Virus record (IMG/VR): IMGVR_UViG_2576861193_000004
Span: 32,001-96,000 of that record
Length of the DNA stretch: 64,000 bases
DNA from: a virus
Taxonomy: Duplodnaviria; Heunggongvirae; Uroviricota; Caudoviricetes
Direction: 5' to 3' (one strand)
Shown here: piece after piece, positions 1 through 64,000 of the stretch
Position numbering within the stretch: position 1 is the first letter of the stretch
How the letters are laid out: every line of letters starts with the position of its first letter
The notes under the pieces: model-generated
The model's input: only the letters and a program-made list of their open reading frames with translations
Told to the model about the DNA's origin: nothing
Database searches by the model: none
Position numbers and translations under genes: made by a program

Positions 1-176
1 TTGAAAACAGCCACGAAGCCAGCCGGAATATCTGGCGGTGCAATATCGGTACTGTTTGCAGGCAGACCTGTATGAGGTGGAATATATGCGTCACCGTCAC
101 CAATAAATTCATTAGTTCCGGACAACAGATTATAAATTTTTATGGTCCGTGCTTGTTCACTCATTCTGAATGCCAT
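1..176 (-). CDS. tfa: tail fibre assembly protein, N-terminal part (gene runs off window start)
   Basis: Minus-strand ATG at 176 overlaps the stf stop (TAATG). Translation [58 protein letters not shown] matches the conserved N-terminus of lambda-type Tfa as recalled. Confidence 0.75.
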
Positions 177-3100
177 TATGCAAGCCTCACAATATAGTTA
201 AATGCGATGTTTTTGACGGTGTTTTCCGCGTTACCAGCAGCGTTAACGGTGATGGTGTGTCCATGTGAGCCAATCGCAACCGAGTGCGTATGCGCACCAA
301 TACCTACAGTATGTGCATGTGCGCCAGAACTTGCTGCAGTACCAGACAGCGAGTGGGTATGAGCACCTGCTGACTGTGTCTGAATACGTTGATAATACGA
401 TCTACTGGAAGAAGTCCCCGGGCTTACTTGATACTGTGAATCCTGGACATAAGTGAACCCACCGCCATCATAAAATGCTAACGCAGAACCGCCGCCTCCT
501 GGCCAACGAATACCATTACCATGAGTATGAGCACCGGCAGCCCCCGTAGAGCCACTCAGACTGTGCGTATGCGCCCCGGTGTTATTCGTGGATTTAGTGC
601 CGTAATCAAACGACGATGTGGTTTTCGTCCCCAAATCCGTACTGGATGCGCTGGCGCTGTGGGTGTGCGATTTAATGCCGTCCTGTTCCTGAGACAATAC
701 GGCGCGACCACTGGCAGGTTTGCCCTTAATCGTCCAGCCACGCATATCAGGGATCACGCCTGACGGATAAGCGGCTGCAAGTTTCGGGTAAGCAGATTTG
801 TCAAAAGTCTGCCCCTGCATCAGGGCATAGCCAGACGGAACGGTATCTGATGGCCACGGGATTGGTGCACCGACTGGATAAAACTCTGCAGGAGGATGAG
901 CCGAGGTGTAAAGCTGCGCCCACGGCGACCAGTTTGCGTCGGTCGTATCCCGTCGTGAACGAATAAATGCCGGAGCATGAGCACCGCTTGTACCACTCCA
1001 GCCAATTAGCAACTCTCCCTCACCAGCAACTCTCGCACCTTTCATGTGCAATACGTTGCCATACGTGGTCGGGTAGCTATTGTTGTACGCCTCGTACATT
1101 TGAATGCCAGCAGTGCCTTGAGTAGAGCCGCTTAACGCCGTAACTTGGCCACGAGATACCAATGTATTAATGTTGATATCGCCTGAGCCATCAAACTTAA
1201 CACCATTGATGTTTCTCGCTGTTTGCAACTTCGTAGCTGTTGAAGCATTACCGTTCAAACTACCATTTACGCCACCAGTCACATTTAGTCCATTACCGAT
1301 CGTAACAGCACCATTGGCATTGTTAATGATAAGCGGCCTTAAACTATTCCATGATCCAAGATTGTCACCCGAGGCGGTCAACATGAAGTATGTGTTTGAA
1401 CCATCGTTTCGGATAAAGAATCCGTAGTTTCCGCAGACAATGCGCAGACCATTCGCCGATTTTGAAATGATCTCACCAGAAGATGTCAAACCTCCAGATA
1501 ATGTACCACCGGTAAGAGGTAATGCACCGACATCAGAGGCTGTTGGTTTGTTTTTCGTGTTATATACTCTTCGCCATCCTGGAGAATAATCTGTGCCATT
1601 AAATACATAGATAAACTCCGCATTAGTGAGAGCACCAGAGACACTCGTCGTTGTGGCCGTTGTTATACGGATCGTATAATTGTTTGAGCTACTACCGTTA
1701 TTAAATACCTCTATAACAGCTCCTGCCAATGGAATAACGCCACAACCAGTTTCACTATTTGGTATGGTTGCACTATTGGCATAGGCCCACGCACATCGAG
1801 CAATCCATGACCTTGTGGTAAACGCGCCGTTATTTTGCAATAACGTCACTAACTGTGCTGTTGTTATTGCTCCGCCATTACTTCCTGTAGTTAACCAACC
1901 AGTAGGAGATGCCGGGCAACCTATATCGGCAGGCCCCAACGATATATTTCTTGTGCCATCAAACGCAATACCGTTGATGGTTCTTGCGGTTTGCAACTTC
2001 GTAGCAGTAGCCGCGTTGCCCGTTGTATTCTGATTACCAGTCGTATTAACACCTGGCAAATTAATATTCGCAGTACCATCAAAGCTCACGCCGCCGATAG
2101 TTCTTGCCGTCTGAAGTTTTGTAGCAGTTGCAGCATTACCAGTGGTGTTCTGATTACCCGTAGTATTTACACCTGGAAGGTTGATATTTGCAGAACCGTC
2201 GAAACCAACTCCACCGATAGATCTTGCCGTCTGCAATTTCGTTGCTGTACTTGCATTACCATTTAATGTTCCGGTGATCCCACCAGTAACAGACAACGGA
2301 CCTGAAACTGTTCCTCCGGTTGTTGGCAGTGCACCAATATCTAACGGCGTCGGTTTCTTATGTGTGCTATACATCGTATAAACAACACCATCGGTAACGC
2401 TGGAAGGCTTACTCGCTGAATATGTTGGCGATGTATAAATAGAAACTGTCGCATTTGCAGTACAATCCCAATGGATATTTACACTAGTCGCATAATTGCC
2501 AATCTCAACGTAAATATCATATGTATCGCCGGATGTGTTGATCCAGGCGAAATTCGTTAATCCGACGGCTGTACGCTTCCACAAAGCCCCGGTAATTCCT
2601 TTGGGCATTCCATTGCCTGCTCGTAGAACCAGTTCTGAAATGCCTGCCTGTTGAGGTGACCCCACGTTAAATCCCGCGCCACCAATCAATGCGATGTAAA
2701 CGATGGAACTATTTTGTGGCATGGTAACCGTAGCCAGTTTGAACCACCCAGCCCCGCCAGAGAAAGACATCGTTATTGAATTTAAAGTACCAATATCTTT
2801 CGGCGTTAATGTGATATCCGCAGTCAGTGCTTTCCCGTTAATTTTTCGGTTAGATGGCACCCTGCTGTTCGCATTGTCATTGACTACTTTAACTGCTTTT
2901 GGCGTTGCGGCCAGCGATTCACTGGTGCTGTCGACAGCACTGCTAAGTTTCACAACACCTTTAGTTGTAAGGCTTGCGTCTTCCATCGCAACTGCACCGG
3001 CAATCTCTTCAGCACGATCAGCAGCAGCTTCCGCACGGGTCGCAGCGGATTCAGCAGCAGTTTTGCTCTGAGATGCTGCCGTCGCACTGCCAGCTGCCTC

Positions 3101-4348
3101 TGTCGCCTTCGTGGATGCCGTCGTGGCGCTGCTCTTCGCTGCTGACGCCTGTCTGGTCGCCTCATCTTTTGAAGCAGACGCCGATGATGCCGATGACGCC
3201 GCCGAACTGGCGGACGATGCGGCTGCCGTTTTTGAGGATTCTGCACGGGTTTCCGACGCTTTCGCGTTCGTTTCGGATGTCTTCGCTGCGGAAGCAGACC
3301 TCGCTGCTGCGCTGGCCTGTTCAGTGGCTTGGCCAGCCTTCGTTGTGGCAGTTGAAGCAGACGATGCGGCACTTTCTGCCGATTTTCCGGCGGCGGTGGC
3401 ACTGGCTGAGGCCTGCCCGGCACTTGTTGACGCGGCACTGGCAGACGACGCAGCCGCTGTTTTTGAGCCTGCCGCAGCCGAGGCGCTCTGTCCCGCTGCC
3501 GTTTCAGAAGACCTGGCGTTCGTCTCGGACGTTTTTGCCGCCTTCGCGGAATTTCCTGCCGCCGTTGCCGAGGAAGCGGCATTACTGGCGCTCGAGGCTG
3601 CGCTCGTTTCTGATGATTTCGCTGCCTCTTTTGAGGCCGCCGCATCCCGGGCTGAGGTGGCAGCTTCTGACGCCTTCGTGGTCGCGGTGGATGCAGAAGT
3701 GGCTGCAGATTTTTGTGACGCTGCAGCATTCGTTTCAGATTTTTTCGCATCAGTTGCACTCGCACTTGCGGCACTTTGTGAGGATGCCGCAGCGGATGCA
3801 CTTTGAGACGCTTGAGAGGCTTTTTCTCCAGCGGCATTGGCGCTTTTTGCTGCTGCGGCAGCACTGGCCGCCGCCTCACGAGCTTTGTCGCCAGCAGCAT
3901 CAATCGCGTCAGTGTTATTTTTATACCACTCAACGTTTTCGTTGTGCTCGTTGACGATCTGCATTAGCGGCTTAACGGTCACTTCTGTACCGTCTTCACG
4001 CTCGATTGTCACCTCATCCAGCGCAGTCAACCAACTGCGTATGGACTTGGAATCAGCCGACATACGCGACATTAGCGCAGTAAAGCGCGCGCTAAACTGT
4101 GTTAAGTCGCCTTCATAGGTCGTAATGATTCGGCACGGAACTTCAGACTGAGTTTCGCCGGTATAAGGTTCTGAGAGAACAATGTTCGTATCACTGGTTA
4201 CGCGCTTGATCTCATACAGCTTATTGTCGGGGCCAATGACGATCATCCCCGGCAACACACCATTAGCTGTTACGTTCCAGGCTGTCCCTGCCCCAACCAG
4301 AGTATTGCTGCCCTGTGTAAATGTGATAGTACCTTCCCTGTACCACAT
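176..4348 (-). CDS. stf: side tail fibre protein (Stf-like), 1390 aa
   Basis: Position between J-like gene and tfa. Long Ala/Ser/Thr-rich shaft, three tandem ~36-aa fibre repeats ([13 protein letters not shown]...[19 protein letters not shown]), His-rich C-terminus (GAHTHS repeats) as in lambda Stf / T4 gp37-type fibres. Confidence 0.8.
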
Positions 4349-4440
4349 GTTGAATATGCTCCTTGATTTGGCGGGCTATCCTTGCCCGCCATTAAGTATA
4401 TACTTACCTATTTTTACCGATATAAAATTTTTTTCCACCA

Positions 4441-7400
4441 TCACAGACGGCCAATTCTTACTCGTAAGACGTTGTTATCGTCATAAACGTCAATCCGCTG
4501 ACCATTTATAACCAATCGCCCATTGCCGCCGCTATTACCGTTGATCTCCAGCGTTCCATTTTTGCCGAACCGCCATCCAGATCTACCGCTAACAAAATTG
4601 GTAGATTGCAGATCGCCTACTTTTGCATTGGTGATTGTGCCATCCTTGATATACGCTCCATTCATATAGGCGATACTGTTTTCGATAACAAATGGCGTTG
4701 TGATCTTCCCGTTAACAGAGTTGACCAAACCAAACCTGTCCGCCTGAACCAAAAACTGAGATAGCCCAGTGGTGTCAATACCAAGCGCAATACCGGCAAC
4801 ATACTTCTGCCCTCCGCTCGTTGAAGTCTCCATTTTCAACGTCCACGCGGTTGATACTTTTTTGTTGGTATCAGCAATAGCTGTTGCCTGCTGTTGAATT
4901 GTCGCGGTATTTCCATCCACCTCTGCTTTCAGAGTATCGATTCGCCCACTCAGAGCATTATCTGCCTGCGTTCTCGCTGTCGTTTCAGTTGTTACCGCCG
5001 CGGAAATGTTGGCTGCCGTTTGAGACTCTAAGTTTGTGATTTGAGTCGCCAATGCAGCATCTTGCTCTGTACGCGTTTTCGTTTCGGTTGCTACAGCCGC
5101 TTTAATATCCTCTTTGTATTGAGAGGTCAGCTTGGTGATCTGAGACGACAACGCCGAGTCAGCATCAGTTCGAGCCTGCGTTTCAACTGCAACGGCCGCA
5201 CTAATATCTTTCGCTGTCTGTGCTTTTAAACTTGAAACCTCTTTTGTTAAAGCGGTATCACCATCTGCACGAGCCGTTGTTTCTCTGGCAAGAGACGCCT
5301 CGAGATCATTAGCTTTTGCTGTAAGAGACGTAATCTGGGTAGACAATGCACTATCGGCATCAGTCCTTGCTTTTGTCTCTACAGCAACCGCTGCGGCAAT
5401 ATCAGTTCCGGTTTGTGCTCGCAGGCTGTTAATTTCTCGTGAGAGCGCCTGGTCAGCACTTGCCCTGGCCTCCTGCTCCTGAGTGATGGCAGCGGATATA
5501 TCACCGTCAACCTTTGACTGAAGCTGGTTTATTTGTTTGGCTAACGCAGAGTCCCCGCTTGCTCGAGCCTCCTGCTCACTACGTATTGCAGCAGAAATAT
5601 CATCATCAACCTTTGCCTGAAGTTGGGTGATCTGGCTTGCCAGAGCCGAATCTTCCGTTGCTCGGGCTTCTTGCTCTTCCTTAATAGCTGCGACGATATC
5701 GTTGCTTACTTTCGACTCAAGCTGAGTGATCTGTGTCGTCAGAGCTTCATCGGCAGATGTACGAGCCTCCTGCTCTGTACTAATCGCCGCGCTGATATCT
5801 CCTTCAAACTTAGATTGCAGCTGAGTGACACGCTTTGCCAACGCTTCATCGCCATCGGCACGAGCGGTGGACTCTTCCAGAATACTGGCCTTAATGTCTT
5901 CGCCAATTTCTACGCGAATTTCCTCAACCTTCGTGGCCATTGCAGACATATCATCAGCAAAGGTTTTCTGTGTTGTTGCGATCTTCGCGTTATTGACCAT
6001 CTGCTTGTGCTGGTCTTCATCTTGACGAAGAGCCAGGTCAATATTTGTTTTGGCTAACGCCTCAATGTTCGTAGTCAGTTCTGCACTGGCACGATCGACC
6101 TCTGCAACCGTCTTTTTCATTTCTTCAACGGCAGCGGAGCTTTCCTCTACCGTTGACTGCAACACTTCCAGTTGTTTAGCGTTTGCAGCATCGCCTTCAA
6201 CACGAGCCTCGCTTTCCTTAGCAATAAGAGCCGCCGCTTCATCTCTTGCAGCCTTTATTGCCTCGACTGTATTAGCGAGAGCTTTATCGTGTTCAGATAC
6301 GGTGTTTTCGATTTCAACAATTGCAGCATCAGTAGCATCAATTTTTTCAAACGCTTCATTGACCTTGTCGATCGTTGCCGAAACCTCACCTTTAAGCTCG
6401 GTTTGTGCGTTCTCCAAAGCATCGCTACGCTCGTTGAATTTTATTTCAAAATCCGCGAGGTTATCGCTGAACTGCTTATCTAATTCAGCTATATCTTCCT
6501 TAACGTCGTTTACCGACCCCTCCAAAGATTCGACGCTCTGGTTGATATGCTCATTTAACTCGTCAACTGCTTCTTGAGAGGCTTTGCTGTTGATGTCCTC
6601 AAGCAGAGCCTGACCAAGCTCGGAAGATGTAATTTTGCCAGTCAGGAACGACAGTACATCGCGAGTTGTCGCCTCTGTACCCAAGTTTGAGTTCGGAGGA
6701 CTTAACATACCTCGCTTGTTCGATGCTCGAACCCAGTAATACCACGTTTCGCTATCCCCAAGACCAGCATGTGTAAAGGTGGTGCTTGCAGACTCTGCGA
6801 TCAGTTTCGCCGTATCCAGATTGTTGGTCTGGGATGCGTAAACATTAATGTGATCAAGGTCTACCGAATCTGGATTAACCCAATTCAGTATCACATTACG
6901 ATAGTCTCCAACGGCCGTTAATGACGTTGGGGAATCCGGCGGTGTCATTGTGCCCAACACCTGATAAACGGTACTGATAATCTCTGTTTTTTTACCGTTG
7001 AATGAAACCGCATACAGCTGGAAGTCGTAGCGTCCATTCTCCGCGACATTAACGATTTCGTATTGCTCTTCGGTTACACGCGCCGATTGCCAGTTCGATA
7101 CATTGTTTTCATCAGAACGTCGCCAACTGATCCAATACTCTGGAGATTTCCCTTCCCATGTTGCAGTCAGTTTTACTGACAGGTTGCCAGGGCTTGAGAG
7201 ATAAGTCCCTTCGGTGATTTGCAAATTAGACGGCTTGGAGTAAGTCGGGTCCAATACCGTCGTATTCTGCGGGATAAGCGTTGCACCATTGTCGATTGCC
7301 TCATATTTAGACGGATTGTTCTCAACAGCGGTGATGTCAAAGCTACCCGGCGTTTCCCCCTGCGCGATGTTAACGATGCGAACGCGCATAGGTTCGAGAT

Positions 7401-9174
7401 CTGGTTCTGTAATAGTCCAGACGCCGTTCAAAACAGGCGTTTCAGCCGAAGACAGGGATTTTGAAAACGTAACTTTTGTTATATTTTCGCCAGTTTCAAG
7501 AACATCGCGTTCAACGATTTTGCCTTCATGATTCAGTATTCGAATAAAGCAGCCGCCTTTGGCTAACGACACCGGCGCATCGAGTGTGACGCTGTTTTTG
7601 GTAAACGCCACAATTCGACCTGAGTTACGTTTGCCTGCGCGATATTTGTTCTGAATCAGAACGGTTTCACCAGGCATCAGAAATGACGCGTCTAAGCCGG
7701 CAGTAAATGTAATTACATCCGACTCCATTCTGGCGGTATATAAAAGCCACAAACCAACTCGGTGAGCCTGCCCTCGGCTTGTACAGCCAAATGCTACGAC
7801 TTCTGTCTTACGCTCACCATAACGGCGCATTGCGTCCTGATCTTCAACGTACTCGATGTTTTGCTTATAACCGTCCTCCTTGTTGTTGTAGGTTACGAGC
7901 GCAACGGATGGGCGATCTTTACGCGCAGAACCTTTATAGGTAAACAATCCATCTTTGACGTTAGAGTTGGTAAACATCATTACCGGATCTGATGGGCTAT
8001 CCTGCATGATGTTAACCATGCCACCAGCCCAAAACACCATACCGCGGAATGCACCGGCAATATCCTGAATTAGTCGGTATGCGTCCTGTCGACTGGTGAT
8101 CTGCGTATTGATTGCAAAGCGTTTCTCTTTGCCACCAAAGCCATCATCGACCTCTTCGTCACAATATCGACCAATCTGGTACAACTGGCCAAGGTCAATC
8201 ATAGATTCCGACACATACTGACCAAGGCCATATCGAGCATTGGTCAGCAAATCAAAGAGAATCCACGCGGGGTTCGAAGAAGACAACAGCTTAAAAGTGC
8301 CATCCCATACCCCAGCGTAAGTGTTACTGGACTCGTTATAGTTTGAAGGTACTCGAATTTTTAGGCCACGCACCAGATAAGAGCGAGATGGCATGGTGCT
8401 GCCGAATTGCTCAGAGTTTACCTTCAATCCAACTAAAACAGAGTTTGGATAGTTCATCGGTGTATCGACAATTTCCCCGATTGAATCCACCCATGTATCG
8501 TTATAGAGATACTGGCTACTGTTATCATCGGTAATACGGACTACACGAACCTTGTATGCGCGTCCAGGCTTAGGCAGCTTCAGCTCGTAGCTACGGTAAT
8601 AAACGCCGGTCTTCTTTGCTGTTAGCTTAATGCCAACGCTTTTTTCACCTTCCGCGACCACATCTACAAATGTTGAGTCGCCATTTGCTATCTGGAACTT
8701 GTACTCAACAGTCGTACCGTTCGTGTCACCAGTTTTTTTATCTATGCTTCGCAAAGAAGGAAACTTCATGATGACACGAACCCGATCAGCTTCATCGTTA
8801 TCGATTGAAACCGTTACATAATGTGTTTTTTTTAACTGGATATTGACGGATTTAGGCGTTTCAACGAAATCAAAGCCAGACATTGGAGTCTGGTCTTGTG
8901 AACCGTCGCGAAAATCCCATGTGATTCCGCTGAAGTTGGAGGAACCGTCTTCATTTACAATCGGCAGATCGTCGATAAAAATAGATCTTGCGCCATTTAC
9001 TAAGCCGCCAATTACCCCTTCCCCAAGAAGATCGAGGATAGCGGCCATTGCACGAGAATTTACGGTATCGTCGGCTTCAACCGGTGTACGGCTGGAGCTT
9101 TTGCTGCTTTTTTTACCACCCGCACCGGCAATAAACAGCGGTAGCTTTTTCTTCTTGAACTGTTCCATGTTCAA
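4441..9174 (-). CDS. host specificity / central tail fibre protein, lambda J-like, 1577 aa
   Basis: N-terminal and central regions align by eye with lambda J (e.g. YPNSVLVGLKVNSEQFGS...VPSNYN; AFGCTSRGQAHRVGLWL; KYVAGIALGIDTTGLSQFLV). Contains a long inserted alanine-rich tandem-repeat coiled coil. Confidence 0.85.
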   Translation of the reverse strand: MNMEQFKKKKLPLFIAGAGGKKSSKSSSRTPVEADDTVNSRAMAAILDLLGEGVIGGLVNGARSIFIDDLPIVNEDGSSNFSGITWDFRDGSQDQTPMSGFDFVETPKSVNIQLKKTHYVTVSIDNDEADRVRVIMKFPSLRSIDKKTGDTNGTTVEYKFQIANGDSTFVDVVAEGEKSVGIKLTAKKTGVYYRSYELKLPKPGRAYKVRVVRITDDNSSQYLYNDTWVDSIGEIVDTPMNYPNSVLVGLKVNSEQFGSTMPSRSYLVRGLKIRVPSNYNESSNTYAGVWDGTFKLLSSSNPAWILFDLLTNARYGLGQYVSESMIDLGQLYQIGRYCDEEVDDGFGGKEKRFAINTQITSRQDAYRLIQDIAGAFRGMVFWAGGMVNIMQDSPSDPVMMFTNSNVKDGLFTYKGSARKDRPSVALVTYNNKEDGYKQNIEYVEDQDAMRRYGERKTEVVAFGCTSRGQAHRVGLWLLYTARMESDVITFTAGLDASFLMPGETVLIQNKYRAGKRNSGRIVAFTKNSVTLDAPVSLAKGGCFIRILNHEGKIVERDVLETGENITKVTFSKSLSSAETPVLNGVWTITEPDLEPMRVRIVNIAQGETPGSFDITAVENNPSKYEAIDNGATLIPQNTTVLDPTYSKPSNLQITEGTYLSSPGNLSVKLTATWEGKSPEYWISWRRSDENNVSNWQSARVTEEQYEIVNVAENGRYDFQLYAVSFNGKKTEIISTVYQVLGTMTPPDSPTSLTAVGDYRNVILNWVNPDSVDLDHINVYASQTNNLDTAKLIAESASTTFTHAGLGDSETWYYWVRASNKRGMLSPPNSNLGTEATTRDVLSFLTGKITSSELGQALLEDINSKASQEAVDELNEHINQSVESLEGSVNDVKEDIAELDKQFSDNLADFEIKFNERSDALENAQTELKGEVSATIDKVNEAFEKIDATDAAIVEIENTVSEHDKALANTVEAIKAARDEAAALIAKESEARVEGDAANAKQLEVLQSTVEESSAAVEEMKKTVAEVDRASAELTTNIEALAKTNIDLALRQDEDQHKQMVNNAKIATTQKTFADDMSAMATKVEEIRVEIGEDIKASILEESTARADGDEALAKRVTQLQSKFEGDISAAISTEQEARTSADEALTTQITQLESKVSNDIVAAIKEEQEARATEDSALASQITQLQAKVDDDISAAIRSEQEARASGDSALAKQINQLQSKVDGDISAAITQEQEARASADQALSREINSLRAQTGTDIAAAVAVETKARTDADSALSTQITSLTAKANDLEASLARETTARADGDTALTKEVSSLKAQTAKDISAAVAVETQARTDADSALSSQITKLTSQYKEDIKAAVATETKTRTEQDAALATQITNLESQTAANISAAVTTETTARTQADNALSGRIDTLKAEVDGNTATIQQQATAIADTNKKVSTAWTLKMETSTSGGQKYVAGIALGIDTTGLSQFLVQADRFGLVNSVNGKITTPFVIENSIAYMNGAYIKDGTITNAKVGDLQSTNFVSGRSGWRFGKNGTLEINGNSGGNGRLVINGQRIDVYDDNNVLRVRIGRL

Positions 9175-9185
9175 AAAATCCTTGT

Positions 9186-9779
9186 TTACATTAGCTGGTC
9201 AATCGTGATTGAAGAACTCACAACCTGTGAGCCAACCAGAATTTCCTCGCCATAGATAAGTTGTACTGGGTTGCCCTGGTTTTCTGTATTTTGAGGGCCG
9301 TCGAAATAATAAGAGTTCGAGTTATCTGCCTGTCTCACACTTTCGTTAGTGGCTTGCGGCGATATGATTTGTGATATGCCGCCCATCATCAGTGACAAAC
9401 CGAGAGGTGCTAAAGCAGGCATCACTACCGCCGATACAACCAACAAAGCGGCCCCTACTACCGTCTGAAACCACCCAAAAGCAGATCCACCGCTTCCTCG
9501 CGGAACAGGTGTAATGCGGATTTTGGCAATGTTGTCAGACTGCCCCATCATCTGATATTCACTTTCGTCAACAGACCACTTGTGGCCCTGTTTATTGGTG
9601 ATCTGGATGTGGTAACGGTCATAGGTTTTGATATTGCGCTTCATCCATGCTTTAAACCCAGGCTTGTTGGCCTCAATTAAATCCAGAGCCTGTTTTGTAT
9701 TGCGCACCTTTAGATGCCAGTGGCGGCCAAAATGTTTGGCCATAGGGCCGCCAAGCTGCACATGAACTAACTCAGACAC
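9186..9779 (-). CDS. tail assembly protein, lambda I-like
   Basis: Position between K-like and J-like genes, size about 200 aa, hydrophobic C-terminal segment. Confidence 0.55.
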   Translation of the reverse strand: MSELVHVQLGGPMAKHFGRHWHLKVRNTKQALDLIEANKPGFKAWMKRNIKTYDRYHIQITNKQGHKWSVDESEYQMMGQSDNIAKIRITPVPRGSGGSAFGWFQTVVGAALLVVSAVVMPALAPLGLSLMMGGISQIISPQATNESVRQADNSNSYYFDGPQNTENQGNPVQLIYGEEILVGSQVVSSSITIDQLM

Positions 9780-10591
9780 GTCTCATCTCCCTTGAGCAAG
9801 TCTCTGTGACGCAAGTGATGCGTCGTATGTTTCTGATACATTCCGCCGTAATAAGCACGACAACTAAGACGGTCGATCTGGTGATGAAGAATCATTCCAT
9901 CGCCGATATAAACCGCGCAGTGATCTGGCATTTTCCCGTATTGAATAAAGAAGACGTCCCCACGTTGAGGCTCTGTTCCAGGCGCAAGCCGTACCAATCC
10001 TTCGTTTCGGTAGTTCTGGTCGAGAATGTCGTTATCGCCGGTGTACCACGATGGAATATGCAGGTGTGCGTTCGGGTTTAGTTCGACGTTAAACTCACGC
10101 TTCAAATAGTCCCGACACAACATCCAGCAATCAAATACGCCAAATACATACGGTCTGCCCAGGTATGGCATTTCGAAACCATCAGGTGTGATCACATTCA
10201 TCTCGCTAAAATGGAAAGGGGCATCTCCCTCAACATTCTTGCGAATAGCCAGAATCATCCACGGAACTTCCGTCGTTTCGCAGCCTGCACGATCGGCATA
10301 AGATGCTTCTGCTGATTCATCAGTATGTGAATGCCAGATTGCGATAACATCACCCGCATCCTCTGCCGCCATAATGTCGTCAACGTGCATTACAAAAGTG
10401 TTCTGCGGGTTCTCCGAAACATTCCGCGCTTCCATAAAGCGATATTTGTCGCCATTAGTTCTAACCAGAAAGCCACACGCTTCATTAGGGTAGCGATTTA
10501 TGGCGCAGAGATAGATTTGCTGCATAACGTCAGAGCCAAGCTCAGGGATTGCTTTATTACCCATACCGCGTAGCTCCAATAAATCCGCCAA
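9767..10591 (-). CDS. tail assembly protein, lambda K-like (JAMM/MPN plus NlpC/P60 domains)
   Basis: JAMM metalloprotease motif HSHTDESAEASYAD (HxH-x7-S-x2-D), C-terminal Cys/His region, position after L-like gene. Confidence 0.8.
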   Translation of the reverse strand: MADLLELRGMGNKAIPELGSDVMQQIYLCAINRYPNEACGFLVRTNGDKYRFMEARNVSENPQNTFVMHVDDIMAAEDAGDVIAIWHSHTDESAEASYADRAGCETTEVPWMILAIRKNVEGDAPFHFSEMNVITPDGFEMPYLGRPYVFGVFDCWMLCRDYLKREFNVELNPNAHLHIPSWYTGDNDILDQNYRNEGLVRLAPGTEPQRGDVFFIQYGKMPDHCAVYIGDGMILHHQIDRLSCRAYYGGMYQKHTTHHLRHRDLLKGDETCLS

Positions 10592-11288
10592 AATGGATCA
10601 CACCGTCGGCAAAATAATTCCGACGCGCATTACAGGCGTCATAACGTTTTGTGCAGTAATCCGCACCAGACATAGACGTCTGCTGGTTATTTTTGTCGAA
10701 ATATGGACCGGTATAGCCGCATTCTGGCCCTCGGTATTTCCACGGGCAGGTGTTTTTAATGATCTGACGATACGGCAGTTGCACCCCCATCAAATCGAAC
10801 ACACTGGACAATTCAAACTCGACAACCTGATGAGTTTCGAGAGTTTTCTGTTCGATAAACCACATTTCATCCGGGAAATGTTGGTTTGGATCTGCTGTTG
10901 GGTTGCCGTCTTTAAAATTAACGGCATCGAGGAAGCGAGCCAGCGTCATCTTGCGAATAATGCGGCAGCCAACAAGATCGTCGTTCGCCTGAACTTCCGC
11001 AGAGACGGTTCCGGCAAAGTTCGATACCTGAATTTTTGGACGTGGCAACGTTCCCTGGCCAGTTTTGTCAAAGCCTGATGCTTTGATTGGCCACGGCTCG
11101 TATGTCACTCCTTGCCAGACGACCGGTTGCATCAGTTCGTTTGTTCCGGCGTGGAAGAATAGCTTCCCCCCTGAAGTTGTGTTCGACATATCCAATACGA
11201 ACAACTCAATGAGTGCAGAGGGAGATAAGCTCTGAATATCAGCTTTAATTCCCATTGTTTCATCCTTGAAATAAGTAGGCGCTAACAT
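10557..11288 (-). CDS. minor tail protein, lambda L-like
   Basis: Conserved L motifs (ARFLDAVNF, NTCPWKYRGPECGYTGP) and Cys-rich C-terminus. Real start probably the internal MGIKAD near 11255. Confidence 0.85.
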   Translation of the reverse strand: MLAPTYFKDETMGIKADIQSLSPSALIELFVLDMSNTTSGGKLFFHAGTNELMQPVVWQGVTYEPWPIKASGFDKTGQGTLPRPKIQVSNFAGTVSAEVQANDDLVGCRIIRKMTLARFLDAVNFKDGNPTADPNQHFPDEMWFIEQKTLETHQVVEFELSSVFDLMGVQLPYRQIIKNTCPWKYRGPECGYTGPYFDKNNQQTSMSGADYCTKRYDACNARRNYFADGVIHFGGFIGATRYG

Positions 11289-11337
11289 CCTGTCAGCGCC
11301 ACAATGATAGTAAATTAGTACTTACTTATCCAGATGC

Positions 11338-11673
11338 TTAAGCCTCAAATACTTGTCTGAATGTAGCAGTTAAGACACAGTACCCCTGATATCGCTTGAC
11401 CGTATGACTGTCACATACAACTACAATCTGCTTGCCTCTTGGATTAACCCAATAGAACGATTCAACACCTGATCGCTCAGTCAGGAAGTCATCGATTGCA
11501 TTAATTTCGTTGTATGATCTGGTAAAGGTTAACGACCATTCTTCTTTAATACGATTAAGACCTTGAGCCTGTCGCTGCTCGTAGTCATCACCAAAATTAA
11601 GTACCGTTACATTCGGTTTTACGCTCTTTTCAGATTCGTAATCTGGATACCAATTAAACGTTTGTCTTTCCAT
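11338..11673 (-). CDS. minor tail protein, lambda M-like
   Basis: 111 aa, directly downstream of tape measure gene, pattern resembling lambda M (FGDDYEQR...SFYW). Confidence 0.7.
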   Translation of the reverse strand: MERQTFNWYPDYESEKSVKPNVTVLNFGDDYEQRQAQGLNRIKEEWSLTFTRSYNEINAIDDFLTERSGVESFYWVNPRGKQIVVVCDSHTVKRYQGYCVLTATFRQVFEA

Positions 11674-11715
11674 CTCACATCCTTGTGAGACTGCCCCGGT
11701 CGGGGCAGTCGATAG

Positions 11716-14700
11716 TTAGTTACGTTGAGTGTTTGGGTTGAGTGATCCGCCAGGGCGTTTCTCTTGAGCGATAGTCTCAAGCGCGATTGCTTTCATCCGT
11801 TGAGCGGCATTGTTCCATATGCTTTCTGTATCGCCGGATTCTGTCGTGCTACCGTCACTATGGACGTTGATCTCAATTGATACAGGAGAAAGAACATTTC
11901 CGCCTCCACTCATACCATCGGTACTGAGCGTTACAGGGATTGTTCGGCCATCAGGCAATGGAACATACGCCTCATTCATAGAACCTTCCCCAAACAACGC
12001 TAATTGAGGCGAGTTAGCAATACCGCCTTTCTGGTATGCCCGGAGCGGGATCACGCCGTCTTTTCCGAATATTCCTCCATTTGCAAACTTCGGGATTGCA
12101 GGAATGCCTTTAGTTCCGTCAGCCACACTGCTGGTTGCGGTTTTAGCAGAGCTTGATGTCACGCTGTCGAAACCACCGCCAGCCCAAGCTGAAACAAGAC
12201 CAGATGCAACCGTTGCTCCAAAACTCAACCACTTATTACCAGAGCCGGAAGCATTAGCTCCAAGCATTGCAAACGCGGCAGACAGCGCGCCGGTAACAGA
12301 GCTTAGGTTCTGCATCGAGAAGATGGAGTCCTTCACTGCTTTTGTCTCAGCATCTTTGGCTTCAGTGCTATCAAATAGCCCTGATACCCAGCTACCAATC
12401 GCATTTGTTGCTGTGCCAATTGCGCTGGTGGTCTGCTGTGTTGTTTGCCCCAATCCAGTTACCGAACTGGACGTCTCCTTCGTGGCTTCTCCTACTGACT
12501 TGTCGCCGTTAACAGTGTTACCCATTCGTACACCTTGATTGGCAACTGCGGAAGCAACCCCGGTGAGCAAATTACCACTCTGTAAACTACCAGCTGCGGT
12601 GGTTCCCATCCCCAACATGTTCATTAGAGGCAGCGTGATCTGCGACTTCACGACCATATTGGTGATATCTTTCAAAATGGACTGAGATAGGCTGGAGAAG
12701 CTCATCTTCCCGTTAATAACGAAATCAGTCAGGACATCAGTTAAGCCACTAAACAAATCAGTCCAGGTGCTTTCGATCTGCTCTGCCAGGTTTTCGTATT
12801 CCAGTGCCAACTTCTGCGTCGCAGTCCCCGTCTCTTTAATAAGCGCGGTATTGCCAGCAGCAATCAGTTGATTGATTTTCTTTGTATAAAGCGCCACAAC
12901 TTTAGGATCAGACGCCTTATCACGAAGTTCTATCAACGCTTTGAGATTGCGGTTGTAGGTGTCTTCGAAATCAGCAACTTTCTCTTCACGAGACGGCGTA
13001 TAGCCAGCACTAATAATGGAATCCGACTCCGGTGCCCAGGTGGAGATCATTTGCTCAACATTGCGGCGATTAAACATCTCGCGATATTCAGGTGTCGCAT
13101 TTTTGAGGTCTTCAAGACGTTTTTTCGCCTTGTCGATCATCTCTTGAGTGATGAACTCGTTAGGAACCGCATTAGCCAAATCAGTCAGCGATTTCGTTGT
13201 ATCGCGAAGAGACTGATCAAACGATACCGTAGCCTTAGAGCTTTCACCCATTTGCCCCATAAGCTGATCGGCTTTGTCCAGAGCCTTCTGGTATCCGGCT
13301 GCCAGTTTCTGTTGCGCTGCCTGTTCCTTCTTGGCCGCACGCTGCGAGGCGTTAGCTGATCGTTGGGCTGCTTTCTCGGCTGCTGCTGCATCCTGTTCAC
13401 GAGCTTTAGTCAGTGCGGCAATGGCTGCGGCACGCTCTTCATCGCTCATTTTCTCCAGAGAGCTGGCACTGGATGCTTTCTGCAAATTAAGCTGCGTCTT
13501 GAGTTGTTTAGGCCCAATAATCGGCTTACCTTCGAAGTCCATCATCGGAGTGCCGTCAGGCAAAGTACGTTGATAAGTCGCAGAATCCATCTGGTTTCGC
13601 ATATATTGCGCCAGCGCCTTCTGAGCTGCTTTATCAGTTGTACCTAACCCCAGAACAGTCCCCTGGTTTGACATTACGCCCTTACCAGTTTTGGCCGCGT
13701 TATCTCTCTCGAACTCTGCCTGAGTCAGTTCCTGAGCGACGACTTCCAAATTCTCCTGATAACCACGAATACTGCCTTGCAGTTTCTTGATCTGCTCGGT
13801 GTTTCCTTCCTTTTTCGCTTTTTCAAGCTGATCATTAAGAGTGGCTATTTGCCCCTCGACAGCATTCTTACGAGAAGAAAGTGAATCAACCAGTTTTTGC
13901 GCAGGCTCCAGATAGCTTTTGTTTACCGTTTCACGTAACGGTGCCAATAGTTTGTTCTTTTCGTCATCAGAAAGTGAATCGTCATCATTGATTTTTTGGA
14001 TCTTCTCCAGAGCCTCTTGACGAGCTTTAGCGAATGTTGCCGCAAAGTCTCTATTCTCTTCCCGTATTTTCTCTATCTGTGATTCTGCCGCATCTTTTGC
14101 AAGACGTTTGGCTACAGCAATGTCTCCGCGTTCAATTGCCCCAGTAGTTTTATCGCGTTTCTTACGAAGGTCATTTAGCTCATTTTCTATACGCTTACGT
14201 TCATCCTGATTAATCTTTACTGTAGTTCCGGCCATACCCGGCCCATAAACCACCTTTTCGCCAGATTTTAACTCTTGTTCCTTTTGCGTGATTTGTTGCT
14301 CAAGACGCGCTTTATACTCCGCCATTTGTGCACGTTTGGCCGCTGTCATCGCTTCTGGTATTTTCCTAATCTCGTCAACGACCTTTGAAGTTTCGCTGCG
14401 GAGCATGGTCATGTACGTGATTAGGCCAGCAACAGCTACAGTGGCAACTGTAAATGCTGCCCCTATAGGGTTTGCTGCAATGAACGCCGTTAATCCAGCA
14501 AAAGCGCCTTTAAGCCCCGTAATCGCCCCACGGATGGCGAAAATAAGAGAGGGGATCGGAGCCAGCCCCATACGTGCCGCACGATTGAATCGAGTTACTG
14601 CTGTAGCGCCGAGGTTAAATGGAGTCTGTATGGCGGTCGCCATCGTGGCAAAGGTGCTAACCATCTGGCTGCCTGCGCCAACTACCCCCATGATCCCTGC

Positions 14701-16296
14701 TCGCATCAGTTTGAACGCAACCATCGCGGCCACGACCTTACCGAGATTAATTACCAGCTCTTGGTTCTTTGCTAACCATTGAGCAAGCTGACGCAACCCA
14801 TCGATTGCCGTCGTTAACCCCGAACCTAAAGAATTGGCAAACGAAATCCCTTCGGCGCTATTCATGATTGAAGCCAGTTCTTTCATCCCCTTCGATAGAG
14901 AATCCAGATATCCGGCCTGACCAACCCGATCAGCAAATAACGTGAATGACGTCTGAAGTTGCGCCAGCGCACCTGTGTAGGTTTGCATCATGTCTTTCGC
15001 TGCGTTCTCATTCTCCGCACGCAGACCAACAAACATCAGAGACAACGCCTGTTTTGCCTCAACCGTACCGCTGGCAACGGCTTTAGTCAGTTCCCCCATA
15101 GTGATGCCTGCGGCGTCTGCCATTGCCTGCATCGCGTTAGGAACGGCTTCACCTAATTGCTGACGTAGCTCTTCCATTGACACAACGCCCTTACCGGACA
15201 TCTGCTGAACGGCCACAGCCGCACGTTTCAACAGCTCACTATCACCACCAAAACGAGCAACGGAGTCCACCAGCGCCTTCAGAGAACCATCGGTTGGATC
15301 TAAGCCAGCAGAACGAAACTTCACGAAGGAGTCTGTTAACGCCTGCATCGCGAACGGCGCATTTTGAGCCATGTCTACGATGTACTTCATATCATCAGCG
15401 GCAGCCTGGCCCGGGTTGGACTTCTCCTTATTCAACCCTCGAAGCATCACCCGCATACGTTCCATTTCGGCCGCAGCTTCAACAATAGGCTTCTGCCACC
15501 CAAACATGATGTCAGTAACCGTTCTGGCTGCATCTCCGATCTCGCCAAGCAGGAAAATGTTGCCACGAAGGCCAGAGAACATACCTCCTTCGTTACTTTT
15601 ACCGCTATGGCCAGAAGCGCCGCTACGCCGCCCGCTACCACCATCGCCACTTCCAGATGTACGAACGCGTACCGGCTTGCTAATCAGTTGCTGACGTCCG
15701 ATAACTTCGTCCATCTGCTCACGAACCTTTTTCAGTCCCTCGGCAGCCTGACTCGTTGTGACACCCCAATTACTGAGTCGCTTCGTCGTGGTATTAAGGC
15801 GCGTATTCATGCCACTCACGGACGCAGAGGCTTCTTTGACCTCCGTACCAAAGCGGCTTGCGCTTTTGCTTGCATAGGTCGCCCAATCAGAGAAATCATT
15901 TAGCTCTGATTGCACTTTACGTAATGACGCGGTGAGTTTATCTACTGAAGAAGTTGTCGTATCGACGCGCTCAATCAGGGCTTTAAGACCAGAATTGAGG
16001 CTGGTGATGTTGCCACGCATTTTACGCGTAGCATCTGAAGCAAGCTCAAAACCGGCAGCTACATCCTGTAGTTTATCTGCCGTAGAATCGAGCTTGCTTT
16101 CCAGAACGCCAATGATACGGGCGACCGAACCCAAAGAGCGTTCAAAGGTTTGGATTTTTTGAGCAGGCTTTGTTACCTGCTCACCAAATCGAGTAAGCAG
16201 TTTCCCCGCACGATCGATTGACGCTGTAAACTGTTTGTCTTCCAGCGACAGGATAAACTCTACGTTTTGTGACATTCCCTTGTCATCCTCTGCCAA
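11716..16296 (-). CDS. tail tape measure protein, 1526 aa
   Basis: Very long alpha-helical/coiled-coil protein with a hydrophobic central segment, between G/T chaperone genes and M/L/K/I/J. Confidence 0.85.
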   Translation of the reverse strand: MAEDDKGMSQNVEFILSLEDKQFTASIDRAGKLLTRFGEQVTKPAQKIQTFERSLGSVARIIGVLESKLDSTADKLQDVAAGFELASDATRKMRGNITSLNSGLKALIERVDTTTSSVDKLTASLRKVQSELNDFSDWATYASKSASRFGTEVKEASASVSGMNTRLNTTTKRLSNWGVTTSQAAEGLKKVREQMDEVIGRQQLISKPVRVRTSGSGDGGSGRRSGASGHSGKSNEGGMFSGLRGNIFLLGEIGDAARTVTDIMFGWQKPIVEAAAEMERMRVMLRGLNKEKSNPGQAAADDMKYIVDMAQNAPFAMQALTDSFVKFRSAGLDPTDGSLKALVDSVARFGGDSELLKRAAVAVQQMSGKGVVSMEELRQQLGEAVPNAMQAMADAAGITMGELTKAVASGTVEAKQALSLMFVGLRAENENAAKDMMQTYTGALAQLQTSFTLFADRVGQAGYLDSLSKGMKELASIMNSAEGISFANSLGSGLTTAIDGLRQLAQWLAKNQELVINLGKVVAAMVAFKLMRAGIMGVVGAGSQMVSTFATMATAIQTPFNLGATAVTRFNRAARMGLAPIPSLIFAIRGAITGLKGAFAGLTAFIAANPIGAAFTVATVAVAGLITYMTMLRSETSKVVDEIRKIPEAMTAAKRAQMAEYKARLEQQITQKEQELKSGEKVVYGPGMAGTTVKINQDERKRIENELNDLRKKRDKTTGAIERGDIAVAKRLAKDAAESQIEKIREENRDFAATFAKARQEALEKIQKINDDDSLSDDEKNKLLAPLRETVNKSYLEPAQKLVDSLSSRKNAVEGQIATLNDQLEKAKKEGNTEQIKKLQGSIRGYQENLEVVAQELTQAEFERDNAAKTGKGVMSNQGTVLGLGTTDKAAQKALAQYMRNQMDSATYQRTLPDGTPMMDFEGKPIIGPKQLKTQLNLQKASSASSLEKMSDEERAAAIAALTKAREQDAAAAEKAAQRSANASQRAAKKEQAAQQKLAAGYQKALDKADQLMGQMGESSKATVSFDQSLRDTTKSLTDLANAVPNEFITQEMIDKAKKRLEDLKNATPEYREMFNRRNVEQMISTWAPESDSIISAGYTPSREEKVADFEDTYNRNLKALIELRDKASDPKVVALYTKKINQLIAAGNTALIKETGTATQKLALEYENLAEQIESTWTDLFSGLTDVLTDFVINGKMSFSSLSQSILKDITNMVVKSQITLPLMNMLGMGTTAAGSLQSGNLLTGVASAVANQGVRMGNTVNGDKSVGEATKETSSSVTGLGQTTQQTTSAIGTATNAIGSWVSGLFDSTEAKDAETKAVKDSIFSMQNLSSVTGALSAAFAMLGANASGSGNKWLSFGATVASGLVSAWAGGGFDSVTSSSAKTATSSVADGTKGIPAIPKFANGGIFGKDGVIPLRAYQKGGIANSPQLALFGEGSMNEAYVPLPDGRTIPVTLSTDGMSGGGNVLSPVSIEINVHSDGSTTESGDTESIWNNAAQRMKAIALETIAQEKRPGGSLNPNTQRN

Positions 16297-16552
16297 ATAT
16301 TTGCATCAGTTGCTCTTTGGCGTCAGGGTCTGCCTTATCCTGGCTTGGATCGTAGACTTTATCTGTTACGACTGGTCTTCCAATCCTGAGTTGCAAACCC
16401 TCCATGAACGCCTTCACAGCCTCGCCATCCGCCTGGGACGCACGAGCGACTTGTAAGTTGCGGACATCCTCTTCCGCACGCAGACGGTCTATATTGCGAC
16501 TGAGCATCCAGAACATCGTGAGAGGAACGTTCAGTAGCTCTAATGGCGACAC
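16283..16552 (-). CDS. tail assembly chaperone, T-frame segment (possible G-T frameshift product)
   Basis: Small ORF between G-like gene and tape measure gene, overlapping the tape measure start. Arrangement as in lambda G/GT. Confidence 0.4.
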   Translation of the reverse strand: MSPLELLNVPLTMFWMLSRNIDRLRAEEDVRNLQVARASQADGEAVKAFMEGLQLRIGRPVVTDKVYDPSQDKADPDAKEQLMQIFGRG

Positions 16553-16632
16553 GGCGTAGTGAGCAACTACACGACTGAAATAGAATCCGAGATCTATTGA
16601 GACGGTCCTTGTCCCGGATTCATCGCGGGAAA

Positions 16633-16950
16633 TTACTTTGCCCCTTCGCCAGCCGCTTTTTCGTTTTCTTCATCAATCACTTCCATAGCGAAGGTGAAGA
16701 TCTGCTGGAGTTGCGGAACAGTCAGTTTTTCAAGAACTTCGTCAGGTACTGAAGGGATAACCTTACGAACCAGATCTGCATAAGCTGTCACTTGCTCAAC
16801 AGGAGACATGTTCTTGAGATCTTTGCCTTCCATCTGCTTGATGGAAACAAAGAGGCCGACGGTCATTTCAACGATGGGATATTCTTTGCCACCAAATTTG
16901 ATGCTTTTTTTCGGCGGCAGAATGGAGTCGAGATCGAGTAATTTGGTCAT
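16633..16950 (-). CDS. tail assembly chaperone, lambda G-like
   Basis: 105-aa acidic protein immediately downstream of major tail gene. Confidence 0.55.
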   Translation of the reverse strand: MTKLLDLDSILPPKKSIKFGGKEYPIVEMTVGLFVSIKQMEGKDLKNMSPVEQVTAYADLVRKVIPSVPDEVLEKLTVPQLQQIFTFAMEVIDEENEKAAGEGAK

Positions 16951-17011
16951 GGTTTAAATCCTTTTAAACTCATACAGAGGCCCATCCATGGGCCTCTTGG
17001 GTTATCACAAT

Positions 17012-17794
17012 TTAGCTTGCGGCAGTTACAGAGACGGCTTTGGTCGCCTTCTTGGCACCGTCATTAGTTGTGAAGGTGATATTGGCTGAACCGACAGCTT
17101 TACCAGTTACCAGTCCGTTCTGATCTACGGTCGCTTTATCAGTCGCATCAGAGCTCCACACGCCAGTCTTATTGGTTGCATCGGCCGGGGTGAAGGTTGC
17201 GCTCAATTGAACTTTAGTGCCCACTTTTACGGTCGGTGAAGACGGGGTCAGCGTGACGCTCTCAACCGGCTTTGGGAGGCTCATTTTCCCCAACACGCCA
17301 GCGTCGTCCGGGTAAGCGGAAAACTCAACTGAGAACACGCGAACGTCGTCAGACTGGTAGGTCATGGTGAAGTTACCCGCGGTTGCTGCTTTAGGGATGG
17401 TCAGAACATAATCCGTCGCATCCTGCGGGGTCAGCACCAACTCTTTCGCAACGTCGATCAGGTTCACTCCCTGCGCAGACGTGATGGTTACGGTATCTTC
17501 GCCAGAACTCAGCGTGGAACCTGGCATCAGATCGACCATGTTTTTCAACACGGATTCAGCCAGCGGCGCAGTAATGGTGATGTTGCGGCCCTGGATCAGC
17601 TCGGAGATCGTGGTCTGGCCCAGCTGGTCTACGGTCACTTTCAGCGTTTCGGTTGCGATTTCAACCTGAACACCACCTTTGGTGTAACCCAAATCCACAC
17701 CACCAAACGACACCTTACAGGCACCAAGTTTGATGTTTTTTACATGGGTATTAGACATTGATGGAAAACTCCTTTTTCCGTTAATTCTACGCAT
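17012..17794 (-). CDS. major tail protein with C-terminal Ig-like (Big_2-type) domain
   Basis: Position, size, and C-terminal Ig-like repeat similar to those in the 20418-21338 protein. Likely true start MSNTHVK near 17758. Confidence 0.7.
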   Translation of the reverse strand: MRRINGKRSFPSMSNTHVKNIKLGACKVSFGGVDLGYTKGGVQVEIATETLKVTVDQLGQTTISELIQGRNITITAPLAESVLKNMVDLMPGSTLSSGEDTVTITSAQGVNLIDVAKELVLTPQDATDYVLTIPKAATAGNFTMTYQSDDVRVFSVEFSAYPDDAGVLGKMSLPKPVESVTLTPSSPTVKVGTKVQLSATFTPADATNKTGVWSSDATDKATVDQNGLVTGKAVGSANITFTTNDGAKKATKAVSVTAAS

Positions 17795-17832
17795 TCATTG
17801 CGCTAATAGTAAGTATATACTTACCAATTGAG

Positions 17833-18339
17833 TTAATTCAATAAATAGCCAGCAAATTCAACAGGAATGCCTGCTTCTATTAATGCCCCATCATTTTTGG
17901 GATAAATGATTGGCATCGCCATCGGTCGTACAAGTCGAAAATACACACCACCAGATTCCGTTTCCTCTACTGGAAACATCTCAATGATTTTATTGGCTTT
18001 CTCAACCGTCGTAGTAATTGACGAACCACGCACAATGATTGTGAATGATTCGTGATAAAAGCCCTGTAGCTCATGATCGATGCTGATGCCGGTATTTGGA
18101 TTAATAAGCAGGACGCCAGATTTCACATTGGCAGGCAAGTAGTGACAGAAAATGTCAGTCCCGACCGTGCCAATCTTTGCCTTCTGCATCAAACTTGCAA
18201 ACGCTTCAATAAACACATTAACCTCTCGTAAATCCGGCTTTTCTGGCAGCCTCAAGAATCGCTTCTGAGAACTGCTTCTCGCTAATTTCCACCGCTCTTT
18301 CCAGAAAGTGTGGCCCAACACGGGGTTTAACACCGGCAA
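17833..18339 (-). CDS. tail terminator/completion protein (U-like); real start probably internal (~18189)
   Basis: Position in head-tail joining region. Track ORF overlaps the upstream gene by about 120 nt. Confidence 0.45.
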   Translation of the reverse strand: MPVLNPVLGHTFWKERWKLARSSSQKRFLRLPEKPDLREVNVFIEAFASLMQKAKIGTVGTDIFCHYLPANVKSGVLLINPNTGISIDHELQGFYHESFTIIVRGSSITTTVEKANKIIEMFPVEETESGGVYFRLVRPMAMPIIYPKNDGALIEAGIPVEFAGYLLN

Positions 18340-18691
18340 TTGGTGGGTTTGTCACGTTCTTCATTCGAGAAAGATAACCGAGTCGGTATTTACCCAGCTC
18401 CATGTACTTAGCATAGTCACCTACTTCTACACCCGGATGCCCCTGACGTGGTTTTGCTCCAGACACAGAAAGCTCAATGCGCAGCCCTGAATAACCTTCT
18501 TTAATCACCCTGGCAAAGATAGCTGTCTCCAGAGATCCGGTTTCCAGCGGGGCCATTGCACGGCTGAGGCGCTCAACCAAACGCGCCAGCTTTTCCATGT
18601 CCCGAATAAGATATCGCTTAAATGCTTTCTGGCTGTTATTGAGTCTATTCCCCGCACGTTTGAACTGATGCGCATCGTATTTCAGACCCAT
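18218..18691 (-). CDS. head-tail joining / tail completion protein (Z-like)
   Basis: Position between connector genes and U-like gene. Confidence 0.4.
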   Translation of the reverse strand: MGLKYDAHQFKRAGNRLNNSQKAFKRYLIRDMEKLARLVERLSRAMAPLETGSLETAIFARVIKEGYSGLRIELSVSGAKPRQGHPGVEVGDYAKYMELGKYRLGYLSRMKNVTNPPIAGVKPRVGPHFLERAVEISEKQFSEAILEAARKAGFTRG

Positions 18692-19122
18692 ATATTCGCC
18701 CCTACTTCAAGATGCCCAGGTCTTCCTCGTAGCCCCCAGCGGCGATGAACACTGGACACCTTTAATTTTTGACCTTCAAGGATCAGTACATCATCAAGTT
18801 GTACAGCCGCTTCTAAAGGGACAACTAACACAGCATCAAACAGCTCCAGACTCGCCTTACCACGACTACCAGAGCTATCAGCACGAACTGACGATTTCTC
18901 ATTACTCTGTTCGAACTTAACCACGCCGACATTCGTCTTCCTGACGAATTGTAATTGCGCCTCACCGTAAACGTTCTTTGCGCCAAAGCGGTAGATCGCA
19001 ATTTCTGTTTGCCATGAAATATTCATGCTCTCTCCCTGTTGTTGTCGGTCGCTCTCATTACTGGCCAAAAACCCTTTAGACCAAAAGTAAATAATGCGAC
19101 TGGCGTTACGCACGGCGAACAA
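18682..19122 (-). CDS. head-tail connector protein (hypothetical structural)
   Basis: Gene order within morphogenesis operon, tight overlaps with neighbours. Confidence 0.4.
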   Translation of the reverse strand: MFAVRNASRIIYFWSKGFLASNESDRQQQGESMNISWQTEIAIYRFGAKNVYGEAQLQFVRKTNVGVVKFEQSNEKSSVRADSSGSRGKASLELFDAVLVVPLEAAVQLDDVLILEGQKLKVSSVHRRWGLRGRPGHLEVGANIWV

Positions 19123-19939
19123 TCATACGGTTGTTGATGTAACTGACCAGCAAGCGCCAGGTGCTACGAGCCACATGCACGTTTGCAGCTTTACCGGTAC
19201 GGTACATGTTGGTTGTTTCACCGATGGACTCTGACAAAATGCCATCCTCTCGTGCTGCGGCTACATCATTGCCATTTGCGATCTCACACGCTTCGTTGAC
19301 AACGGCAAGCATCAACGCTTCTTTGAAGTAGTCAGGGAACTCTTCAAACTTCTCCTGCGTCATCTTTTCCCAATCGACTAAATCATGCCGGTACGCTCCA
19401 TCTGCTCCCCACGGAATATCATACACATTCAGCATATTTTGAGGGCGATCGTATCGGTCAAAGTCGATACGTAGAATTTTGCGGATTGAGAACGGTAAAG
19501 TTTTAATTCGTCTGGTAGCCTCAATGAGACGCTTGCGCATTAAGCCTTCACCATCCGACAGCAAAGTGTCCCCATTCAGCATATCGATCGCCTGCATTTG
19601 AGCATCAGCGACAGTTGCAAACGACTGTTCTGGTATCGACAGTTCAAAACTATTCAGCAGAACATACATTTGCCGCTCTTCATGCGTCAGACCCGATGCA
19701 ACAGCCTTCACAATGACGTACCGCAGATCTCGCTCTTTCTCAGAGAGCTGGTTATATTCAGCCGACACGACAACCGGAATCGACATTTGACCGTTGGTAA
19801 TTTCTAGCGGCTCGCCATCAACGAGAATAGCCCCGGTGCTGTCCTTTACTGTGTAGGTGGCAGATTCGATATCCAGCACGTTGAAGGCAAATGAAAGAGA
19901 AACAGCTTCACCGCTACGATACGAGTCGATCTGCGCCAT
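19106..19939 (-). CDS. hypothetical structural protein (head completion region)
   Basis: Gene order only. Confidence 0.4.
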   Translation of the reverse strand: MAQIDSYRSGEAVSLSFAFNVLDIESATYTVKDSTGAILVDGEPLEITNGQMSIPVVVSAEYNQLSEKERDLRYVIVKAVASGLTHEERQMYVLLNSFELSIPEQSFATVADAQMQAIDMLNGDTLLSDGEGLMRKRLIEATRRIKTLPFSIRKILRIDFDRYDRPQNMLNVYDIPWGADGAYRHDLVDWEKMTQEKFEEFPDYFKEALMLAVVNEACEIANGNDVAAAREDGILSESIGETTNMYRTGKAANVHVARSTWRLLVSYINNRMIVRRA

Positions 19940-20373
19940 TACTCACCACCTTGTGCTTTCAGGATGCCGTCAATCATTTCGACAATTCCTTTCGCTTTGA
20001 CACCAACCTGATTACCAATAACTCGTAGACCGGCAATACCTTCGTTGTCTGCAATTGACTCCAGTTCTTCTCGTGTGAAAGTCTGGATCTGTTTGGCCGG
20101 TTCATCTGGTGTCCCACGTTTCATTGGCACAATGTCAGGCGCTGCTGGCTCGGTAATCAGGTCTGCTGTCAATTCACCACGATCACTGTATGCGGCAGAC
20201 GGAGAAACATTTTTGCCCTCTACTGTTGACGCTCGCATTGAAGCACAAATCCTCTGCTGATCGATAAAAGGCAACTCCGCTACGGATACCCCGTTCTCGA
20301 ACTGAACGCCACACAGCATTCCCGAATAACCGGAAAATTGCGGTTCTAATAAAACAATTTTTGCTGGTTTCAT
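19939..20373 (-). CDS. hypothetical structural protein
   Basis: Gene order, overlapping start/stop with neighbour. Confidence 0.4.
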   Translation of the reverse strand: MKPAKIVLLEPQFSGYSGMLCGVQFENGVSVAELPFIDQQRICASMRASTVEGKNVSPSAAYSDRGELTADLITEPAAPDIVPMKRGTPDEPAKQIQTFTREELESIADNEGIAGLRVIGNQVGVKAKGIVEMIDGILKAQGGE

Positions 20374-20417
20374 AACGCTTTCTCTCCACTTGGGCGGCGA
20401 AAGCCGCCCAATATCGG

Positions 20418-21338
20418 TTATTCCTGTGCGGCAGTAACTTCTACAGTTGCTGTCGCTTTGTGGCTACCATCTTGGGTAGTAACCTCGATTGTGGCAGTAC
20501 CAGCCGCAACGCCAGTTACAACACCGGTTTCGCTATCCACCGTTGCAAACTCGGTATTTTTGGATTCCCAAGTAACGGTTTTATTTGTGGCTCCTGCCGG
20601 CTCGACATTTGCGGTCAGCTGAACAGTTTTGTTTGCCTCAACGGTTGTGCTATTTGGGTCGATTTCGACGGCGGTAACAGCCACAACAGGCGCAGTTACT
20701 TCCACCGTTGCAGTTGCCTTTTTGCTGCCATCTTGGGAAACGATCTCAATCGTCGCAGTGCCAACTTCTACACCAGTAACGTTCCCGCTCTGGTCTACCG
20801 TTGCCTTATCTTCATTTTTGGAAGACCAGGTAACAGCCTTATTCGTCGCATTTGACGGCTGAACATTCGCTTTCAGACTGACTGATTTCCCTTTCTCAAC
20901 AGACGTTGATTCTGGCGTTACCGTTACGGATTGAACGGCTACCGGATTTACGGTGACTTCCACTGAAGCGGAAAGCTGGGTTTCCTGATCAGTTGCAGTA
21001 ATTTTTACTTTGCCTGGTGCTACGCCAGTTACTAATCCAGTGCCGTTAACGGTTGCAATTTGGTCATTTGCTGACTTCCAGGTGAATGAACTGGCACTCT
21101 TACCCATACTAATACCTGCACTAAGTTGAACAGTTTTCCCAACCAAAACTGACGGTGAAGCCGGGGTTATGTTTACGGATTGGGAGAGGGGAACCGCCTG
21201 CAAACAAGCAGATAGCTGACTTTGTTGCCGCTCGGTTAAAGGTTCATCGGAGATAGAATTGGTAAATCCGGCACGGCACATATGCCCCGTAAAATCCGAA
21301 AATGCCTCTTCCGTAATCTTCATCTTTTGTTCTGGCAT
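20418..21338 (-). CDS. Ig-like (Big_2) repeat protein, probable head decoration protein
   Basis: Three tandem Ig-like repeats (VTVTPESTSVEKGKSV...ATNKAVTW...TATIEIVSQDGSKKATATVEVTA), directly downstream of capsid gene. Confidence 0.6.
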   Translation of the reverse strand: MPEQKMKITEEAFSDFTGHMCRAGFTNSISDEPLTERQQSQLSACLQAVPLSQSVNITPASPSVLVGKTVQLSAGISMGKSASSFTWKSANDQIATVNGTGLVTGVAPGKVKITATDQETQLSASVEVTVNPVAVQSVTVTPESTSVEKGKSVSLKANVQPSNATNKAVTWSSKNEDKATVDQSGNVTGVEVGTATIEIVSQDGSKKATATVEVTAPVVAVTAVEIDPNSTTVEANKTVQLTANVEPAGATNKTVTWESKNTEFATVDSETGVVTGVAAGTATIEVTTQDGSHKATATVEVTAAQE

Positions 21339-21411
21339 TTCTCGCTCCTACAAAAAGGGTGGGCGTATAGCCCACCCTTTAACATAGATAACTACTTATC
21401 TACTACACTGA

Positions 21412-22287
21412 TTAAATTTTTACATTGGTCAGTGCAGCGATAGCCTTATCGTGCTTATTCGCCAGAGAGCAGTACCACTTCACACGGGTACGTACTGCGT
21501 CTTTGTTCTGTACAGTACCAATGTTTTCAACAACGATACCTGCGTTGTCGCCGCCATACAGACCAGTAACGCCGTTCTCTTCTGACAGATGCAGGCAGTA
21601 GATGCTTGCTTTGCCAGAATCGGTCGGGATGAAGTCGTTGATGATGAACGGAACGCCGTTATGACACAGCATCGGACGACCGAAGTTCTCCATCATGATT
21701 TCAGACGGACCTACGTTTACTGTACGCAGCAGCGCACGGTAAGCACGCAGGTGCTCTGAACGCATCATGATGCAGTCAGCACCAAGATCTTTCACCGCAT
21801 CGACCAGTTCGTCGAACATAGAGAAAGTCATAGATGCACCGGCGATATCGATCTTCTGATCTGCGTGCATCAGGCGTGGAATGCCGTCAAACGCCTTGTT
21901 GTTGGAGCTGGAGTCACCCAAAATCAGGTTGCGACGGAACGCACGAGCCAGACCTTTAACTTTCTGACGAACCTGAATAGCCAACTGGTTGTTGGTGTCG
22001 GCCATAGTGGTCGCCAGGAATTTATCAACGTCTACGTCACCAGCCAGAATACGCAGTTTCGCAACGCATTCTTCGAAGGTTGCTGCACCTTCAGGGATGG
22101 TGTCGTTAACGTCGATGAAGGTAGCTTCACTCAGCGTTTTTTCACGGTTGTACAGATATGCCTTTGAATTAATTTTCATAAAAGGCAGGATGGCAAACAG
22201 GTCATCGCGATCGATGATAGTTTCGATCACACCCTGTTCAAGTTCGTTGTTAGACAGCTTTTCAGCTTCTTCACGCAGTAATGGCAT
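21412..22287 (-). CDS. major capsid protein (putative)
   Basis: 291 aa, position between scaffold and decoration genes. Confidence 0.6.
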   Translation of the reverse strand: MPLLREEAEKLSNNELEQGVIETIIDRDDLFAILPFMKINSKAYLYNREKTLSEATFIDVNDTIPEGAATFEECVAKLRILAGDVDVDKFLATTMADTNNQLAIQVRQKVKGLARAFRRNLILGDSSSNNKAFDGIPRLMHADQKIDIAGASMTFSMFDELVDAVKDLGADCIMMRSEHLRAYRALLRTVNVGPSEIMMENFGRPMLCHNGVPFIINDFIPTDSGKASIYCLHLSEENGVTGLYGGDNAGIVVENIGTVQNKDAVRTRVKWYCSLANKHDKAIAALTNVKI

Positions 22288-22312
22288 CTATCAATTCCCT
22301 TTGATTTAGATG

Positions 22313-23200
22313 TTACTTAAGTCCAATTTTCCCCAGACCGGAGGCCAACTTATCCATAGTCGACTTGTTCTTCGGTTGGGATATTGTGTAGGTCGATTTG
22401 GAATGTGAGCCTACACCCTGCTTGGCTTCGCTACGCATCAATGCGTCAGCTTCCGGATCTGCCCGCACAATGCGTTCAATCGCGGATTCAAACGGCAACG
22501 GCTTACCTTCACCGTCAACCAGAACAGCTCGTTCTTTGTGACCTGCCGGTTTGTCATAACCCACTACGCTACCGTCTTCACCCACTTCAAAATGAGAACC
22601 GTAGATCACGCGGGCTTTTGCCGGGGTCATCAGAACTTTGTCACGTAGGAAGAGAGAGTTACTGAAGGAAGCGCCCACGGTCATCTCGACTAATTGAGAT
22701 TTCAGTGATGCGTTTTCACTTTCCAGTGCTGCATAACGTTCGTCACGCTGTGCCAGCTCTGCCTGGTGTGCTTCGATCATCTGTTTTTTAACAGCATCGA
22801 ACTCACCACGACGCTCCAGTTCAGCTTGCTCCGCCTCACGACGTGCGTTTTCTGCGGCCTGTTCAGCTTCTAAAAGCTGGCGAGCACGAGCCGGATCGAT
22901 ATCACCGTACTGAGCAAGCTGATCGGCCAATGTGCGCTCTTTCTCTTTGCGCTTCATGTTCTCCTTCAGCAGTTCAGCACCAGCTTTCTTGGTTTTACGA
23001 AGTTCGGCCAGTAACTCTTCCTGAGTCATGCCAGCGTATTCGTCATCGCCCTTCGGCTGCTCTTTTTGTTCACCCTGTTTGTCAGGATCTTGTGTACTCT
23101 GCTCATTATCAGCAGCTACACCGCCAGCGCCTCCACGCTCATGCGCTTCAGCAACATCCATCAGACCACGACGGGCCAAAAGCATTTGCCACAGATTCAT
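22313..23200 (-). CDS. scaffolding protein (putative)
   Basis: Highly charged coiled-coil protein (EAEQAAENARREAEQAELERR...) between portal and capsid genes. Confidence 0.6.
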   Translation of the reverse strand: MNLWQMLLARRGLMDVAEAHERGGAGGVAADNEQSTQDPDKQGEQKEQPKGDDEYAGMTQEELLAELRKTKKAGAELLKENMKRKEKERTLADQLAQYGDIDPARARQLLEAEQAAENARREAEQAELERRGEFDAVKKQMIEAHQAELAQRDERYAALESENASLKSQLVEMTVGASFSNSLFLRDKVLMTPAKARVIYGSHFEVGEDGSVVGYDKPAGHKERAVLVDGEGKPLPFESAIERIVRADPEADALMRSEAKQGVGSHSKSTYTISQPKNKSTMDKLASGLGKIGLK

Positions 23201-23221
23201 AAAAATTCCTTTTGTTACTTA

Positions 23222-24796
23222 TCACTCGTTCTCTTGAGTAGATGAGTCCCCATTCCCTCGGGGTTGATCTTGCCCGCTTTCTTGGGCCGCACCACGATCA
23301 TAAGTAAGTACTGACTTATTTTCAAGGGTATTTAGATCATTTTTTGGAGGAAAATTCAAGAGATCTTTATCAAATTCCTTTTTCATCGCCTCAGTAATGT
23401 TCGGGAAAATCTTCTCAATAAGCATTTCCATCTGGTGACGACGTACAGAGTCCGGTGCCTGAAGTAATGACAGTTTCTCGGCAACAGAAAATTCATCAGT
23501 AAGGCCACGAATATCGAAACTTTCTGGATACGCAATTAAAGAGTGGTCTTCGTCCAGATCTACCCCCATCCATTTCGCAACCAGTAGCATGATTTGGCGT
23601 TCAGCCCTTTCCAGACGCTCTGCTTTTGTGACAAGCAAGCTATTTACACGCTGGAAGTCATACATTTTTGCGGCACCAGATGAATTATCGATTCCCTGTG
23701 CGTTGTCCTGCTTCGTTCGCTCACCAGCTACACCAACTGAATGGTAGATTTCGTTAATCACCGTCTTAATCGTAGTGATGATCATCTGAGCTTGTTTCGG
23801 GTCTGGTGACAGATAAAACGGCTGGTTTCCACCTTCAGAATCGTAGGTGAAGACTCGCTTTGTGCCCATTTCAAGCACTTTAGTGTGGTTTTCATCACCA
23901 GGTAAAAGCGACTGTACCGGTATAGCCAACTGGCTAAATGTCTGATCCTGAATAATGGCATCAAGGTTTGACAGATAGTTTGCAACCGCACGATCAAGAT
24001 AAGCAATATCATCGATCAACGATGGGCTGAAATACGGTGATTCACTTTCTCCAATACAATCAACAGGAAACACAGGAACTACGCCGAGATTATGCGCGCC
24101 GCTGTCCTCTAAAATAACTTTTGCCTGACGACGACCTGCTCCACCAGCCCCCTTCTTCACTTCCTCACGGAACAGATACCACTCGTTTTGTGTCCACAGA
24201 CGATAACGTTGGTATTCCTGACCTGTAGAAGTAAAAGGATCTGCGTCATCGCGAGCGACTTCCACAATTAACGCCCATAACATATTCCCGTCGTCGTCCC
24301 ATGCCACATCCAGCATTTGCTGAGGTGAAATCCAGTAGGCGTAGGCGCGAGCATCTTTCTTTTTCTCGTCAGCTACTGACTCAACATCACCACTCATCGT
24401 GCTATCGACAACAACCCATATGCGACCGTAAATAGACGACTGCAAATCAATAGCGGCCATAAATGAGTCAATAGAGGCATTCTGGCGAGTCGCACGTTTC
24501 CAGAAATTGCGGATCTGCTCTGGTGCCTCTTCGATATTTCTATGAATGTCTTCTTTAAAGAGATATTTGTTGATGAGGTTTACCACCTCACGAGTGTGGT
24601 TGAAGCGATAAGCACGCTCAACTCGCTCCTTAAACTCCTGATCTCCCTCTTTAAAGTAACGAAAGATATTGTCTGTAAACCAACCACGCCCGCCAGCGTA
24701 AGTGCTGGCGAGGAAGTCCCAATGTTCTTTTTTCTTTTCGTATTCCGGGTGGCGTCGCGCCACCAGATCCTTAATTTGTTTGTCGTTCAATTCCAT
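23222..24796 (-). CDS. portal protein (putative)
   Basis: 524 aa, immediately downstream of terminase large subunit gene. Confidence 0.6.
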   Translation of the reverse strand: MELNDKQIKDLVARRHPEYEKKKEHWDFLASTYAGGRGWFTDNIFRYFKEGDQEFKERVERAYRFNHTREVVNLINKYLFKEDIHRNIEEAPEQIRNFWKRATRQNASIDSFMAAIDLQSSIYGRIWVVVDSTMSGDVESVADEKKKDARAYAYWISPQQMLDVAWDDDGNMLWALIVEVARDDADPFTSTGQEYQRYRLWTQNEWYLFREEVKKGAGGAGRRQAKVILEDSGAHNLGVVPVFPVDCIGESESPYFSPSLIDDIAYLDRAVANYLSNLDAIIQDQTFSQLAIPVQSLLPGDENHTKVLEMGTKRVFTYDSEGGNQPFYLSPDPKQAQMIITTIKTVINEIYHSVGVAGERTKQDNAQGIDNSSGAAKMYDFQRVNSLLVTKAERLERAERQIMLLVAKWMGVDLDEDHSLIAYPESFDIRGLTDEFSVAEKLSLLQAPDSVRRHQMEMLIEKIFPNITEAMKKEFDKDLLNFPPKNDLNTLENKSVLTYDRGAAQESGQDQPRGNGDSSTQENE

Positions 24797-24822
24797 TTGA
24801 ATAACCTTAGATAATTACTTAC

Positions 24823-26079
24823 CTATCTAGAACCACCAAGAATAACACGGTTTTTGACTGGATACCTACGATGTACTGGATAGCCCAATGCGTCTGCACT
24901 ATGCTCAATGCCACCTGTCTTATCCATATCTCGTGTTCCAGGCTTGTAGATGACTTTTTCCAATGAATCAATCAAATGCTTGCACTTCGGATCGATATAC
25001 AGCCGGATATCTCCAGATGCGGTCATCAGCATTCGGTTAACAGCATTAACACGATCCGCAATTGGCGGGTGCTTTTTCGAATAATCGACACGTAAGAATC
25101 CCTTCTCTTTGAATATGTCGACGTCAGACTCCCCGCGAGCATGTTGGCGATAAGCACCTGCCGGATCTGGAAATACCGTTATCTGTGATTTCCAGCGCCA
25201 GAAGCGTCTCTCAAGCTCATCACAAACCTCTGCCGTGTTAGAGGAAAAGAGCACCAATTCATCAATTGCCCATAGCTCACCATTTGGCTGAGGTTGCAAA
25301 ATTACTGAAGACATCGGGTCAATGTTGAAGTCCTGCCCTACCCATATAGGCAACCGAGGGTTGAACTGAAGCGGTTTTACATGCACGTTACGATCGAACG
25401 GGTAGTAAACGCGCCCGGACATGTTCTCAAAGCTCGCCAGGTACTCCTGAGCGAACGATTTCGGGTCCATATCGTTCTTAGCAGCTTCAATTTCCGCCGT
25501 AGGCACAAACGGAGAATCGGCAGTTACAAACTGCCAGCTCTTCCACTGTCCCTTTCTTTGCAGCTCTACGTTCTGGCCTATAGTCCACAGTTTGTGAAAT
25601 TCCGAGAAGCCTTTTGGCGTACCAATGATCAGTGCACCGCCGCGTGTCGATGAAAGAGTAGGTCGTAACACCTTGTACCAGGTGTCAGCCTTCATATCCT
25701 GAAATTCATCAAGCACTACAAAATGCAACGCTACGCCGCGCAGAGTGTCAGGCTTATCAGCACCTTTGAGGGCGATCTCCGAACCGTTCTTCAACACGAT
25801 TGTCATCGTGGTGTCGTTCTTTTTCCTAACCCACTTACGAGGCAGAACTTCCTGTAGATCGTCCCACAAAATCTGGCGAGCCATCTGGTAAGTAGGAGCG
25901 ACATACCAGACCCTTTGCTTTTTTTCCTTTGCCGCCGCACGAATAATAGTGGAGATCGACAACCGGGATTTTCCCCAGCGTCGACCAGCACAAACAACTT
26001 TAAATCGATGCGGAGACTGGAAGACTTTCATCTGTCCAGAATGCAGTTGCACAAGACTGAGCGAGGACGGGATTGCCAT
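24823..26079 (-). CDS. terminase large subunit
   Basis: Walker A (CAGRRWGKS) and Walker B-like (VVLDEFQDM) motifs, nuclease-type C-terminus. Start overlaps terS stop. Confidence 0.8.
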   Translation of the reverse strand: MAIPSSLSLVQLHSGQMKVFQSPHRFKVVCAGRRWGKSRLSISTIIRAAAKEKKQRVWYVAPTYQMARQILWDDLQEVLPRKWVRKKNDTTMTIVLKNGSEIALKGADKPDTLRGVALHFVVLDEFQDMKADTWYKVLRPTLSSTRGGALIIGTPKGFSEFHKLWTIGQNVELQRKGQWKSWQFVTADSPFVPTAEIEAAKNDMDPKSFAQEYLASFENMSGRVYYPFDRNVHVKPLQFNPRLPIWVGQDFNIDPMSSVILQPQPNGELWAIDELVLFSSNTAEVCDELERRFWRWKSQITVFPDPAGAYRQHARGESDVDIFKEKGFLRVDYSKKHPPIADRVNAVNRMLMTASGDIRLYIDPKCKHLIDSLEKVIYKPGTRDMDKTGGIEHSADALGYPVHRRYPVKNRVILGGSR

Positions 26080-26711
26080 TATTCGTCCTCCCCTTCACTT
26101 CCATCATCTGTCGCATCAAATTCGCTTAGAGCTTCTTCTTCCAACGTCTCAAGCAATTCGTCATCGATGATTTCAGGCTCGTCGTCTTCCTGACGTAATT
26201 TCGCCACCTGGGAAGGCGTAAGCTCACCAAATACCAGGTTCGGAATTTCTTCCTCGTCATTTTCCGCATGATCCATGCCCAATGCTTTGGACGAAACTTC
26301 AAAGCATTTTGCAAGGGTATTACTGGCTCTCTGTAAGCTCTTGAGAGAATCCTCAATCGCCCCTAAAGGCCTACCCTCACGTTTGGCCGTAGTGACTTCG
26401 ACCATCACCATCTGCCCCAACGCATACGCCCAGCCGTCATAACGTGTACGACGTTCTTCTATCTTTTCCGCACGGGCTTTAGCGCGAAGCTCTGCGTCAG
26501 ATTTAAGAGACTCACGAACCATCTTCCCAACAGAGTCCGCGCCTTTCTCTAATCCTCGCTTTTTGAAATGTCTGGAGAGTGTTTCACGACGAATGCCGTA
26601 CTCTTCCTCCAGCTTTGAGAGTGTATATTCGCCTGACGTCCATTTGGCTTCAGCTTCGGCCCACTCCGCTGGTGTCAGGCGAGTTTTTACCTCGTCTTTT
26701 TCGACCGTCAT
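26079..26711 (-). CDS. terminase small subunit (putative)
   Basis: 210 aa with N-terminal HTH-like region and very acidic C-terminus, translationally coupled to terL. Confidence 0.6.
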   Translation of the reverse strand: MTVEKDEVKTRLTPAEWAEAEAKWTSGEYTLSKLEEEYGIRRETLSRHFKKRGLEKGADSVGKMVRESLKSDAELRAKARAEKIEERRTRYDGWAYALGQMVMVEVTTAKREGRPLGAIEDSLKSLQRASNTLAKCFEVSSKALGMDHAENDEEEIPNLVFGELTPSQVAKLRQEDDEPEIIDDELLETLEEEALSEFDATDDGSEGEDE

Positions 26712-26807
26712 AGATCCCTCTAAAACACACAGAGCGCGTCCATGCGCTCTAAAACAACTTGTTTACTGCATCTGCTAACCAACTTGTTTTCTGGGGTGTT
26801 TAATTAG

Positions 26808-26904
26808 GTCTGGGCATGTCTTATTAAGCCTGCTTCCGTATATATTTAATAAGTTACTTATTATTTATATATACAGAAGCAGGTCTTTAAATAAGCTCCC
26901 AGAC
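26808..26904. promoter_or_regulatory. compound inverted-repeat element upstream of terS (copy 1)
   Basis: Nested inverted repeats GTCTGGG...CCCAGAC and CTTCCGTATATAT...ATATATACAGAAG around TAATAAGTTACTTATTA. Near-identical copy at 58432-58535. Confidence 0.65.
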
Positions 26905-26907
26905 CGA

Positions 26908-27174
26908 TTACATCACCAGTAACTTCGCTTTGGCTCGACCTAAAGTGGTTAACCCAAGAGTTCGGCGGTGATAGCGATTGTCACTGCGTTGGCGCGTATG
27001 CCCTTTCTCCACCAGCCCCTTTTTTATCAGAGCGCGAATTGAGAACTGGATACTTTGCTTGGTTGTCTTGTACGGCAAAACTTCAAGCAATTCGTCCAGA
27101 TCAAGTAAATGACCTCGCTCATAACCGAGATTGAGCGTTTTGATGATGTCCTTTTGTTTATCGGTTAACGTCAT
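26908..27174 (-). CDS. small winged-helix DNA-binding protein (putative regulator)
   Basis: 88 aa, helix-turn-helix-like pattern, sits just upstream of the compound inverted-repeat element preceding terS. Confidence 0.4.
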   Translation of the reverse strand: MTLTDKQKDIIKTLNLGYERGHLLDLDELLEVLPYKTTKQSIQFSIRALIKKGLVEKGHTRQRSDNRYHRRTLGLTTLGRAKAKLLVM

Positions 27175-27183
27175 GGCAAATCC

Positions 27184-28074
27184 TTATGCCGGTAAAGCAA
27201 TTTCTAACGGTTTATCCAAAGGTTGTTTGTCGAATGCCAGCAGTGGCAGCGTGTCAGGCAGTCGACGACCAAAGTCAGGGTTTCGGTACACACCATACAA
27301 CGGAGACGTAAAGCTCAGGTTGTGAATGTCCTTGAGCAGCTTCACAATGCTGGCCTCGTCCACCAGACTGTCGGCAATGTCCTGAATCGTCGTGCCACGA
27401 TTCCGCCCAGCTTTTGCCAGGGAACTGTTCTTGTGGTAGTCCGCCACCAGATCACGCAGTGCACGGCGACGACGAGACTCGCTCATTGCGAACAACTCTT
27501 TGACGATCGCCTCGTTATCACCAGGGTCGGAACGGAAATGGCGCTGGAATACACGCAGTGCACTTTCATAGCTCTTCGGTCGCTCAGGGCGGATGAACTT
27601 AAACCCTGCTTTCATGGCGAAGGGATTGTATTTGCTCATCGAGGACTGGATCTCAATGATTGGCCGGTCATGCATCCTGCTAACCAGGTTAATCATTCGA
27701 TAAGAGACGCCTACGCCACGATACTGAGTATCCACAACTGAGCGACTGATCACCGCAAAGTTGTTATTCACGTACCGACCCCAGTACTGGTTAGCCACGG
27801 TGGTATTAGTGGTTGGTTTCAACTTAGGAAACATGCGGTGGCGAGGTGCCAGCAGTAGTTTCGGGTAAGCCATAACCACGACGCCCACCAGACGGTCATC
27901 AAGTTCGCAGCGATAGTAAGTTGGCGCGAAAGGTTTGCCGTCTGTTTTGTAGTGAAGCGACTTAAGAGCGTGCCAGTCCTCTACAGTTCCCTTTGTGACA
28001 GTCATTCGCTCCAGAAAGTCCAGATGACGCGGAAACTCTTCAGGGCGGTAGCGTTTAATGATGATGTCCGTCAT
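27184..28074 (-). CDS. hypothetical protein, possible GNAT-fold acyltransferase
   Basis: RGVGVS motif resembling the acetyl-CoA binding motif (R/Q-x-x-G-x-G/A). Last gene of a tightly overlapping four-gene cluster. Confidence 0.35.
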   Translation of the reverse strand: MTDIIIKRYRPEEFPRHLDFLERMTVTKGTVEDWHALKSLHYKTDGKPFAPTYYRCELDDRLVGVVVMAYPKLLLAPRHRMFPKLKPTTNTTVANQYWGRYVNNNFAVISRSVVDTQYRGVGVSYRMINLVSRMHDRPIIEIQSSMSKYNPFAMKAGFKFIRPERPKSYESALRVFQRHFRSDPGDNEAIVKELFAMSESRRRRALRDLVADYHKNSSLAKAGRNRGTTIQDIADSLVDEASIVKLLKDIHNLSFTSPLYGVYRNPDFGRRLPDTLPLLAFDKQPLDKPLEIALPA

Positions 28075-28736
28075 AAATGAACCTCATCATGACTACCATT
28101 GTGATATTCCACCTTCACGCGTTCTTTGTAGTGCTTGGTGATCTGCATATCCGGGCGCAGCGCGTTCTTCAGGTCTTCGTGAGTCGTCGCCACCATTACC
28201 GTCGCACCAACCTTTCGAGCGGCACGCTGGAGGTTAGATGCCACAACCTGAGCGGTTACACGGTCTAGAACAGCACCGAACTCGTCAGCAGCCCACACTT
28301 TAGCGCCTGACTCAATCAGTTTGGCAATCTTGAGACGATATTTCTGACCGTCTGACATTTCAGAAGGCTTGCGAACAAACAGATATGCATCGTTCAGACC
28401 AGCCATAGATAACAACCCAAGCGCATCGCTGGTCGTTTTGCCCAACTGATCGATGACGTTAACCTCATTATCGAAGGTAAAATCATCGATGGAGGCTACA
28501 GACAGCCCTTCATCCTTCATCTGTCGTTGCAACTCGCGCAGCACAACGGATTTGCCGGAACCGGATTGGCCGGTGATGTACACCACATCGCCCTGCTTCA
28601 CTTCCAGCTCCAGATTGTCGTAAAGCGTCCACTCTTTTTCGTCCAGGCCAAGCCCGAACGACTCAGCGATTTCCAACGTGCGCGTGGTTTTATTTACGCG
28701 TGTCTGAAACGATACGTTGATGATGTATTTGCTCAT
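28071..28736 (-). CDS. ABC-type ATPase (P-loop NTPase)
   Basis: Walker A GQSGSGKS, ABC-signature-like MSDGQKYR, Walker B VWAADEF. Overlaps both neighbours by 4 nt. Confidence 0.6.
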   Translation of the reverse strand: MSKYIINVSFQTRVNKTTRTLEIAESFGLGLDEKEWTLYDNLELEVKQGDVVYITGQSGSGKSVVLRELQRQMKDEGLSVASIDDFTFDNEVNVIDQLGKTTSDALGLLSMAGLNDAYLFVRKPSEMSDGQKYRLKIAKLIESGAKVWAADEFGAVLDRVTAQVVASNLQRAARKVGATVMVATTHEDLKNALRPDMQITKHYKERVKVEYHNGSHDEVHL

Positions 28737-29434
28737 GCAGCCATCTCCCCGGAAGAGATCTTCTCCGCATATGCCACAAATGCGTCTACACCGCTTTCTC
28801 CCGTCATTTCTTCCATATGGGCAAGCAAATCACCAACAACAATGGCAGAGCCAGCAGGGAGCGTTTTAAAGCCCAATACGTCGACAACACGTACTTCTTC
28901 CGCTGCAACTTCATGACTGATCTCGGTGTGTTCATCCTTCTGTCGTTTAGTTTCTTCGCCAAGATCGATAACTAGCGAGTCGGTGTCCATTTCTTCTGTC
29001 ATGCTGCCAACGAGAACATTCAACTCACGCTCTTCAAAGCCGAAAACCTCGATATCGTCCAGAACAAGCGACTCAAGCTCTTTCTGTAGCTTAATTGCAT
29101 CGTAATCAATGCTGGCAAGTCGGTTATCTTCAAGACGCTTCGCACGAACCTCGTCATCACTGAGATCATCGCGAACAATAACCGGTACGCGCTCAAGTCC
29201 AGCAAAAATTGCAGCCTCACGGCGGCCGTGGCCAGTAATAATTACGTCGTTCTTATCGACCGTAATTGGCTGGTCAAATCCGCGCTTTTTAATGGCTGCG
29301 GCCAGATCTCGGATCTGCTGTTCATCATGCTTTTTGGCATTCATCTCATAGGGAATAAGATCTGCCGGGTCGCGATATACGATTTCAAACTTTTTGGTCA
29401 TTACATACGCTCCTTGTAGTAGTCGACCAGCCAC
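28733..29434 (-). CDS. ParB/Srx-like nuclease-domain protein
   Basis: ParB N-terminal domain motif IITGHGRREAA, acidic C-terminal half. Confidence 0.6.
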   Translation of the reverse strand: MAGRLLQGAYVMTKKFEIVYRDPADLIPYEMNAKKHDEQQIRDLAAAIKKRGFDQPITVDKNDVIITGHGRREAAIFAGLERVPVIVRDDLSDDEVRAKRLEDNRLASIDYDAIKLQKELESLVLDDIEVFGFEERELNVLVGSMTEEMDTDSLVIDLGEETKRQKDEHTEISHEVAAEEVRVVDVLGFKTLPAGSAIVVGDLLAHMEEMTGESGVDAFVAYAEKISSGEMAA

Positions 29435-30099
29435 ACCAGAGCCTCACCAGCGTTTTCCATTTCATTGCCAGTATTAATTGCCTGGTCTTTGATGATGTTT
29501 TTTATGGTTTCTGCAACGCGATCTGACGCATCGAAAGTTACTTTGAAGCGCATGGTCTGATGTTCCGCACCGACACGTTCGGTTTTCTCTCGTTTGTCGG
29601 TATCGACAGGCTCATCACTACCACGAGACAACGCCTCCAGTGCTTCAAGGTCGATTGCCGCCTCTTTTGCTAAAACCATCGAGATTTCGTCGTCATACGG
29701 GGCGATTTCAGACAGTTGATAGTCAAGTTCTGACTGAATTTCTTCAATGAAGCGCTGCAATGCGATTTGGTCGTCTTCACCGTATCGCTCGTTGTCCACC
29801 AGTGACATCTGTTTAGCTACGACATCGCTAATTTTGCCCACAGAAAGCACCGGAACCGTTGAAATTCCTTGCTCAATAGCAGCACGCCAGCGATGTTCGC
29901 CGCCGAGGATTTCAAAAAATCCATCTTCAAGTTCACGAGCCAAAATTGGCTTAAAAAAGCCCAATTTTTCGATAGAACCTTTCAGTTTTTCAAAATTCTG
30001 CGCACCAACCGAATTGGTGTTCCAGGTATTCGGGCGAAGGTTGGCAACATCAACCTGCAAAATCGTGATTTTTACATCCATTTTATTGCTACAATCCAC
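29401..30099 (-). CDS. ParB/Srx-like nuclease-domain protein
   Basis: ParB box motif FEILGGEHRWRAA. Confidence 0.65.
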   Translation of the reverse strand: MDCSNKMDVKITILQVDVANLRPNTWNTNSVGAQNFEKLKGSIEKLGFFKPILARELEDGFFEILGGEHRWRAAIEQGISTVPVLSVGKISDVVAKQMSLVDNERYGEDDQIALQRFIEEIQSELDYQLSEIAPYDDEISMVLAKEAAIDLEALEALSRGSDEPVDTDKREKTERVGAEHQTMRFKVTFDASDRVAETIKNIIKDQAINTGNEMENAGEALVWLVDYYKERM

Positions 30100-30163
30100 T
30101 ATGTAATCACTTACTTATTATAATAGCCAAATAACATACAAAAGGCACTAAGGAAAGAGGTTT

Positions 30164-31723
30164 ATGACTGTTCGGATTGTATCTAACGCAGTAAATGCAC
30201 TTATTTCTGGCGCAGATGACAAGGTAAAGCAACTGGTGCAACAGATGTTGAGCTACGAAGTCGAGACTGGCGACTGGAAGGGCACAAGCACGATGTTCAA
30301 CTGGAGTAAAAACTCGTTCCCTGCTGGCTTTGCCAAGCCTGTAGCGGCGAACTTGAACAAGGCGGGCATCAAATGTGTTCATATCCGCAAAGACAAAGCC
30401 CCGGCGCTTGGAAAGCCAAATCCGGCGGTCAACCCATTCCCATACAATCCTGATTATGCATATCAGGATCAGACTGTGGAAACACTGGTTCGAGAGGGAA
30501 TGATGATTGCGCAGATCGCTACTGGTGGCGGGAAATCTAATGTTGCCTGCAAAGCAGCTGCACGTATCGGTCGAATGACATTATTTTTAACAACCCGCTC
30601 TGTTCTGATGTTTCAGATGGCCGAAAACTTCCAGAGATCCATCGACTACCGCGCCGAAAATGGCGAACCGTGGTTAAAAGACCAAAAGGTTGGAGTCATT
30701 GGCTCGGGTGAGTTCCAGGTATCACGACATATCAACGTCGCTACAGTTCAAACTCTGGCAAGTTTCCTTGAAGAACCACCACGCGATGCAACTCCAGATA
30801 AGAAGAGCTACCACCTCAAACGTCGGGACTTGGTGAAACGCTTCCTTTCAAGTGTGTCTCTTCTTATTCTGGAAGAGGCGCATGAGTCTTCAGGCTCTAA
30901 TTTCTATGACATCGCCAGATTATGTGCGAACGCAGACTATCGCCTGGCGCTTACGGCAACGCCGTTCATGAAGGATTCTACGGAAGCCAACATGCGTCTG
31001 ATGGCAGTGGCCGGGCGAATTGAAATAAAAGTCACGGAAAAGTATCTGATTGATAGAGGCATTCTGGCAAAGCCATACTTCCTTTATCATAAAGTTGCCT
31101 ACAAGCCGGACGAGGCCAGAATCAAGGCAGAACTTGCCAACAAACACCTCAATTTTAGAGTAGGTATGAGCACTGCCTACCAAAAGGCTTATCAGTTGGG
31201 GATCGTGTATAATTTGGGACGTAATGAGGCCATTGTTCGCGAAGCATTGCTCTATAAGCAACATTCTCTCAATTGTATGACTCTGGTTCGTCTTAAACGC
31301 CACGGGCAAATCCTGATGGAAATGATGAAAGAGTCCGGCCTTAGAGTTGACTTCATTTATGGGGAATCGAACCAGTCGACAAGGCAAGCAAAGCTGAACA
31401 GTTTAGCGTCTGGCGACATAGATGTTTTAATAGGCTCGACTATTCTGGATGTCGGTGTTGATGTGCCAAACGTTGGTGCGGTCATTCTTGCTGGTGGTGG
31501 GAAAGCAGAAGTTGAAATGAGACAACGTGTCGGTCGTGGCTTACGAGCCAAGAAGAATCAGGCAAACGTGTGTTTTGTCACTGATTTCATTGACATTAGC
31601 AACAAATACCTGTTGTCTCACTCTTATGAGCGAAAACACATCATCGACACCACACCTGGCTTTGCAGAAGGTGTATTGCCTGTTGATGGCGCATTCGATT
31701 TTGGAGTTCTGAAACGAGATTAG
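30164..31723 (+). CDS. SF2 DNA helicase (DEAH-type)
   Basis: Walker A ATGGGKS, motif II LEEAH, motif III TATP, motif VI-like QRVGRGLR. Confidence 0.8.
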   Translation: MTVRIVSNAVNALISGADDKVKQLVQQMLSYEVETGDWKGTSTMFNWSKNSFPAGFAKPVAANLNKAGIKCVHIRKDKAPALGKPNPAVNPFPYNPDYAYQDQTVETLVREGMMIAQIATGGGKSNVACKAAARIGRMTLFLTTRSVLMFQMAENFQRSIDYRAENGEPWLKDQKVGVIGSGEFQVSRHINVATVQTLASFLEEPPRDATPDKKSYHLKRRDLVKRFLSSVSLLILEEAHESSGSNFYDIARLCANADYRLALTATPFMKDSTEANMRLMAVAGRIEIKVTEKYLIDRGILAKPYFLYHKVAYKPDEARIKAELANKHLNFRVGMSTAYQKAYQLGIVYNLGRNEAIVREALLYKQHSLNCMTLVRLKRHGQILMEMMKESGLRVDFIYGESNQSTRQAKLNSLASGDIDVLIGSTILDVGVDVPNVGAVILAGGGKAEVEMRQRVGRGLRAKKNQANVCFVTDFIDISNKYLLSHSYERKHIIDTTPGFAEGVLPVDGAFDFGVLKRD

Positions 31724-31725
31724 TT

Positions 31726-32004
31726 ATGAGCGAAAAGAAAACAACTTATTGCCAAGTGGCATTGTCTGATAAGGCCAATGAAAAACTTGGAAAATTTCAA
31801 ATAAAACTCAAAGAGAAAAAAATCAAGATGTCTAAGGCTGAAGTTATCAATGCCATTCTGGAGACGATGACTATGGCTGAATTTGACAAAGTCACATCTG
31901 CCGTTGGGGTTTCCGCTAAGACGCGTGAGAAAATCATGCGCATCTATGAGAACTCCAATATGACAAAAAAAGATCTAGAGGAAATACTGAGCAGGTTGCC
32001 GTAA
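31726..32004 (+). CDS. hypothetical protein
   Basis: 92-aa ORF starting 3 nt after the helicase stop. Confidence 0.45.
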   Translation: MSEKKTTYCQVALSDKANEKLGKFQIKLKEKKIKMSKAEVINAILETMTMAEFDKVTSAVGVSAKTREKIMRIYENSNMTKKDLEEILSRLP

Positions 32005-32036
32005 CATTTCATATTTACCCCCTATCTACTAATTCT

Positions 32037-32636
32037 ATGATGTGCTCACTTGTTAGAAAGGAGCACATCATGAGTTGGTTAAAAGAATTATCATTTGTTG
32101 ACACCACTGGCGCTAAGAAAAATCATTCTTTCTGGAAAGTCAGCGATCCTTCTGATTTTCTTGTTGGTGCTAATGCTGCTTTTGAATTGCTTAACTTTTA
32201 TCAACGTTATCCTGAAATGAAACACAGTCCACTCCTGTACAGAATAACAAACGATATGAATAGGTCTGGTTTATTATCAAGTGAGTCAGCGAAAGGCTTT
32301 TTTAGCAAAATTACGCCACACATATCATTCGATTCAGCAAACGAAATTGATTATCTACCCACGAAACCTCAAGAACAATTATCTGTACCACCTGAGAAAA
32401 AAGAAAGACGAATTTCCAGCATTGAAAATATATCGAAAGAGCTTCGCACAACAACGTTGAGGCTGCTGAACTTTCTTACGCTACTTAATTGGATAGATGA
32501 TCAAACATTGATTCCATCAACCGATGCGTTGGATAACAGAGTCCTTAGGCTGAACAAAAAATCGCAATTTGGTTTTGTGTTCACCAAAAAAGGTGAAGAT
32601 TTAATCAAAAGAAAATATAGATTATTGAATGATTAA
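32037..32636 (+). CDS. hypothetical protein (probable start at ATG 32070)
   Basis: AT-rich ORF. SD AGGAG before ATG 32070. Start region lies inside an 11-bp-stem hairpin. Confidence 0.45.
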   Translation: MMCSLVRKEHIMSWLKELSFVDTTGAKKNHSFWKVSDPSDFLVGANAAFELLNFYQRYPEMKHSPLLYRITNDMNRSGLLSSESAKGFFSKITPHISFDSANEIDYLPTKPQEQLSVPPEKKERRISSIENISKELRTTTLRLLNFLTLLNWIDDQTLIPSTDALDNRVLRLNKKSQFGFVFTKKGEDLIKRKYRLLND

Positions 32637-32781
32637 TAGTCTACATGCAGGTGTATGAGAGCACCTGCATGTGACACTCATCACATTTTTTGAAGCACAC
32701 ACCTCCGGCTGAAAAAATTTCTTGATTGGCTGAACGATATTTGTAGGCTTTTCAATTGATAACTAAGGTCGGATACTGTAG

Positions 32782-33270
32782 ATGAGTATTTCTATAAACA
32801 AAATAATTAACTCTTTACGACATAAAATATCACATGGAAAAGATGTTCTTTTTAAAGAAAAATATTATCTATTCAACTTAGAGCCGTACAAATGTACAAA
32901 ATTTTATATCACTCGGAACCGTAAATATTCAGTTTCAATCACAAAAGACATGAAGAAAATCTCTTCAGAAGAGTACTTCATATCACATATTTATATCTAC
33001 CCATTTAAATTAGAACCATTAAATATAATTCTTCCTACAATAAAAGGGGTTGAACTTGAAGGTTATACTTTAAGCTCTAACTTTAATGATATGGGTGTAC
33101 AAAAACCAGGGACAAGGTCATACTACGCCTACAAAGTAAAATGCAATAACTACAACGCACTTAACATGCTAATCAGCAAACTTGAAACGGAGATAGTCGA
33201 AGGAAATCTAAATGATGATCATGAAAAATTAGAACAAATAGAAAAACTTAGAAAGTGTGATGTTAAATAA
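32782..33270 (+). CDS. hypothetical protein, first gene of AT-rich three-gene operon
   Basis: ORF with 1-nt gap to next gene, strongly AT-rich codon usage. Confidence 0.5.
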   Translation: MSISINKIINSLRHKISHGKDVLFKEKYYLFNLEPYKCTKFYITRNRKYSVSITKDMKKISSEEYFISHIYIYPFKLEPLNIILPTIKGVELEGYTLSSNFNDMGVQKPGTRSYYAYKVKCNNYNALNMLISKLETEIVEGNLNDDHEKLEQIEKLRKCDVK

Positions 33271-33885
33271 TTGGATTATCATGATATGAAAATGAAACTT
33301 TCGTTACTCCTTGCTTGTATATACCTCCCGGCGTTTCCCGCCAACGCATTATCAGATTTCGTCTCTGACATGCAAAAAACGTACAGCATGTTTACCTCCG
33401 AAGACGTAGTAGAATACAAATCACGAGGTCTGAATCAGCCAGTTTGGTTCAGATTCTCAGACAACGCAGAAGAAACAATACTTAATGGAGGAAAAGAAAG
33501 ATTACGGTTGCAAATTAACGGGACCGCTGTACCAGAAAACGTTAATGTAAGCTCTGACGAAGCCATGAAGCCATCTGGAATTGTTTTAGAAGTTCAAGAC
33601 GGCACACTTTACTGTGATGAAATGGCTACAACAGGTTGCCAAGTAAACATTAGGGTTGGCAATGAAGAGCCTATCGTTACTTACGCCAAGGCTGAAGGGA
33701 ATACAAGTGGAAAGGTATTGTTTATCGATGAAAATATCTCAAAACGTATCGTTCGTGACATACAGAAAACAGCTAACTCTAAATCCGTCGATAAAAAAAT
33801 CTATGTTGAGGTTCCCTTCTTTGTCGTTGGTAACAAAGAATTTAAATTTGGGTTGCTGAAAACACCTCTAAGAGTATCAGAATGA
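33271..33885 (+). CDS. hypothetical exported protein
   Basis: N-terminal signal-peptide-like segment MKMKLSLLLACIYLPAFPANA (AxA site or lipobox-like LLAC). Confidence 0.5.
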   Translation: MDYHDMKMKLSLLLACIYLPAFPANALSDFVSDMQKTYSMFTSEDVVEYKSRGLNQPVWFRFSDNAEETILNGGKERLRLQINGTAVPENVNVSSDEAMKPSGIVLEVQDGTLYCDEMATTGCQVNIRVGNEEPIVTYAKAEGNTSGKVLFIDENISKRIVRDIQKTANSKSVDKKIYVEVPFFVVGNKEFKFGLLKTPLRVSE

Positions 33886-34406
33886 GAACATTGGACATCA
33901 CCTACGGCATACCGGCTGAAGTCTGGCCGCGAGACTACGAACATGCTGAGAACATACTTATGTTCTGGCGGAAGAACAACATTCCTGTAAGAGTCACGCT
34001 TGAAGACGGTCAGGTGTTTTGCATGTACGTTCAGGGGACAATGCCTTCACGCAATAAGCTAGATTTATGCCCGATTCCATATGATAAAGAAAATCGTATA
34101 AGACTCCCACTTGAGCGCATTAGCACAATTGAATCAGGTGTAATCGATGGCATTGCTCGCGAGTTCAAAGGTAGGCTAACAATACATCCAGACTATGTTG
34201 ACAATCAGCCATCACGCCGTGACTTTTTTGCGATATGTCGCAAGGCTTATCAAAACGACCAATCTATAAGGGTCTACATGACAGACGGTCGTGAAATAGA
34301 AGGGGTGTCAAGAGGCGTTGATGCTTGCCAGGTCACTCTTAAGTTAGAAGACGGCAGAAAAATACTTGTTTTCTTCGATTGGGTTGAACGAATCCTTCCA
34401 TTTTAA
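33882..34406 (+). CDS. tandem Rof (YaeO)-like domain protein, candidate Rho antagonist
   Basis: Two repeats resembling the E. coli Rof pattern as recalled (VRVTLEDGQ...RIRLPLERISTIE and VTLKLEDGRKILVFFDWVERI). Overlaps previous gene by ATGA. Confidence 0.4.
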   Translation: MRTLDITYGIPAEVWPRDYEHAENILMFWRKNNIPVRVTLEDGQVFCMYVQGTMPSRNKLDLCPIPYDKENRIRLPLERISTIESGVIDGIAREFKGRLTIHPDYVDNQPSRRDFFAICRKAYQNDQSIRVYMTDGREIEGVSRGVDACQVTLKLEDGRKILVFFDWVERILPF

Positions 34407-34417
34407 ATCTATAAGGG

Positions 34418-34447
34418 TAATAACCGGCTAAGTCCGGTTATTATTTT
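34418..34447 (+). terminator. rho-independent terminator
   Basis: Hairpin AACCGGCTAAGTCCGGTT followed by T-run, 12 bp after the stop at 34406. Confidence 0.65.
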
Positions 34448-34599
34448 ACATGCCATTCATTTAAAACTCTTTCAATGCCACCCCGTATAAATATATAAGG
34501 TTAAAGGCCCGAATTGATTATTTATTTAGGGAACACCTTCGACGATCTCGCTTTTATTTCTAGGACTTTCATCCCTGCAGAAAATTTAAAAAAAAACAC

Positions 34600-34628
34600 T
34601 TGCAATCTTTTTTCACGTATTGATAATT
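34600..34628 (+). promoter_or_regulatory. sigma70-type promoter
   Basis: TTGCAA-17 bp-ATAATT upstream of the 34693 gene. Confidence 0.5.
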
Positions 34629-34692
34629 GAACTCGTCGAAAGCGAGCTGGCTAACGACAGTAAAAATAAATTCATTTTAATTTTTCGTAAGG

Positions 34693-35352
34693 ATGTCCAT
34701 CATGGCTAACATTATCATTTCTAAAAAGTCCATCATTGAAGCTGCTGCCATTGTATCCGACGAGCTGCGCGAAAAAGCAGATCTGGCAACTCAAACATAT
34801 AACGAACATTATAAAAATGGTACGCACACAAAAGCAGACAAAGCAAACATGCAAGCTGCGACCACTAAACTTGCTTACTTCATCAACAACGTTGTGAACG
34901 CAGTAGAAGACGAAAAATTATGCTCTGTTTTCTACTATGCGATTAAAGCAAGCAAACAAGCGCCAGAAGTATTTTTCCGTGATGCAATGACTAATAGTTA
35001 TTCTCTGGAAAAACTGGTTTATCTGGTTAAATCAATTAAATCTGGTAAATGCGTTTACTCCATCGCTGATATGTCTGGATCTCGTGTATTCGCTTTAATC
35101 GATATGATTAACGACGAGATCGACACGTTCACCAATGGCGCTGTTTTCGATTTAATGAATGAAGCTAAAAAAGCGTGCGAAATTAAATTGGACGCTGGCT
35201 ATACTCAAGCCAACCAGTTGATCAATCTTTGCGAACGTCTTGGACTTGTTGAGAAAGTCAAAGGAATGGGAAGCGCAAAAGCTGGTACGCAGCAATATCG
35301 CTTTATTAAAAATGATTTCTATAACTATCTGGCTGATGCTTTCAAAGCGTAA
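34693..35352 (+). CDS. hypothetical protein
   Basis: ORF preceded by a sigma70-like promoter (TTGCAA-17-ATAATT at 34600-34628) and SD AAGGA. Alternative start ATG 34702. Confidence 0.5.
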   Translation: MSIMANIIISKKSIIEAAAIVSDELREKADLATQTYNEHYKNGTHTKADKANMQAATTKLAYFINNVVNAVEDEKLCSVFYYAIKASKQAPEVFFRDAMTNSYSLEKLVYLVKSIKSGKCVYSIADMSGSRVFALIDMINDEIDTFTNGAVFDLMNEAKKACEIKLDAGYTQANQLINLCERLGLVEKVKGMGSAKAGTQQYRFIKNDFYNYLADAFKA

Positions 35353-35365
35353 TTAATGGAATCTT

Positions 35366-35386
35366 GCGCCCACTATGGGCGCTTTT
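35366..35386 (+). terminator. rho-independent terminator (copy 1 of repeated hairpin)
   Basis: GCGCCCACTATGGGCGC followed by TTTT. Confidence 0.6.
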
Positions 35387-35399
35387 AAGGAGCTTAATC

Positions 35400-35630
35400 A
35401 TGTTTATTCTTATCGCTGGCGTTAACGTGCGCAATGAATATTTTGTTAATCGCATCGCTGGGATCGCTGGTTACGCTGGGCGCGCAGTCGAGTTCATAAA
35501 TGAAACAACGCGAAGAATTGACTTATTGAACGACCAGGAGCGAAAAAAAGCAGACGTGAATGACGCTGATATATTTTTAATGTTGAAAGCGTTTGTAGAA
35601 ATGGGATTCAAAATTAGTTTACACAAATAA
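35400..35630 (+). CDS. hypothetical small protein (76 aa)
   Basis: ATG 35400 with SD AAGGAG. Flanked on both sides by copies of the same terminator hairpin. Confidence 0.45.
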   Translation: MFILIAGVNVRNEYFVNRIAGIAGYAGRAVEFINETTRRIDLLNDQERKKADVNDADIFLMLKAFVEMGFKISLHK

Positions 35631-35635
35631 AATCG

Positions 35636-35660
35636 AGCGCCCACTATGGGCGCTTTTTTC
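35636..35660 (+). terminator. rho-independent terminator (copy 2)
   Basis: GCGCCCACTATGGGCGC followed by T6, followed at 35683-35706 by a second hairpin GCGCCATCATTGGCGC plus T6. Confidence 0.65.
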
Positions 35661-36114
35661 GTTTCCAATACTCCCACCATAACGCGCCATCATTGGCGCG
35701 TTTTTTATTGTCTTTAACTCGCTCCAACAACATAAAAATAAGCACCAAAATAACGCCATAGACGCGCTTTTATATCCTTGTCAGTACATACCCATTACTT
35801 AACACATTAACGCGCTTAAAACGCGTTATATTGCGCTATAGAGTATGGTTAATCATTGGCTTTTAGTCTTGCTATGTGATCCGCGTTTATTTGTCGGCGC
35901 GGATCGGCTCTTTGTGTTGTTTTGTATCCGCTCGCGTATTATGTGCGCGTGATTTTTCACATAATCACACCACTTAATCACATATGTGATTACGCTACGA
36001 AAGAAATCTGGATGTCTCAGGCGACGAAAGTCATCATAATTTTCCCCGCTCACCTGTCCGACAACCGCTGGTTGGATTCCACCAGCTTCCCGATGTTTTT
36101 TCTACATAAAGGCG

Positions 36115-36240
36115 AATGCAGCCGTTTCCCGAAAAAATCCTGGCCGTTTCCCGTCGGCTCATGAATGCGTTCCTCGCCGTTTCTGAAAATTTCCCTGCGG
36201 CAGCTGGTGGCTATAGAGAAAGGGCCGTTTCTGGCCCTCT
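36115..36240. repeat. iteron cluster 1 (four GCCGTTTCC-type direct repeats)
   Basis: Copies at about 36121, 36143, 36176, 36224 (spacings 22, 33, 48 bp). Contains GCTGGTGG (Chi sequence) at 36203-36210. Confidence 0.7.
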
Positions 36241-36246
36241 TCTCAG

Positions 36247-36729
36247 TTACACGCCATCAAGGATGTGGATGCGGTTGCTTGCGTATACATTCAGCATAAA
36301 GTTAGCGCAAAACAGTTTCCATGTATCAACGCCAGCGGTATACGTAATGTTTTTGCATTTAATTGCATTGTTGGCGATCCGCATCCCCTGCGATACTGCT
36401 TCATCGTCGGAAAATTTGAACGACGATTGAGTTTTAATCCAGACAGAAATCTGCGTAGCGAACTCAATCAGCTTGGACTGGCAGAATCGCCCGGAGCGCA
36501 CCGGAAAGACGAACGTTCCGAATCCAGAATTTACCACATACGCTTTCTCAAATACCCGCGAGTAACGACGATTGCCAATGATGTCGCGTGCAATAATGCA
36601 TTTTTCTTGTGCTGACAGTTCTACCGTCTCATTGTCGCGCCATGCACCAAGTACTCGTTTTTCAATGTCAGAGAACGTTACAGCGATATTGCCATGTGCG
36701 GGTGCGTTTACAGTAGCGATAAAATTCAT
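36247..36729 (-). CDS. hypothetical protein (early-type cassette gene)
   Basis: ORF with the conserved promoter-palindrome cassette upstream. 3' end abuts iteron cluster 1. Confidence 0.5.
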   Translation of the reverse strand: MNFIATVNAPAHGNIAVTFSDIEKRVLGAWRDNETVELSAQEKCIIARDIIGNRRYSRVFEKAYVVNSGFGTFVFPVRSGRFCQSKLIEFATQISVWIKTQSSFKFSDDEAVSQGMRIANNAIKCKNITYTAGVDTWKLFCANFMLNVYASNRIHILDGV

Positions 36730-37079
36730 GATTAATTCCTTATCGTAAATAACAAATTGTTTTCTTGTTGGTGTTAATTATCGTTGTACGAATAAGGCGT
36801 CAAAGTGGAAAGTTGCGGTAGCCGGACGGGAACAGGTGGGTTTGTCGGTTGCCTGGAGGTAAGAGGTTGGTGTTTTTAGCCTGCGGGAAACAGGATGGTC
36901 ATTTAAGGCCACCAATGCTGATGGCCTTAATAATTATCGCCCTATTACGCTAAGGATCTTTTCCTCAACTGATTTGTTGTTGCGACTAAACTGCCTTGCG
37001 TATCTGATGACAGAAGAGGCGTTTTGCTTTCTGACCAATTCGACTCTTTCCTTCAGGGTTTTCTTGAAATCGCCCATAT

Positions 37080-37454
37080 TTACCACCAGGCGCAGAAGGT
37101 CAGTCTGTTATTGTGAAAGTCGTGGTTCCTGATCAGGTCTTCCACAAGTTTTTTCAGCTTATCCACGTCATGCCAGTAACCTTCGTCGTACTCCTGACTG
37201 CCGAAGAAAAAACCTTCCCGAGTAGGCAAGTACTCTTCGCAATTGCTTTCGTTTATGTGCATCAAATGAGCTTTCAGAAGACAAATGTCATTCATCGTTA
37301 ATTCTAAAAGCTCACAATTTTCGACTTCACCTACGTTGCGCTCCATCCACCCAACGAGCGCATTGAACTTACGGAAGTAAGCAACCTGCTTTCTGGATGC
37401 CTCGTTATTCAGATCGTTTTTAGGCTGTGTCTCGATATAGATATCAAGTCCCAT
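37080..37454 (-). CDS. hypothetical acidic protein
   Basis: ATG 37454 with SD AAGGAAA, conserved palindrome cassette upstream at about 37512-37528. Confidence 0.5.
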   Translation of the reverse strand: MGLDIYIETQPKNDLNNEASRKQVAYFRKFNALVGWMERNVGEVENCELLELTMNDICLLKAHLMHINESNCEEYLPTREGFFFGSQEYDEGYWHDVDKLKKLVEDLIRNHDFHNNRLTFCAWW

Positions 37455-37531
37455 GATGGTTTCCTTATTAAGTTGCTTCAGTGAAATCATTTTCACAAAT
37501 CAGATAAGGCAGAAAACAAATTGTTATCGGG

Positions 37532-37560
37532 CATAATAAAATGGCGCGGTTTACGCGCCA
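37532..37560 (-). terminator. rho-independent terminator
   Basis: Hairpin TGGCGCG-GTT-TACGCGCCA with T-run on minus strand, directly after the stop at 37572. Confidence 0.55.
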
Positions 37561-37571
37561 TTTAAAGAGGA

Positions 37572-37968
37572 TTAAGCGAATACGCTTTCAGGGATTAAGG
37601 TGTCGGCAGGAATGCCAGAGGTAATGCGCAGACCGTACTGGCCAATCCAGGTGGTGCTGGTGTTCAGGCTGGAGGCGAATACGGTGTTAACCATATTCAT
37701 CATGGTTTCAAACACCTCTTCATCAACCTGGCGGAAGTAGTTCTCGATTTTCAGCAGCAGCGGGTCAGTTGCATCGAGAATGGACTGGTATTGAGTCGCG
37801 TACTCGCCGCCGGAGGCATCACCTTTACGCACGATCGTACTGGCCTGGACTTCGGCACCAGTTTCGGTGTTGTACGTAACAACGGTAATTTTTGCCACAT
37901 TCTTACCTTCGGCGGTTTCAGAGGCATAGTAAACATCAACTGTCAGTTTTTCGCGTTTAACGGTCATT
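37572..37968 (-). CDS. hypothetical protein
   Basis: ATG about 37968 (MTVKREKL) with SD GGAGAG. Promoter-like TTGTAA-17-TAGAAT containing the GTAAGTATGTACTTAC palindrome upstream. Confidence 0.5.
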
Positions 37969-38030
37969 TCACTCTCCGTAGTGTCTTGGTTATTTTTATA
38001 TTCTATGATCGTAAGTATGTACTTACAATA

Positions 38031-38059
38031 CAAAAAAGCCCCGTAAGGATGGCGGGGCT
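38031..38059 (-). terminator. rho-independent terminator
   Basis: Minus strand AGCCCCGCCATCCTTACGGGGCTTTTTT, about 35 bp after the stop at 38094. Confidence 0.65.
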
Positions 38060-38093
38060 GTCGTACGGTCGACTAATTACCACTTGCACATTA

Positions 38094-38405
38094 TCAGGCT
38101 ATTGCCATCACTGATGCTCTCTGAATCTCTTGCTGGGCCACGCGGTTAACTTCCATCAAAGCCAGTTCGAGCTGATGTTCCGGCCACATTCTTTGAAATG
38201 CCACCCAGCCTTTTCCACGCTGGCGACGAACATTCATTACATAACGAGTAAAGGTGTTTTTATCGAAAGACACCGCTGTTTCACGGAACAGACGAATAGA
38301 GGTTCCATTGGCAACGATGTCCAGCAAAGTTAATTGAGCAACCAGCGCAGGCTTCTCTTTTCTCTTCTGGTCTTTGTCCAGACCAAGAACCAATGATTTT
38401 TTCAT
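38094..38405 (-). CDS. hypothetical basic protein (possible DNA-binding regulator)
   Basis: ATG 38405 (MKKSLVLG) with SD GGAG, conserved palindrome cassette immediately upstream, terminator downstream. Confidence 0.5.
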   Translation of the reverse strand: MKKSLVLGLDKDQKRKEKPALVAQLTLLDIVANGTSIRLFRETAVSFDKNTFTRYVMNVRRQRGKGWVAFQRMWPEHQLELALMEVNRVAQQEIQRASVMAIA

Positions 38406-38558
38406 CACAACTCCGTAAACAACTTGTTTTCTCAATGGCGTAAATAATACCAGTAAGAAAACGGCTACAAAGCATATTGATCAGGTGCATGAGCGATATG
38501 CAGGTTCTTCCCTGCGGCTATAGAGAAATTAAGCCAGCAATGCTGGCTTTGGTTGGGG

Positions 38559-38888
38559 TTACTCGAATACTTCAAGAAACTCCTGAACGTCCCAATGCTG
38601 GACGAGGTGAAGATAGACCTTAGAAATCACGTCATTTTCGCTATCGCATGTGAAGTAGTACTTCTGGCTGCGGTTGTATGTGTCCACACAAAATTCGCTC
38701 ATATCCATAAAGTCAGCATCTTCACCCATGTCGCAAATCATCAAAGCAGGTGCGTCATCACGAGTCATCAGCTCCAGCACCCATCTTGAATTAATCAGAG
38801 TGGAAGACCAACCTTCCAGCTCATAGAACTGGTCAAACTCTTTTTGAGTCAATTTCTTGATTTGGTTGATGTCGATATTTGCAAACAT
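38559..38888 (-). CDS. hypothetical highly acidic protein (candidate DNA mimic / anti-restriction)
   Basis: 109 aa with about 25 Asp/Glu against 8 Lys/Arg. ATG 38888 with SD AAGGA, conserved palindrome cassette upstream. Confidence 0.5.
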   Translation of the reverse strand: MFANIDINQIKKLTQKEFDQFYELEGWSSTLINSRWVLELMTRDDAPALMICDMGEDADFMDMSEFCVDTYNRSQKYYFTCDSENDVISKVYLHLVQHWDVQEFLEVFE

Positions 38889-39244
38889 AAAGCAATCCTT
38901 AAACAACATGTTTTCTTGATGGTGTTATTATCGCAATAACGCACAGGCGAAAAAGGATTTTATTCCGGTGAATGTGGTTTTGGCAGTGAGTTTTCAGGTT
39001 CAGTACCGAGTACACTTTTTACATTATTCTGATTTAGTGGCCGAAGGTGGCTGGTGGGCAGAATAATCATCTCCCCGAAAACCTACTGAAATCGATTGTG
39101 ACCCGCTGACTGTCTGGCACAATTACGCTGTAGTTGGGCATTCAGAGGGAATCCAGCGGTAAGTAAGTTCGCCTGCACGTGAGCGCCTCTCTTCTTCCCG
39201 CACATTACAGGTGGGTAGCCGCAACTCTCCCTATCGCTATACCG

Positions 39245-39385
39245 GTACGCCGCCGTTCCTGAACCGGCATCGAGCCTTTTCCCGAAATCCACACAGGCAA
39301 CTCGACCGTTTCCCTGAAAACCTCCAGCCGTTCCCCGAAGGCAACCCAGCCGTTTCTGTAGCGGGATGCAGCCTTTTCCCTGTAT
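39245..39385. repeat. iteron cluster 2 (six (A)GCCGTTTCCC-type direct repeats, 22-bp periodicity)
   Basis: Copies at about 39252, 39274, 39305, 39327, 39349, 39371; the last four form an uninterrupted 22-bp tandem array. Confidence 0.75.
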
Positions 39386-39419
39386 GGACCTAAGGCTGAC
39401 CGTAGGGGTGTTACGGGGG

Positions 39420-40330
39420 ATAAAATCAGGAGTTGATTAAATACGAAAAAGGAGGCGACACCCCTCCTTCCCTCCCCACTTATACATACCTGTCTTGTTC
39501 GCTATACATGTTGTGTTTTCTTCGTGTTTTATCTGTCTCAACCTCTCTATAGGCGTTAATGCTCACTCCTTCCAGAATGTTCTATACGGCGACTATTTCT
39601 GTTGGTGAATTGGGTGTGTTGTTTTCTCTGTCGGTGTATGTGGTTTCGTTCGTTTTGCGGTGGTTCTTCTATGGGGTGTTCTCGTCGTTTTGGTGATTGT
39701 TCTTCTCCGTGTATGGAGTAATGGCAGGTGGGCGATTCCTTTCGTTATTGTGTTTGAGTTGTTTGTCTGGAGTGTGAAAGGCTTTTGTAGTTATTCGTGT
39801 ATTGGGTAATGGCGTTTCCCGTGATTGTTATGTTTCGTGTCTTTTGGGATTGAGAGAAACCTTGCGGTTACAGGCTTCGTTGGGGTTTCAGTGATTCTGG
39901 TGTTTCTTCGCTGTTTGGGTAATGGCGTGTCGTGGGTATCGCGCGTATGAATGTTTTCGGATTGCCTGTGAAAGTTAGGTTGGTTGTCCGGTAGCCTGGG
40001 GAGAAGAGGTGGGTCTTTTCGGTAGCCTGCCATAAAGAGGTTGGTTGTTTTGGGGAATGGCATGTGTGTTATTTAGTTGTTTTGTTATGCCTGAAAATAA
40101 GTTGTTTATATGGTTGTGTAACGCAACGGGAACGATTTTGAGCGTGTGTTTTTGTTGGTGGTGTGTTGGGTCGTCTGTGGTGAAAATTGGACGCTGTGGC
40201 GCTGTCTGCTGCGTAGAATTACGGGTATAAGAAGTGATGTGTGAATACGTCAATTTTTTAGACCAAATCGGGTGAAAGCGTTGACGTTTCGTTGATCTGT
40301 TATTCAGTTGTTTTCTTATTGGTATAAACA
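39420..40330. other. ORF-poor, strongly G+T-skewed segment with periodic GGGTAATGGCG-like motifs
   Basis: Plus strand is almost only G and T over about 0.9 kb. Repeated motif at about 39712, 39800, 39918, 40052 and tandem CGGTAGCCTG / GGTTGGTTGT pairs. Track ORFs here have implausible composition. Confidence 0.6.
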
Positions 40331-40450
40331 ACGTTAACCTATTGATATTTAAAGGTGTGATTGCAGGTATGGAAGGAGAGTAGTGGCGATCAACAGATTC
40401 TTATAGAAAAGAATCAAATTGTGACCGCCATTATCAATAAGTTGCAACCG

Positions 40451-41020
40451 TTAGTTGTTCAGATAAACATTTGGAACACGGACGTAGAAGTTCCTGTCGC
40501 CGGTAAGTTCCAGAGTAATGTTAATGTCATTACCATTGTCTAGTGTAGCCGTTGCTCTATAGAACTTATCCGTCACCTTGTCCTCTATTGTCACCTTCAT
40601 ACATTTTGGTGCAGTCGAACCGTTATTCTCTTTCAGAATAGTTGTCACGAGAGGGCAGGCTGCTTCTTCAAGAGCAACCTCGTCCTTGTGTGGGATGCCG
40701 ATGAAGATAATCCAAGCCAGCGACGCAACGATTATGATAAATGGCACTCTGCTGCCTTTTGTAATAGTCGCGCGCTTCCAGAGATAGACAGGCAGGAGGA
40801 ATACCCCCCATAGAATTGAAGGTGGTTCACAGCCAGACTCCGATAGAGCCATTCTGTCAGCTACTAACAAACCGATGGTAGTTACACCCCCAATTATAAT
40901 AGCGTAATTGGTATACTCTTCCGGCGATACTCCAAAGAAGAAAGGCATGAACGCTAGAATCCACGCATAAATGTTATTCAGAGGTTTTGTTTGTTGGTTC
41001 TGGGTTTCCATCACATCCAT
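40451..41020 (-). CDS. integral membrane protein (about 4 TM helices)
   Basis: Hydrophobic segments (IYAWILAFMPFFFG, IIIGGVTTIGLLV, ILWGVFLLPVYLW, FIIIVASLAWIIFIGI) plus soluble C-terminal domain. Confidence 0.55.
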   Translation of the reverse strand: MDVMETQNQQTKPLNNIYAWILAFMPFFFGVSPEEYTNYAIIIGGVTTIGLLVADRMALSESGCEPPSILWGVFLLPVYLWKRATITKGSRVPFIIIVASLAWIIFIGIPHKDEVALEEAACPLVTTILKENNGSTAPKCMKVTIEDKVTDKFYRATATLDNGNDINITLELTGDRNFYVRVPNVYLNN

Positions 41021-41172
41021 TCCATCACATAAAAATCGCGTTTATATATTATCAATTTTCTCACTTGTATAACCTAAATACGCATCCGTTTATCAATCCA
41101 CCTTCCACAAACATCAGCTTTAGCTATGAAAAATAACAATCTCAAAGTGAAAACCATTATCATAGGAAACGA

Positions 41173-41358
41173 TTAGATGAGATGGTCTAATTCATCATCT
41201 ATCATTGCTTTAACACTTGAGTCATTAACCCCGTATTGATTTATGAGCCGTTTCAGCTCCGGTGAAAACTGAAGGTAGATATCGTGAGCGTTTTTCACTG
41301 TAGGTTCAACGCCACGCATTTCAAGCGCCTTTAGTAGATATGAGTCTTCTTTAAGCAT
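41173..41358 (-). CDS. hypothetical small protein
   Basis: 61-aa ORF between two early-type genes. Confidence 0.3.
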   Translation of the reverse strand: MLKEDSYLLKALEMRGVEPTVKNAHDIYLQFSPELKRLINQYGVNDSSVKAMIDDELDHLI

Positions 41359-41394
41359 AAATTCTCCGTTATCTAGTATGAAGCGATTGCCGGA

Positions 41395-41694
41395 TTACCA
41401 TTGCCAGCACTCTAGCCCTTCAACGACCGGTGCACCACAATCAAAATGTACAGAGTCAAAGCCTACATCAAGTACTTTCTGAATGTTAGCAATCGCGCCT
41501 TCGGATATACCATATCGACGCAAGTCATCTTTCCAGACATCATCCTGTAACCCGGCGTGGACAATACAACCGCCATCAATTTGTGAAACCCAATCCAGCT
41601 CATTGCTTGCGATCATGAATCGGCGAGCATCTTCCTCTGATGTATGAGATGAACTGATCAATGCCACCTGGTAGGCTTGGGTAATGTTCAACAT
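41395..41694 (-). CDS. hypothetical protein (early-type cassette gene)
   Basis: ORF preceded by two copies of the AACAAnTTGTT palindrome flanking a GATAAT -10-like hexamer. Starts about 160 bp downstream of the metG terminator. Confidence 0.5.
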   Translation of the reverse strand: MLNITQAYQVALISSSHTSEEDARRFMIASNELDWVSQIDGGCIVHAGLQDDVWKDDLRRYGISEGAIANIQKVLDVGFDSVHFDCGAPVVEGLECWQW

Positions 41695-41702
41695 TTCAAC
41701 AA

Positions 41703-41780
41703 CTCCGAAACAATTTGTTTTCTTATGTGGCTTATTATCTCAATCAACAAAAGGTAGAAAACAAATTGTTTTAGGGTTTG
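41703..41780 (-). promoter_or_regulatory. conserved promoter-palindrome cassette (two AACAAnTTGTT sites flanking GATAAT)
   Basis: GAAACAATTTGTTTTC (41707-41722) and GAAAACAAATTGTTTTA (41757-41773) around a minus-strand GATAAT hexamer. The same cassette is upstream of genes starting at 36729, 37454, 38405, 38888, 55263, 55986 and terS. Confidence 0.6.
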
Positions 41781-41807
41781 TTAAAGTCAGAAGGGGTTGT
41801 GTCTATA

Positions 41808-41836
41808 TGAAAATGCCCAGCGTGTTGCCGGGCATT
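41808..41836 (-). terminator. metG terminator
   Basis: Hairpin ATGCCC...GGGCAT followed by T-run on minus strand, 20 bp after the metG stop. Confidence 0.6.
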
Positions 41837-41855
41837 GCGAACAGAGGTTGTTTAA

Positions 41856-43889
41856 TTACTTAACCTGGTGGCCTGGTTTAGCACCAGCATCCGGGCTTAA
41901 CAGGAAGATATCTTTCCCGCCGGGGCCAGCAGCCATCACCATGCCTTCGGAGATACCGAAGCGCATTTTACGCGGAGCCAGGTTAGCCACCATAATGGTG
42001 TGACGACCAATCAGTGCCTGTGGGTCTGGATAAGCAGAACGGATGCCTGAGAAGACATTACGCTTTTCACCACCGAGATCCAGTGTCAGACGCAGCAGTT
42101 TGTCAGAACCTTCGACAAACTCCGCGTTTTCAATCAGCGCCACACGCAGGTCAACTTTGGCGAAGTCGTCAAAGGTGATGGTTTCCTGAATCGGGTCGTC
42201 AGCCAGTGGGCCAGTTACCGGTGCAGCTGTGGCTTTCACTTCTTCTTTGGATGCTTCCACCAGTGCTTCCACCTGTTTCATATCGATACGGTTATACAGT
42301 GCCTTGAACGGATTCACTTTATGGCCCAGCAGCGGTTGCTGGATACCATCCCAGGTCAGTTCTGTATTCAGGAATGCTTCTGCACGTTCAGTCAGTTTCG
42401 GCAGTACCGGTTTCAGGTACGTCATCAGCACGCGGAACAGGTTAATGCCCATAGAGCAAATCGCCTGCAGGTCGGCATCGCGGCCTTCCTGCTTCGCCAC
42501 CACCCACGGAGCCTGTTCATCAACATAGCGGTTAGCCAGGTCAGCCAGTGACATGATTTCACGGATAGCTTTGCCAAATTCGCGGCTTTCCCACGCTTCA
42601 CCAATCACTTCAGCGGCATCAGTGAAGGTTTTGTACAGTTGCGGGTCAGCCAGTTCGCTTGCCAGCACGCCGTCAAAACGTTTGTTGATAAAACCTGCAT
42701 TACGGGAGGCCAGGTTAACCACTTTGTTCACGATATCGGCATTCACGCGCTGAACAAAATCTTCCAGGTTGAGATCGATATCATCAATGCGCGAAGAGAG
42801 TTTCGCAGTGTAGTAGTAACGCAGGCTGTCGGCGTCAAAATGATTCAGCCAGGTGCTGGCTTTAATAAAGGTGCCGCGAGACTTGGACATCTTCGCGCCG
42901 TTCACCGTCACATAGCCGTGAACAAACAGGTTGGTCGGCTTGCGGAAGTTGCTGCCTTCCAGCATGGCAGGCCAGAACAGGCTGTGGAAGTAAACGATAT
43001 CTTTACCGATGAAGTGGTACAGCTCGGCGGTGGAGTCTTTCTTCCAGTATTCGTCGAAGCTGGTAGTGTCGCCGCGTTTGTCGCACAGATTCTTGAAGGA
43101 ACCCATGTAGCCAATCGGCGCGTCCAGCCAGACGTAGAAATATTTGCCCGGTGCGTTCGGAATTTCAAAACCGAAGTACGGCGCATCGCGGGAGATATCC
43201 CACTGTTGCAGGCCAGATTCAAACCACTCCTGCATTTTGTTTGCCACCTGCTCCTGCAACGCACCGCTGCGGGTCCATGCCTGCAACATTTCGCTGAAAG
43301 AGGGCAGATCAAAGAAGAAGTGTTCAGAATCACGCATTACCGGCGTAGCGCCAGAAACCACCGATTTCGGCTCGATCAATTCAGTCGGGCTATATGTTGC
43401 GCCGCAGACTTCACAGTTATCGCCGTATTGATCTGGCGCTTTACATTTAGGACAGGTGCCTTTTACAAAACGGTCCGGCAGGAACATGCCTTTTTCCGGG
43501 TCGTACAACTGAGAGATAGTGCGGTTTTTAATAAAACCGTTCTCTTTCAGGCGAGTATAGATAAGCTCAGACAACTGACGGTTCTCTTCGCTGTGCGTCG
43601 AGTGATAGTTGTCATAGCTGATGTTAAAGCCTGCGAAATCAGTCTGGTGTTCCTGACTCATTTCGCCAATCATCTGCTCCGGTGTGATACCAAGCTGCTG
43701 TGCTTTCAGCATGATCGGCGTACCGTGGGCATCGTCGGCACAGATGAAATTAACCTCGTGGCCGCGCATTCGCTGGTAACGAACCCAGACATCAGCCTGG
43801 ATGTGCTCCAGCATATGGCCGAGGTGGATTGAGCCGTTAGCGTACGGCAGCGCGCACGTCACCAGAATTTTCTTCGCGACTTGGGTCAT
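41856..43889 (-). CDS. metG: methionine--tRNA ligase
   Basis: 677-aa product essentially identical by eye to E. coli MetG ([29 protein letters not shown]...KMSKS...). Track ORF begins at an upstream in-frame start; true ATG at 43889. Confidence 0.95.
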
Positions 43890-44046
43890 AGTAGGCATTA
43901 CTTCTTTGTAGTGAAAAGGGGCTTGATAGTAACAAAATGGCCTTATGTCTGCCATGTGATAACAGCATTTCTCATAAATGATTAAATGTCGTAGCTGGAG
44001 TACACTACAAGGCGACAATTGCGCAAATTAAAATAAAGGAGACGGG

Positions 44047-45147
44047 ATGAGCGAGTCCAAATCGCCGGATGCCCTGAGAGCAATGGTAGCCGGTACGCTG
44101 GCTAATTTTCAGCACCCAACCCTGAAACACAACCTGACTACGCTTAAAGCGTTACACCATGTTGCGTTGATGGATGACACACTGCATGTCGAACTAATCA
44201 TGCCTTTCGTGTGGAATAAGCCTTTTGAAGACCTGAAAGAGCAATGTAGTGGTGATCTGCTCCGTATCACTGGCGCAAAGGCTATTGACTGGAAGCTGTC
44301 GTACAACATTGCCACGCTTAAGCGCGTCAAAAACCAACCAGGCATTAATGGCGTTAAGAACATTATCGCCGTCAGCTCAGGCAAGGGCGGCGTGGGTAAA
44401 TCCTCCACGGCGGTAAACCTGGCACTGGCGTTGGCTGCTGAAGGTGCGAAAGTTGGTATTTTGGATGCCGATATCTATGGTCCATCAATTCCAACCATGC
44501 TGGGCGCGGAAAACCAACGTCCAACCTCACCTGACGGTACTCACATGGCACCTATCATGTCTCATGGCCTGGCAACCAACTCTATTGGTTATCTGGTCAC
44601 CGACGACAATGCAATGGTGTGGCGTGGACCGATGGCCAGCAAGGCGCTGATGCAGATGTTGCAGGAAACTCTATGGCCTGATCTGGACTATCTCGTTCTC
44701 GATATGCCGCCGGGCACTGGTGATATTCAGTTGACGCTGGCGCAGAACATTCCTGTAACTGGTGCGGTTGTGGTAACTACGCCGCAAGACATCGCGCTGA
44801 TCGATGCGAAGAAAGGCATTGTGATGTTCGAAAAAGTCGAAGTGCCGGTACTGGGTATCGTCGAAAACATGAGTGTGCATATTTGCAGTAACTGCGGTCA
44901 TCACGAGCCAATTTTTGGCACCGGTGGCGCACAGAAACTGGCCGAGAAATACAACACGCAGTTGTTAGGCCAAATGCCACTTCATATCTCTCTTCGTGAA
45001 GATCTGGATAACGGAACACCAACCGTTATTAGTCGTCCAGATAGCGAATTTACGGCTATTTATCGTGACCTCGCAGATCGCGTTGCTGCCCAAATGTATT
45101 GGCAAGGTGAAGTAATACCTGGCGAAATCGCATTCCGCGCAGTGTGA
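44047..45147 (+). CDS. apbC: iron-sulfur cluster carrier protein ApbC/Mrp
   Basis: P-loop GKGGVGKSSTAVNLA, CxxC motif (CSNCGHHEP), divergent from metG as in E. coli. Confidence 0.95.
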   Translation: MSESKSPDALRAMVAGTLANFQHPTLKHNLTTLKALHHVALMDDTLHVELIMPFVWNKPFEDLKEQCSGDLLRITGAKAIDWKLSYNIATLKRVKNQPGINGVKNIIAVSSGKGGVGKSSTAVNLALALAAEGAKVGILDADIYGPSIPTMLGAENQRPTSPDGTHMAPIMSHGLATNSIGYLVTDDNAMVWRGPMASKALMQMLQETLWPDLDYLVLDMPPGTGDIQLTLAQNIPVTGAVVVTTPQDIALIDAKKGIVMFEKVEVPVLGIVENMSVHICSNCGHHEPIFGTGGAQKLAEKYNTQLLGQMPLHISLREDLDNGTPTVISRPDSEFTAIYRDLADRVAAQMYWQGEVIPGEIAFRAV

Positions 45148-45176
45148 TAAAAAGGCGGTGCATTGCACCGCCTAAT
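45148..45176 (-). terminator. hairpin terminator between apbC and the umuD'-like gene
   Basis: Perfect hairpin GGCGGTGCA-T-TGCACCGCC. The T-run lies on the minus-strand side, so it is oriented for the umuD'-like gene. Confidence 0.55.
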
Positions 45177-45184
45177 CAGTTCTC

Positions 45185-45574
45185 CTACATCACGGGACAA
45201 TCATCAAACTCGCCACTTCTTGCGTCGTTGATAATGTGAGTGATCACACCAAACACGGCATTGCTGCCCGTGCATCCATCGTCATCCTTTGGCAATGCTT
45301 CCTTCTTACCGGTTCTTAAATCCTCCAGATGCTGACGTGGGTACTTCCGGTATCTTTTTACGCGATATTCCCCATCCAGAGCGCATACAAGCAGAGAACC
45401 ATCAACCGGGGTAAGTGAGGAATCGACCACCAGCAATGCACCCTGTAATATTCCCTCACGATGATGACTATCAGCTGCCCTCATGAAGTAGGTCGCTGAA
45501 GGATGTCTAATTATCTGCTGATCAAGAGAAATACGGCTCTCAGCATAATCCGCCGCAGGAGAAGGGAAGCCCAT
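45185..45574 (-). CDS. UmuD'-like (HumD-like) S24 peptidase-fold protein lacking the N-terminal cleavable arm
   Basis: Aligns with UmuD from about residue 25 (GFPSPAADY...HPSATYF). Ser (DSH) and Lys (RVKRY) positions retained. In-frame stop 5 codons upstream of ATG, SD GAGGTG. Confidence 0.8.
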   Translation of the reverse strand: MGFPSPAADYAESRISLDQQIIRHPSATYFMRAADSHHREGILQGALLVVDSSLTPVDGSLLVCALDGEYRVKRYRKYPRQHLEDLRTGKKEALPKDDDGCTGSNAVFGVITHIINDARSGEFDDCPVM

Positions 45575-45592
45575 AGCGTTTTCACCTCAGAG

Positions 45593-45612
45593 TACTGTTT
45601 ATCCATACAGTA
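45593..45612 (-). promoter_or_regulatory. LexA (SOS) box
   Basis: TACTGTTTATCCATACAGTA matches CTGT-N8-ACAG; located about 20 bp upstream of the umuD'-like ATG. Confidence 0.75.
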
Positions 45613-45672
45613 TACATTAAAGATGCTTGAAGTGTGCAATAGCGCGATGCTTTGCGCTCGCCTGGTGGCGCG

Positions 45673-45936
45673 TTATTTTTTGGCTATATCTTCTTTCTGA
45701 TATACCGGATCGTTTCCTTTTGGCAGCAGGAGGCTTAACTGCCGGTAGTGCCGTAGCCGTTCCATGAAATAGGTGCGCAGGTTCTCAGGTTGCTCACGGG
45801 CTACCTGTTCCGCTATGACGGGTATGTTCAATCGCTCTTTGTAGGCAACCCCCCTGGCAGCCAGGTCAACGTTAACTTTATTCCTTTCTTCCTGGCTTTT
45901 AGCTGCTATGTTCCATTCGTTCATATTAAATCCCAT
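45673..45936 (-). CDS. hypothetical protein
   Basis: 87-aa ORF upstream of the LexA box and umuD'-like gene. Start uncertain (ATG 45936 or 45924), weak SD. Confidence 0.35.
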
Positions 45937-46392
45937 CCAGAATAATTGAATAACGGCTATTATTTAGTCGCCGCAATATCTTCAAAGTTTTTTTTCTCAC
46001 CCCATTGCTTTTTGCGCACAGCTTATCTGGCTTGCGGTGCGCGAAATGTAAATTCGCCTTCAGAGTTATCCACAAAGTTATGCACTTGCAACGGGGCCAT
46101 TTTCCTCATACCGTGTTTGCACACACAGGAAATGGATATTTTATTAATTGAATTTTATTAAATAATAATGATAAGGAGAAAATTTGAGATGTAATCATGA
46201 CATTAATAGATAGGGCCTGCATTACAGGCCCCAACTACATCAAGGAATTCACAGTTCCCTGATTTTTATACCGAAAACATGTGCCGTAAGTTCACGTTAA
46301 CGACTTTCTTTCACCGAATCCAACTATATAGAGGTTGGGTTTCTACGTCAACGTGAGAGCACGCAGCTTTACATTAGACGAGGATTACCCTG

Positions 46393-46530
46393 ATGATTGT
46401 ATTTTTTCAGTTTCTAAGTGCATTTTTAAATGCGCCTGTTCTTAGCCAAGTGCTGGCGATTGTCTTCATCGTGGTTCTGATATGGTTTTTCAAGTCAGTG
46501 ATAAACAGAGGCGTGCGCTGGCTTATTTAA
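46393..46530 (+). CDS. small hydrophobic peptide (45 aa, single predicted TM helix)
   Basis: ATG 46393 preceded by SD GAGGA at 9 nt. Sequence MIVFFQFLSAFLNAPVLSQVLAIVFIVVLIWFFKSVINRGVRWLI. Below the ORF-track size cutoff. Confidence 0.3.
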   Translation: MIVFFQFLSAFLNAPVLSQVLAIVFIVVLIWFFKSVINRGVRWLI

Positions 46531-47062
46531 TGTCGCGATGAGATATTAATTCCCTTGCTGTTTAACCATTTTTTGTGTGTGCTGGTGAGCGTGTGAAGGC
46601 TCAATTTGTTGCCCACCAGTATTTACTATTTCTAAGCTCCACAGTGTCACTTCCGCACAAACAACTTAGCGCGGAATCAGTATTCGGCCCAAGATGTAAA
46701 AAGCCAACCTGCGTTATGGTTCGCATTTCCAAATAGTGTTCTGAACGCCCTTGCCGGGCGCGAGATGTAGATTAGCGTTCACGCTATGCTGATATACGGC
46801 TTTAGACTTTCCATATTGCTGACAGGCTTTATCTGCGGTTTTTTGCAGGCTATCCAGCCCATACCAGCCATCAGACTGGATGCTTACCTTTTCACCGTCA
46901 TTGTATTGCACCATCGCGCACCCAAACATGGCTATCATCGCACCGACAATACCACTTTTCCAAAAAGCTCTAATTAGGTCATTCGTTACCTAATGTCCGA
47001 ACTGCTAAAGCATCCAAGTTGCTGTAGAATCACCGCCAATTACATAAGCCTGAAATAAGTGG

Positions 47063-48625
47063 ATGAAAATGACAAGTATTCAACAACGTGCAGAGCTTCA
47101 TCGTCAAATCTGGCAAATTGCTAACGATGTCAGGGGTTCGGTCGATGGATGGGATTTTAAGCAATACGTTCTGGGCGCACTTTTCTACCGTTTTATCAGC
47201 GAAAATTTTTCCAGTTATATTGAAGCCGGTGATGACAGTATCTGTTATGCGAAACTGGATGACAGCGTAATTACTGATGACATTAAAGACGATGCCATCA
47301 AAACTAAAGGCTACTTCATCTACCCCAGTCAGCTTTTCTGCAACGTAGCTGCGAAAGCAAATACTAATGACAGACTGAATGCAGATTTAAACAGCATCTT
47401 CGTTGCTATCGAAAGTTCTGCTTACGGTTATCCTTCAGAAGCAGACATCAAAGGTTTGTTTGCTGATTTCGATACCACCAGTAACCGCCTGGGTAACACC
47501 GTTAAAGATAAAAATGCCCGCCTGGCTGCGGTTCTGAAAGGGGTTGAAGGGTTAAAACTTGGTGACTTCAACGAACATCAGATTGACCTGTTCGGTGATG
47601 CCTATGAGTTCCTGATTTCTAACTATGCGGCAAATGCCGGTAAGTCAGGCGGTGAGTTCTTTACACCGCAGCACGTCTCCAGGCTGATTGCACAACTGGC
47701 AATGCATGGCCAGACCCACGTTAACAAAATCTACGACCCGGCAGCGGGTTCCGGCTCACTGTTGTTGCAGGCGAAAAAACAGTTTGATAACCACATCATC
47801 GAAGAAGGCTTTTTCGGTCAGGAAATCAACCATACGACCTATAACCTGGCGCGTATGAACATGTTTTTGCACAATATCAACTACGACAAGTTTGATATCA
47901 AGCTGGGTAATACACTGACTGAGCCGCACTTCAGAGATGAAAAACCGTTTGACGCCATCGTATCTAACCCACCGTATTCGGTGAAATGGATTGGCAGCGA
48001 TGACCCGACGCTGATTAACGATGAGCGTTTTGCCCCGGCTGGCGTTCTGGCCCCCAAATCCAAAGCTGACTTTGCGTTTGTATTACATGCACTGAACTAT
48101 CTTTCTGCCAAAGGTCGTGCTGCGATTGTCTGCTTCCCGGGTATTTTTTACCGTGGCGGCGCGGAGCAGAAAATCCGTCAGTATCTGGTCGATAATAACT
48201 ATGTCGAAACCGTGATTTCACTGGCACCGAACCTGTTCTTTGGCACCACCATTGCAGTAAACATTCTGGTGCTGTCTAAACATAAAACGGATACCAACGT
48301 TCAGTTTATTGACGCCAGCGAACTGTTCAAAAAAGAGACTAACAACAATATCCTGACCGATGCCCATATCGAACAGATTATGCAGGTATTTGCCAGCAAG
48401 GAAGATGTTGCTCATCTGGCGAAATCTGTCACGTTTGAGACCGTTGTCGCGAATGACTATAACCTGTCGGTAAGCAGCTATGTGGAAGCGAAAGATACTC
48501 GCGAAATTATCGATATCGCTGAGTTGAATGCAGAACTGAAAACCACGGTCAGCAAAATCGACCAGTTGCGTAAAGATATTGATGCGATTGTGGCTGAAAT
48601 TGAAGGCTGCGAGGTGCAGAAATGA
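47063..48625 (+). CDS. hsdM: type I restriction-modification methyltransferase subunit
   Basis: N-terminal HsdM pattern ([10 protein letters not shown]...[17 protein letters not shown]), N6-adenine MTase motif NPPYS, 520 aa as recalled for EcoR124I HsdM. Confidence 0.9.
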
Positions 48626-49857
48626 GCGAGTTGAGTTATCTGGAAAAATTGCTGGATGGGGTTGAGGTTGAGTGGTTGCCATTGGGGAAACTAGGTGAAT
48701 TAGTTCGTGGAAATGGATTGCCTAAGTCTGATTTTACCGAATCTGGGGTTCCTGCCATACACTATGGTCAGATATATACTTTTTACGGATTATCTACTGA
48801 AACAACAAAGTCATTTGTTTCCCATGAAACGGCGAAGAAGCTTAAAAAGGTTAACTCTGGTGATGTTGTTATTACTAACACAAGCGAAAATTTTACTGAT
48901 GTTGGTAAGGCGCTTGTTTATCTAGGTAAAGAGCAAGCTGTTACTGGTGGCCATGCAACTATTTTCAAGCCAAATAGCACTATTATTGGGAAATACTTTG
49001 CCTATTTCACGCAAACGGATTCTTTTGCAAATGAGAAAAGGAAATACTCCAAGGGAACTAAAGTAATTGATGTGTCTGCATCGGATATGGCGAAAATTAT
49101 TATCCCTATCCCCTGTCCGGAAAATCCCAAAAAATCCCTTGCTATCCAGTCTGAAATCGTTCGGATTCTGGACAAATTTACTGCACTTACCGCTGAGCTT
49201 ACCGCTGAGCTTACCATGCGTAAAAAACAGTACAACTACTATCGCGACCAATTGCTGAGTTTTAAAGAAGGTGAGGTTGAGTGGAAAACTTTGGGAGAAG
49301 TGGCTCAATACTCGAAAACAAGAATTAGTTTCGAACTACTTGATGAAAGGAATTATGTTGGCGTAGATAATCTGCTGCAAAACAGAGCAGGAAAATCATT
49401 ATCTAATCATGTACCCACATCAGGTAAATTAACGGAGTTTATACCTAACGATATACTGATTGGGAATATCCGCCCATATTTGAAAAAAATTTGGCAAGCA
49501 GATTGTATCGGTGGAACAAATGGCGATGTATTGGTTATTCGTTGCATAGATAGCTCAATAAATACCAGATATCTATATCAGATTTTGGCAGATGACAAAT
49601 TCTTTGAATACAACATGCAGCATGCTAAAGGAGCAAAAATGCCGCGTGGCAGTAAAGAGGATATAATGAAATACCCAATCCCTGTACCGCCACTCACCTT
49701 GCAAGCTCGCATTGTCGAAATACTCAACAAATTCGATACCCTGACAAACTCCATCACTGAAGGTCTTCCGCGTGAAATCGAATTACGCCAGAAACAATAC
49801 GAATACTACCGTGATTTACTGTTCAGTTTCCCAAAACCTGAAACTGTCAGTAATTAA
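48622..49857 (+). CDS. hsdS: type I restriction-modification specificity subunit, type IC-like
   Basis: Two target-recognition domains separated by a central conserved region carrying the TAELTAEL repeat. C-terminal YYRDLL repeat of the conserved motif. Overlaps hsdM stop. Confidence 0.9.
49186..49209 (+). repeat. 2 x 12-bp tandem repeat CTTACCGCTGAG encoding TAEL-TAEL in HsdS
   Basis: Perfect tandem duplication inside the hsdS central conserved region. Confidence 0.9.
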
Positions 49858-49978
49858 TTGACCATTGCTACCGACCGGGCCACCTTAACACCCGGTCTGT
49901 ATATAGACTATTTTTTACGCGCCGGAAGTCACTCTTAACGCCCTTCCGGCCCTTGCCAGGCGGCACAAAGGATGCGCT

Positions 49979-52900
49979 ATGACTCATCAAACACACACCA
50001 TTGCTGAATCCAATAACTTTATCGTCCTTGATAAGTACATCAAAGCTGAGCAAACAAGCGACAGCTACCAGAGCGAATCGGACCTGGAACGTGAACTGAT
50101 TCAGGACCTGCGGAATCAGGGTTATGAATTTATTTCCGTAAAATCACAGTCGGCAATGCTGTCCAATGTTCGGGAACAGCTTCAGAGCCTCAATGGTGTG
50201 ATGTTTAATGACAGCGAGTGGCGGCGCTTCACGGAGCAGTATCTGGACAATCCCAGCGATGGTATTCTGGATAAGACCCGTAAAATCCATATCGACTATA
50301 TCTGCGACTTTATTTTTGACGACGGGCGTCTTGAGAACATCTATCTGATCGATAAAAAGAATCTCATGCGCAACAAAGTGCAGATTATCCAGCAGTTTGA
50401 ACAGGCAGGTTCTCATGCTAACCGTTATGACGTCACGATCCTGGTTAATGGCTTGCCTCTGGTGCAAATCGAACTGAAAAAGCGCGGCGTGGCGATTCGT
50501 GAGGCTTTCAACCAGATACATCGTTACAGCAAAGAGAGTTTTAACAGCGAAAATTCCCTGTTTAAGTATCTGCAACTGTTTGTCATTTCTAACGGCACCG
50601 ATACCCGTTATTTTGCCAACACCACAAAGCGCGATAAAAACAGTTTTGACTTCACCATGAACTGGGCGAAATCAGACAACACGCTGATTAAAGACCTCAA
50701 AGACTTTACCGCTACCTTTTTCCAGAAACATACCCTGCTTAATGTTCTGGTGAACTACAGCGTGTTTGACAGTAGTCAGACGCTACTGGTGATGCGACCG
50801 TACCAGATTGCAGCTACCGAACGGATCTTATGGAAAATCAACAGCTCCTATAAAGCGAAAAACTGGTCTAACCCCGAAAGCGGTGGCTTTATCTGGCACA
50901 CCACTGGTTCCGGTAAAACACTGACCAGCTTTAAAGCCGCGCGTCTGGCAACTGAACTGGACTTTATTGATAAAGTCTTCTTCGTGGTCGACAGGAAAGA
51001 CCTCGATTACCAGACCATGAAGGAATATCAGCGTTTTTCGCCAGACAGCGTCAACGGCTCGGAAAATACCGCAGGTCTTAAACGAAATCTGGATAAGGAC
51101 GATAACAAAATTATCGTCACCACTATTCAGAAACTTAATAACCTGATGAAAGCAGAAAGCGACCTGCCTGTATACAATCAGCAAGTGGTGTTTATATTTG
51201 ATGAATGCCACCGCAGCCAGTTTGGAGAAGCGCAGAAAAACCTGAAGAAGAAATTCAAACGCTATTATCAGTTTGGTTTTACCGGCACCCCTATTTTCCC
51301 GGAAAATGCCTTAGGCTCAGAAACGACCGCCAGCGTATTTGGTCGTGAATTGCATTCGTATGTAATTACCGATGCGATTCGTGACGAAAAAGTGCTCAAA
51401 TTCAAGGTGGACTACAACGATGTGCGGCCACAGTTTAAGTCTTTAGAGACAGAAACTGACGAGAAAAAACTGAGTGCGGCTGAAAATCAGCAGGCGTTTC
51501 TTCATCCCATGCGTATTCAGGAAATCACGCAATATATCCTGAACAACTTCCGCCAGAAGACTCACCGTACTTACCCCGGCTCCAAAGGTTTTAATGCCAT
51601 GCTGGCAGTAAGCAGCGTGGATGCCGCGAAAGCCTATTACGCGACGTTTAAACGGTTACAAGAGGAAGCCGCTAATAAATCTGCTACCTATAAACCACTG
51701 CGTGTTGCGACAATCTTCTCCTTTGCCGCCAATGAAGAACAAAATGCCATTGGTGAAATTTCCGATGAAACTTTTGATACCAGCGCAATGGACAGCAGTG
51801 CTAAAGAGTTTCTTGACGCTGCAATTCGTGAGTATAACAGCTATTTTAAAACTAACTTCAGCACCGACAGTAACGGTTTTCAGAACTACTATCGTGATTT
51901 AGCCCAACGGGTTAAAAATCAGGATATCGATCTGTTAATTGTCGTTGGGATGTTTTTAACCGGCTTCGACGCTCCAACATTGAACACGCTATTCGTCGAT
52001 AAAAACTTGCGTTTTCACGGCCTGATGCAGGCATTCTCCCGTACCAACCGCATTTATGACGCTACTAAAACCTTCGGTAACATCGTCACTTTTCGGGATC
52101 TGGAACGCTCAACCATTGATGCCATAACGCTGTTTGGTGATAAAAATACTAAAAATGTGGTGTTAGAAAAGAGTTATGCAGAGTATATGGAAGGCTTTAC
52201 TGATGCTGCTACAGGTGAAGCTAAACGCGGCTTTATGGCAGTAGTTTCAGAACTGGAACAACGGTTCCCTGACCCTGCCAGTATTGAAAGTGAAAAAGAG
52301 AAGAAAGACTTCGTTAAACTGTTTGGCGAATACCTGCGTGCCGAGAACATCCTGCAAAACTATGATGAATTTGCCACGCTGAAAGCCCTGCAACAAATCG
52401 ATCTTAGCGATCCTGTTGCGGTAGAAAAATTCAAAGAAGAACATTATGTGGATGATGAAAAGTTCGCTGAATTGCAAACGATTCGTCTCCCTGCTGAACG
52501 CAAGATTCAGGATTATCGTTCTGCCTATAACGATATTCGTGACTGGCAGCGCCGCGAGAAAGAAGCTGATAAAAAAGAAAAATCAACCACTGACTGGGAT
52601 GACGTGGTTTTTGAGGTCGATTTGCTGAAGTCTCAGGAAATAAACCTGGATTATATCCTTGGACTGATTTTCGAACACAACAGACAAAATAAAGGCAAGG
52701 GCGAAATGATCGAAGAGGTCAAACGCTTAATTCGTTCAAGCCTGGGGAACCGGGCGAAAGAGGGCCTGGTGGTCGATTTTATTCAGCAAACGAACCTGGA
52801 TGATTTACCAGACAAAGCCAGCATCATTGACGCGTTCTTTACCTTTGCTCAACACGAACAGCTACGTGAAGCAGAAGCGTTGATTAAAGAAGAAAATCTC

Positions 52901-53095
52901 AATGAAGAGGCGGCGAAACGCTATATTCGCACGTCTTTAAAACGCGAATACGCCACCGAAAATGGCACAGAATTAAACGAGACATTACCAAAACTTAGTC
53001 CGTTAAACCCGCAATATAAAACGAAAAAACAGACGGTTTTCCAGAAAATCGTCACGTTTATTGAAAAGTTCAAAGGAGTAGGTGGGCAGATATAG
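49979..53095 (+). CDS. hsdR: type I restriction enzyme endonuclease/translocase subunit
   Basis: 1038 aa with SF2 helicase motifs (TGSGKT, DECHRS, GFTGTP). Confidence 0.9.
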
Positions 53096-53153
53096 TGTAT
53101 TAATCTGAACCAGATCTGGCAGATATCTGTGCAAATTGCAGATAGCTGTCAGA

Positions 53154-53564
53154 TCAAGCCATCGTAGGGATGTCTGTATCCACTTTGAACTCCGGTACAC
53201 CAACGAACTCTTTAACCTTCATCTGATAGCCGGTTCTGTCAGTTTTGATGACTTCCTGCTTGCCCTCGATAAATTGCTCACGCCACTCGTCGCGACGGGA
53301 AGCTGGCATGATCAGCAAAACGTTAGTCATATCCGTGACCTTCCTCCAGTACTCGGCCCAAATATTCTGTTTCACCCATTCCAGATCGACTTTATCCAGC
53401 CAAGCTCGATTCAAACGTGAGCGATCTTCATCTGGTCGATGGTTTAGTCTCAGCAGGCGATTAATCATGTTGTGGCGTTCGTCGCCATAAACGAAGTCGT
53501 GTACCTGATACATGAAGGCGATCTCTTTCTCGCACTCGGCCACGATTTCGTGGATGACATTCAT
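53154..53564 (-). CDS. hypothetical protein
   Basis: 136-aa ORF convergent with hsdR, SD AGGAA before ATG 53564. Confidence 0.5.
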   Translation of the reverse strand: MNVIHEIVAECEKEIAFMYQVHDFVYGDERHNMINRLLRLNHRPDEDRSRLNRAWLDKVDLEWVKQNIWAEYWRKVTDMTNVLLIMPASRRDEWREQFIEGKQEVIKTDRTGYQMKVKEFVGVPEFKVDTDIPTMA

Positions 53565-53740
53565 TTCCTGCCGATAGTCGATAGTCGATAGCAGCGTTTG
53601 AGTTGGGATCGTCGATGATGGAAAGGGCTGTATTCATAATAGCACCATTAAGAAGTGATTTGTTTAATGGTGCTATTATTTCAAAAATGAAAAGGTACTA
53701 AATAGAAATAAACCGGCAATCCTTCAAATAAAGGCATTGT

Positions 53741-54355
53741 CTAATCATACTTGGAGGTATTTATCACCAGAATTTTGTTTGTATAAATCTTCTTAATATC
53801 CCATGTGACATTACCGGAATACCATTGGCCGTTATACACTTGGTTTCCAGTTGCACCTGTCATAGTTACATAGACAGGTCTGTCGTAATCGGTTCGTCTA
53901 TAGTTATATACCCCAACCATAGCAGGCATTACTGCGCACGGATACCCCATATCTATTGTAAATTGTGGGTCAGAAATAGTGATAAGTTTCGCATCAAGGG
54001 GCATCATCTCACCGTGATACACCATTGCGCCTGCGCTGTTATACATGGCAATGCCATAGCCAGAATGTGGTAACACCATATCAGAAAAAGCATAAACTGT
54101 TATTGTTCCGGGGCTACCATTTACCTGATGCAATCTGAGAGCATTGTATCCGTTACTATTTTCATGAATAAACATCATGTTCGCCTTATTACTGCTTTTT
54201 ATGAAGAAAAAGCATGATTTGTTTGATGGGATTGATGTTTTAAAAACAGAACCTTTAGATGCAGACATTGTCCCTTTATTAATCAGATTTTGCGGAGTAA
54301 ATTCTGGACTCATCCACAAACCTCCATCTGATTGAGTAATTGACATCCCGAACAT
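53741..54355 (-). CDS. hypothetical beta-rich protein (Asn/Tyr/Gly/Thr-rich)
   Basis: AT-rich ORF. Track start 54412 is TTG. ATG at 54355 lies 2 nt after the stop of the upstream 93-aa gene. Confidence 0.45.
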   Translation of the reverse strand: MFGMSITQSDGGLWMSPEFTPQNLINKGTMSASKGSVFKTSIPSNKSCFFFIKSSNKANMMFIHENSNGYNALRLHQVNGSPGTITVYAFSDMVLPHSGYGIAMYNSAGAMVYHGEMMPLDAKLITISDPQFTIDMGYPCAVMPAMVGVYNYRRTDYDRPVYVTMTGATGNQVYNGQWYSGNVTWDIKKIYTNKILVINTSKYD

Positions 54356-54357
54356 AA

Positions 54358-54639
54358 TTATCCCCAGTATGTGTATATGTAAGAACCAAGCCCCGTATAT
54401 AAATTTGACCAACTAACCGTATTTCCATTAATAGTAACTTTCGGAACAGGTAAATTGATGTAGTTGTCGTTGTTAAGAGGCATCAATGACCACACGGCAT
54501 GAAGTGATTTACCCGGTGGCGGATTAGAGTACGTCTTAGAGCCTGATGACGCCGTAAATCGATCAAGAAAAAAAATAGGTGTAAGGAAGCCAGTAACGTT
54601 AATTCCTTTATTGTTGTAAATCCCTGTACCGTATGCCAT
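54358..54639 (-). CDS. hypothetical protein (93 aa)
   Basis: ATG 54639 with SD AGGGTG, terminator-like hairpin upstream, coupled to the following gene. Confidence 0.45.
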   Translation of the reverse strand: MAYGTGIYNNKGINVTGFLTPIFFLDRFTASSGSKTYSNPPPGKSLHAVWSLMPLNNDNYINLPVPKVTINGNTVSWSNLYTGLGSYIYTYWG

Positions 54640-54693
54640 TTTTCACCCTTGTTTTTATCAACACAATATGGCCGATCATGCGGCCATATCAGA

Positions 54694-55263
54694 TCAATTA
54701 GAGCTTTGAAAGACTTTGTGTGGTTGTGTTGCGAGGTTATGTCGATGGCTTAACTCACGCATCATGTCTTCAAGGCGACTCTTTGTGTCGTCGAGTTGGT
54801 CGGCCATTGCTCCCAAAAGCTGACGAACGGCCATCGGATCATCGCTGTTTAGTGATGGCATTTTATAACCCGCCTGAGAAGACATAAGATTGAACGCAGA
54901 CATCAACATCGTTAGAGAGGATTTAAGCCCAGCAATTTCACGATCTTTGCTGGCAATAATCGCCTCACTCTTGTTAGTGTCATCAGTACGTTGAGTCTCG
55001 CTCACCATATCCAAAGTCGCCTGCAACTTATCAGCGAGCTCTTTTTCAGCAAGATAATGAACGCCGAAATGATGTGCTAAAGCTACAACCTGAGTTGGTT
55101 CTTCAAAGGTGGAATTAAAATTAAGTACTGTAAACAGTCTCTCAAATATGGAAACGTCTTCTGTTCCCCGAACAATACCTAACATTTTGACAAGTTCATT
55201 AGCATCCATTTCTTCGAATAGGGCGTTTTGTTCATCAGCTATTGCTTTGCATTTCTCGCACAT
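54694..55263 (-). CDS. hypothetical protein with N-terminal CxxC
   Basis: 189-aa ORF (MCEKCK...) preceded by the conserved promoter-palindrome cassette. Confidence 0.5.
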   Translation of the reverse strand: MCEKCKAIADEQNALFEEMDANELVKMLGIVRGTEDVSIFERLFTVLNFNSTFEEPTQVVALAHHFGVHYLAEKELADKLQATLDMVSETQRTDDTNKSEAIIASKDREIAGLKSSLTMLMSAFNLMSSQAGYKMPSLNSDDPMAVRQLLGAMADQLDDTKSRLEDMMRELSHRHNLATQPHKVFQSSN

Positions 55264-55560
55264 GTGTTTTCCTTAATTCTTAAACAAGTTGTTTTCTTAT
55301 TGGGTTTATTGTGATGTGGCATATAAGGGGAGCAAGCTAAACGTAAAGGTGCAAACTCTCTATTTTGGTCAACGAAACACAAGGGCCATTTGGCCCTTGC
55401 CATTAACACGTTGCTTTACGGACTAGCGGATAGGCGAAGTAGATCGCCAAACCAATGAGGACGCCATCAGAAATGACAGACATCATCTTTCCCGTAAAAT
55501 CCACCAACACCGCCATCACCAGAAGAGCAATGACGGTCACAAGCCGGAATCTCTCAAGCA

Positions 55561-55986
55561 TTAGAGATAAGCATCCAGTGACAACTGAAGCGCCTGGGCG
55601 ATCTTTTTCAGTGCCTGCTCTTCTTGTTCACCAATGCCGTCCTGGTCGGCAATATCAAGGCACAGACACAGAACATCGACCGCCTCTGGAGTGCCCGCAA
55701 TATCAGCCAGCTCACGCATAGCCTGCGCATTCGCAGAACGAGGGGACGCTTCGTAACGAGCACGGATATTGGCGCTCATTTGGGCAATTTCACCAGCAAA
55801 CGGAGAAAACGCAGGCAGAGCTGCAATTGTCTTCTCAAGAATGGCAATTTCTTTTGCGTCACATGTGCCGTCGGCATAGGAGATCATGTACGCGCCCCAC
55901 ACGGTGGCCTCAACCGCATCACGGTTCTCCATTTTTTTGACTTCGATAACAGCTTTACGAGTTTTCTTTTTGAAGAAACCTAACAT
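55561..55986 (-). CDS. TerB-like (tellurite-resistance TerB fold) protein
   Basis: 141 aa with a TerB-like helical pattern. Preceded by the conserved palindrome cassette. Confidence 0.5.
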   Translation of the reverse strand: MLGFFKKKTRKAVIEVKKMENRDAVEATVWGAYMISYADGTCDAKEIAILEKTIAALPAFSPFAGEIAQMSANIRARYEASPRSANAQAMRELADIAGTPEAVDVLCLCLDIADQDGIGEQEEQALKKIAQALQLSLDAYL

Positions 55987-56079
55987 GTGTTTTCCTTTTG
56001 TTATTTGTCAAAACAAGTTGTTTTATAGTTTCATAAATTGCTTACGCAAAGATGGTCAATGCATATGCACTAACAACCG

Positions 56080-56268
56080 TCAGAAATAACCAAGTACCGA
56101 ACCGACTGGAAAAACAAAAATCCCAACTACACGAGCCAAGGTCATGCCAGCCTGAAACTTGAGATCACCTGAGCAAACGAGTTTTATAATGTTGGATACC
56201 CAACCGGCGGCCATGAGAGCCAGAATTGCCAGCCAAATTTTCCCAAAGTGATTTGAAAGCCAGTTCAT
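56080..56268 (-). CDS. small membrane protein with two TM helices (holin-like)
   Basis: 62 aa with TM1 IWLAILALMAAGWV and TM2 VVGIFVFPVGSVLGYF. Start overlaps stop of upstream small ORF. Confidence 0.45.
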   Translation of the reverse strand: MNWLSNHFGKIWLAILALMAAGWVSNIIKLVCSGDLKFQAGMTLARVVGIFVFPVGSVLGYF

Positions 56269-56516
56269 ACAACCACCTTAGTCACAACATGATCCTGAGT
56301 AACTGGATGAACTTGAGGTATCGCATCCACCGTCATCCCATCCAGAGTGACAGGACGCTCTACTGTAGTGGTGGTAATTGTCGTCGACGGAGGTGTGGTG
56401 ATGGATGAATCCGGCATCAAAAGGCTCTGACCGGCTGGTACGGTAATCGCTGCCAGAGTTGCCAAAATCACTCCGTAGGCCATTGGCTTCAGTCGATTTC
56501 GTTGAAAATTTTCCAT
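56265..56516 (-). CDS. small protein with hydrophobic segment and Thr/Pro-rich linker
   Basis: ATG 56516 with SD AAGGA at 8 nt. Translationally coupled to the 2-TM gene. Lies inside a longer alternative-frame ORF (56278-56772). Confidence 0.35.
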   Translation of the reverse strand: MENFQRNRLKPMAYGVILATLAAITVPAGQSLLMPDSSITTPPSTTITTTTVERPVTLDGMTVDAIPQVHPVTQDHVVTKVVV

Positions 56517-56914
56517 GAGAACTGTCCTTGTGTGTCCGGGTTTCACGCAACACACGAGAAGCGACGCTATTACGCACCTTCTCCATGCCTACTGTCGTGC
56601 CCAGATTAGCTATGGCGGTAGCTTGCGCATTAATGCGCTTCTCCAGTTCAAACACTCGTTCTTCCAGTTCCGTAAGGCGTGCGGAAACACGACCACTAAA
56701 CAGCTCGGTCAGCACCAGGCGAATTGAACGGGGACGTTTATTGAAAGAAGTGAAAGACGTTTGACGGGCCATGTGGATTCCATTCAGTGTCAGAAAGAGT
56801 TGCGGCTGGCCAAGCCAGCCGCCTTTTGGCGTTCCATCCTGGAACCGTACCTAACCGGTACTTCGTCATCCTGACGATTTATAAGATACCTGATTTATTA
56901 TAGTGGGTAAATAC

Positions 56915-57523
56915 TTACTTATCTTTTTGTGACAAAAACCCAATGTCATGCTTGTGAGGCATATCAGCTGCGGAATAGGCGGCGATCTTCGCCAGACGGT
57001 CACACATTTCGTTCTCGCGATGACCTGCATGGCCTTTAACCCACTTCCAGCGGACATTATGACGACTGGCGGCCGCGTCGAGACGTTTCCAGAGATCCAC
57101 GTTTTTGACTGGCTTCTTCTCAGACGTGATCCATCCGTTACGCTTCCAGCCTTTCATCCAGAGCGTCATGCCGTTTTTAAGATACTGGCTGTCGGAATGC
57201 AGGATCACGTTGCAGGGGTACTTCAGACGCTCCAGCGCAATCAGGGCGCCCATCATCTCCATCCGATTGTTGGTCGTGCTGTGAAAGCCCTCAGAAAGCT
57301 CGCGCTCTTCGCCTCGATACTGGAGAACGATGCCGTAACCGCCCGGCCCGCCCGGATTTTTGAGGCAAGAGCCATCACTGAATACTTTTACGGTTTTGAG
57401 CTGGGGATTGAACTCGACTACGGGGGTTTTGAAGTTGGTACGGGATTGCTGGTGGGTTTGGTATCTGGCTTTGGACTTCGTGCGGCAGCCAGTATGTTGC
57501 CGGGCTGGGGTCTTGGTCGTCAT
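56915..57523 (-). CDS. ribonuclease H (RNase HI family) with N-terminal basic extension
   Basis: RNase HI core motifs ([53 protein letters not shown]). ATG 57523 with SD GGAG; track start 57580 is GTG. Confidence 0.85.
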
Positions 57524-57552
57524 TTTGGCTCCAGAATCGCGCGCCGCGACGA

Positions 57553-57591
57553 TTTTTTTTTCCCTCGCGCGTGTGCGCACGCGTGCGTGTA
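57553..57591. promoter_or_regulatory. T9 homopolymer followed by a 26-bp perfectly alternating pyrimidine-purine GC-rich tract
   Basis: Read directly: TTTTTTTTT then CGCGCGTGTGCGCACGCGTGCGTGTA, containing the 12-bp palindrome CGCACGCGTGCG. Lies 20-60 bp upstream of the RNase H ATG. Confidence 0.6.
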
Positions 57592-58117
57592 AATATTAAA
57601 AATTTTTTAGAAAAGAAAAATTACTTCCCAGAACAGGTTTTAATAAAACCTGAACTGAACGAACGAAGTGAGTGAAGTTCACCTCGAACGAAGTGAGAGG
57701 TTGTCTTTTCAGGTAATACTCTCCCAGGGAGGTGAGTACAAAATTACCTCACCAACCTGGTCGTTTCATAACCTGAAAAGTTATGACCTAAGTCTACTGC
57801 CAGCTTAGGCTTGGGAAGTTATGGATGACAGCACCCCAGAACCGAGATCTTCCCACACTTTATGAAGGGGAGTACTGGATTCAACCTCTCGAAACACTCC
57901 AGACTCGACAATCATAAAGTGACCCTTCTCTCTGCCCACTTTGGTTCCCCCTTCCCCAACCCCTAAACGGTGCCGGTTCTACGCTGGTAGTGAGCTTTTT
58001 TAAACCTGACGCCAGTGACGCTATCCCCCACCCATCAGGTCGAGCTGCCAAAAGTATCCGGAAGCGGATAGATTGTATCACTGGTTAGTGGTGTTTTGAA
58101 TGGTAAGTACTTACATA

Positions 58118-58348
58118 TTATATTGATTGATTAATTTCTCGCCCATGAAGCTGGACGTTCAGGGCAAACACCTCATTGATGAGTTCCCCTAACAGCTGCT
58201 CCACCAGCTCTTTGTGCTCGCCTGAATGAAGACATTTGAGCGACCATTCGTAGAGACTGAAAGCCTTATCGCGATCTTTCATCATGTCGCGCACTGTGGC
58301 CAGAAAATCGCTCTCAACGAGCGCTACGACGTTCGTCGGGTATACCAT
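58118..58348 (-). CDS. hypothetical protein
   Basis: 76-aa ORF downstream of the compound inverted-repeat element. Confidence 0.4.
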   Translation of the reverse strand: MVYPTNVVALVESDFLATVRDMMKDRDKAFSLYEWSLKCLHSGEHKELVEQLLGELINEVFALNVQLHGREINQSI

Positions 58349-58431
58349 GATAGTTTTCCTTACTGTGGTTCATAAAATCGATTCTAGAGCGTCTGGAGAG
58401 GGGCTCCAGTAGGTTCTGAAGGTGTAAAACG

Positions 58432-58535
58432 GTCTGGGAGTTGTTTGGAAATCACGTCTTAAAAAGCCTGCGTCTGTATATATTAATAATTAGTACTTAG
58501 TTATTTATATATACGGAAGCAGGTTCTCAAACTAA
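58432..58535. promoter_or_regulatory. compound inverted-repeat element (copy 2), upstream of the 58118-58348 gene
   Basis: Same nested architecture and about 80 percent identity by eye to the 26808-26904 element. Confidence 0.65.
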
Positions 58536-58550
58536 CTCCCAGACTGGTGT

Positions 58551-59144
58551 TTACGCTGCCTTTTTACGTGGTCTCTTCTTCCTGACAACATTGGCAGGGT
58601 CATAACCAACCAGCTTTTTCATCACCGCCAGCGGTATTTTACTGATGGTGTGCCCAGCTTCCTGACAGTAGCCACGGAAGATAAGCAACATGCTGCCACC
58701 AGGGTTGATGTCTACTTCCACCAGCCCAAGTTCAACATCCGGCTCAACAAATGCCACGCGGCCACCTGACAAGATGACTGTTTCGTTTGCGCACTCAGCC
58801 GCACGCTCATACCACCGCGTATCGAGGGATTGTGGTATCAGCATGATCGTCGTCACTCCACGCGTCTGCTCGCGAATGGCCGCTTCTATCCAGGGGGTGA
58901 TTTTGGAGTAAGGCGGGTTAAGGAACGCCACAGTGCCAGGTTCTCCCCAACTGCACTTGAGCGCATCACGCTCAACACCGATAAAGTTCGGCAGGAGAGC
59001 ATTATCTTTGTTGCAGGCGACGTCCACATCGAACTTTACGCCTATGTAACGTTGGATGGCGACAAACAACCACTGCGGTGTGCGCCAAAGGTCGCGAAGA
59101 GAGGCATCACGCTCTCGCTTTTTGATTTTTTCGGCTGCGATCAT
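58551..59144 (-). CDS. DNA N6-adenine methyltransferase (phage Dam-type)
   Basis: Motifs DLWRTPQWLF and FLNPPYS typical of small phage N6A methyltransferases. Confidence 0.8.
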   Translation of the reverse strand: MIAAEKIKKRERDASLRDLWRTPQWLFVAIQRYIGVKFDVDVACNKDNALLPNFIGVERDALKCSWGEPGTVAFLNPPYSKITPWIEAAIREQTRGVTTIMLIPQSLDTRWYERAAECANETVILSGGRVAFVEPDVELGLVEVDINPGGSMLLIFRGYCQEAGHTISKIPLAVMKKLVGYDPANVVRKKRPRKKAA

Positions 59145-59299
59145 TACTTTACTCTGATAGGTAAATACTTACCTATTTTTTCATTTAATCCAACGGATAG
59201 CAAACAAAGAAGAACGCGCCAGATTCGCAAACGGGAAGCTCTCTGGCGCGTTTTATCGATGCTGGGTATGCAATGAGCTTACCCAGCGTCCTAAAGCTC

Positions 59300-60256
59300 T
59301 CAGGGTGCTTTAGATCGCGCAGAGGAACATTGTTCAATGGAATACTCCGCTATGAATTTTTTGACGATCGGCGACTCTTTATTAAGCGTTAGATTTCCAC
59401 CTTCTCTGGTGGCAATGCCTGTGGCCGGAAACACAGCCATCATCTGGCCAGCCTGAGTCGAAGCCGTGTTAAGTGGATATGGTTTCTCCGGGTAGCTCAT
59501 TAGCGCCAGTTTAATGCTATTGCTGGTCGCCGTGTTCGTATCAAGAATATGGCGCATTGCGATTACCGTGTAGACGCTGATTTCCGGGCCACCACTAAAC
59601 CAGTTCAGGAGGTTTAAGATTTTGTCTTTCGCTTTGACCGGCGCGCCTTCAAATGCGGCAGTAAAGCGCTCACTATCCAGACCGGCTGTCACATAGAACG
59701 ATTCATCCTTACCCTCCAGCGTGAAGCGAGGTTTGGTCGGCGCACGCTTTGATTGTGCCTTCTGGTGTTTTGGCTGCTCTTCTTCAGGTTTAGGCCCAGA
59801 CTCCACTGAAGGTAAAAGCGTTGGAGCTATATCGGTGGTCTCAGCGCTTCGAGCATCAAGTTCAGGTGTTGGCTCGTCCACTATCTCCGCAATAGGGCCA
59901 CGCTCTGGCACCTCGACCTTCACCGATTCGTGTGCAATCTCAAGCTCTTCCAGAACGCCACTCAGATCGCCGGTAGAGCTGACATTCATGACTTCATCTG
60001 CCACCGCCTCGACTGGTTTTGCGATTGCATCATCCAGACCAGAAAGAAGATCGTCGATCTCGTCGACACCGCTCATTTTCGCAGCTTTCTGAACCGGTTC
60101 TTCGAGAGATTGCAGCATTGCAGTCAATTCATCCAGGTCATCGTTTTTAACAATGTTTGAAACTGCGCTCATTTTTAACTCCTTATGTTTTCGTTGGTGC
60201 ATTTCCGCGTTTTGGTTGAGCTTATTCTGGCAAAACCTATCAGGCAGAAAAGTCAT
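59300..60256 (-). CDS. hypothetical protein with acidic N-terminal region (start probably internal, ~60172)
   Basis: ORF. N-terminal half is Asp/Glu-rich low complexity. Confidence 0.45.
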   Translation of the reverse strand: MTFLPDRFCQNKLNQNAEMHQRKHKELKMSAVSNIVKNDDLDELTAMLQSLEEPVQKAAKMSGVDEIDDLLSGLDDAIAKPVEAVADEVMNVSSTGDLSGVLEELEIAHESVKVEVPERGPIAEIVDEPTPELDARSAETTDIAPTLLPSVESGPKPEEEQPKHQKAQSKRAPTKPRFTLEGKDESFYVTAGLDSERFTAAFEGAPVKAKDKILNLLNWFSGGPEISVYTVIAMRHILDTNTATSNSIKLALMSYPEKPYPLNTASTQAGQMMAVFPATGIATREGGNLTLNKESPIVKKFIAEYSIEQCSSARSKAP

Positions 60257-60300
60257 AACTACAGGCAGTTAAAGGAACTGGAGGCAAAGAAAAAGCGCCA

Positions 60301-60855
60301 TCAGGCGCTTTCGAATGGGAGTTTGAAGAAGCCGTATTTCTCTCGGGCTTTGAAGAAACACTGCATCATCAGATCAGTATCGTAGAGAGCACTGTGGGCT
60401 TTCTCACGGTCGTAAGTGAACCCAAGTGAGAATGCCAGCTCTTCCAGGCGTGGGCGCTTCCCATCCTCGGTAGCCCACAGGGAAAATAGAGTGTCAACCA
60501 GAGGGATTTCTGGCAATTTCACTCCATAGCTTCCGAACTCGTGGCGAATGAACGGAAGGTCAAAAGCCTCCCCGTTATGGGCGACTAACGCGCTACATGC
60601 CCCCATATATGCAGCAATCTTACCTGCGTGATCAGCCAACAGCGGTTCAGCAGCCAGTTCTTCCAGAGAGATACCATGTACAGCCTGCGCCTTCGGATCG
60701 ATGCTACGACGCGGGTTGAAGCGCATCTCAAGGCTGTCAATGCGCTTCTGGGTTTCCAGTTCATAACGAGATATCGCGATTTCGATAATTTTGTGGCCGG
60801 ATGTGAAGTCCAGCCCCGTGGACTCAATATCGACGCCACCGACAATCGTGGTCAT
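60301..60855 (-). CDS. DnaQ-like 3'-5' exonuclease (DEDDh)
   Basis: Exo I VDIESTGLD, Exo II HNGEAFDLPF, Exo III HSALYDTD. Confidence 0.75.
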   Translation of the reverse strand: MTTIVGGVDIESTGLDFTSGHKIIEIAISRYELETQKRIDSLEMRFNPRRSIDPKAQAVHGISLEELAAEPLLADHAGKIAAYMGACSALVAHNGEAFDLPFIRHEFGSYGVKLPEIPLVDTLFSLWATEDGKRPRLEELAFSLGFTYDREKAHSALYDTDLMMQCFFKAREKYGFFKLPFESA

Positions 60856-60864
60856 TGGTACTCC

Positions 60865-61299
60865 TTACAGCTTCTTCGCGCCTTTCAGCAGTGCGCCACG
60901 CACAAACTGAGCAGCCTTTTTTAGTGCGTCCTCGCCGCTTTCGCAGACGACCGGCTCACGCCATTCGCCCGTTGACGTGTTGAGGAGCTGGATTTGGTTA
61001 GTCTCCAGGCAAACGGACACATACAAAACCGTACCGCCCGAGAGTTTGAGATGCATAGGAAACAGAGAGCGCTTGGTGCCGCCATTGAATTGCGACATCG
61101 CCGCATTAATGGCTTCACCAACCTCTTCCCCAACAAGACCTTGAACGGACTCAAACACTGCTCGGATAGCCAGACGTGCTTCACGTTCACTCATTAAGGA
61201 ACGGGATTGTTCGTCAGCAATACGGATCAGTGCTTCAATCGCTTTGCGATCTAATTCATCCGACAGGGGAAGTTCATCTATCATTCTGTTTTTCCTCAA
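60865..61299 (-). CDS. hypothetical protein
   Basis: 144-aa ORF in operon context. Confidence 0.45.
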   Translation of the reverse strand: MRKNRMIDELPLSDELDRKAIEALIRIADEQSRSLMSEREARLAIRAVFESVQGLVGEEVGEAINAAMSQFNGGTKRSLFPMHLKLSGGTVLYVSVCLETNQIQLLNTSTGEWREPVVCESGEDALKKAAQFVRGALLKGAKKL

Positions 61300-61347
61300 T
61301 TCATTTCGCGTGTCTTATTGTCACACTGCCCAACAGGGGAACAACAT

Positions 61348-61992
61348 TCAGTGGAAGGTCACTCGTCCTGTTATACGGCTCTCGATGTTTTCAGTGGCTC
61401 TTTCCAGCACACGCAATACCGATCTGGCTCGCGCCTCAACCGTGCGGCACTTTTCAGAGATAATGAAAACCTGCAAATCGCCGGTATGGGGAAGGGCACT
61501 AATTTTCGTCAGCTCGCCACACATAAGTGCATCGATGCGAGCAACATAGAGACGGTCAAGCGATCCTCGCTGGGGACGCGCGAGATCTTTGCCGGAAAGA
61601 TCAACGCCCGGGCGAAGACCCGCTATAGCATTAAAGTTGGAAATGGCCGCTTTGTGGCAAAACTGCTCAATGTCGAGAGCCAGCTCGATGCAGCGGTCTT
61701 CGTTGGTCTGGCCGACCAGGTCAAGCGTATAAGCCATGACATCGGCTGGCGTGCGGTCGATGACAAAACCTTCAACGCCGCGGGTGATCATCTCGATGTG
61801 TCTGGCAATCTCCATCTGAACCTGAAGACGCTCGTAAAGGGGCAAACGCTCGCCAACCTTCACCCCCAGACTGCTCATCAGCTTGCCAACACCGGCATCC
61901 ACATACGGAATGCCATAGTGCGCATCGATGTACCTTGCCAGGGTTGTTTTCCCACTGCCCTGTGCGCCAGTGATTCCAATCCGGTAATCCAT
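61348..61992 (-). CDS. P-loop nucleotide kinase (putative dNMP kinase)
   Basis: Walker A GITGAQGSGKTT at N-terminus. Next to DHFR and ThyA genes. Confidence 0.55.
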   Translation of the reverse strand: MDYRIGITGAQGSGKTTLARYIDAHYGIPYVDAGVGKLMSSLGVKVGERLPLYERLQVQMEIARHIEMITRGVEGFVIDRTPADVMAYTLDLVGQTNEDRCIELALDIEQFCHKAAISNFNAIAGLRPGVDLSGKDLARPQRGSLDRLYVARIDALMCGELTKISALPHTGDLQVFIISEKCRTVEARARSVLRVLERATENIESRITGRVTFH

Positions 61993-62468
61993 TACGACCT
62001 TCTGTATACGATCTGCAAAAAGCCAGGCTCATCCTCATTTGCACGTTGGGTATAAGCCGTTTCGACTGGTACGAACCCTAAAGAACGCATCATTGGCGCC
62101 GGGAAGAACGCATCCGCGCACGGCACATCCACGCCAATATGCGATAGCCAGATCTCTTCTACGTATGGCAGAAATAGCGAATAAATCTGCCCGCCACCAA
62201 TCACCCAGACCGGAGCTGGTAGTTTCAAAACGTCATCGATGCCAGCGGGGTAGAAACCATTGGGGATATAGCCACGAGAGCGCGTCAAAATGAGGTTATG
62301 GCGCTCTGGCAGCGGGCGTTTGAGACTTTCCATCGTCTTACGTCCCATCACGACAGTGGCGTTTTTGGTGAGTTGTTTGAACAGTTTCAGATCGGTCGGG
62401 CAACGCCAGGGAAGTTCGTTGCCAATGCCGATTTCATAGTTGCGGCCGACAGCTGCAATCATCTTCAT
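61992..62468 (-). CDS. dihydrofolate reductase
   Basis: DHFR pattern MIAAVGRNYEIGIGNELPW...LKLFKQLTKNATVVMGRKT, 158 aa. Coupled to kinase gene (ATGA). Confidence 0.85.
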   Translation of the reverse strand: MKMIAAVGRNYEIGIGNELPWRCPTDLKLFKQLTKNATVVMGRKTMESLKRPLPERHNLILTRSRGYIPNGFYPAGIDDVLKLPAPVWVIGGGQIYSLFLPYVEEIWLSHIGVDVPCADAFFPAPMMRSLGFVPVETAYTQRANEDEPGFLQIVYRRS

Positions 62469-62974
62469 TGGCTTACCTCATAGATGGTTGGTCGCTGGTG
62501 AGAATCTGCCAGCGCAGAACGCAGACGCGGATCATGAACCAGTGCGGCGATAAGTAAGTCGCCTTTGTGCTCTGCCAGCGTGCGCTTGATATGGGTTTCA
62601 AAACTGACACCGCGCGGAACCAGGTGGAGCCAGTCATAATCAATGCCGAAGTCCTTCAGCCAGCGCTTGGTTGGGCCTTCGAGCGCTTCCGGACGACTAC
62701 TGATAAGCACCACTTCAGCACCGGAGCGAGCAAAACCACGCAACATGCGGCTGGTGGGAAAGATGAGTTCATCACCGGCAATGAGAGCGCCTGCATCCGC
62801 ATCAGGCACTGCTTTGCGATGGCTGGCTCTCGCCAGCACACCTTCAATTTCACACAACACATACATCCCTCTGGCCATATCACACCGCCACTGGAACCTT
62901 GATCCACGGAAGAGGGCTGTAGCCGCACACCTGCACACCTTCCCATTTGAAGTCGTCCAGTTCGGCCCATTCAT
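62465..62974 (-). CDS. hypothetical protein (start likely internal ATG ~62878)
   Basis: ORF overlapping the ThyA 3' end. Shorter version starting MARGMYV would overlap by only a few nt. Confidence 0.35.
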   Translation of the reverse strand: MNGPNWTTSNGKVCRCAATALFRGSRFQWRCDMARGMYVLCEIEGVLARASHRKAVPDADAGALIAGDELIFPTSRMLRGFARSGAEVVLISSRPEALEGPTKRWLKDFGIDYDWLHLVPRGVSFETHIKRTLAEHKGDLLIAALVHDPRLRSALADSHQRPTIYEVSQ

Positions 62975-63995
62975 GCGGGAAGATGACTACCGGGTCGGAC
63001 TCTTTGGGCGGCTCGCGCTTCATCAGTTCCTCAACGCCTTCCATGTGGTTGTCGTAGAGATGAACGTCAAAGCCAAAATGCACGAATGCGCCAGCCATGT
63101 GGCCGGTGATCTTCGCGAGGAAGTGGGTGAGAATGCCGTAACCGGCGATGTTGAACGGCATACCAACAAAGGTATCGACACTGCGTTGAACCAGGCATGA
63201 GTTCAGAATGCGTTTCGGGATGCCCAGCTCGTCCAGCATGTTCTCAGTAATGCCGCCATCTCTTTCCAGAAGACACAGCATCTGGGTGTAAATGGACTCG
63301 TGGCCGTGGCGGTTGTGCTGTATGCCAATGTCGGTGGCCATAGTCAGTCGGGTCTCAAAGTCCAGCTCGCGACTCCACAGTGAAAACACGAAATGGCATG
63401 GCGGCAGCTTCATATCTTCCAGTTCGCCAACATTCCAGGCATTCAGCAGGATGCGACGATCTGTAGGGTTGGTGCGAAGCGTGTCAACGATACGCTGTAG
63501 CTGGTCAATTTCACGGGACAACACAACGCGATCTTCACTTACGCCCAGATACCCCTCGACCTTGTACCCGCGCTCACGGAACGTGTCGATTTTGCGCAGA
63601 TACTCGCTATGGCTCACGATGCGAGTGTCTTCCCACCGACGCCATTGCTTGCCATAGACCGGGCCTAAATCGCCATTTTCATCGGCCCAGGCATCCCAGA
63701 TTTTGACGCCATTGTCTTTCAGGAACTGGATGTTGCCTGTTCCTTTGAGATACCACTCCAGCTCAACCAGTAACGGCTTCAGATTGACGGCTTTTCCGGA
63801 GATAAGTGGAACAGATCCGCCCGTCAGCATGTAGCAGGAAGGGACATATGAAACACTTTTTGTGCCGGTTCCGGTGCGATCACCCGCGTGAACGCCAGTG
63901 TTGAGCACCGTTTCAACCACTTTGGCATACGAACCACTGGCAAACTGACCGTTCGTAAAGTCTCGATTCAGTAGGATAGACAAAATCAACCTCAC
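62880..63995 (-). CDS. thymidylate synthase with insertions
   Basis: ThyA motifs DRTGTGT, WADENGDLGPVYGKQWR, NAWNVGELEDMKLPPCH, GMPFNIAGY; about 100 aa longer than E. coli ThyA. Confidence 0.8.
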   Translation of the reverse strand: MRLILSILLNRDFTNGQFASGSYAKVVETVLNTGVHAGDRTGTGTKSVSYVPSCYMLTGGSVPLISGKAVNLKPLLVELEWYLKGTGNIQFLKDNGVKIWDAWADENGDLGPVYGKQWRRWEDTRIVSHSEYLRKIDTFRERGYKVEGYLGVSEDRVVLSREIDQLQRIVDTLRTNPTDRRILLNAWNVGELEDMKLPPCHFVFSLWSRELDFETRLTMATDIGIQHNRHGHESIYTQMLCLLERDGGITENMLDELGIPKRILNSCLVQRSVDTFVGMPFNIAGYGILTHFLAKITGHMAGAFVHFGFDVHLYDNHMEGVEELMKREPPKESDPVVIFPHEWAELDDFKWEGVQVCGYSPLPWIKVPVAV

Positions 63996-64000
63996 ACAAG

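What the first reader, a model, noticed from the sequence alone, without database searches (positions are those of the whole stretch)
37080..38888. Strongly acidic small proteins under the early cassette promoters: candidate DNA mimics
The 109-aa product of 38559-38888 has about 25 acidic against 8 basic residues and the 124-aa product of 37080-37454 is also markedly acidic. Phage anti-restriction proteins such as Ocr and ArdA are small acidic DNA mimics expressed early. Their presence in an element that itself carries a type I system and a Dam-type methylase fits an early-expressed defence-evasion set.
Basis: inference. Interest (0 to 1): 0.45.

Follow-up and report, generated by a model that had tools for sequence, protein, structure and literature searches.

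The report
Acidic early-gene cassettes of a phage-plasmid
Two small acidic proteins of unknown function sit in self-contained, operator-controlled gene cassettes of an E. coli phage-plasmid; they are plausible counter-defence proteins, but neither is related to the classic DNA mimics Ocr or ArdA, and DNA mimicry is untested.

Summary
The window is an SSU5/pHCM2-type E. coli phage-plasmid, 98% identical to phage Cyrano. Both ORFs are real, conserved genes. D (38559-38888, 109 aa) has 22 acidic and 8 basic residues, not about 25, with pI 4.2. It is the most acidic of 68 ORFs in the window. A (37080-37454, 124 aa) has 22 acidic and 13 basic residues, pI 4.9, so it is only moderately acidic.

Each gene is a separate cassette with a -10 box, a conserved palindrome AAACAAnTTGTTT, a Shine-Dalgarno site, the ORF and a terminator. 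The palindrome is strongly over-represented here and in diverged relatives.

Neither protein matches Ocr, ArdA, ArdB or any Pfam, NCBIfam or PADLOC model.

A belongs to a broad mobile-element family with invariant non-acidic motifs and a YfbM-like predicted fold. In other elements its homologues lie beside ArdA, ArdB/KlcA, an ArdC-like protein, Tad3 and a SAM lyase.

An early counter-defence role is plausible. Ocr/ArdA-type mimicry is unsupported for A and only weakly suggested for D.

The parts
38559..38888 (-). Gene D: 109-aa acidic protein (22 D+E, 8 K+R, pI 4.21), phrog_7645, function unknown
38902..38932 (-). D promoter/operator module: extended -10 (TGcGATAAT, about 38927-38935) followed by palindrome AACATGTTGTT (38902-38912), 14 nt upstream of the ATG
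   Evidence: The -10 coordinates were read by eye.
38531..38549 (-). Intrinsic-terminator-like hairpin directly after D
38094..38405 (-). Gene C: 103-aa basic protein (pI 10.5), phrog_5125; a separate cassette between D and B
   Evidence: Its order relative to D is not conserved in relatives.
38418..38428 (-). Palindromic operator core upstream of C (AACAAGTTGTT)
37572..37967 (-). Gene B: 131-aa acidic protein (17 D+E, 10 K+R, pI 4.5), phrog_2473. It has its own sigma-70-like promoter (38028-38000) with no palindrome.
37080..37454 (-). Gene A: 124-aa moderately acidic protein (22 D+E, 13 K+R, pI 4.93), phrog_7971. It is a member of a broad mobile-element family with motifs MGLD, YFRKxN, ENC, LPTxEGFFFGSxEYDxxY and C-terminal WW.
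   Evidence: AF2 pLDDT 93. Best PDB neighbour is YfbM 1ryl, TM 0.58.
37515..37525 (-). Palindromic operator core upstream of A (AACAATTTGTT). It overlaps the presumed -35, sits directly after B's terminator, and is about 60 nt upstream of the ATG.
36247..36729 (-). Gene E: 160-aa basic protein, phrog_1641; the last cassette of the run
36751..36761 (-). Palindromic operator core upstream of E (AACAATTTGTT), preceded by TTGACG ... GATAAT

Best explanation
A and D are two independent accessory cassettes in a variable array of small genes of an SSU5-type phage-plasmid.

Each cassette has its own promoter. The promoter carries a conserved 6-1-6 palindrome (AAACAAnTTGTTT) that I read as the operator of an element-encoded repressor. 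On that reading the cassettes are silent in the plasmid-prophage state and fire immediately when the DNA enters a repressor-free cell or on induction.

Their products most likely act as stoichiometric protein inhibitors of host functions met at entry, meaning defence or DNA-processing proteins.

D is the better candidate for an acidic nucleic-acid-like decoy. It is small and alpha+beta, its net charge of about -14 is conserved, and an acid-rich variable loop spans residues 53-69.

A more likely works through a specific conserved pocket or interface than through charge mimicry. The candidate residues are D4, R28, K29, N31, E45, P77, T78 and the GFFFG loop on a YfbM-like fold.

Shown: gene reality, charge figures, cassette architecture, palindrome enrichment, cassette shuffling, neighbourhoods of A homologues, and predicted folds.

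Inferred: repressor control and early timing, the inhibitor function, and the target class.
For: Cassette architecture:
- The promoter-palindrome-SD modules can be aligned.
- Terminator-like hairpins follow D and B; the sequence after C was read by eye.

Palindrome enrichment:
- 22 matches against 3.6 expected in the window.
- 9 against 0.09 expected in L007, and 8 against 0.13 in L003. Both are phage-plasmids whose D homologues are only about 30% identical.
- One copy lies upstream of each small gene, including the D homologues.
- Two copies lie upstream of the intact DUF4942 methylase in L003.

Cassette independence:
- Order is shuffled in relatives, and A is absent from both L003 and L007.

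Protein D:
- It is the most acidic ORF in the window.
- Net charge is conserved across its family.
- The published AcrIIA13b topology (b1-b3, a1, b4, a2, a3) and acidic DNA-mimicking surface resemble the D model (PMC13147308).

Protein A, homologue neighbourhoods:
- Two genes upstream of ArdA in an E. coli ICE.
- Immediately upstream of ArdB/KlcA and an ArdC-like MPTase, near a TraI_2 relaxase.
- Within 5 kb of Tad3 and a Macro domain protein, with a SAM lyase also present in L018.
Against: - There is no experimental or expression data for these genes.
- No regulator has been identified for the palindrome.
- 'Early' is inferred from architecture only.
- In three lytic-phage contexts, A homologues sit in DNA-metabolism modules (dUTPase, ATP-dependent ligase, Dda/PIF1-like helicase, RNR) with no known anti-defence gene nearby. 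The association with anti-defence genes is therefore not universal.
- Many small phage proteins are acidic for unrelated reasons.
Confidence: 0.45

Rival explanations
1. One reading: A and D are Ocr/ArdA-like DNA mimics that bind type I R-M enzymes in their DNA groove and block restriction on entry.
For: - Both are small and acidic. D's pI of 4.2 lies in the range of accepted mimics such as DMP12 (118 aa, pI 4.39; PMC3643605).
- A homologues sit beside ArdA and ArdB.
- D weakly resembles the DNA-mimic AcrIIA13.
- A has a weak Foldseek hit to the DNA mimic DMP12 (rank 18, TM 0.41-0.44, probability 0.28).
Against: - No Pfam hit to Ocr, ArdA or Antirestrict at E <= 1. The precomputed Pfam annotations do flag ArdA and Antirestrict in neighbouring genes of other loci.
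- The predicted folds are alpha+beta. No Ocr or ArdA chain appears among the listed PDB matches.
- Charge density is about half that of Ocr.
- In A's family, acidity is not conserved (net -1 to -19), while hydrophobic, glycine and basic motifs are invariant.
Confidence: 0.12
2. The acidity is incidental and the proteins have no counter-defence role. A would be an accessory factor of phage or mobile-element DNA metabolism, or a small-molecule-binding or enzymatic protein. D would be a lineage-specific protein of some other function, such as regulation or assembly.
For: - A's pattern of invariant polar and aromatic residues (D4, R28, K29, N31, E45, T78, Y89, Y93, GFFFG) resembles a pocket or active site.
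- In three independent lytic-phage contigs, A homologues sit between dUTPase/DCD, DNA ligase and helicase genes.
- The closest fold, YfbM/DUF1877, has no known function.
- D has no informative homologue anywhere.
Against: - A homologues recur next to four different classes of known anti-defence gene in ICEs and large phages.
- D's net charge is conserved at 25-35% identity.
- Placement in a shuffling, operator-controlled accessory array is typical of entry or host-takeover genes.
Confidence: 0.3
3. D (acidic) and C (basic, pI 10.5) form a type II toxin-antitoxin pair.
For: An acidic 109-aa gene lies directly upstream of a basic 103-aa gene on the same strand.
Against: - The two are separated by about 150 bp containing a terminator-like hairpin, and C has its own promoter/operator.
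- Order and adjacency are not conserved. In L003 C precedes D. In L007 two other genes lie between them.
- No PADLOC or Pfam toxin or antitoxin hit.
Confidence: 0.04

Closest known systems
Ocr (T7 gp0.3), DNA-mimic inhibitor of type I R-M and BREX
   Same: A small, acidic protein encoded by a mobile element and presumably made at entry. D is of similar length (109 aa against 116 aa).
   Different: - Ocr has 34 acidic and 6 basic residues. D has 22 and 8; A has 22 and 13.
- Ocr is described as an elongated homodimer shaped like bent 24-bp DNA, and from my own knowledge it is largely helical. A and D are predicted compact alpha+beta proteins.
- No sequence or fold match.
ArdA (PF07275), the anti-restriction DNA mimic of plasmids and ICEs
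   Same: An entry-phase mobile-element protein. A homologue of A lies two genes from an annotated ArdA in an E. coli ICE.
   Different: No PF07275 match for A or D. No fold match. A's conserved residues are not the acidic ones.
AcrIIA13 / AcrIIA13b (PDB 7ENI), an acidic PAM-duplex mimic that binds the WED-PI cleft of SauCas9
   Different: - Foldseek does not list it.
- In AcrIIA13b the charge lies on the beta-strands. In D much of it lies in the 53-69 loop.
- From my own knowledge, E. coli does not carry type II-A Cas9, so the target would have to be different.
YfbM / DUF1877 (PDB 1RYL), an E. coli protein of unknown function
   Same: It is the best PDB fold neighbour of A (Foldseek probability 0.97, TM 0.58). 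Both proteins start with MG followed by a beta-strand.
   Different: No Pfam DUF1877 hit among 47 family members. hhalign probability is 0.2%. YfbM has 167 aa and no known function, so the match adds no mechanism.
DMP12 (Neisseria DNA mimic that binds HU, PDB 3W1O)
   Same: A small alpha/beta acidic protein (118 aa, pI 4.39). It gives a weak Foldseek hit to A (TM 0.41-0.44).
   Different: The probability is 0.28 and E is 0.52, which is not significant. There is no sequence similarity.

Membership tests
Ocr (Pfam PF08684) | Sequence match to the family model | tested here: not met
   hmmscan of A and D against Pfam-A at E <= 1 found 0 families.
Ocr | Elongated dimer with very high acidic content (34 acidic and 6 basic residues in 116 aa) | tested here: not met
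   The AF2 models are alpha+beta. D has 22 acidic and 8 basic residues; A has 22 and 13. The Ocr figures come from the PMC4872106 abstract.
ArdA (Pfam PF07275) | Sequence match to the family model | tested here: not met
   No hit for A or D, nor for 47 members of A's family. The precomputed PF07275 annotation does flag neighbouring genes in L008-L011.
ArdB/KlcA (Pfam PF03230 Antirestrict) | Sequence match to the family model | tested here: not met
   No hit. The precomputed PF03230 annotation flags the gene downstream of the A homologue in L012-L014.
DNA-mimic proteins (functional class) | Small size and low pI | tested here: met
   D: 109 aa, pI 4.21. A: 124 aa, pI 4.93. Compare DMP12: 118 aa, pI 4.39. 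This feature is necessary but far from sufficient.
DNA-mimic proteins (functional class) | Surface carboxylates arranged like the phosphates of B-DNA | not testable with these tools
   Model coordinates are not exposed, so no electrostatics or distance analysis was possible.
DNA-mimic proteins (functional class) | Competitive binding to the DNA-binding site of a target protein | not testable with these tools
   This needs co-folding or a pull-down experiment.
AcrIIA13 | Shared fold | tested here: inconclusive
   [not shown]
AcrIIA13 | Sequence similarity | tested here: not met
   A profile of D's family searched against PDB sequences at E <= 10 gave only two unrelated hits.
YfbM / DUF1877 (Pfam PF08974) | Sequence match to the family | tested here: not met
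   No Pfam hit for the family. hhalign of the A1 profile against YfbM gave probability 0.2%.
YfbM / DUF1877 | Shared fold | tested here: inconclusive
   Foldseek probability 0.97 but E 0.046, TM 0.58/0.50, rmsd 4.8 A.
Type II toxin-antitoxin pair (D with C) | Conserved adjacency and co-transcription of the two genes | tested here: not met
   A terminator and a separate promoter lie between them. Order and adjacency differ in L003 and L007.

The most novel reading that the evidence does not exclude
The A family (MGLD ... YFRKxN ... LPTxEGFFFGSxEYD ... WW, with a YfbM-like fold) may be an unrecognised, widespread anti-defence or establishment family shared by ICEs, phage-plasmids and large lytic phages.

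D may be a new acidic decoy fold, distantly AcrIIA13-like, aimed at a DNA-binding defence or repair protein of Enterobacteriaceae.

Both may belong to a single-operator (AAACAAnTTGTTT) 'entry regulon' of SSU5-type phage-plasmids. That regulon would also drive an orphan DUF4942 methylase and other small acidic proteins.
Probability: 0.2. Interest if true: 0.6.

Novelty: new member of a known kind. Interest (0 to 1): 0.4.

Why it matters
SSU5/pHCM2-type phage-plasmids are common in clinical and livestock Enterobacteriaceae: 718 PLSDB plasmids match this 4-kb region. Almost nothing is known about how they establish themselves in new hosts.

If A or D is an anti-defence protein, it would add a new family to the anti-restriction or anti-defence repertoire. 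In A's case that family spans ICEs, phage-plasmids and lytic phages.

The conserved operator would mark the whole entry regulon. That gives a sequence handle for finding further candidate counter-defence genes in these elements.

If neither has such a function, the finding is ordinary: small acidic phage proteins of unknown function.

Tried and rejected
- Family searches. Pfam, NCBIfam, PADLOC and PHROGs scans of A-E gave only unknown-function PHROGs and sub-threshold noise, such as Cas_APE2256/Csm6 for B.
- PDB sequence searches with the A and D family profiles found nothing significant.
- YfbM. hhalign of A's profile against YfbM found no sequence relationship. My recalled YfbM sequence was first verified against 1RYL.
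- Possible links between A, D and the neighbouring DUF5983 protein, prompted by the shared C-terminal W-x-W, were rejected by hhalign.
- A D/C toxin-antitoxin pair was rejected on synteny and transcription-unit grounds.
- Literature searches for YfbM/DUF1877, DUF4942/DUF5983, SSU5-like phage-plasmid anti-defence, PhiR41 and Cyrano found no functional data on these genes.
- Rfam and tandem-repeat scans of 35.3-41.9 kb found nothing.
- The consensus sigma-70 scan under-calls these promoters: 4 found against 9.5 expected. The case for promoters therefore rests on the conserved module, not on that scan.

Full report
**What the window is.** The 4-kb region around the finding is 98% identical to Escherichia phage Cyrano. 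It is 99% identical to non-mobilizable E. coli plasmids of about 110 kb. This is the SSU5/pHCM2 type of phage-plasmid. In every public annotation the five genes here are 'hypothetical protein'. The context claims hold: a type I hsdM/hsdS/hsdR set lies at 47063-53095, and a phage Dam-family methylase (PF05869) lies at 58551-59144.

**The observation.** On the minus strand there is a run of five small genes:
- D, 38559-38888, 109 aa
- C, 38094-38405, 103 aa
- B, 37572-37967, 131 aa
- A, 37080-37454, 124 aa
- E, 36247-36729, 160 aa

D has 22 acidic and 8 basic residues, net charge -14, pI 4.21. A has 22 acidic and 13 basic residues, net -9, pI 4.93. B is also acidic (pI 4.5). C and E are basic.

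Among 68 crude non-overlapping ORFs in the window, D is the most acidic per residue. With its annotated start it scores -0.128. The ORF caller used an upstream ATG and lists it at -0.121, still the lowest in the set. A at -0.073 would fall in roughly the most acidic tenth.

The start codons are secure. A's N-terminus MGLD is invariant in 47 homologues. D's homologues start at the equivalent Met. Ocr, with 34 acidic and 6 basic residues in 116 aa (PMC4872106), has about twice D's charge density.

**Cassette architecture.** Each gene is its own transcription unit. Upstream of E, C and D there is an alignable module: a -10 box (GATAAT or TATTAT, often with an upstream TG), about 12 nt, then AAGAAAACAAnTTGTTT, then the Shine-Dalgarno site and the ATG. 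The same module precedes the DUF5983 gene at 41395-41694 and the genes at 54694-55263 and 55561-55986.

For A the same palindrome lies about 60 nt upstream of the ATG. It overlaps the presumed -35 and sits directly after B's terminator. Terminator-like hairpins follow D and B. The sequence after C was read by eye.

The 14-mer with up to 2 mismatches occurs 22 times in the window against 3.6 expected, and no shuffle reached that number. There are 12 palindrome cores.

The palindrome is also conserved in phage-plasmids whose D homologues are only about 30% identical. L007 has 9 copies against 0.09 expected, and L003 has 8 against 0.13. One copy lies upstream of each small gene, including the D homologues. 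Two copies lie upstream of the intact 561-aa DUF4942 methylase of L003.

I read the palindrome as the operator of an element-encoded repressor. On that reading the cassettes are entry or induction genes. This is an inference: no regulator was identified and no expression data exist.

Cassette order is not conserved. In L003 the order is C-D-B ... DUF5983-E. In L007 it is D-x-x-C-B-x-E. A is missing from both. These are therefore independent, shuffling accessory cassettes, which argues against a D/C toxin-antitoxin pair.

**Protein D.** It has no Pfam, NCBIfam or PADLOC match, and its PHROG (7645) has unknown function. The family is very small. An exhaustive phmmer search of 1.8 billion representatives found 9 proteins. 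A profile search found 17, all from phage-plasmid-sized contigs of Enterobacteriaceae.

Across nine homologues, down to 25% identity, net charge stays between -13 and -15. The consistently acidic positions are E17, D44, D45, D53, D69 and D86. An acid-rich loop of variable length spans residues 53-69.

The AF2 model has pLDDT 83 and pTM 0.78. It is an alpha+beta fold with three consecutive strands, a helical connection, a fourth strand and two C-terminal helices. Foldseek against the PDB finds nothing (TM <= 0.37).

**Protein A.** It has no curated-family match, and its PHROG (7971) has unknown function. Its family is broad: 78 clusters at E <= 1e-3.

The family has strikingly invariant motifs: M1-G2-(L)-D4; YFR28K29xN31; E45-N-C; LP77T78xEG81F-F-F84-G85SxEY89DxxY93; and C-terminal WW. 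Net charge in the family ranges from -1 to -19. Only four positions are acidic in at least 75% of members.

That pattern fits a specific pocket or interface better than a charge mimic. The AF2 model is confident, with pLDDT 93. Its best PDB neighbour is E. coli YfbM/DUF1877, a protein of unknown function (Foldseek probability 0.97, TM 0.58). The DNA mimic DMP12 appears only at rank 18, and not significantly. There is no sequence link to YfbM.

**Genomic neighbourhoods of A homologues.** I examined nine contexts.
- E. coli chromosomal ICE: the homologue lies two genes upstream of annotated ArdA, in a co-directional run with LPD29 and DUF1281 proteins.
- Metagenomic ICE: the homologue lies directly upstream of PF03230 (ArdB/KlcA), then an ArdC-like MPTase-PolyVal protein, then a TraI_2 relaxase.
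- Two related contigs of 263-289 kb: Tad3 and a Macro domain protein lie within 5 kb. One of them, L018, also has an S-AdoMet lyase.
- Three lytic-phage contigs: the homologue sits between dUTPase/DCD, ATP-dependent DNA ligase, Dda/PIF1-like helicase and RNR genes.
- Two further contigs: only runs of small unknown genes.

The common denominator is the early or entry region of mobile elements. The link to known anti-restriction genes is recurrent but not universal.

**Verdict on the interpretation.** The idea of an early defence-evasion set is reasonable. It gains real, if circumstantial, support from four observations: the operator-controlled shuffling array, an orphan methylase under the same operator in a relative, the neighbourhoods of A, and the conserved charge and weak AcrIIA13-like fold of D.

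The specific claim of Ocr/ArdA-like DNA mimicry is not supported for A and remains a minority possibility for D. The argument from the element's own type I system carries no weight. In this lineage the hsdMSR block has replaced the C-terminal ~400 residues of the DUF4942 methylase. Only residues 6-158 remain, at 53160-53615. The methylase is intact in L003. The R-M system is therefore most likely a lineage-specific insertion unrelated to A or D.

**Novelty and interest.** The genes are uncharacterised. If functional as proposed, they would be new members of a known kind: small inhibitors made by mobile elements at entry. A's breadth across element types and its tight motifs make it the better experimental target. 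D is the better DNA-mimic candidate. Without phenotype or binding data, interest is moderate.

Noticed in passing
window 26753-26788, 31740-31750, 36751-36761, 37515-37525, 38418-38428, 38902-38912, 40096-40106, 41709-41770, 55283-55293, 56012-56022; also L003 and L007: A 6-1-6 palindrome, AAACAAnTTGTTT, marks the promoters of many small accessory genes. The 14-mer gives 22 matches against 3.6 expected in the window. It is conserved in diverged phage-plasmids (9 and 8 copies against about 0.1 expected). This looks like a single-operator regulon, but the regulator is unknown. Two copies precede the phrog_867 'DNA binding domain' gene at 26079-26711.
   Followed up: partly
window 33882-34406 (+): The gene annotated 'transcriptional regulator' is a FljA-like protein (PF03614, repressor of phase-1 flagellin, E 9e-81). 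It also has a weak Hfq-domain hit. From my own knowledge, FljA acts on mRNA 5' leaders. A homologue flanks the cassette array in L007 as well. It is a candidate regulator of the cassettes, but this was not tested.
   Followed up: no
window 39500-40350 (minus strand): About 850 nt have no credible ORF and are 70% A+C on the minus strand (G 13.6%). These are the most strand-skewed windows of the 64 kb. The stretch lies downstream of operator-like sites (40309-40324, 40096-40106) and ends at a minus-strand terminator (39472-39446). Positions 39581-39746 are 80% identical to unannotated SSU5 DNA. There is no Rfam hit. It may be a long A/C-rich non-coding RNA.
   Followed up: partly
window 47063-53615: The type I hsdM/S/R block (the HsdR has an EcoR124_C domain) abuts a truncated DUF4942 DNA methylase. 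Only residues 6-158 of about 561 remain, at 53160-53615. The methylase is intact in the relative L003. The R-M cassette therefore appears to have replaced most of an orphan methylase gene.
   Followed up: partly
window 41173-41358 (-) and 41395-41694 (-): Two more small acidic proteins lie downstream of a two-palindrome promoter region. One is a 61-aa protein with a sub-threshold partial hit to the T7 gp5.9 RecBCD-inhibitor model (PF25708, E 0.005, 17.1 bits against a cut-off of 24.5). The other is a 99-aa DUF5983 protein (16 acidic, 6 basic).
   Followed up: no
window 37572-37967 (-): Gene B lies inside the finding's span. It is also acidic (pI 4.5). It has a sigma-70-like promoter (TTGTAA-17-TAGAAT, 38028-38000) without the palindrome, so it may be expressed differently from its neighbours.
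   Followed up: no
window 36842-36905 and 39985-40051: There are two pairs of direct repeats of about 30 nt (minus strand CCAACCTCTTnnnnCAGGCnACCG...), one upstream of the E cassette and one inside the A/C-rich non-coding stretch. A second repeat family (CCGTTTCCC...) occurs at 36122-36158 and 39306-39364. Their function is unknown.
   Followed up: no
window 41856-44018, 45185-45936, 61992-63830: The element encodes a full-length methionyl-tRNA synthetase, a UmuD-like S24 peptidase, a DNA polymerase III theta homologue, a DHFR and a thymidylate synthase. This is an unusual load of host-like housekeeping genes for a phage-plasmid.
   Followed up: no

Follow-up and report, generated by a model that had tools for sequence, protein, structure and literature searches.

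What does a phage-plasmid gain from keeping a stretch of DNA that encodes no conserved protein and that is written, on one strand, largely in G and T? The question is raised by positions 39420–40330 of the window, by which we mean the whole 64,000-nucleotide stretch of viral DNA analyzed here. Phage-plasmids of the type concerned (SSU5/pHCM2) are also found in hundreds of Klebsiella, Enterobacter and Salmonella isolates and carry cargo that includes resistance genes; the segment is among the best-conserved sequences of these elements, yet it is unannotated, and it sits where cargo genes swap in. In the searchable papers on SSU5, pHCM2 and phage-plasmids, we found no description of it.

The segment and the elements that carry it

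The window derives from an SSU5/pHCM2-like phage-plasmid of E. coli, an extrachromosomal element. Escherichia phage Cyrano matches the segment and the DNA around it at 97%, and Salmonella and Klebsiella SSU5-like phage-plasmids match both at 70–75%. An integrated-prophage context, which the sequence-only reading of this DNA had assumed, does not apply: the segment occurs in 240 of 5426 complete E. coli genomes (about 4%), in each case on a plasmid of about 110 kb and never on the chromosome. In PLSDB it is carried by 839 plasmids from seven or more enterobacterial genera (Klebsiella, Escherichia, Enterobacter, Salmonella, Citrobacter, Cronobacter, Shigella and others). It is kept in all SSU5/pHCM2-type phage-plasmids examined and in essentially all SSU5-type plasmids of E. 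coli, Enterobacter, Salmonella, Citrobacter, Cronobacter and Shigella, six genera in which segment counts equal large terminase counts. No natural insertions interrupting the segment were found; the seemingly long spans proved to be secondary matches. The element also encodes an RNase HI and a post-transcriptional repressor of the FljA family (for the mechanism of FljA, see PMC2652032).

Two of the roles first suggested for the segment, as a cis-acting element of replication or of packaging, find no footing in this distribution or in the layout of the element. Yersinia pMT1 has the terminase and the neighboring gene and lacks the segment; since pMT1 is maintained as a plasmid all the same, the segment is dispensable for plasmid replication and maintenance. 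The repA gene (RepB family) lies about 32 kb away, the TATGCTGTCAGCGGT iterons that flank it are unrelated to the repeats of the segment, and DnaA boxes are absent. An iteron-type origin or inc array was rejected on these points and on the GC content of the segment (44–48%). The terminase genes are about 13 kb away, and nothing links the segment to packaging.

That the interval is free of genes, as had been proposed, is borne out by annotation: PGAP places nothing here in RefSeq plasmids, all relatives show a gap of about 1.5 kb in their RefSeq annotation, and the ORFs that can be called mechanically are not conserved. The ORFs that submitters entered (two in Cyrano, one in SSU5 and one in Cronobacter) change strand and place from record to record. 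All six frames show equal, fragmentary similarity that nowhere rises above nucleotide identity, the eight-clade alignment contains indels of 5, 8, 12, 15 and 20 nt, and the ATG of a 90-aa ORF is missing in SSU5. On the strength of the six-frame tests and of indels of 31, 20, 8 and 5 nt, we regard the segment as non-coding. A look for a conserved protein encoded here by the relatives found none, and the sequence itself is conserved: the core is 73–78% identical to that of the SSU5 clade (flanking genes, 59–74%) and 96–100% identical within the E. coli clade. The core is conserved as well as the flanking genes, or better, and comparison of the homologues supports the view that the segment is under selection.

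Strand bias, repeats and direction of reading

The plus strand had been described as almost entirely G and T from 39420 to 40330. A gene-free stretch of 0.8 kb with a strong skew is indeed present, and the skew is unique within the 64 kb, but one base in four is A or C and the bias does not fill the interval: G+T is 67.8% over 39420–40330 and 73.3% over 39590–40230, and the left 170 nt or so (39420–39590), which contain a terminator hairpin and a C/T-rich patch, are not GT-rich. The nucleotide-skew analysis that had been recommended gave a peak of 74.5% G+T in the 600-bp stretch starting at 39600, which is 7 SD over the mean for 600-bp stretches of the whole window (49.9%, SD 3.4%); the next most extreme value is 59.3%. 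GC skew in the segment ranges from +0.4 to +0.59 and AT skew from −0.34 to −0.66, at a GC content of 44–48%. In every clade the skew is held at 68–74%, with sequence identity only 60–72% (divergence 28–40%). Because the spacers between the repeats are as skewed as the repeats themselves, the skew is not merely inherited from the repeat units.

The description of the segment as repetitive also stands, with no conserved frame and several families of direct repeats, all co-oriented, and with many conserved islands between variable spacers. The recurring motif GG(G/A)(G/T)AATGGC(G/A), or GGRKAATGGCR, has three exact matches (at 39804, 39917 and 40052), all within the segment, against 0.19 expected (a count of three was reached in 0 of 100 shuffles); a fourth, variant copy (GGAGTAATGGCA) lies at 39714–39725, and the copies are 88, 113 and 136 bp apart. 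The repeat scan and motif matches place GTAATGGC units at 39697–39725 (unit 1, TTGTTCTTCTCCGTGTATGGAGTAATGGC, or GCCATTACTCCATACACGGAGAAGAACAA on the minus strand; repeat family D2), 39785–39813 (unit 2), 39898–39926 (unit 3) and 40046–40062 (unit 4, the variant GGGGAATGGCA). The number of units differs by clade, from 4 here to 6 in SSU5-type relatives. Another family (D1) consists of two 31-nt direct repeats with a spacing of 36 bp (GTGGTTTCGTTCGTTTTGCGGTGGTTCTTCT and GTGTTCTCGTCGTTTTGGTGATTGTTCTTCT; 39640–39706). The short tandem pairs noticed earlier are real as well (CGGTAGCCTG at 39989 and 40020, GGTTGGTTGT at 39978 and 40039), and both turn out to be parts of a single 31-nt unit (CGGTAGCCTG-N-GAGGTKGGT-NTTT), three tandem copies of which make up array B (39958–40050; repeat scan and alignment). 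The number of copies varies within the E. coli clade, where one 31-nt unit has been gained or lost (33 indel columns). On the minus strand, the 7-mers GCCATTA and CCATTAC are enriched in all clades, and GCCATTA(C), CAGGCTACCG, CACCTCTT and CGGAGAAGAAC exceed Markov expectation 20- to 150-fold, again in all clades. The possibility that the GCCATTAC units are decayed gene-proximal promoter modules was rejected, as an HMM of those modules finds a different site (E1, below) and not the units. Periodicity at the helical phase (about 11.4 bp) is absent in the window's segment, marginal in relatives and exceeded elsewhere in the window.

Array B has a single relative in the whole element: array A (36816–36900), in the same orientation, spanning about −40 to −130 relative to the promoter of a conserved gene (36247–36729) and nearly invariant from E. 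coli to Yersinia pMT1. An nhmmer profile of array A finds array B with an E value of 1.9e-8 in the window and, as best match in each other clade, of 3e-6 to 6e-5; its alignment is confined to the array and does not extend downstream. Both loci have clusters of CCGTTTCC repeats on their downstream side, and the layout at array A (CCGTTTCC repeats, hairpin, gene 36247–36729, promoter, array A) is mirrored at array B (CCGTTTCC repeats, terminator, skewed core, array B). By this parallel, the skewed core occupies the place of a transcribed unit.

The segment is probably read leftwards, so that the informative strand would be the minus, C/A-rich one. We infer transcription from the minus strand because the neighboring genes, a promoter/leader module, a promoter-like element and a terminator all point that way; on the plus strand, no promoter or terminator beyond chance was found. 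All neighboring genes are on the minus strand, and in every clade a leftward cargo gene abuts the right edge, ending 5–30 nt from a junction block at 40384–40445 (GGCGATCAAC..hairpin..GTGACCGCCA..; 2 variable columns in 50 bp). This block is the right edge of conservation, beyond which lie clade-specific leftward cargo genes. At the other end, the scan calls a minus-strand intrinsic terminator at 39446–39472 (GGGAAGGAGGGGTGTCGCCTCCTTTTT, then CGTATTT; 10 pairs, 4 GC), the point at which any transcript crossing the segment leftwards would have its distal end; a terminator is called at the homologous Klebsiella site too, and in SSU5 the site is degenerate and not called.

The alignment of homologues brings out a promoter-like element on the minus strand (40224–40253), with TTGACG (40253–40248) preceded by an A-tract, an 18-nt spacer, and TATACC (40229–40224). 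Of 15 divergent homologues, all 15 retain both hexamers and their gap-free spacing, and the center of the spacer varies, a conservation pattern that is promoter-like; a sigma-70 scan did not call the element, its −10 hexamer being without the final T. The −35-like hexamer is also one arm of a pair of inverted hexamers, CGTCAA and GTTGAC, about 30 bp apart (40248–40285), which fall in invariant columns and whose outer pairs show no covariation. Further to the right, on the minus strand, is E1 (40298–40339), a copy of a promoter/leader module (..ACCAATAAGAAAACAA..) found ahead of eight of the element's genes; no ORF follows E1, which is invariant across clades and which an HMM of the eight gene-proximal modules finds at 40339–40306 (minus strand, E 0.02). 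E1 recurs on the minus strand as a 22-nt repeat, E2, which the repeat scan places within 40067–40108 together with the palindrome GAAAAYAAnTTGTTT that follows it. The palindrome motif AAGAAAACAAnTTGTT is found 23 times where 3.9 matches are expected, and its family occupies about 13 loci of the window; at five or more minus-strand genes it closely follows a GATAAT-type −10 and precedes the start codon by 15–20 nt. A reading of the E motif as an FljA operator was rejected, its resemblance to the E. coli fliC leader being weak.

Candidate functions of the segment

A long structured RNA, the first of the RNA roles to have been suggested, is not what the segment would yield. Fold z-scores against dinucleotide shuffles are ordinary (−1.39 for the minus strand, +1.23 for the plus strand), with a minimum free energy of −133 kcal/mol for 865 nt of the minus strand and −224 for the opposite strand. 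The covariation analysis that had been called for was run across homologues and gave terms of about zero on both strands. With 15 divergent homologues, RNAalifold arrived at a consensus energy of −16 kcal/mol for 346 columns, with 1 of 27 pairs compensatory and a covariation term of +0.19; in other blocks the covariation terms ran from −4.7 to +0.6, and per alignment column the consensus folds came to about −0.04 kcal (minus strand) and −0.10 to −0.16 kcal (plus strand). Searched against Rfam, the whole window yields no match at the gathering score, and 38900–40500 yields none even at E≤10. Nor does an antisense RNA fit the locus, as no gene overlaps the segment.

What the minus strand would yield is a strikingly plain RNA. 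Its predicted composition is A 41%, C 33%, U 13.5% and G 12% (about 73–74% A+C), and the skewed core (39590–40230, minus strand) has 73% A+C, no conserved ORF and almost no pairing potential. Start codons (ATG, GTG or TTG) number 11 against 47 expected, and Shine-Dalgarno sequences are almost missing. Few two-letter alphabets are incapable of base pairing; {A,C} is among them, so that selection for an RNA that stays permanently single-stranded would yield just such a keto/amino skew.

Published work describes Rho-dependent termination by C>G skew, little structure and an abundance of CA, ACA, AAC and CAC, and gives an unbroken C>G skew over at least about 78 nt of transcript as the mark of a rut site (PMC6144790). 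By composition the segment agrees with these descriptors: the predicted RNA is single-stranded and ORF-free, and it keeps its C>G skew for about 700 nt, the C/G ratio being at least 1.9 in 34 consecutive 80-nt windows (at least 2 in 33), in a run that begins about 20 nt in, where the 95th percentile of the whole window is 1.67. By the same descriptors (PMC6144790), the minus-strand RNA would be an extreme substrate for Rho.

The reading that we tentatively prefer, while holding it at clearly less than even confidence, is that the segment works in cis, with a Rho-loading zone and an intrinsic terminator together forming a barrier to transcription or a regulated gate. RNA polymerase would enter leftwards, either from the cargo genes at the right edge or from the segment's own promoter-like elements (E1; TTGACG-18-TATACC), and would make an untranslated, unstructured, C/A-rich RNA ending at or before 39446. 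Rho would load on this RNA, with the terminator at 39472–39446 as a back-up, and the barrier would shield the conserved block of small genes and their operator-bearing promoters (36247–38909) from read-through out of the cargo slot. The repeats may bind factors: the GCCAUUAC units, the 31-nt array and the GAAAACAA-type elements would be the sites where phage or host factors tune passage. If a barrier or regulatory RNA does stand between the cargo and the phage program, it would explain how these elements tolerate arbitrary cargo, and it would offer a handle for curing or inducing them.

Several observations sit uneasily with a barrier. A Rho-loading zone needs composition only, which leaves unexplained both the islands that are conserved better than genes and the promoter-like element inside the zone. 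Pyrimidine-C (YC) dimers spaced 9–13 nt apart form 8–19 triple motifs, no more than composition gives (z −0.6 to +1.2 against dinucleotide shuffles). The −10 hexamer is without its near-universal final T and receives no sigma-70 call, and the terminator is degenerate in the SSU5 clade. Finally, the other locus of the 31-nt array is upstream of a promoter, which suggests a role at the level of DNA rather than RNA.

It is this last point that keeps the protein-binding array, also among the first suggestions, viable: one repeat family of the segment is a paralogue of a promoter-upstream array. Here the repeats would be duplex binding sites for phage-plasmid proteins, forming a nucleoprotein array that might loop with array A over the small-gene block as enhancer or silencer, serve as an origin in the lytic cycle or act as some other cis site, and the skew would be a by-product of G/T-rich repeat units. 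We think this possible, if somewhat more doubtful than a barrier. Its merits are that array B is a significant paralogue of an array kept even in Yersinia pMT1, that the 31-bp unit spans three helical turns and is polymorphic in copy number, that the repeats are direct and co-oriented among conserved islands and variable spacers, that the palindrome GAAAACAAnTTGTTTTC resembles a dimer operator, and that pMT1 does without the segment as a plasmid. Yet the equal skew of the spacers speaks against a by-product of the repeats, and we know of no need of protein-binding arrays for keto/amino strand asymmetry; DnaA boxes, an AT-rich unwinding element and Rep iterons are all lacking, and the helical-phase periodicity is not distinctive.

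A third reading, which we hold to be unlikely although it accounts for the conserved repeated motifs better than a cis barrier does, is that the segment specifies a trans-acting, unstructured minus-strand RNA of about 0.5–0.8 kb, running from its own promoter to its own terminator. Its motifs (GCCAUUAC in four to six copies, CAGGCUACCG/CACCUCUU in three, and the GAAAACAA type) would titrate or scaffold a protein or small RNAs. The 20- to 150-fold excess of repeated motifs in all clades, the clade-variable number of units (4 versus 6, as in sponge RNAs), the bracketing by a promoter-like element and a terminator, and the non-pairing alphabet, which is to be expected if accessibility is selected, are all consistent with such an RNA, and the FljA-family post-transcriptional repressor encoded by the element (mechanism in PMC2652032) is a conceivable companion. 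Against this, the RNA and any partner of it are putative: Hfq ARN repeats and ACA (MazF) sites are not above composition in it, a GGA-type CsrA motif is absent, the GcvB seed finds no more complementarity in it than in composition-matched shuffles (z −0.3 to +1.4), the element's motif is not clearly present in the E. coli fliC leader, and Rho should cut short an untranslated C-rich RNA. One may go a step further and see in this long, structure-free, almost two-letter A/C transcript a new class of linear display RNA, an idea we would sooner bet against than for. Were it true, such an RNA would titrate or organize Rho, an FljA-like RNA-binding repressor or G/U-rich small RNAs and would help to set the state of lysogeny, lysis or host takeover in a widespread family of clinical plasmids; any trans-acting unstructured RNA of this sort would be an unusual kind of bacterial regulatory RNA. 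The readings given here, including the two that follow, are candidates and are not mutually exclusive.

Far less probable is a G/U-rich RNA from the plus strand, whether a giant GcvB-like regulator, an R-loop-forming primer or an RfaH/ops-dependent transcript. R-loops are favored by G-rich non-template DNA and the element encodes an RNase HI, CGGTAGCCTG matches the ops core CGGTAGnnTG, and the plus strand has Shine-Dalgarno-like GAGGTG and GGAGTAATG motifs; but promoters and terminators on this strand do not exceed chance, all flanking genes are on the opposite strand, there is no conserved structure, and the three ops cores found (1.1 expected) were reached in 8 of 100 shuffles. RfaH-dependent ops/JUMPStart control was rejected on that count and because only the 10-nt core CGGTAGCCTG of the 12-nt GGCGGTAGnnTG is present; an ops reading would moreover need plus-strand transcription, antisense to all neighboring genes. 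Least credible of all is that the segment encodes proteins (low-complexity, T/P/Q/N/H/K-rich ones of 118 and 90 aa on the minus strand, or small, hydrophobic, Cys-rich peptides on the plus strand) or is a functionless, decaying pseudogene region, since the ORFs that some records annotate (in Cyrano, SSU5 and Cronobacter) agree in neither strand nor position, the frames and indels described above run against coding (including the 31-nt indel and the lost ATG of the 90-aa ORF), and conservation equal to that of neighboring genes runs against neutral decay.

Comparison with known systems

In size class (0.5–0.9 kb), in location on phages or mobile elements and in being conserved and non-coding, the segment recalls GOLLD, ROOL, OLE and HEARO; those RNAs have extensive covarying structure, whereas the segment has none on either strand. 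AgvB is a phage-encoded anti-sRNA that mimics the C/A-rich targets of GcvB, and so shares with the segment a C/A-rich RNA on a temperate mobile element of Enterobacteriaceae, but the predicted RNA is ten times longer and its complementarity to the GcvB seed equals that of shuffles. A GcvB sponge of the AgvB/SroC kind was accordingly rejected: the best duplexes (−25 to −31 kcal/mol) are no stronger than those of dinucleotide shuffles, and the clades do not share conserved sites. In ToxI-type antitoxins, tandem repeats of about 36 nt are followed on the same strand by a terminator and a toxin gene; here the array of three 31-nt units is present and no ORF follows it on either strand, and a type III toxin-antitoxin locus was likewise set aside.

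With CsrB, CsrC and RsmZ the segment has in common that it is non-coding, repeats a short motif many times in variable copy number, and is bracketed by a promoter-like element and a terminator. It differs in that its motifs are not GGA, it has no hairpin loops, the RNA would be essentially linear, and Rfam gives no match; a sponge of this type was rejected on the identity of the motifs (GCCAUUAC, CAGGCUACCG and CACCUCUU), the low G (12%) and the lack of conserved hairpins. For the DNA array, the nearest counterparts are incA/incC of P1 and its dispersed C1 operators. These, too, are direct repeats in ORF-free phage-plasmid DNA, and the operator-like palindrome of our element, like the C1 operators, is dispersed (over about 13 loci); unlike the P1 arrays, the repeats of the segment are unrelated to the RepA iterons and lie 32 kb from repA, their spacing is irregular (88–136 bp), and their strand asymmetry is extreme.

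The closest working likeness is that of rut regions and Rho-regulated leaders (lambda tR1; the rho, mgtA, corA and rpoS leaders), which corresponds to the barrier that we tentatively prefer. They share with the predicted minus-strand RNA an untranslated, unstructured transcript that is C-rich, G-poor and rich in CA, ACA and CAC, and a position downstream of genes whose read-through must stop. The segment departs from them in carrying about 700 nt of unbroken C>G skew, against about 80 nt in a typical rut site, in being depleted of U as well, and in its conserved islands, its repeat families and its internal promoter-like element.

Junction block, cargo slot and stray copies of the segment

Homology between clades stops sharply directly to the right of a conserved junction block at 40384-40445, where unrelated cargo genes start. 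Among E. coli-clade sequences only 2 columns in 50 bp of the block vary, and the block contains a hairpin that, in its SSU5 version, pairs via G-U, which is feasible on the minus strand only. We regard it as a candidate hotspot for recombination or insertion, or else a candidate cassette boundary. In this phage-plasmid, window positions 41856-45147 hold a near-chromosomal copy of metG, the methionyl-tRNA synthetase gene, on the minus strand, together with the divergent apbC/mrp; the stretch is apparently a chromosomal fragment captured into a variable cargo slot. What fills that slot in other clades is very different: ydfZ, for example, or genes for a DUF4145 protein or a GIY-YIG nuclease.

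The right two-thirds of the skewed segment, the conserved non-coding stretch that is G+T-biased on the plus strand, also occurs on large Klebsiella plasmids of 140-270 kb, which are not phage-plasmid-sized (L009, K. michiganensis pJNQH491-1, and hits H84-H91). On pJNQH491-1 the partial segment is cut on its left by unannotated sequence resembling an IS3-family element's end, and it adjoins DUF262 and type I restriction-modification genes; the partial segment looks like a recombination relic. A further copy lies on a contig labelled "MAG: Bacillota bacterium" (JAEWTL010000044.1, our L069), which carries both the skewed segment and the protein encoded at 36247-36729, the latter at 99% identity. 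Almost certainly, this contig belongs to an enterobacterial phage-plasmid and was mis-binned.

Repeat clusters and a homopyrimidine tract

That same conserved gene, 36247-36729 (phrog_1641, of unknown fold), has array A, the second array of three 31-nt repeats, upstream of its promoter at 36816-36900. Array A is almost invariant in E. coli, Salmonella, Cronobacter, Kluyvera, Buttiauxella and Yersinia pMT1. Two further clusters of direct repeats, (G)CCGTTTC(C/T), are paralogous to each other and lie at 36122-36235 and 39253-39365, each directly downstream of a hairpin/terminator; the core of their repeats resembles a sequence of the R sites in lambda cosB, CGTTTCC. The sequence-only reading had called these clusters "iterons," and they have no relation to the RepA iterons, the repeats that flank repA.

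The terminator at the left end of the skewed segment has a feature of its own: CCCCTCCTTCCCTCCCC, a 17-nt near-mirror homopyrimidine tract on the plus strand at 39458-39476 (on the minus strand, a G-rich patch), is kept in all clades and, within the terminator hairpin, makes up the region of the 5' arm. It has the potential to form H-DNA or a G-quadruplex.

Chi sites and a weak match to a RecBCD inhibitor

Chi (GCTGGTGG) occurs 14 times in the whole window vs 1.4 expected, with seven sites on each strand, a density that is host-like and unusual for a phage. Two of these sites, at 36203 and 39050, adjoin the CCGTTTCC clusters. A 61-aa ORF at 41173-41358 on the minus strand matches the RecBCD inhibitor gp5.9 of phage T7 weakly and below threshold (E 0.005; 17 bits vs a cut-off of 24.5), a match that is of interest solely in combination with the Chi enrichment.

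A dispersed palindrome and an FljA-family protein

The palindrome GAAAACAAnTTGTTTTC has 23 matches in the window vs 3.9 expected, spread over about 13 loci (26753, 26778, 31735, 34360, 36751, 37510, 38418, 38902, 40091, 40302, 41709, 41755, 55283 and 56007). At several genes it lies directly 3' of a GATAAT -10 box, with the start codon 15-20 nt further downstream, and it looks like the operator, or a signal in the 5' leader, for a regulon that spans the element. The window also encodes a full-length FljA-family protein at 33882-34406 on the plus strand (Pfam Flag1_repress, E 9e-81), the C-terminal part of which gives a sub-threshold Hfq-like signal. FljA blocks translation of fliC mRNA (PMC2652032). 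The protein encoded here may target either the flagellin of the host or leaders of the element itself; the resemblance between the E. coli fliC leader and the palindrome is weak. In its distribution, the dispersed palindrome of this element recalls the scattered C1 operators of P1.

Follow-up and report, generated by a model that had tools for sequence, protein, structure and literature searches.

The closest described relatives of this locus are phage-plasmids of the SSU5 supergroup. Cyrano (pLF82; accession OV696614) was reported to produce virions and to be inducible with ciprofloxacin, as determined by qPCR and TEM, is present at about 5.5 copies per cell, and is 81% identical to SSU5 over 65% coverage (PMC9928086). 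Together with approximately 200 pSLy3-like plasmids (e.g., pCP53-113k, NZ_CP033097.1), it has the same backbone as the window, i.e., the whole 64-kb stretch of DNA analyzed here, and carries a metG-apbC-humD module at the same junctions with 96-99% nucleotide identity. In the annotation of Cyrano, metG is given as MetRS and apbC, under a wrong name, as MinD. The pSLy3-like elements of the SSU5 supergroup are hosted by E. coli, Shigella, E. albertii, and E. fergusonii. On the right side of humD, the window and pCP53-113k carry hot and a type I restriction-modification (R-M) system, whereas Cyrano has Ea22/Eaa-like genes and a DUF4942 methylase instead; the metG alleles of these elements and of the window are differing mosaics. 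Like the window, pWPMR2 of Shigella sonnei, compared here by its description, is an SSU5-supergroup phage-plasmid with an auxiliary metG. It was placed in clade K of the supergroup, and pWPMR2-like elements were reported to be without defense systems (bioRxiv 10.1101/2025.09.12.675607); with its type I R-M genes, the window is better placed in clade J (pSLy3-like).

SSU5, pHCM2, and the SSU5-like plasmids of Klebsiella and Salmonella share with the window a homologous early-gene array (DUF5983, TerB/TciA-like genes, and others) and the AACAAnTTGTT regulatory palindrome, but are without metG, apbC, and humD; the equivalent slot in SSU5-like relatives holds ydfZ, LprI, a DNA-binding protein, and an IS. 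No literature linking pHCM2 with MetRS was found. The humD-hot-lxr genes of phage P1 encode HumD in a pre-truncated UmuD' form, as in the window, while the remainder of P1 is unrelated to the siphoviral SSU5 backbone of the window, in which metG-apbC follows humD. Perturbed MetRS activity is well known to lead to antibiotic tolerance or persistence (PMC11634777, PMC11004401, PMC6642377). The studies of tolerance in E. coli concern mutant chromosomal alleles of metG, whereas the window has an intact, full-length, conserved extra copy on a mobile element.

Element type and layout of the cargo region

Sequence comparison assigns the window to a ~110-kb phage-plasmid of the SSU5 supergroup from E. 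coli/Shigella, a common and already described element that would be of the pSLy3, Cyrano (pLF82), or pWPMR2 kind of Escherichia and Shigella. In all likelihood it is a stretch of such a siphoviral phage-plasmid with metG-apbC as auxiliary 'moron' cargo of an old, non-E. coli capture. About 200 complete circular, non-mobilizable plasmids of approximately 100-115 kb are collinear with the whole window, as are the phages Cyrano, CMS-2020a, and PhiR41_1. Between positions 41000 and 46000, identity to ~190 plasmids (~100-115 kb, non-mobilizable, IncFIB-typed) and to the same three phages is 97-99%, and the near-identical records are all circular, non-mobilizable, 100-115 kb in size, and IncFIB-typed. 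The junctions of the metG-apbC block recur in 172 plasmid records covering at least 80% of this interval, in 202 records when metG-apbC alone is considered, and in four phage genomes. The interval 905-25000 (tail, portal, capsid) matches the same plasmids collinearly at ~97% identity, where tape measure, tail, portal, and Ig-like proteins are annotated, and 45150-64000 matches them collinearly as well. The annotation of pCP53-113k, collinear with the window, gives capsid, portal, and terminase genes and places ParB-like genes at 28.07-29.43 kb of the window. An SSU5-like siphoviral structural and packaging module is present in the window, and all flanking ORFs were assigned to PHROG families. 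Judged by these relatives, the sequence would be plasmid-borne, with the replicon gene lying outside the window, and the element would persist as a low-copy circular plasmid; maintenance in that form would explain why the window has no integrase or att site. No tRNA or tmRNA genes were detected in the 64-kb window by a tRNA/tmRNA scan, no chromosomal flank such as an integrated prophage has is present anywhere in the 64 kb, an Rfam scan of the whole window gave zero families above threshold, and a search for tandem repeats around the locus returned only two trivial matches. A P1-like identity, guessed from the humD and hot matches, was dropped in view of the backbone annotation. The features at and around metG-apbC are listed below by window position.

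41395-41694, minus strand: DUF5983/phrog_5003 gene, 99 aa, first backbone gene left of the cargo
41709-41719 and 41760-41770, no strand: two AACAAnTTGTT palindromes, promoter/operator-like cassette of the leftward backbone gene
41806-41835, minus strand: terminator-like hairpin with short T-run, immediately 3' of metG
41856-43889, minus strand: metG, 677 aa, full-length methionyl-tRNA synthetase
43890-44046, no strand: divergent metG/apbC control region, between the metG and apbC starts
44047-45147, plus strand: apbC (mrp), 366 aa, Fe-S cluster carrier ATPase
45153-45173, minus strand: GC-rich hairpin with T-run on the minus strand, humD terminator
45185-45574, minus strand: humD-like S24 peptidase, UmuD' form without N-terminal arm
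45673-45936, minus strand: hot-like DNA polymerase III theta homologue, in the P1-like block 45196-45998
47063-53095, plus strand: hsdM, hsdS, hsdR, type I restriction-modification, variable defense cargo

The metG-apbC pair would lie leftmost in a variable cargo region of ~12 kb (about 41.78-53.7 kb), which would also contain the P1-like humD-hot genes and the type I R-M system and would be flanked by backbone early genes bearing the lineage's own promoter/operator palindrome. The DUF5983/phrog_5003 protein (41395-41694) has 43-46% amino acid identity to homologues of SSU5 and Klebsiella SSU5-like phages, and the backbone homology to metG-less Salmonella SSU5-like plasmids stops at about 41776. 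The spacing given in the initial annotation, with a phage gene ~160 bp past the metG terminator and a umuD'-like gene 37 bp past apbC, was reproduced: the gene at 41395-41694 starts 161 bp from the metG stop, and the S24 gene (45185-45574, minus strand) ends 37 bp from the apbC stop. The interval 45196-45998 is ~87% identical at the nucleotide level to humD-hot(-lxr) of P1. HumD is 129 aa long, its Pfam S24 match begins at residue 1, and its alignment to the phrog_811 profile (140 residues) spans profile positions 21-140; like the UmuD'-like HumD of P1, it has an S24 domain without the N-terminal arm. The hsd genes, previously placed in the same captured segment as metG-apbC, are missing in Cyrano and vary from relative to relative, and immediately past apbC in K-12 lie yehE-yehD-yehC, not hsd genes; they are separate, variable cargo of the element.

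Three motif families had been described as common to both flanks. The AACAAnTTGTT palindrome does occur on both, with eight sites versus 0.13 expected, six of them left of metG (26753, 36751, 37515, 38418, 41709, 41760) and two on the right flank (55283, 56012). The palindrome GTAAGTAnnTACTTAC is found on both flanks when up to three mismatches are allowed (16 sites versus 1.45 expected), whereas the exact sites, two in number (17809 and 38011), are all left of metG. As proposed, the two compound inverted repeats of ~100 bp (26807-26905 and 58431-58545) are related, with a 66-nt core of 76% identity, and both fold much better than shuffled sequences (z about -8). Scans for sigma-70 promoters and terminators gave counts not above those in shuffles, only the hairpin at 45153-45173 being informative.

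The metG and apbC copies

MetG is 677 aa long, the length of all enterobacterial orthologues, with intact HLGH (residue 22) and KMSKS (residue 333) motifs, two zinc knuckles (CPKC at 146 and CEVC at 159), and Pfam matches to tRNA-synt_1g (E=4.6e-166), Anticodon_3, and tRNA_bind (581-674); it is predicted to be a class I methionyl-tRNA synthetase of the long bacterial MetG type. ApbC, of 366 aa versus 369 in chromosomes, retains the deviant Walker A P-loop GKGGVGKS and the CSNC (CxxC) motif, matches Pfam PF10609 (NUBPL iron-transfer P-loop NTPase, E=2.4e-102), and is a predicted ApbC/Mrp (NBP35) Fe-S carrier. The earlier description of both genes as practically the same as their core-genome counterparts in E. 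coli was not borne out. Compared with K-12, metG has 93.9% nucleotide and 98.7% amino acid identity (dS 0.31), and apbC has 82.2% and 94.5%, respectively, with a dS of 1.56 that exceeds the 1.18 between E. coli and Citrobacter; between chromosomes, the dS of apbC is only 1.5-2.1 times that of metG. The closest metG among the best 80 species is that of E. coli (93.9%), followed by Escherichia sp. E1V33 (92.9%), and many MetG substitutions are ancestral enterobacterial states. The apbC gene is about equally distant from all sampled genera, and no donor with more than 82.6% nucleotide identity was detected among the best 80 species in a scan of species-representative genomes, which took the best 80 loci by MetG protein identity and may miss a donor. 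To pCP53-113k, in contrast to K-12, apbC has 99.9% identity. The ApbC proteins of the window and Cyrano are 100% identical although dS is 0.077, and the protein is ~100% conserved across 30 IMG/VR contigs and among the phage-plasmids. The dN/dS values of metG and apbC are 0.01-0.03 (~0.02). Both genes are intact, under strong purifying selection, and kept across hundreds of such plasmids.

Each of 5426 E. coli chromosomes matches the whole metG-apbC block at ~90% identity, and the homology to K-12 is confined to 41855-45143, i.e., it ends at both stop codons. The terminators are therefore not chromosomal, contrary to the earlier view that the genes keep their own. The hairpin following metG bears no relation to the terminator common to K-12, Escherichia sp. 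E1V33, and Citrobacter, and the T-run on the minus strand identifies the hairpin at 45153-45173 as the terminator of humD and not of chromosomal apbC. In the control region (43890-44046) only ~46 bp beside the metG start are conserved with K-12, and the remainder differs. Near-identity reaching into flanks and terminators, as in a recent copy, is not seen for metG-apbC.

Origin of the cargo and probable exchange with the chromosome

The suggestion of a phage or phage-plasmid with captured host genes holds for metG-apbC, the junctions of which lie in plasmid and phage records, and fails for hsd, which was not part of the same capture. The element is SSU5-like, and the capture is old or foreign rather than taken recently from the E. 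coli core genome. The divergent metG/apbC pair was probably captured long ago from a non-E. coli enterobacterial chromosome; apbC lies no closer to E. coli than to Citrobacter or Salmonella. The plasmid metG would since have been patched repeatedly by homologous recombination with host chromosomal metG. Plasmid metG is a mosaic with chromosome-type tracts: at 94 of the 118 sites separating the plasmid consensus from K-12, some plasmid copies show the K-12 allele, compared with 28 of 196 such sites in apbC, and the K-12 alleles at 114 listed metG sites lie in contiguous tracts (411 runs versus 582 ± 12 when shuffled). The mosaic pattern is clear with 21 metG copies; the conversion test of the window versus pCP53 used four sequences. 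In the IMG/VR contigs L090, L098, and L111/L116, a DUF4132 or yehE flank is joined to plasmid-type apbC-humD via a hybrid metG. This chimeric junction was found in none of the best-ranked complete E. coli matches to a query that also caught IS1 noise; integration is thus unsupported, and the contigs are taken as probable assembly chimeras.

An extension of the capture model, offered tentatively, is that metG is in continual exchange with the chromosome and the lineage a mobile reservoir and shuttle of MetRS alleles, with apbC as an ancient, non-recombining passenger expressed in the lysogen. The MetRS alleles moved would include persistence-modifying ones, the metG homology might permit occasional integration into, or transduction of, the metG region, and apbC, from an unsampled enterobacterial lineage, would be the actual lysogenic moron, co-selected with metG.

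It is unlikely that the cargo serves the phage itself, either as MetRS for lytic translation initiation or with metG as a recombination anchor that could allow RecA-dependent integration, allele exchange, or transduction, persistence being a by-product. The clear history of plasmid-chromosome metG exchange and the existence of chimeric contigs are consistent with such a role, as are the conservation of the module, which almost every E. coli-type member carries, non-clinical soil, water, and livestock isolates among them, and the absence of metG from the strongly expressed lysogenic morons in LF82. However, the integrated form is seen in no complete chromosome among the best-ranked matches, and the very strong purifying selection on both proteins is unneeded for a mere anchor.

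That the module was copied recently and directly from the core metG-apbC region of E. coli, terminators included, is highly improbable. The 46 bp conserved upstream of metG and the rank of E. coli as nearest in metG would agree with it, but not the divergence of apbC (82% identity, dS exceeding that between E. coli and Citrobacter), the end of homology at the stop codons with a metG terminator shared by E. coli and Escherichia sp. E1V33, or the ancestral enterobacterial substitutions in MetG. The initial annotation also considered two related elements flanking the core genes, or a prophage split by an inversion. A chromosomal metG-apbC in either setting can hardly be credited: the missing integrase and tRNA att site and the motif families on both flanks would suit it, but on the chromosome metG-apbC adjoins a DUF4132 gene and yehE instead of phage genes, and the chromosomal locus shares just ~90% identity with the copy in the window. 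Moreover, circular plasmids of ~110 kb are collinear with the window over its full length, more than 170 such complete plasmids, as well as phage genomes, have the identical junctions and gene order, and a junction of chromosomal flank with plasmid-type apbC-humD is in none of the best-ranked complete E. coli chromosomes. An assembly chimera of a phage-plasmid contig and the chromosome via a shared repeat is just as implausible, since both window genes are plasmid-type (apbC 99.9% to pCP53-113k, 82% to K-12) and both junctions are repeated in hundreds of independent complete records, although such chimeras do occur in draft data, as in the IMG/VR contigs above.

Expression and significance

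In the lysogen, metG and apbC would be transcribed from host-type promoters of their own, outside the control of the phage circuit and from a multi-copy replicon, with the consequence that the cell would carry extra, variant MetRS (and ApbC). Lysogen transcription of CYRAN_99, the apbC homologue of Cyrano, was reported as 9-fold over the prophage background, and LF82 metG (CYRAN_100) is absent from the genes at least 5-fold over that background (PMC9928086). A multi-copy, variable metG on a phage-plasmid was described by Tam et al. in 2024 (medRxiv 10.1101/2024.10.27.24316207), as summarized in PMC12452169; according to the summary, its expression gives rise to a sub-population that is predisposed to withstand third-generation cephalosporins or to become resistant to them. 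This survival phenotype, cited from the second-hand summary, concerns pWPMR2 of S. sonnei and not this exact element. By that published account, expression of phage-plasmid metG may produce a sub-population of persister-like cells that survive antimicrobials better.

The element, its metG cargo, and the cargo phenotype are already known in databases and the literature; the discovery value is low, and the use of the locus lies in calibration. With ~94% identity to the chromosomal gene, a second metG confounds read mapping, SNP calling, and GWAS there, and can yield chimeric draft contigs. A housekeeping pair that looks like core genome within phage DNA would here be long-resident phage-plasmid cargo, and neither recent capture nor inversion nor mis-assembly would account for it. 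The mosaic pattern indicates that alleles do pass between a mobile element and an essential gene, one tied to antibiotic tolerance.

Identity of the element and its metG-apbC locus

The 5 kb around metG-apbC, junctions included, are 97-99% identical to about 190 plasmids of E. coli, Shigella, E. albertii and E. fergusonii. Almost all of these are non-mobilizable, of type IncFIB and 100-115 kb in size. The phages matching this region are Cyrano (plasmid pLF82), CMS-2020a (two records) and PhiR41_1. Two segments of the window are collinear with the same plasmids: 905-25000, which holds tail, tape-measure and portal genes, and 45150-64000. In plasmid pCP53-113k, genes annotated near the locus encode major capsid, portal, large terminase and ParB-like proteins, a helicase, thymidylate synthase, DHFR and a Dam-like methylase, and all flanking ORFs tested in the window belong to PHROG families. 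The 99-aa gene to the left of metG has homologues in SSU5 and in SSU5-like elements of Klebsiella and Salmonella, in which the surrounding early-gene array is the one of the window; there, however, the slot holds ydfZ, LprI, a DNA-binding protein and IS elements instead. Backbone likeness to metG-less Salmonella plasmids stops at about 41776. On these comparisons the window is a piece of an SSU5-supergroup phage-plasmid, for which a missing integrase and att site are expected; ARAGORN found no tRNA gene in the 64-kb window, and the initial annotation had likewise seen no tRNA att site. Cyrano is described as an SSU5-like phage-plasmid that forms siphovirus particles, responds to ciprofloxacin with an induction of about 39-fold and numbers about 5.5 copies in each cell (PMC9928086). 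The feature is not new, and public data contain many examples of it.

Features of the metG-apbC locus and its neighbours (metG and apbC placed by ORF listing and by the best-matching record's annotation)
41395-41694, minus strand: left neighbour gene, 99 aa, start 161 bp past the metG stop
41806-41835: hairpin after metG, unlike the terminator common to K-12 and Escherichia sp. E1V33
41856-43889, minus strand: metG, 677 aa
44047-45147, plus strand: apbC, 366 aa
45153-45173: hairpin between apbC and humD, T-run on the minus strand
45185-45574, minus strand: right neighbour, S24-peptidase gene (humD), 129 aa, end 37 bp past the apbC stop
47063-53095: hsdMSR genes, carried by only a subset of relatives

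The divergent metG and apbC are separated by a 157-bp spacer, and the gaps on both sides are as initially measured. The pair had been described as essentially identical to the E. coli core genes, with their own terminators kept; the observation is real but in part wrongly described. Across all 5426 complete E. coli genomes, chromosomal copies match the window only from 41855 to 45140/45143, at about 90%, and a K-12-type chromosome yields a single blastn alignment (41855-45143), with 93.9% identity in metG and 82.2% in apbC. Likeness to K-12 collapses within a few bases of both stop codons and over most of the intergenic spacer, of which only ~46 bp beside the metG start codon are still conserved. 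The hairpin after metG is not of the chromosomal type and the one past apbC, its T-run lying on the minus strand, is the terminator of humD.

To the right, humD-hot (45196-45998) is ~87% identical to the humD-hot(-lxr) block of phage P1, HumD being the truncated UmuD' form, although the backbone of the window is otherwise unrelated to P1 and of SSU5 type. As judged from this similarity, the block is evidence that the two major phage-plasmid families of E. coli exchange modules. The hsdMSR genes had been joined with metG-apbC into one captured segment. They are variable among relatives (Cyrano has other genes in their place), and K-12 has yehE-yehD-yehC, not hsd, directly past apbC; hsdMSR is a separate defence cassette inside a ~12-kb variable cargo region.

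Three draft IMG/VR contigs (L090, L098 and L111/L116; 2671180456_000009, 2671181056_000013 and 2740892421_000017) run from a chromosomal DUF4132 or yehE flank through a hybrid metG into plasmid-type apbC-humD, and one of them has a triple metG-apbC arrangement. This junction is absent from the complete E. coli chromosomes that ranked best as matches, so the contigs are taken as likely assembly chimeras formed via the 94%-identical repeat; rare recombinational integration is the less likely alternative. A prophage split by an inversion, or two elements flanking chromosomal metG-apbC, had been offered as alternatives to a phage or phage-plasmid with captured genes. Both are excluded, as is mis-assembly of the window, by the collinearity with hundreds of closed plasmids and by the different neighbours of metG-apbC in reference E. 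coli chromosomes, a DUF4132 gene and yehE in place of phage flanks. The phage-plasmid reading was thus essentially right.

Divergence, selection and mosaic structure

Of the best 80 genomes in a scan of species representatives, E. coli has the metG most like that of the window (93.9%), followed by Escherichia sp. E1V33 (92.9%). No apbC among them exceeds 82.6% identity, the window's gene being about equidistant from Escherichia, Citrobacter and Salmonella. At synonymous sites the distance from K-12 is 5 times larger in apbC (1.56) than in metG (0.31), against a ratio of 1.5-2.1 between chromosomes, which means that the two halves of the module differ in apparent age. A record labelled Enterobacter hormaechei strain B56 (CP170191.1) has exactly the identities of K-12 to the window (93.854% and 82.385%) and is probably an E. 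coli chromosome under a wrong label.

Both proteins are intact. MetG retains HLGH, KMSKS, both zinc knuckles and the C-terminal tRNA-binding domain, and ApbC retains the P-loop and CxxC. In all comparisons of the two genes dN/dS is 0.01-0.03; ApbC of the window and of Cyrano differ by zero amino-acid changes at a dS of 0.077, and ApbC is ~100% identical in about 30 IMG/VR contigs. By these substitution patterns, both genes are held by selection.

In 21 plasmid or phage copies (the window, comparison loci L001 and L003, and 18 IMG/VR loci from the range L089-L121), the diversity of metG is double that of apbC (pi 0.030 vs 0.015). Plasmid consensus and K-12 disagree at 118 metG sites, and at 94 of these some copies carry the K-12 allele, compared with only 28 of 196 such sites in apbC. 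The K-12 alleles of metG lie in contiguous tracts (411 runs vs 582 +/- 12 in shuffles; 114 sites), and the outermost parts of the gene remain plasmid-type. This mosaic, unseen in the adjoining apbC, indicates gene conversion between phage-plasmid and chromosomal metG. The simplest reading would be a single ancient capture of the divergently oriented metG-apbC pair from a non-E. coli chromosome. Being conserved enough for RecA-dependent exchange, metG would then have been patched repeatedly out of host chromosomal copies, and apbC would be too divergent for recombination; capture and patching together would account for the similarity ending exactly at the metG stop codon. Only the discordant ages of the two genes and the conversion mosaic of plasmid metG are modestly new.

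Regulatory motifs and other sequence features

Repeated motifs in the window
26753, 36751, 37515, 38418, 41709, 41760, 55283, 56012: AACAAnTTGTT, often inside AGAAAACAAnTTGTTT
4392, 11310, 17809, 23300, 24807, 30099, 38011, 56903, 58103, 59157 and neighbours: GTAAGTAnnTACTTAC family
26807-26905 and 58431-58545: compound inverted repeats, near-perfect long hairpins of ~100-115 nt

AACAAnTTGTT occurs 8 times (0.13 expected), with six copies left of metG and two right. Read in the sense of the leftward genes, 5/8 lie directly downstream of a -10-like A/T hexamer, and seven of the eight are roughly 10-45 nt upstream of the start codon of a leftward early gene. The placement is that of a promoter/operator cassette, not of an RNA hairpin, as a 1-nt loop would be unable to fold. 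The motif is present in SSU5 (8 copies/14 kb) and Klebsiella phage pJN2-26 (6 copies) and has zero copies in 81 chromosomal loci, which makes it a regulatory signal common to the phage group as a whole and probably the operator for a repressor or regulator of the SSU5 supergroup. Exact copies of GTAAGTAnnTACTTAC number two, both left of metG; with up to 3 mismatches there are 16 sites (1.45 expected) on both sides. They are scattered over structural and early regions, several beside TATAGT-like boxes, which suggests that they serve another regulator or late promoters. The two inverted repeats have a common 66-nt core (76% identity), a centre of the TAAGT.ACTTA type and a DNA-fold z of about -8 each. 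Each lies directly past a stop codon, ahead of the next leftward gene. Possible roles are strong bidirectional termination or the binding of a protein. The initial annotation placed all three families on both flanks; this held for AACAAnTTGTT and the inverted repeats, and for GTAAGTAnnTACTTAC only when mismatches were allowed. The common motifs are real and mark the flanks as one single phage genome.

A stretch of about 1.4 kb (38940-40300) is without a convincing ORF, and pCP53-113k has no annotated gene over window ~38.9-40.45 kb. Its plus strand has a strong excess of G and T (AT skew -0.30), and degenerate direct repeats abound, such as GCCGTT(T)C...GCCTTTTCCC at 39247-39380 and GGGTAATGGC units spaced about 90-110 bp apart. 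No Rfam match was found in it. The stretch may serve as an origin or as an array of binding sites, or may give rise to a long non-coding transcript. Two copies of a GC hairpin with T-run (GCGCCCACTATGGGCGCTTTT; 35355-35386 and 35626-35657; 88% identity, 271 bp apart) look like duplicated intrinsic terminators on either side of a small gene. A 120-nt unit occurs three times at 1176-2183 (65-72% identity, two copies adjacent), and the best-matching plasmids lack the ~900 bases with which the window opens.

Expression and proposed function

None of the operator-controlled units native to the element includes the metG-apbC pair, and the metG leader is host-like. In lysogens the apbC homologue of Cyrano was reported to be transcribed 9-fold over the prophage background, and metG is missing from the list of LF82 genes at least 5-fold over that background (PMC9928086). 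The MetRS/ApbC pair is an intact, selected extra copy on a phage-plasmid that, going by Cyrano, would be multi-copy and inducible. Disturbed MetRS activity is an established path to tolerance or persistence (PMC11634777, PMC11004401, PMC6642377), and phage-plasmid metG is linked to antimicrobial survival in the summary of Tam et al. 2024 in PMC12452169. By analogy with that summary, a dosage or variant effect of the extra MetRS would also act in this element.

Follow-up and report, generated by a model that had tools for sequence, protein, structure and literature searches.

HumD has been known from bacteriophage P1 since 1999. The P1 protein (P1_gp103 of NC_005856, YP_006569.1) has 129 residues, begins MGFPSPAADY and ends with the tail SGEFDDCPV, and it is encoded without a umuC gene in an extrachromosomal prophage, with hot upstream. 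It reportedly dimerises, binds both UmuC and RecA filaments, and complements in recA430 and delta-umuDC backgrounds; native expression is said to be poor, with strong complementation requiring a high copy number. Two related proteins, gp26 of N15 and gp23 of phiKO2, are found in linear phage-plasmids. As in P1, they have a truncated start, the tail GEFDDCPV, a LexA box upstream and no umuC. They differ in having Thr at the position of the catalytic Ser, and in that their genes adjoin parAB and are not accompanied by hot. In phiKO2, gene 23 and a dinI homologue diverge from a common LexA site.

The UmuD' protein of E. coli (PDB 1UMU, 1I4V, 8GMT) belongs to the same fold family, has the same Ser/Lys dyad and is likewise LexA-controlled. 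The gene described here differs from it in that the product is made directly in truncated form, with neither arm nor cleavage site, and in that it does not lie in a umuC operon. The umuD homologues of plasmids and ICEs, mucA, impA, samA and rumA, also encode SOS-regulated accessory subunits of the S24 family on mobile elements (PMC11541004). In contrast to HumD, their products are full-length and need RecA-mediated cleavage, and they are encoded in an operon with a cognate umuC-type gene. They are only about 38–48% identical to the HumD described here.

The gene lies in a 64-kb stretch of phage DNA, referred to below as the window. A sequence-only reading had drawn attention to positions 45185–45612, a range that corresponds to the coding sequence together with its LexA box, the gene being on the minus strand:

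45185..45574, minus strand: humD coding sequence from the ORF listing, 129 aa plus a TAG stop codon, pre-truncated UmuD'-type product
45583..45588, minus strand: Shine-Dalgarno sequence GAGGTG, read from the sequence, 8 nt before the humD ATG and kept in P1
45593..45612, no strand assigned: LexA (SOS) box TACTGTTTATCCATACAGTA, a 20-nt palindrome, TACTGTATGGATAAACAGTA on the gene strand; identified by pattern match and by alignment with P1

The translated product has the same length as P1 HumD, the same N-terminus (Met-Gly-Phe-Pro-Ser-Pro, continuing as in MGFPSPAADY) and the same C-terminal tail. In an alignment with E. coli K-12 UmuD (from NC_000913), Met1-Gly2 fall on Cys24-Gly25, so that Gly2 is placed on Gly25, the first residue of UmuD'. 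Neither the N-terminal arm nor a Cys/Ala-Gly cleavage site is present in the 129 residues. This bears out the proposal that the product begins at the equivalent of the UmuD self-cleavage site. A longer humD, with an arm supplied from an in-frame start further upstream, was named in the sequence-only reading as a finding that would speak against it. It can be ruled out: upstream of the ATG the reading frame is closed by three stops, at distances of 4, 8 and 14 codons, and therefore no N-terminal arm can be restored. The best match among solved structures is UmuD' (PDB 1UMU, E=6.7e-23), the first residue of that chain aligning with residue 2 here. Further matches are to 1I4V and 8GMT.

The assignment to HumD is clear. 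The NCBIfam HumD equivalog NF051876 gives 219.8 bits against a cutoff of 120, with residues 1–129 covering model positions 1–129 of 129, whereas the model for full-length autoproteolytic UmuD (NCBIfam NF007621 / PRK10276) gives 87 bits, below its cutoff of 110. The Pfam domain Peptidase_S24 (PF00717) is found with 37.9 bits (cutoff 23.3), and the PHROGs label is "UmuD-like protein". Alignment with UmuD and with P1 HumD, which had been suggested as a check, shows the truncated start and an identity to P1 HumD of 91.5% over all 129 residues. Identity is 73% to phiKO2 gp23 and 68% to N15 gp26, and falls to 42–44% for E. coli UmuD from Gly25 onwards (42% over UmuD residues 25–139), from which the protein also differs by a 4-residue insertion and a 10-residue C-terminal extension (K-12 UmuD). 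It is identical to RefSeq WP_000506720.1, named "HumD family translesion DNA polymerase" by PGAP, and to a protein of Escherichia phage Cyrano. Judged by its sequence, the protein has every defining trait of the HumD family that a sequence can reveal, and falls outside the full-length UmuD family. The locus had been described as mirroring P1 humD. The analogy is correct but understated: the gene can be identified as the orthologue of P1 humD, that is as humD itself and not a mere parallel, because it scores above the HumD equivalog cutoff, because of the 91.5% protein identity, and because it lies in a block of DNA about 85–90% identical to P1 (described below).

The catalytic residues of UmuD, Ser60 and Lys97, correspond to Ser36 and Lys73 here, and both are also present in P1 HumD. 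The equivalent residues in the other two phage-plasmids are found in the following genes:

L008 (N15), 1501–1884: HumD homologue gp26, Thr at the equivalent of Ser60, Lys invariant
L009 (phiKO2), 1501–1881: HumD homologue gp23, Thr at the equivalent of Ser60, Lys invariant

The conserved dyad raises the question of whether HumD could function as an active S24 peptidase in trans, with host UmuD, LexA or a phage repressor as its substrate. Cleavage between molecules is known for UmuD-like proteins, and the dyad is kept both here and in P1. However, Ser at the nucleophile position is not a requirement of the HumD family, given the Thr found in N15 and phiKO2 next to a conserved Lys, and UmuD' also keeps the dyad, with no known role as a protease. 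We consider this reading very improbable.

The LexA box had been placed about 20 bp upstream of the gene. The box is indeed perfect and canonical, but the distance to the humD ATG is 18 nt, compared to 19 nt in P1. The pattern TACTGTN8ACAGTA (12 positions) matches the window exactly once, compared to an expectation of 0.01 from shuffles. The bare core CTGTN8ACAG is not significant, with 2 found in the window against 0.88 expected. The second of these cores, CTGTTTCACGGAACAG at 38276–38291, was rejected as a LexA site on the grounds that it lacks the TA flanks and that the core occurs at chance frequency; in a relative plasmid its position falls within a hypothetical CDS, and a role as a LexA site is improbable. 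No exact core precedes hot, where inspection by eye shows only a one-mismatch GTGT-N8-ACAG near 46112–46127.

The box at 45593–45612 aligns with P1 NC_005856 87545–87564, which is annotated as 'LexA binding site in the regulatory region of lxr and humD', and humD is described as a LexA-regulated SOS gene (PMC9603915). The box is kept upstream of humD in Cyrano although the surrounding DNA has been replaced. Canonical LexA boxes also precede gene 26 of N15 (TACTGTATAAAAAAACAGTT) and gene 23 of phiKO2 (TACTGTATGCATATACAGTA, annotated there as a LexA site). LexA boxes are therefore present upstream of the humD homologues of P1, Cyrano, N15 and phiKO2, the flanking DNA of the last three being unrelated. 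A consensus scan of the region gave a possible promoter:

45609..45638, minus strand: sigma-70-like promoter TGCACA-18 nt-TATACT, 9/12 matches to the consensus, such promoter-like pairs being no more frequent than in shuffles

The -10-like hexamer of this candidate (45609–45614), a match to the consensus alone, shares positions with the LexA box at its distal end. We regard the box as a predicted LexA operator in the humD promoter region.

Downstream of humD, the following features are found:

45153..45173, minus strand: intrinsic-terminator-like hairpin from a terminator scan, 9 bp stem with 7 G-C pairs, then TTTTAT
44047–45147, plus strand: apbC/mrp, convergent with humD, product 95% identical to K-12 Mrp

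The hairpin lies 12 nt past the humD stop codon, between humD and apbC, and the segment 45153–45173 is not homologous to the DNA downstream of K-12 mrp. In P1, the position downstream of humD is occupied by phd-doc in place of the hairpin and the captured apbC. No cognate umuC-type gene is present in the operon. As the sequence-only reading stated, the next gene is apbC on the other strand, and there is no umuC partner: a tblastn search of the 64-kb window with E. coli K-12 UmuC gave only noise (E values of at least 0.9), and no Y-family polymerase is found among the 123 annotated features of the complete collinear plasmid NZ_AP027904.1. A hidden umuC is ruled out by the same two observations. 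The presumed partner of this HumD is the host UmuC. The gene had been called an orphan beside apbC. The absence of umuC stands, but the locus is not a chromosomal one, as described below, and humD is here no more an orphan than it is in P1, N15 or phiKO2.

On this basis we consider it likely that humD provides the phage-plasmid with an SOS-induced supply of pre-activated UmuD' for the host UmuC. In undamaged cells, host LexA would occupy the operator at 45593–45612 and keep humD switched off. At the humD promoter, the -10 region and the likely start of transcription share sequence with the predicted operator, whose occupation would thus repress transcription. DNA damage would activate RecA, leading to self-cleavage of LexA and transcription of humD. 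The product would be a dimeric protein of the UmuD' type which, because it is made without the 24-residue N-terminal arm, should need no RecA-mediated self-cleavage. Together with host UmuC, which is SOS-induced simultaneously, the HumD dimer would form a Pol V-like translesion polymerase, and this complex may increase damage tolerance and mutagenesis in the cell as well as in the extrachromosomal prophage. We infer dimerisation, binding to UmuC and to RecA filaments, complementation in place of UmuD', and control by LexA for this copy because of its 91.5% identity to P1 HumD.

The neighbourhood of the gene has the look of a chromosome. The accessory region and other relevant genes of the window are as follows:

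41856/41859–43889, minus strand: metG, product 99% identical to K-12 MetG
47063–~53400, plus strand: type I restriction-modification system, with hsdM at 47063–48625, hsdS at 48622–49857, and hsdR downstream by homology to relatives
60301–60855, minus strand: DnaQ/RNase T-type 3'-5' exonuclease, 184 aa, PF00929, phrog_192 'DNA polymerase exonuclease subunit'

Both metG and apbC are full-length, with the divergent layout that they have on the chromosome. A chromosomal island beside apbC is nevertheless ruled out, since all parts of the window match plasmids or SSU5-like phages, and since the apbC stop codon marks the limit of homology to the K-12 chromosome. Positions 45150–46200 and 38000–56000 match E. 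coli plasmids of about 106–116 kb at 97–99.7% identity, and for positions 1–25000 the identity is 97% with phage Cyrano and about 80% with Salmonella phage SSU5. Chromosomal places number 0 for 25001–38000 and 2 for 56000–64000, all others being plasmid. The genes metG and apbC are captured host copies, whose chromosomal appearance is misleading: as the phage-plasmid carries such copies, a metG-apbC neighbourhood is no proof of a chromosomal locus. With them the phage-plasmid carries a second methionyl-tRNA synthetase and an Fe-S carrier.

The window is part of an SSU5/pSLy3-like E. coli phage-plasmid of about 110 kb. In the collinear plasmid NZ_AP027904.1 the siphovirus morphogenesis module is complete (terminase, portal, capsid, tape measure and tail fibres), and the annotation further includes RepA, ParB, dnaE, primase, DnaB-like helicase, ligase, nrdAB, thyA, DHFR, rnhA and tRNAs. 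In the published classification, the pSLy3 group of the SSU5 supercommunity consists of siphophage-type elements of about 110 kb with an Escherichia host (PMC11652158). The features of this element fit the SSU5 supercommunity, and its size, Escherichia host and siphophage type fit the pSLy3 group. The first part of the window (1–3800) is mosaic, with side tail fibre and tail fibre assembly genes that are 90–93% identical to unrelated lambdoid or P2-like E. coli phages; these first ~3.8 kb match such phages rather than Cyrano or SSU5. It may be added that dnaE, found in relatives outside the window, the exonuclease, and the theta homologue Hot would make up a set of alpha, epsilon-like and theta-like proteins, possibly a Pol III-like core of the element's own.

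Within this backbone, humD belongs to a segment that is shared with P1:

45185..46540, minus strand: P1-derived block upfM-upfN-upfO-hot-humD, with lxr absent between hot and humD; about 85–90% nucleotide identity, left boundary (~46540) approximate
45673..45936, minus strand: hot, DNA polymerase III theta homologue, 87 aa; Pfam DNA_pol3_theta 107.6 bits, NCBIfam PRK10969, phrog_1105

The block, about 1.35 kb long, was defined by pairwise DNA alignment against P1 NC_005856 84584–90970. The order in P1 is upfM-upfN-upfO-hot, followed by lxr on the other strand, the annotated LexA site, and humD. In the window, the ~640 nt of P1 that hold the divergent lxr are replaced by about 26 nt, and a tblastn search with P1 Lxr finds no match in the 64 kb. 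With lxr absent, the gene directly upstream of humD is therefore hot, on the same strand, so that here, in contrast to P1, hot abuts the humD promoter. Beyond hot (45937–46540), P1 homology runs on through the equivalents of upfM, upfN and upfO, which are of unknown function. Within this P1-conserved stretch there is also an ORF for a strongly hydrophobic protein of 45 aa (46393–46530, plus strand), opposite in direction to hot. The type I restriction-modification genes lie just past the block, in the same accessory region.

Hot is 87% identical to P1 Hot over 87 aa, with a dN/dS against P1 of 0.13. The adjacency of the two genes would fit a different function, namely that HumD and the theta homologue Hot form a cassette that acts on a Pol III core and not via UmuC. 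The target would be the core of the host, or else the element's own DnaE and DnaQ-like exonuclease, and after damage the cassette might slow replication or stabilise it. UmuD and UmuD' are reported to interact with three Pol III subunits, alpha, epsilon and beta, and theta in turn is a partner of epsilon. Further points that are consistent with this reading are that hot and humD are co-oriented and travel jointly in a block common to P1 and to the element, and that the exonuclease is encoded at 60301–60855, with dnaE in relatives. However, the pairing is not obligatory. Cyrano has the identical HumD and LexA box with unrelated DNA and no hot upstream, N15 and phiKO2 carry humD without hot, and in the close relative pAPSLC-111K hot is cut by a premature stop codon (61 aa as annotated). 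In P1 itself the two genes have separate promoters with lxr between them, and P1 HumD is reported to work with UmuC. A modulator of the replisome is thus, in our view, improbable. The same holds for the broader proposal that hot-humD is a portable, SOS-wired replisome-tuning cassette, which would move between phage-plasmids of unrelated lineage, P1-like myoviruses and SSU5-like siphoviruses, and act on the Pol III-like core of the element (DnaE in relatives, the exonuclease at 60301–60855, and Hot as theta), and not only on host UmuC. That several carriers of humD have no hot argues against it.

The supply of UmuD' to host UmuC therefore remains the preferred function. The gene might instead be a passenger, having arrived with a P1-derived recombination block, and have no selected role here. 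Its surroundings would suit such a history: the block is set in a mosaic accessory region, flanked by captured metG and apbC on one side and by the type I restriction-modification system on the other, lxr has been deleted, and hot is decaying in a relative. The region is found in a minority of backbone relatives, at a coverage of at least 80% in about 40–52 E. coli plasmid records, compared to about 200–260 for the backbone. Moreover, hot-lxr-humD is listed among the highly variable regions of P1-like phage-plasmids (given there as pmgT...hot-lxr-humD; PMC9603915). Being a variable, recombination-prone accessory block that only a minority of the backbone carriers possess, the region, and with it humD, is therefore dispensable for the element.

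Against the absence of a selected role, the open reading frame, Shine-Dalgarno sequence and LexA box of humD are all intact, and the box has been retained even where, as in Cyrano, the upstream DNA was replaced. Between this gene and P1 humD, dS is 0.80 and dN 0.042. A dN/dS of 0.05 across such a distance indicates strong, long-term purifying selection, and it is for this reason that we regard the protein as kept under selection. In PLSDB, copies with 90% identity or more are encoded by at least 641 plasmid records (149 at 99% or more, 32 at 95–99%, and 460 at 90–95%), so that identical or near-identical proteins are found in at least 149 records. A mere passenger is unlikely in the light of these observations, and provision of a ready-made UmuD' is again the reading that we favour.

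Both the gene and the kind of element that carries it were already known. HumD has its own NCBI equivalog model, and the exact protein already carries a name in RefSeq. What is mildly new is descriptive only: an upfM-hot-humD block in an SSU5-like backbone, with loss of lxr, beside captured copies of metG and apbC. P1 is a P1-like myovirus and the present element an SSU5-like siphovirus phage-plasmid, and the accessory block has been transferred from the one kind into the other, which fits the gene flow reported between phage-plasmids. LexA-controlled humD thereby recurs in four phage-plasmid lineages, P1, N15, phiKO2 and the SSU5-like elements.

Follow-up and report, generated by a model that had tools for sequence, protein, structure and literature searches.

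A two-copy TAEL repeat in the HsdS subunit of an EcoR124-family restriction-modification cassette on an SSU5-like phage-plasmid

It has been textbook material since 1987-1989 that the number of TAEL repeats in the specificity subunit HsdS sets the target spacer of type IC restriction-modification (R-M) systems, and the allele described here fits that rule. Families of type I systems are defined via complementation, antibody cross-reaction and amino acid sequence (PMC3874165). In the prototype type IC pair, encoded on plasmids R124 and R124/3, EcoR124I carries two TAEL copies and recognises GAAN6RTCG, and EcoR124II carries three and recognises GAAN7RTCG, the change arising via unequal crossing-over at a 12-bp repeat (PMC3874165). 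The central (D1) and C-terminal (D2) conserved regions of HsdS form an antiparallel coiled coil that spaces the two target recognition domains (TRDs), and one TAEL unit corresponds to about one helical turn (PMC3874165). Copy number fixes the interval between the methylated adenines, at 7 nt with two units and 8 nt with three, and EcoR124-EcoDXXI hybrids with changed repeat number shifted their spacers exactly as predicted (PMC3874165). EcoDXXI and EcoprrI follow the same principle, with three TAEL units and a methylation interval of 8 (PMC3874165). In the type IC system NgoAV of N. gonorrhoeae, tetra-amino-acid repeats also lie in the central region, and natural strains with different numbers of them differ in the spacer of their methylated motif, for which there is methylome proof (PMC6789123). 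Type IC systems limit restriction by assembly control, known as restriction alleviation (PMC12707154), and R-M systems have already been noted in SSU5-group phage-plasmids (PMC7969092; bioRxiv 10.1101/2025.09.12.675607).

The locus compared here with these systems lies in the window, by which we mean the whole 64-kb stretch of viral DNA that was analysed. Positions 1212-24000 are 96.9% identical to Escherichia phage Cyrano and about 80% identical to Salmonella phage SSU5, and positions 40000-60000 are 97.8% identical to the 112-kb IncFIB-typed plasmid pYLPD4a, where the matching site shows different TRDs and a TAEL repeat of three copies. On the criteria of syntenic SSU5-type structural genes and plasmid maintenance, these matches place the locus on an SSU5-like phage-plasmid of E. 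coli.

The three hsd genes are co-oriented and stand in the order hsdM-hsdS-hsdR given by the initial annotation (Table 1). The hsdS start overlaps the hsdM stop by 4 nt (ATGA), and a 121-nt gap sets hsdR apart from hsdMS. PADLOC models called HsdM, HsdS and HsdR as type I components, and the ORF lengths are the same as, or as expected from, those of the EcoR124 subunits. A gene for a prrC-type anticodon nuclease was considered and ruled out, the hsdS-hsdR gap being too short to hold one; the locus thus differs from EcoDXXI and EcoprrI both in lacking prrC and in having two repeat copies.

Table 1. Features of the hsd locus, with positions numbered from the first letter of the window
Feature	Position	Strand	Basis or detail
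hsdMSR portable cassette	46964..53130 (approximate edges)	+	Homology limits of P1-like and chromosomal leuX-hotspot copies
hsdM, 520 aa, N6-adenine methyltransferase subunit	47063..48625	+	Pfam N6_Mtase (3.1e-121) and HsdM_N
hsdS, 411 aa, specificity subunit	48622..49857	+	Pfam Methylase_S
TRD1, variable, about residues 21-165	48682..49116	+	Poor alignment to 7bst_A; unlike EcoR124I TRD1
Central conserved region D1, one long helix, residues 169-212	49126..49257	+	DSSP of model; alignment to EcoR124 HsdS
TAEL repeat	49186..49215	+	CTTACCGCTGAG x2 (49186-49209) plus half unit CTTACC
TRD2, variable, about residues 220-355	49279..49686	+	Unlike EcoR124I TRD2 (alignment to 7bst_A)
C-terminal conserved region D2, helix residues 358-400, pairs with D1	49693..49821	+	DSSP of model; near-identical to EcoR124 HsdS
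Conserved hsdS-hsdR spacer	49858..49978	+	Promoter-like site 49885-49914; two hairpins, 49873-49897 and 49921-49950
hsdR, 1038 aa, translocase/endonuclease subunit	49979..53095	+	Pfam HSDR_N, SWI2_SNF2, T1R_D3-like and EcoR124_C (1.1e-71)

Comparison with the EcoR124 proteins bore out the proposed type IC assignment for all three subunits. HsdM is identical to EcoR124 HsdM (7bst_D) at 517 of 520 residues (99.4%), and HsdR aligns over residues 1-1038 to residues 1-1038 of EcoR124I HsdR (2w00_A; 2253 bits). HsdS aligns end to end with EcoR124 HsdS (7bst_A; E = 2.6e-77), and its layout is one in which conserved N-terminal, central and C-terminal regions flank two variable TRDs; the three conserved blocks are near-identical to 7bst_A while both TRDs diverge from it, and the D1 stretch has a single difference, T198 for N. 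The initial annotation had taken unrelated TRDs as grounds for rejecting the type IC assignment, and they are unfit for that use because the TRDs are the variable part of the protein. By every sequence criterion, the locus belongs with the type IC (EcoR124-family) systems. Since the ORFs are intact and near-identical to EcoR124, hsdMSR appears to be an intact and active-looking type I barrier.

The 121-nt region between hsdS and hsdR had been described as a separate hsdR promoter region. The gap itself is strongly conserved across 23 loci, including two hairpins. A promoter in it is only weakly supported: the promoter-like site (TTAACA-18-TATTTT) matches 9 of 12 consensus positions, and a consensus scan found such sites not enriched over shuffles across the region (18 versus 14.9 ± 4.2). 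The inverted repeats conserved in the 23 loci read GACCGGG...CCCGGTC and GCCGGAAG...CTTCCGGC, and the first of them overlaps the -35 element of the promoter-like site. They may have a role in termination or regulation between hsdMS and hsdR.

The repeat consists of two tandem CTTACCGCTGAG units (49186-49197 and 49198-49209), both exact matches and placed exactly where the initial annotation had put its TAEL-TAEL pair. It is in frame within the 411-codon hsdS ORF, the tetrapeptide unit being TAEL, and it occupies residues 189-198 of the central conserved region when all 2.5 copies are counted. Tandem Repeats Finder returned a single array with period 12, 2.5 copies and 100% matches, and no other tandem repeat between 48000 and 50500; the count of two full units therefore holds and is refined to 2.5 copies at the DNA level. 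No further occurrence of CTTACCGCTGAG with at most one mismatch was found across the 64-kb window, and the chance expectation was 0.09 matches, with 0 of 100 shuffles reaching two. The unit is that of the EcoR124 family, as had been claimed, since the primer sequences in PMC10644984 match it. The tract runs on into CTTACC because the codon after the repeat is ACC (Thr), where EcoR124 has AAC (Asn); the substitution at 49210-49215 gives a perfect periodic tract of 30 nt, against 28 nt in EcoR124. Among viral and metagenome loci, this Thr variant is rare with two copies (2/51) and commoner with three (6/34).

We used an AlphaFold model of HsdS (mean pLDDT 83.6) to place the repeat in the folded protein. 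Each TRD folds into a globule in the model, two long helices span residues 169-212 and 358-400, and the best fold match in the PDB is EcoR124I HsdS (7bst_A), with other S subunits next. DSSP of the model puts TAEL-TAEL (residues 190-197) in the middle of the first helix. Read from the sequence, 13 residues separate ILDKF and RKKQY in D1, and 17 separate ILNKF and RQKQY in D2, so that at two TAEL copies D1 is one turn (four residues) short of the length of D2, a deficit that a third copy would remove. These counts agree with the published view that three TAEL copies look optimal by alignment (PMC3874165).

EcoR124I resembles the window locus in HsdM, HsdR, the conserved regions of HsdS, the CTTACCGCTGAG unit, the gene order and the two TAEL copies. 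It differs in its location, EcoR124 being carried by a conjugative IncF plasmid, and in its TRDs; both window TRDs are unrelated to those of EcoR124I, so the half-sites would not be GAA and RTCG. Comparison with solved structures gave no half-site assignment, because the TRDs of EcoR124I, the only solved type IC S subunit, do not align with those of the window, and the remaining S subunits in the PDB give only weak matches (E about 1e-5). Each window TRD is also present, paired differently, in further type IC HsdS proteins: TRD1 is found with several other TRD2 types, and TRD2 is common to many hsdS alleles of E. coli chromosomes, plasmids and phages (matches to query 472-1236). Such recurrence with several partners is as expected from modular recombination in the type IC family. 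The number of unspecified bases is a function of the position of the target adenine within each half-site, and the N6 versus N7 rule invoked in the initial annotation is thus not simply transferable to the window TRDs. It is correct for the EcoR124 TRDs, and the general form is an adenine interval of 7 versus 8 nt (PMC3874165). NgoAV is a more distant comparison, with a LEAT repeat sequence, a distant host and an HsdS that is often truncated and acts as a homodimer.

Copies of the locus were found in other kinds of genomic context. An NCBI E. coli protein is 100% identical to the window HsdS, and the identical 411-aa protein is also encoded in P1-like phage-plasmids, directly beside pdcB-doc-phd. 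In six P1-like copies, the homology begins at 46964, about 100 nt upstream of hsdM, and reaches 98.8% over 5894 nt. Three chromosomal copies at the leuX hotspot share homology over 47066-53130, which takes in the hsd genes from the start of hsdM and a further 35 nt after the hsdR stop, at 95.9% nucleotide identity to the window. Judged from these limits, the cassette looks portable among P1-like phage-plasmids, SSU5-like phage-plasmids and the chromosome, at least three kinds of site.

The surroundings of the cassette in the window hold several genes of other kinds. Just upstream of the R-M region are a full-length methionyl-tRNA synthetase gene (metG, 41856-44018, - strand) and a gene for an ApbC/Mrp-type Fe-S carrier ATPase (44047-45147, + strand), both kept in related 110-kb plasmids. 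The cassette is adjoined by genes for an S24 (UmuD/LexA-like) peptidase (45185-45574, - strand) and a homologue of the DNA polymerase III theta subunit (45673-45936, - strand). Between the theta-like gene and the cassette, about 780 bp (45931-46713) are absent from the nearest plasmid, pYLPD4a; this segment includes an ORF (46393-46530) whose 45-aa product is very hydrophobic and matches nothing in Pfam or PADLOC. At 58551-59144 (- strand) there is an orphan adenine methyltransferase gene (PADLOC oMTase, 5e-14), labelled 'phage N-6-adenine-methyltransferase' in pYLPD4a, which probably provides a second, R-M-independent methylation function on the element.

The initial annotation had proposed that two and three copies alternate in the EcoR124 family, and both alleles were found for the window's own TRD pair in near-isogenic natural backgrounds. 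The TRD1+TRD2 combination occurs in 6 of 5,426 complete E. coli genomes, always on the chromosome, with a 1236-nt hsdS in four and a 1248-nt hsdS in two, and in the 1236-nt form on one E. albertii plasmid. The additional 12 nt of the longer allele are a third CTTACCGCTGAG, and three copies are present with this TRD pair in the two chromosomes and in one metagenome contig. Strains Ec1119 (two copies; WP_074014589.1) and CFSAN061769 (three copies; WP_063082152.1) carry the cassette at the identical site in the leuX hotspot, beside tRNA-Leu and ahr. Across about 9.7 kb, beginning upstream of hsdM and running through the flank that was compared, the 12-bp unit and two SNPs in hsdR are the only differences between them. 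Their HsdS proteins have 98% amino acid identity to that of the window but are chromosomally encoded, occur with either 2 or 3 copies and carry Asn where the window has Thr after the repeat. At the sequence level, the pair appears to reproduce the EcoR124I/EcoR124II relationship for another TRD pair. An assembly artefact was rejected as the source of the 2/3 difference: across six complete genomes, and in independent contigs from metagenomes, the alleles differ by exactly one in-frame unit.

Copy number also varies across the wider family. A pattern requiring exact flanks returned 19 two-copy and 8 three-copy loci in IMG/VR and, among metagenome contigs, 32 loci with two perfect copies, 27 with three and one with four (contig OASQ01000144.1, 649-726). 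The closest 120 protein relatives include five one-copy proteins and also three-unit forms with a degenerate middle unit. Seven TRD pairs were sampled more than once at the DNA level, five of them at least three times, and three of the seven were polymorphic for two versus three copies. When one genome per species was scanned for the exact pattern, the only locus returned was in Mixta tenebrionis; this says little on distribution because the exact DNA motif appears largely confined to mobile DNA of the E. coli group.

We considered whether the repeat could instead be a fixed structural feature, its copy number stable in the phage-plasmid lineage and the 2/3 differences elsewhere reflecting ancient lineages or hsdS recombination, not recurrent gain and loss. 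The identical two-copy HsdS protein is found on at least 24 contigs, with neighbours alike among the matches listed, as stability would predict; copies recovered by an exact-protein look-up are, however, necessarily two-repeat and carry no rate information. The central regions are common to all alleles, and a copy-number state could thus be imported together with a TRD by homologous recombination, in the manner of modular TRD shuffling. Import of a foreign central region is nevertheless hard to fit to Ec1119 and CFSAN061769, in which both TRDs and the flanks lie within the stretch that differs only by the unit and two SNPs. Three different TRD pairs are polymorphic, and a laboratory switch from R124 to R124/3 is documented (PMC3874165). 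With this evidence against it, a fixed repeat seems improbable. The opposite reading, a phase-variable simple-sequence repeat, was rejected: 2.5 copies that are always in frame make too short a tract, and 12 nt is too long for the unit. The switching rate is probably low because the tract is short (2.5 units). The proposal of a specificity-switching repeat is upheld by the natural 2- and 3-copy alleles, with the refinement that the repeat is probably a rare, slow recombinational polymorphism, seen here as differences between strains, and no high-frequency phase-variable tract.

Repeat number would have no phenotypic consequence on the element if the system formed no working restriction barrier, being methylase only or silent. 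The assembly control of restriction in type IC systems (PMC12707154) and the weak consensus match of the hsdR promoter are both compatible with such a state. All three ORFs are full length, however, HsdM departs from the EcoR124 enzyme, whose activity is biochemically established, at only 3 of 520 residues, HsdR matches from end to end at 2253 bits, and an intact cassette, 96-99% identical, persists in three genomic contexts of different kinds, so we regard a non-working system as highly improbable. We are confident, short of certainty, in the account as a whole, namely that the window carries an intact EcoR124-family cassette on an SSU5-like phage-plasmid, with a two-copy TAEL repeat setting the spacing of the TRDs.

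In the mechanism we propose for this locus, the two TRDs would be held apart by the long conserved helices D1 and D2, lying antiparallel, and the number of TAEL copies would set the distance and rotation between the TRDs and, through them, the distance between the two adenines methylated by M2S. Units would be gained or lost by unequal crossing-over or by slipped pairing between tandem copies. Each such event would leave the half-sites unchanged and make the spacer one base longer or shorter, creating a new specificity. The window allele is in the two-copy state, and its half-sites would be set by its own TRDs, which are not related to the EcoR124I ones. A switch would leave the DNA of the cell itself unmodified at the new site, and by extension from the family, assembly-based restriction alleviation would tolerate this at the window locus. 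We infer from the family both that copy number would alter the spacer for the window TRDs and that recombination of this kind would be the mechanism.

A broader proposition, which we consider possible but rather doubtful, is that a discrete cassette (about 46964-53130) moves between P1-like and SSU5-like phage-plasmids and the leuX hotspot and diversifies in the wild both by TRD swapping and by TAEL copy numbers from 1 to 4, with the 1- and 4-copy alleles being functional and giving spacers outside the characterised range.

The window locus is a further allele of a well-understood system, and its only additions are details of natural history. In practical terms it is of modest value: it marks the phage-plasmid as carrying a type I barrier that looks active, and E. 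coli strains that are almost isogenic supply natural 2- and 3-copy forms of a single TRD pair, in which the spacer rule could be read from methylomes.
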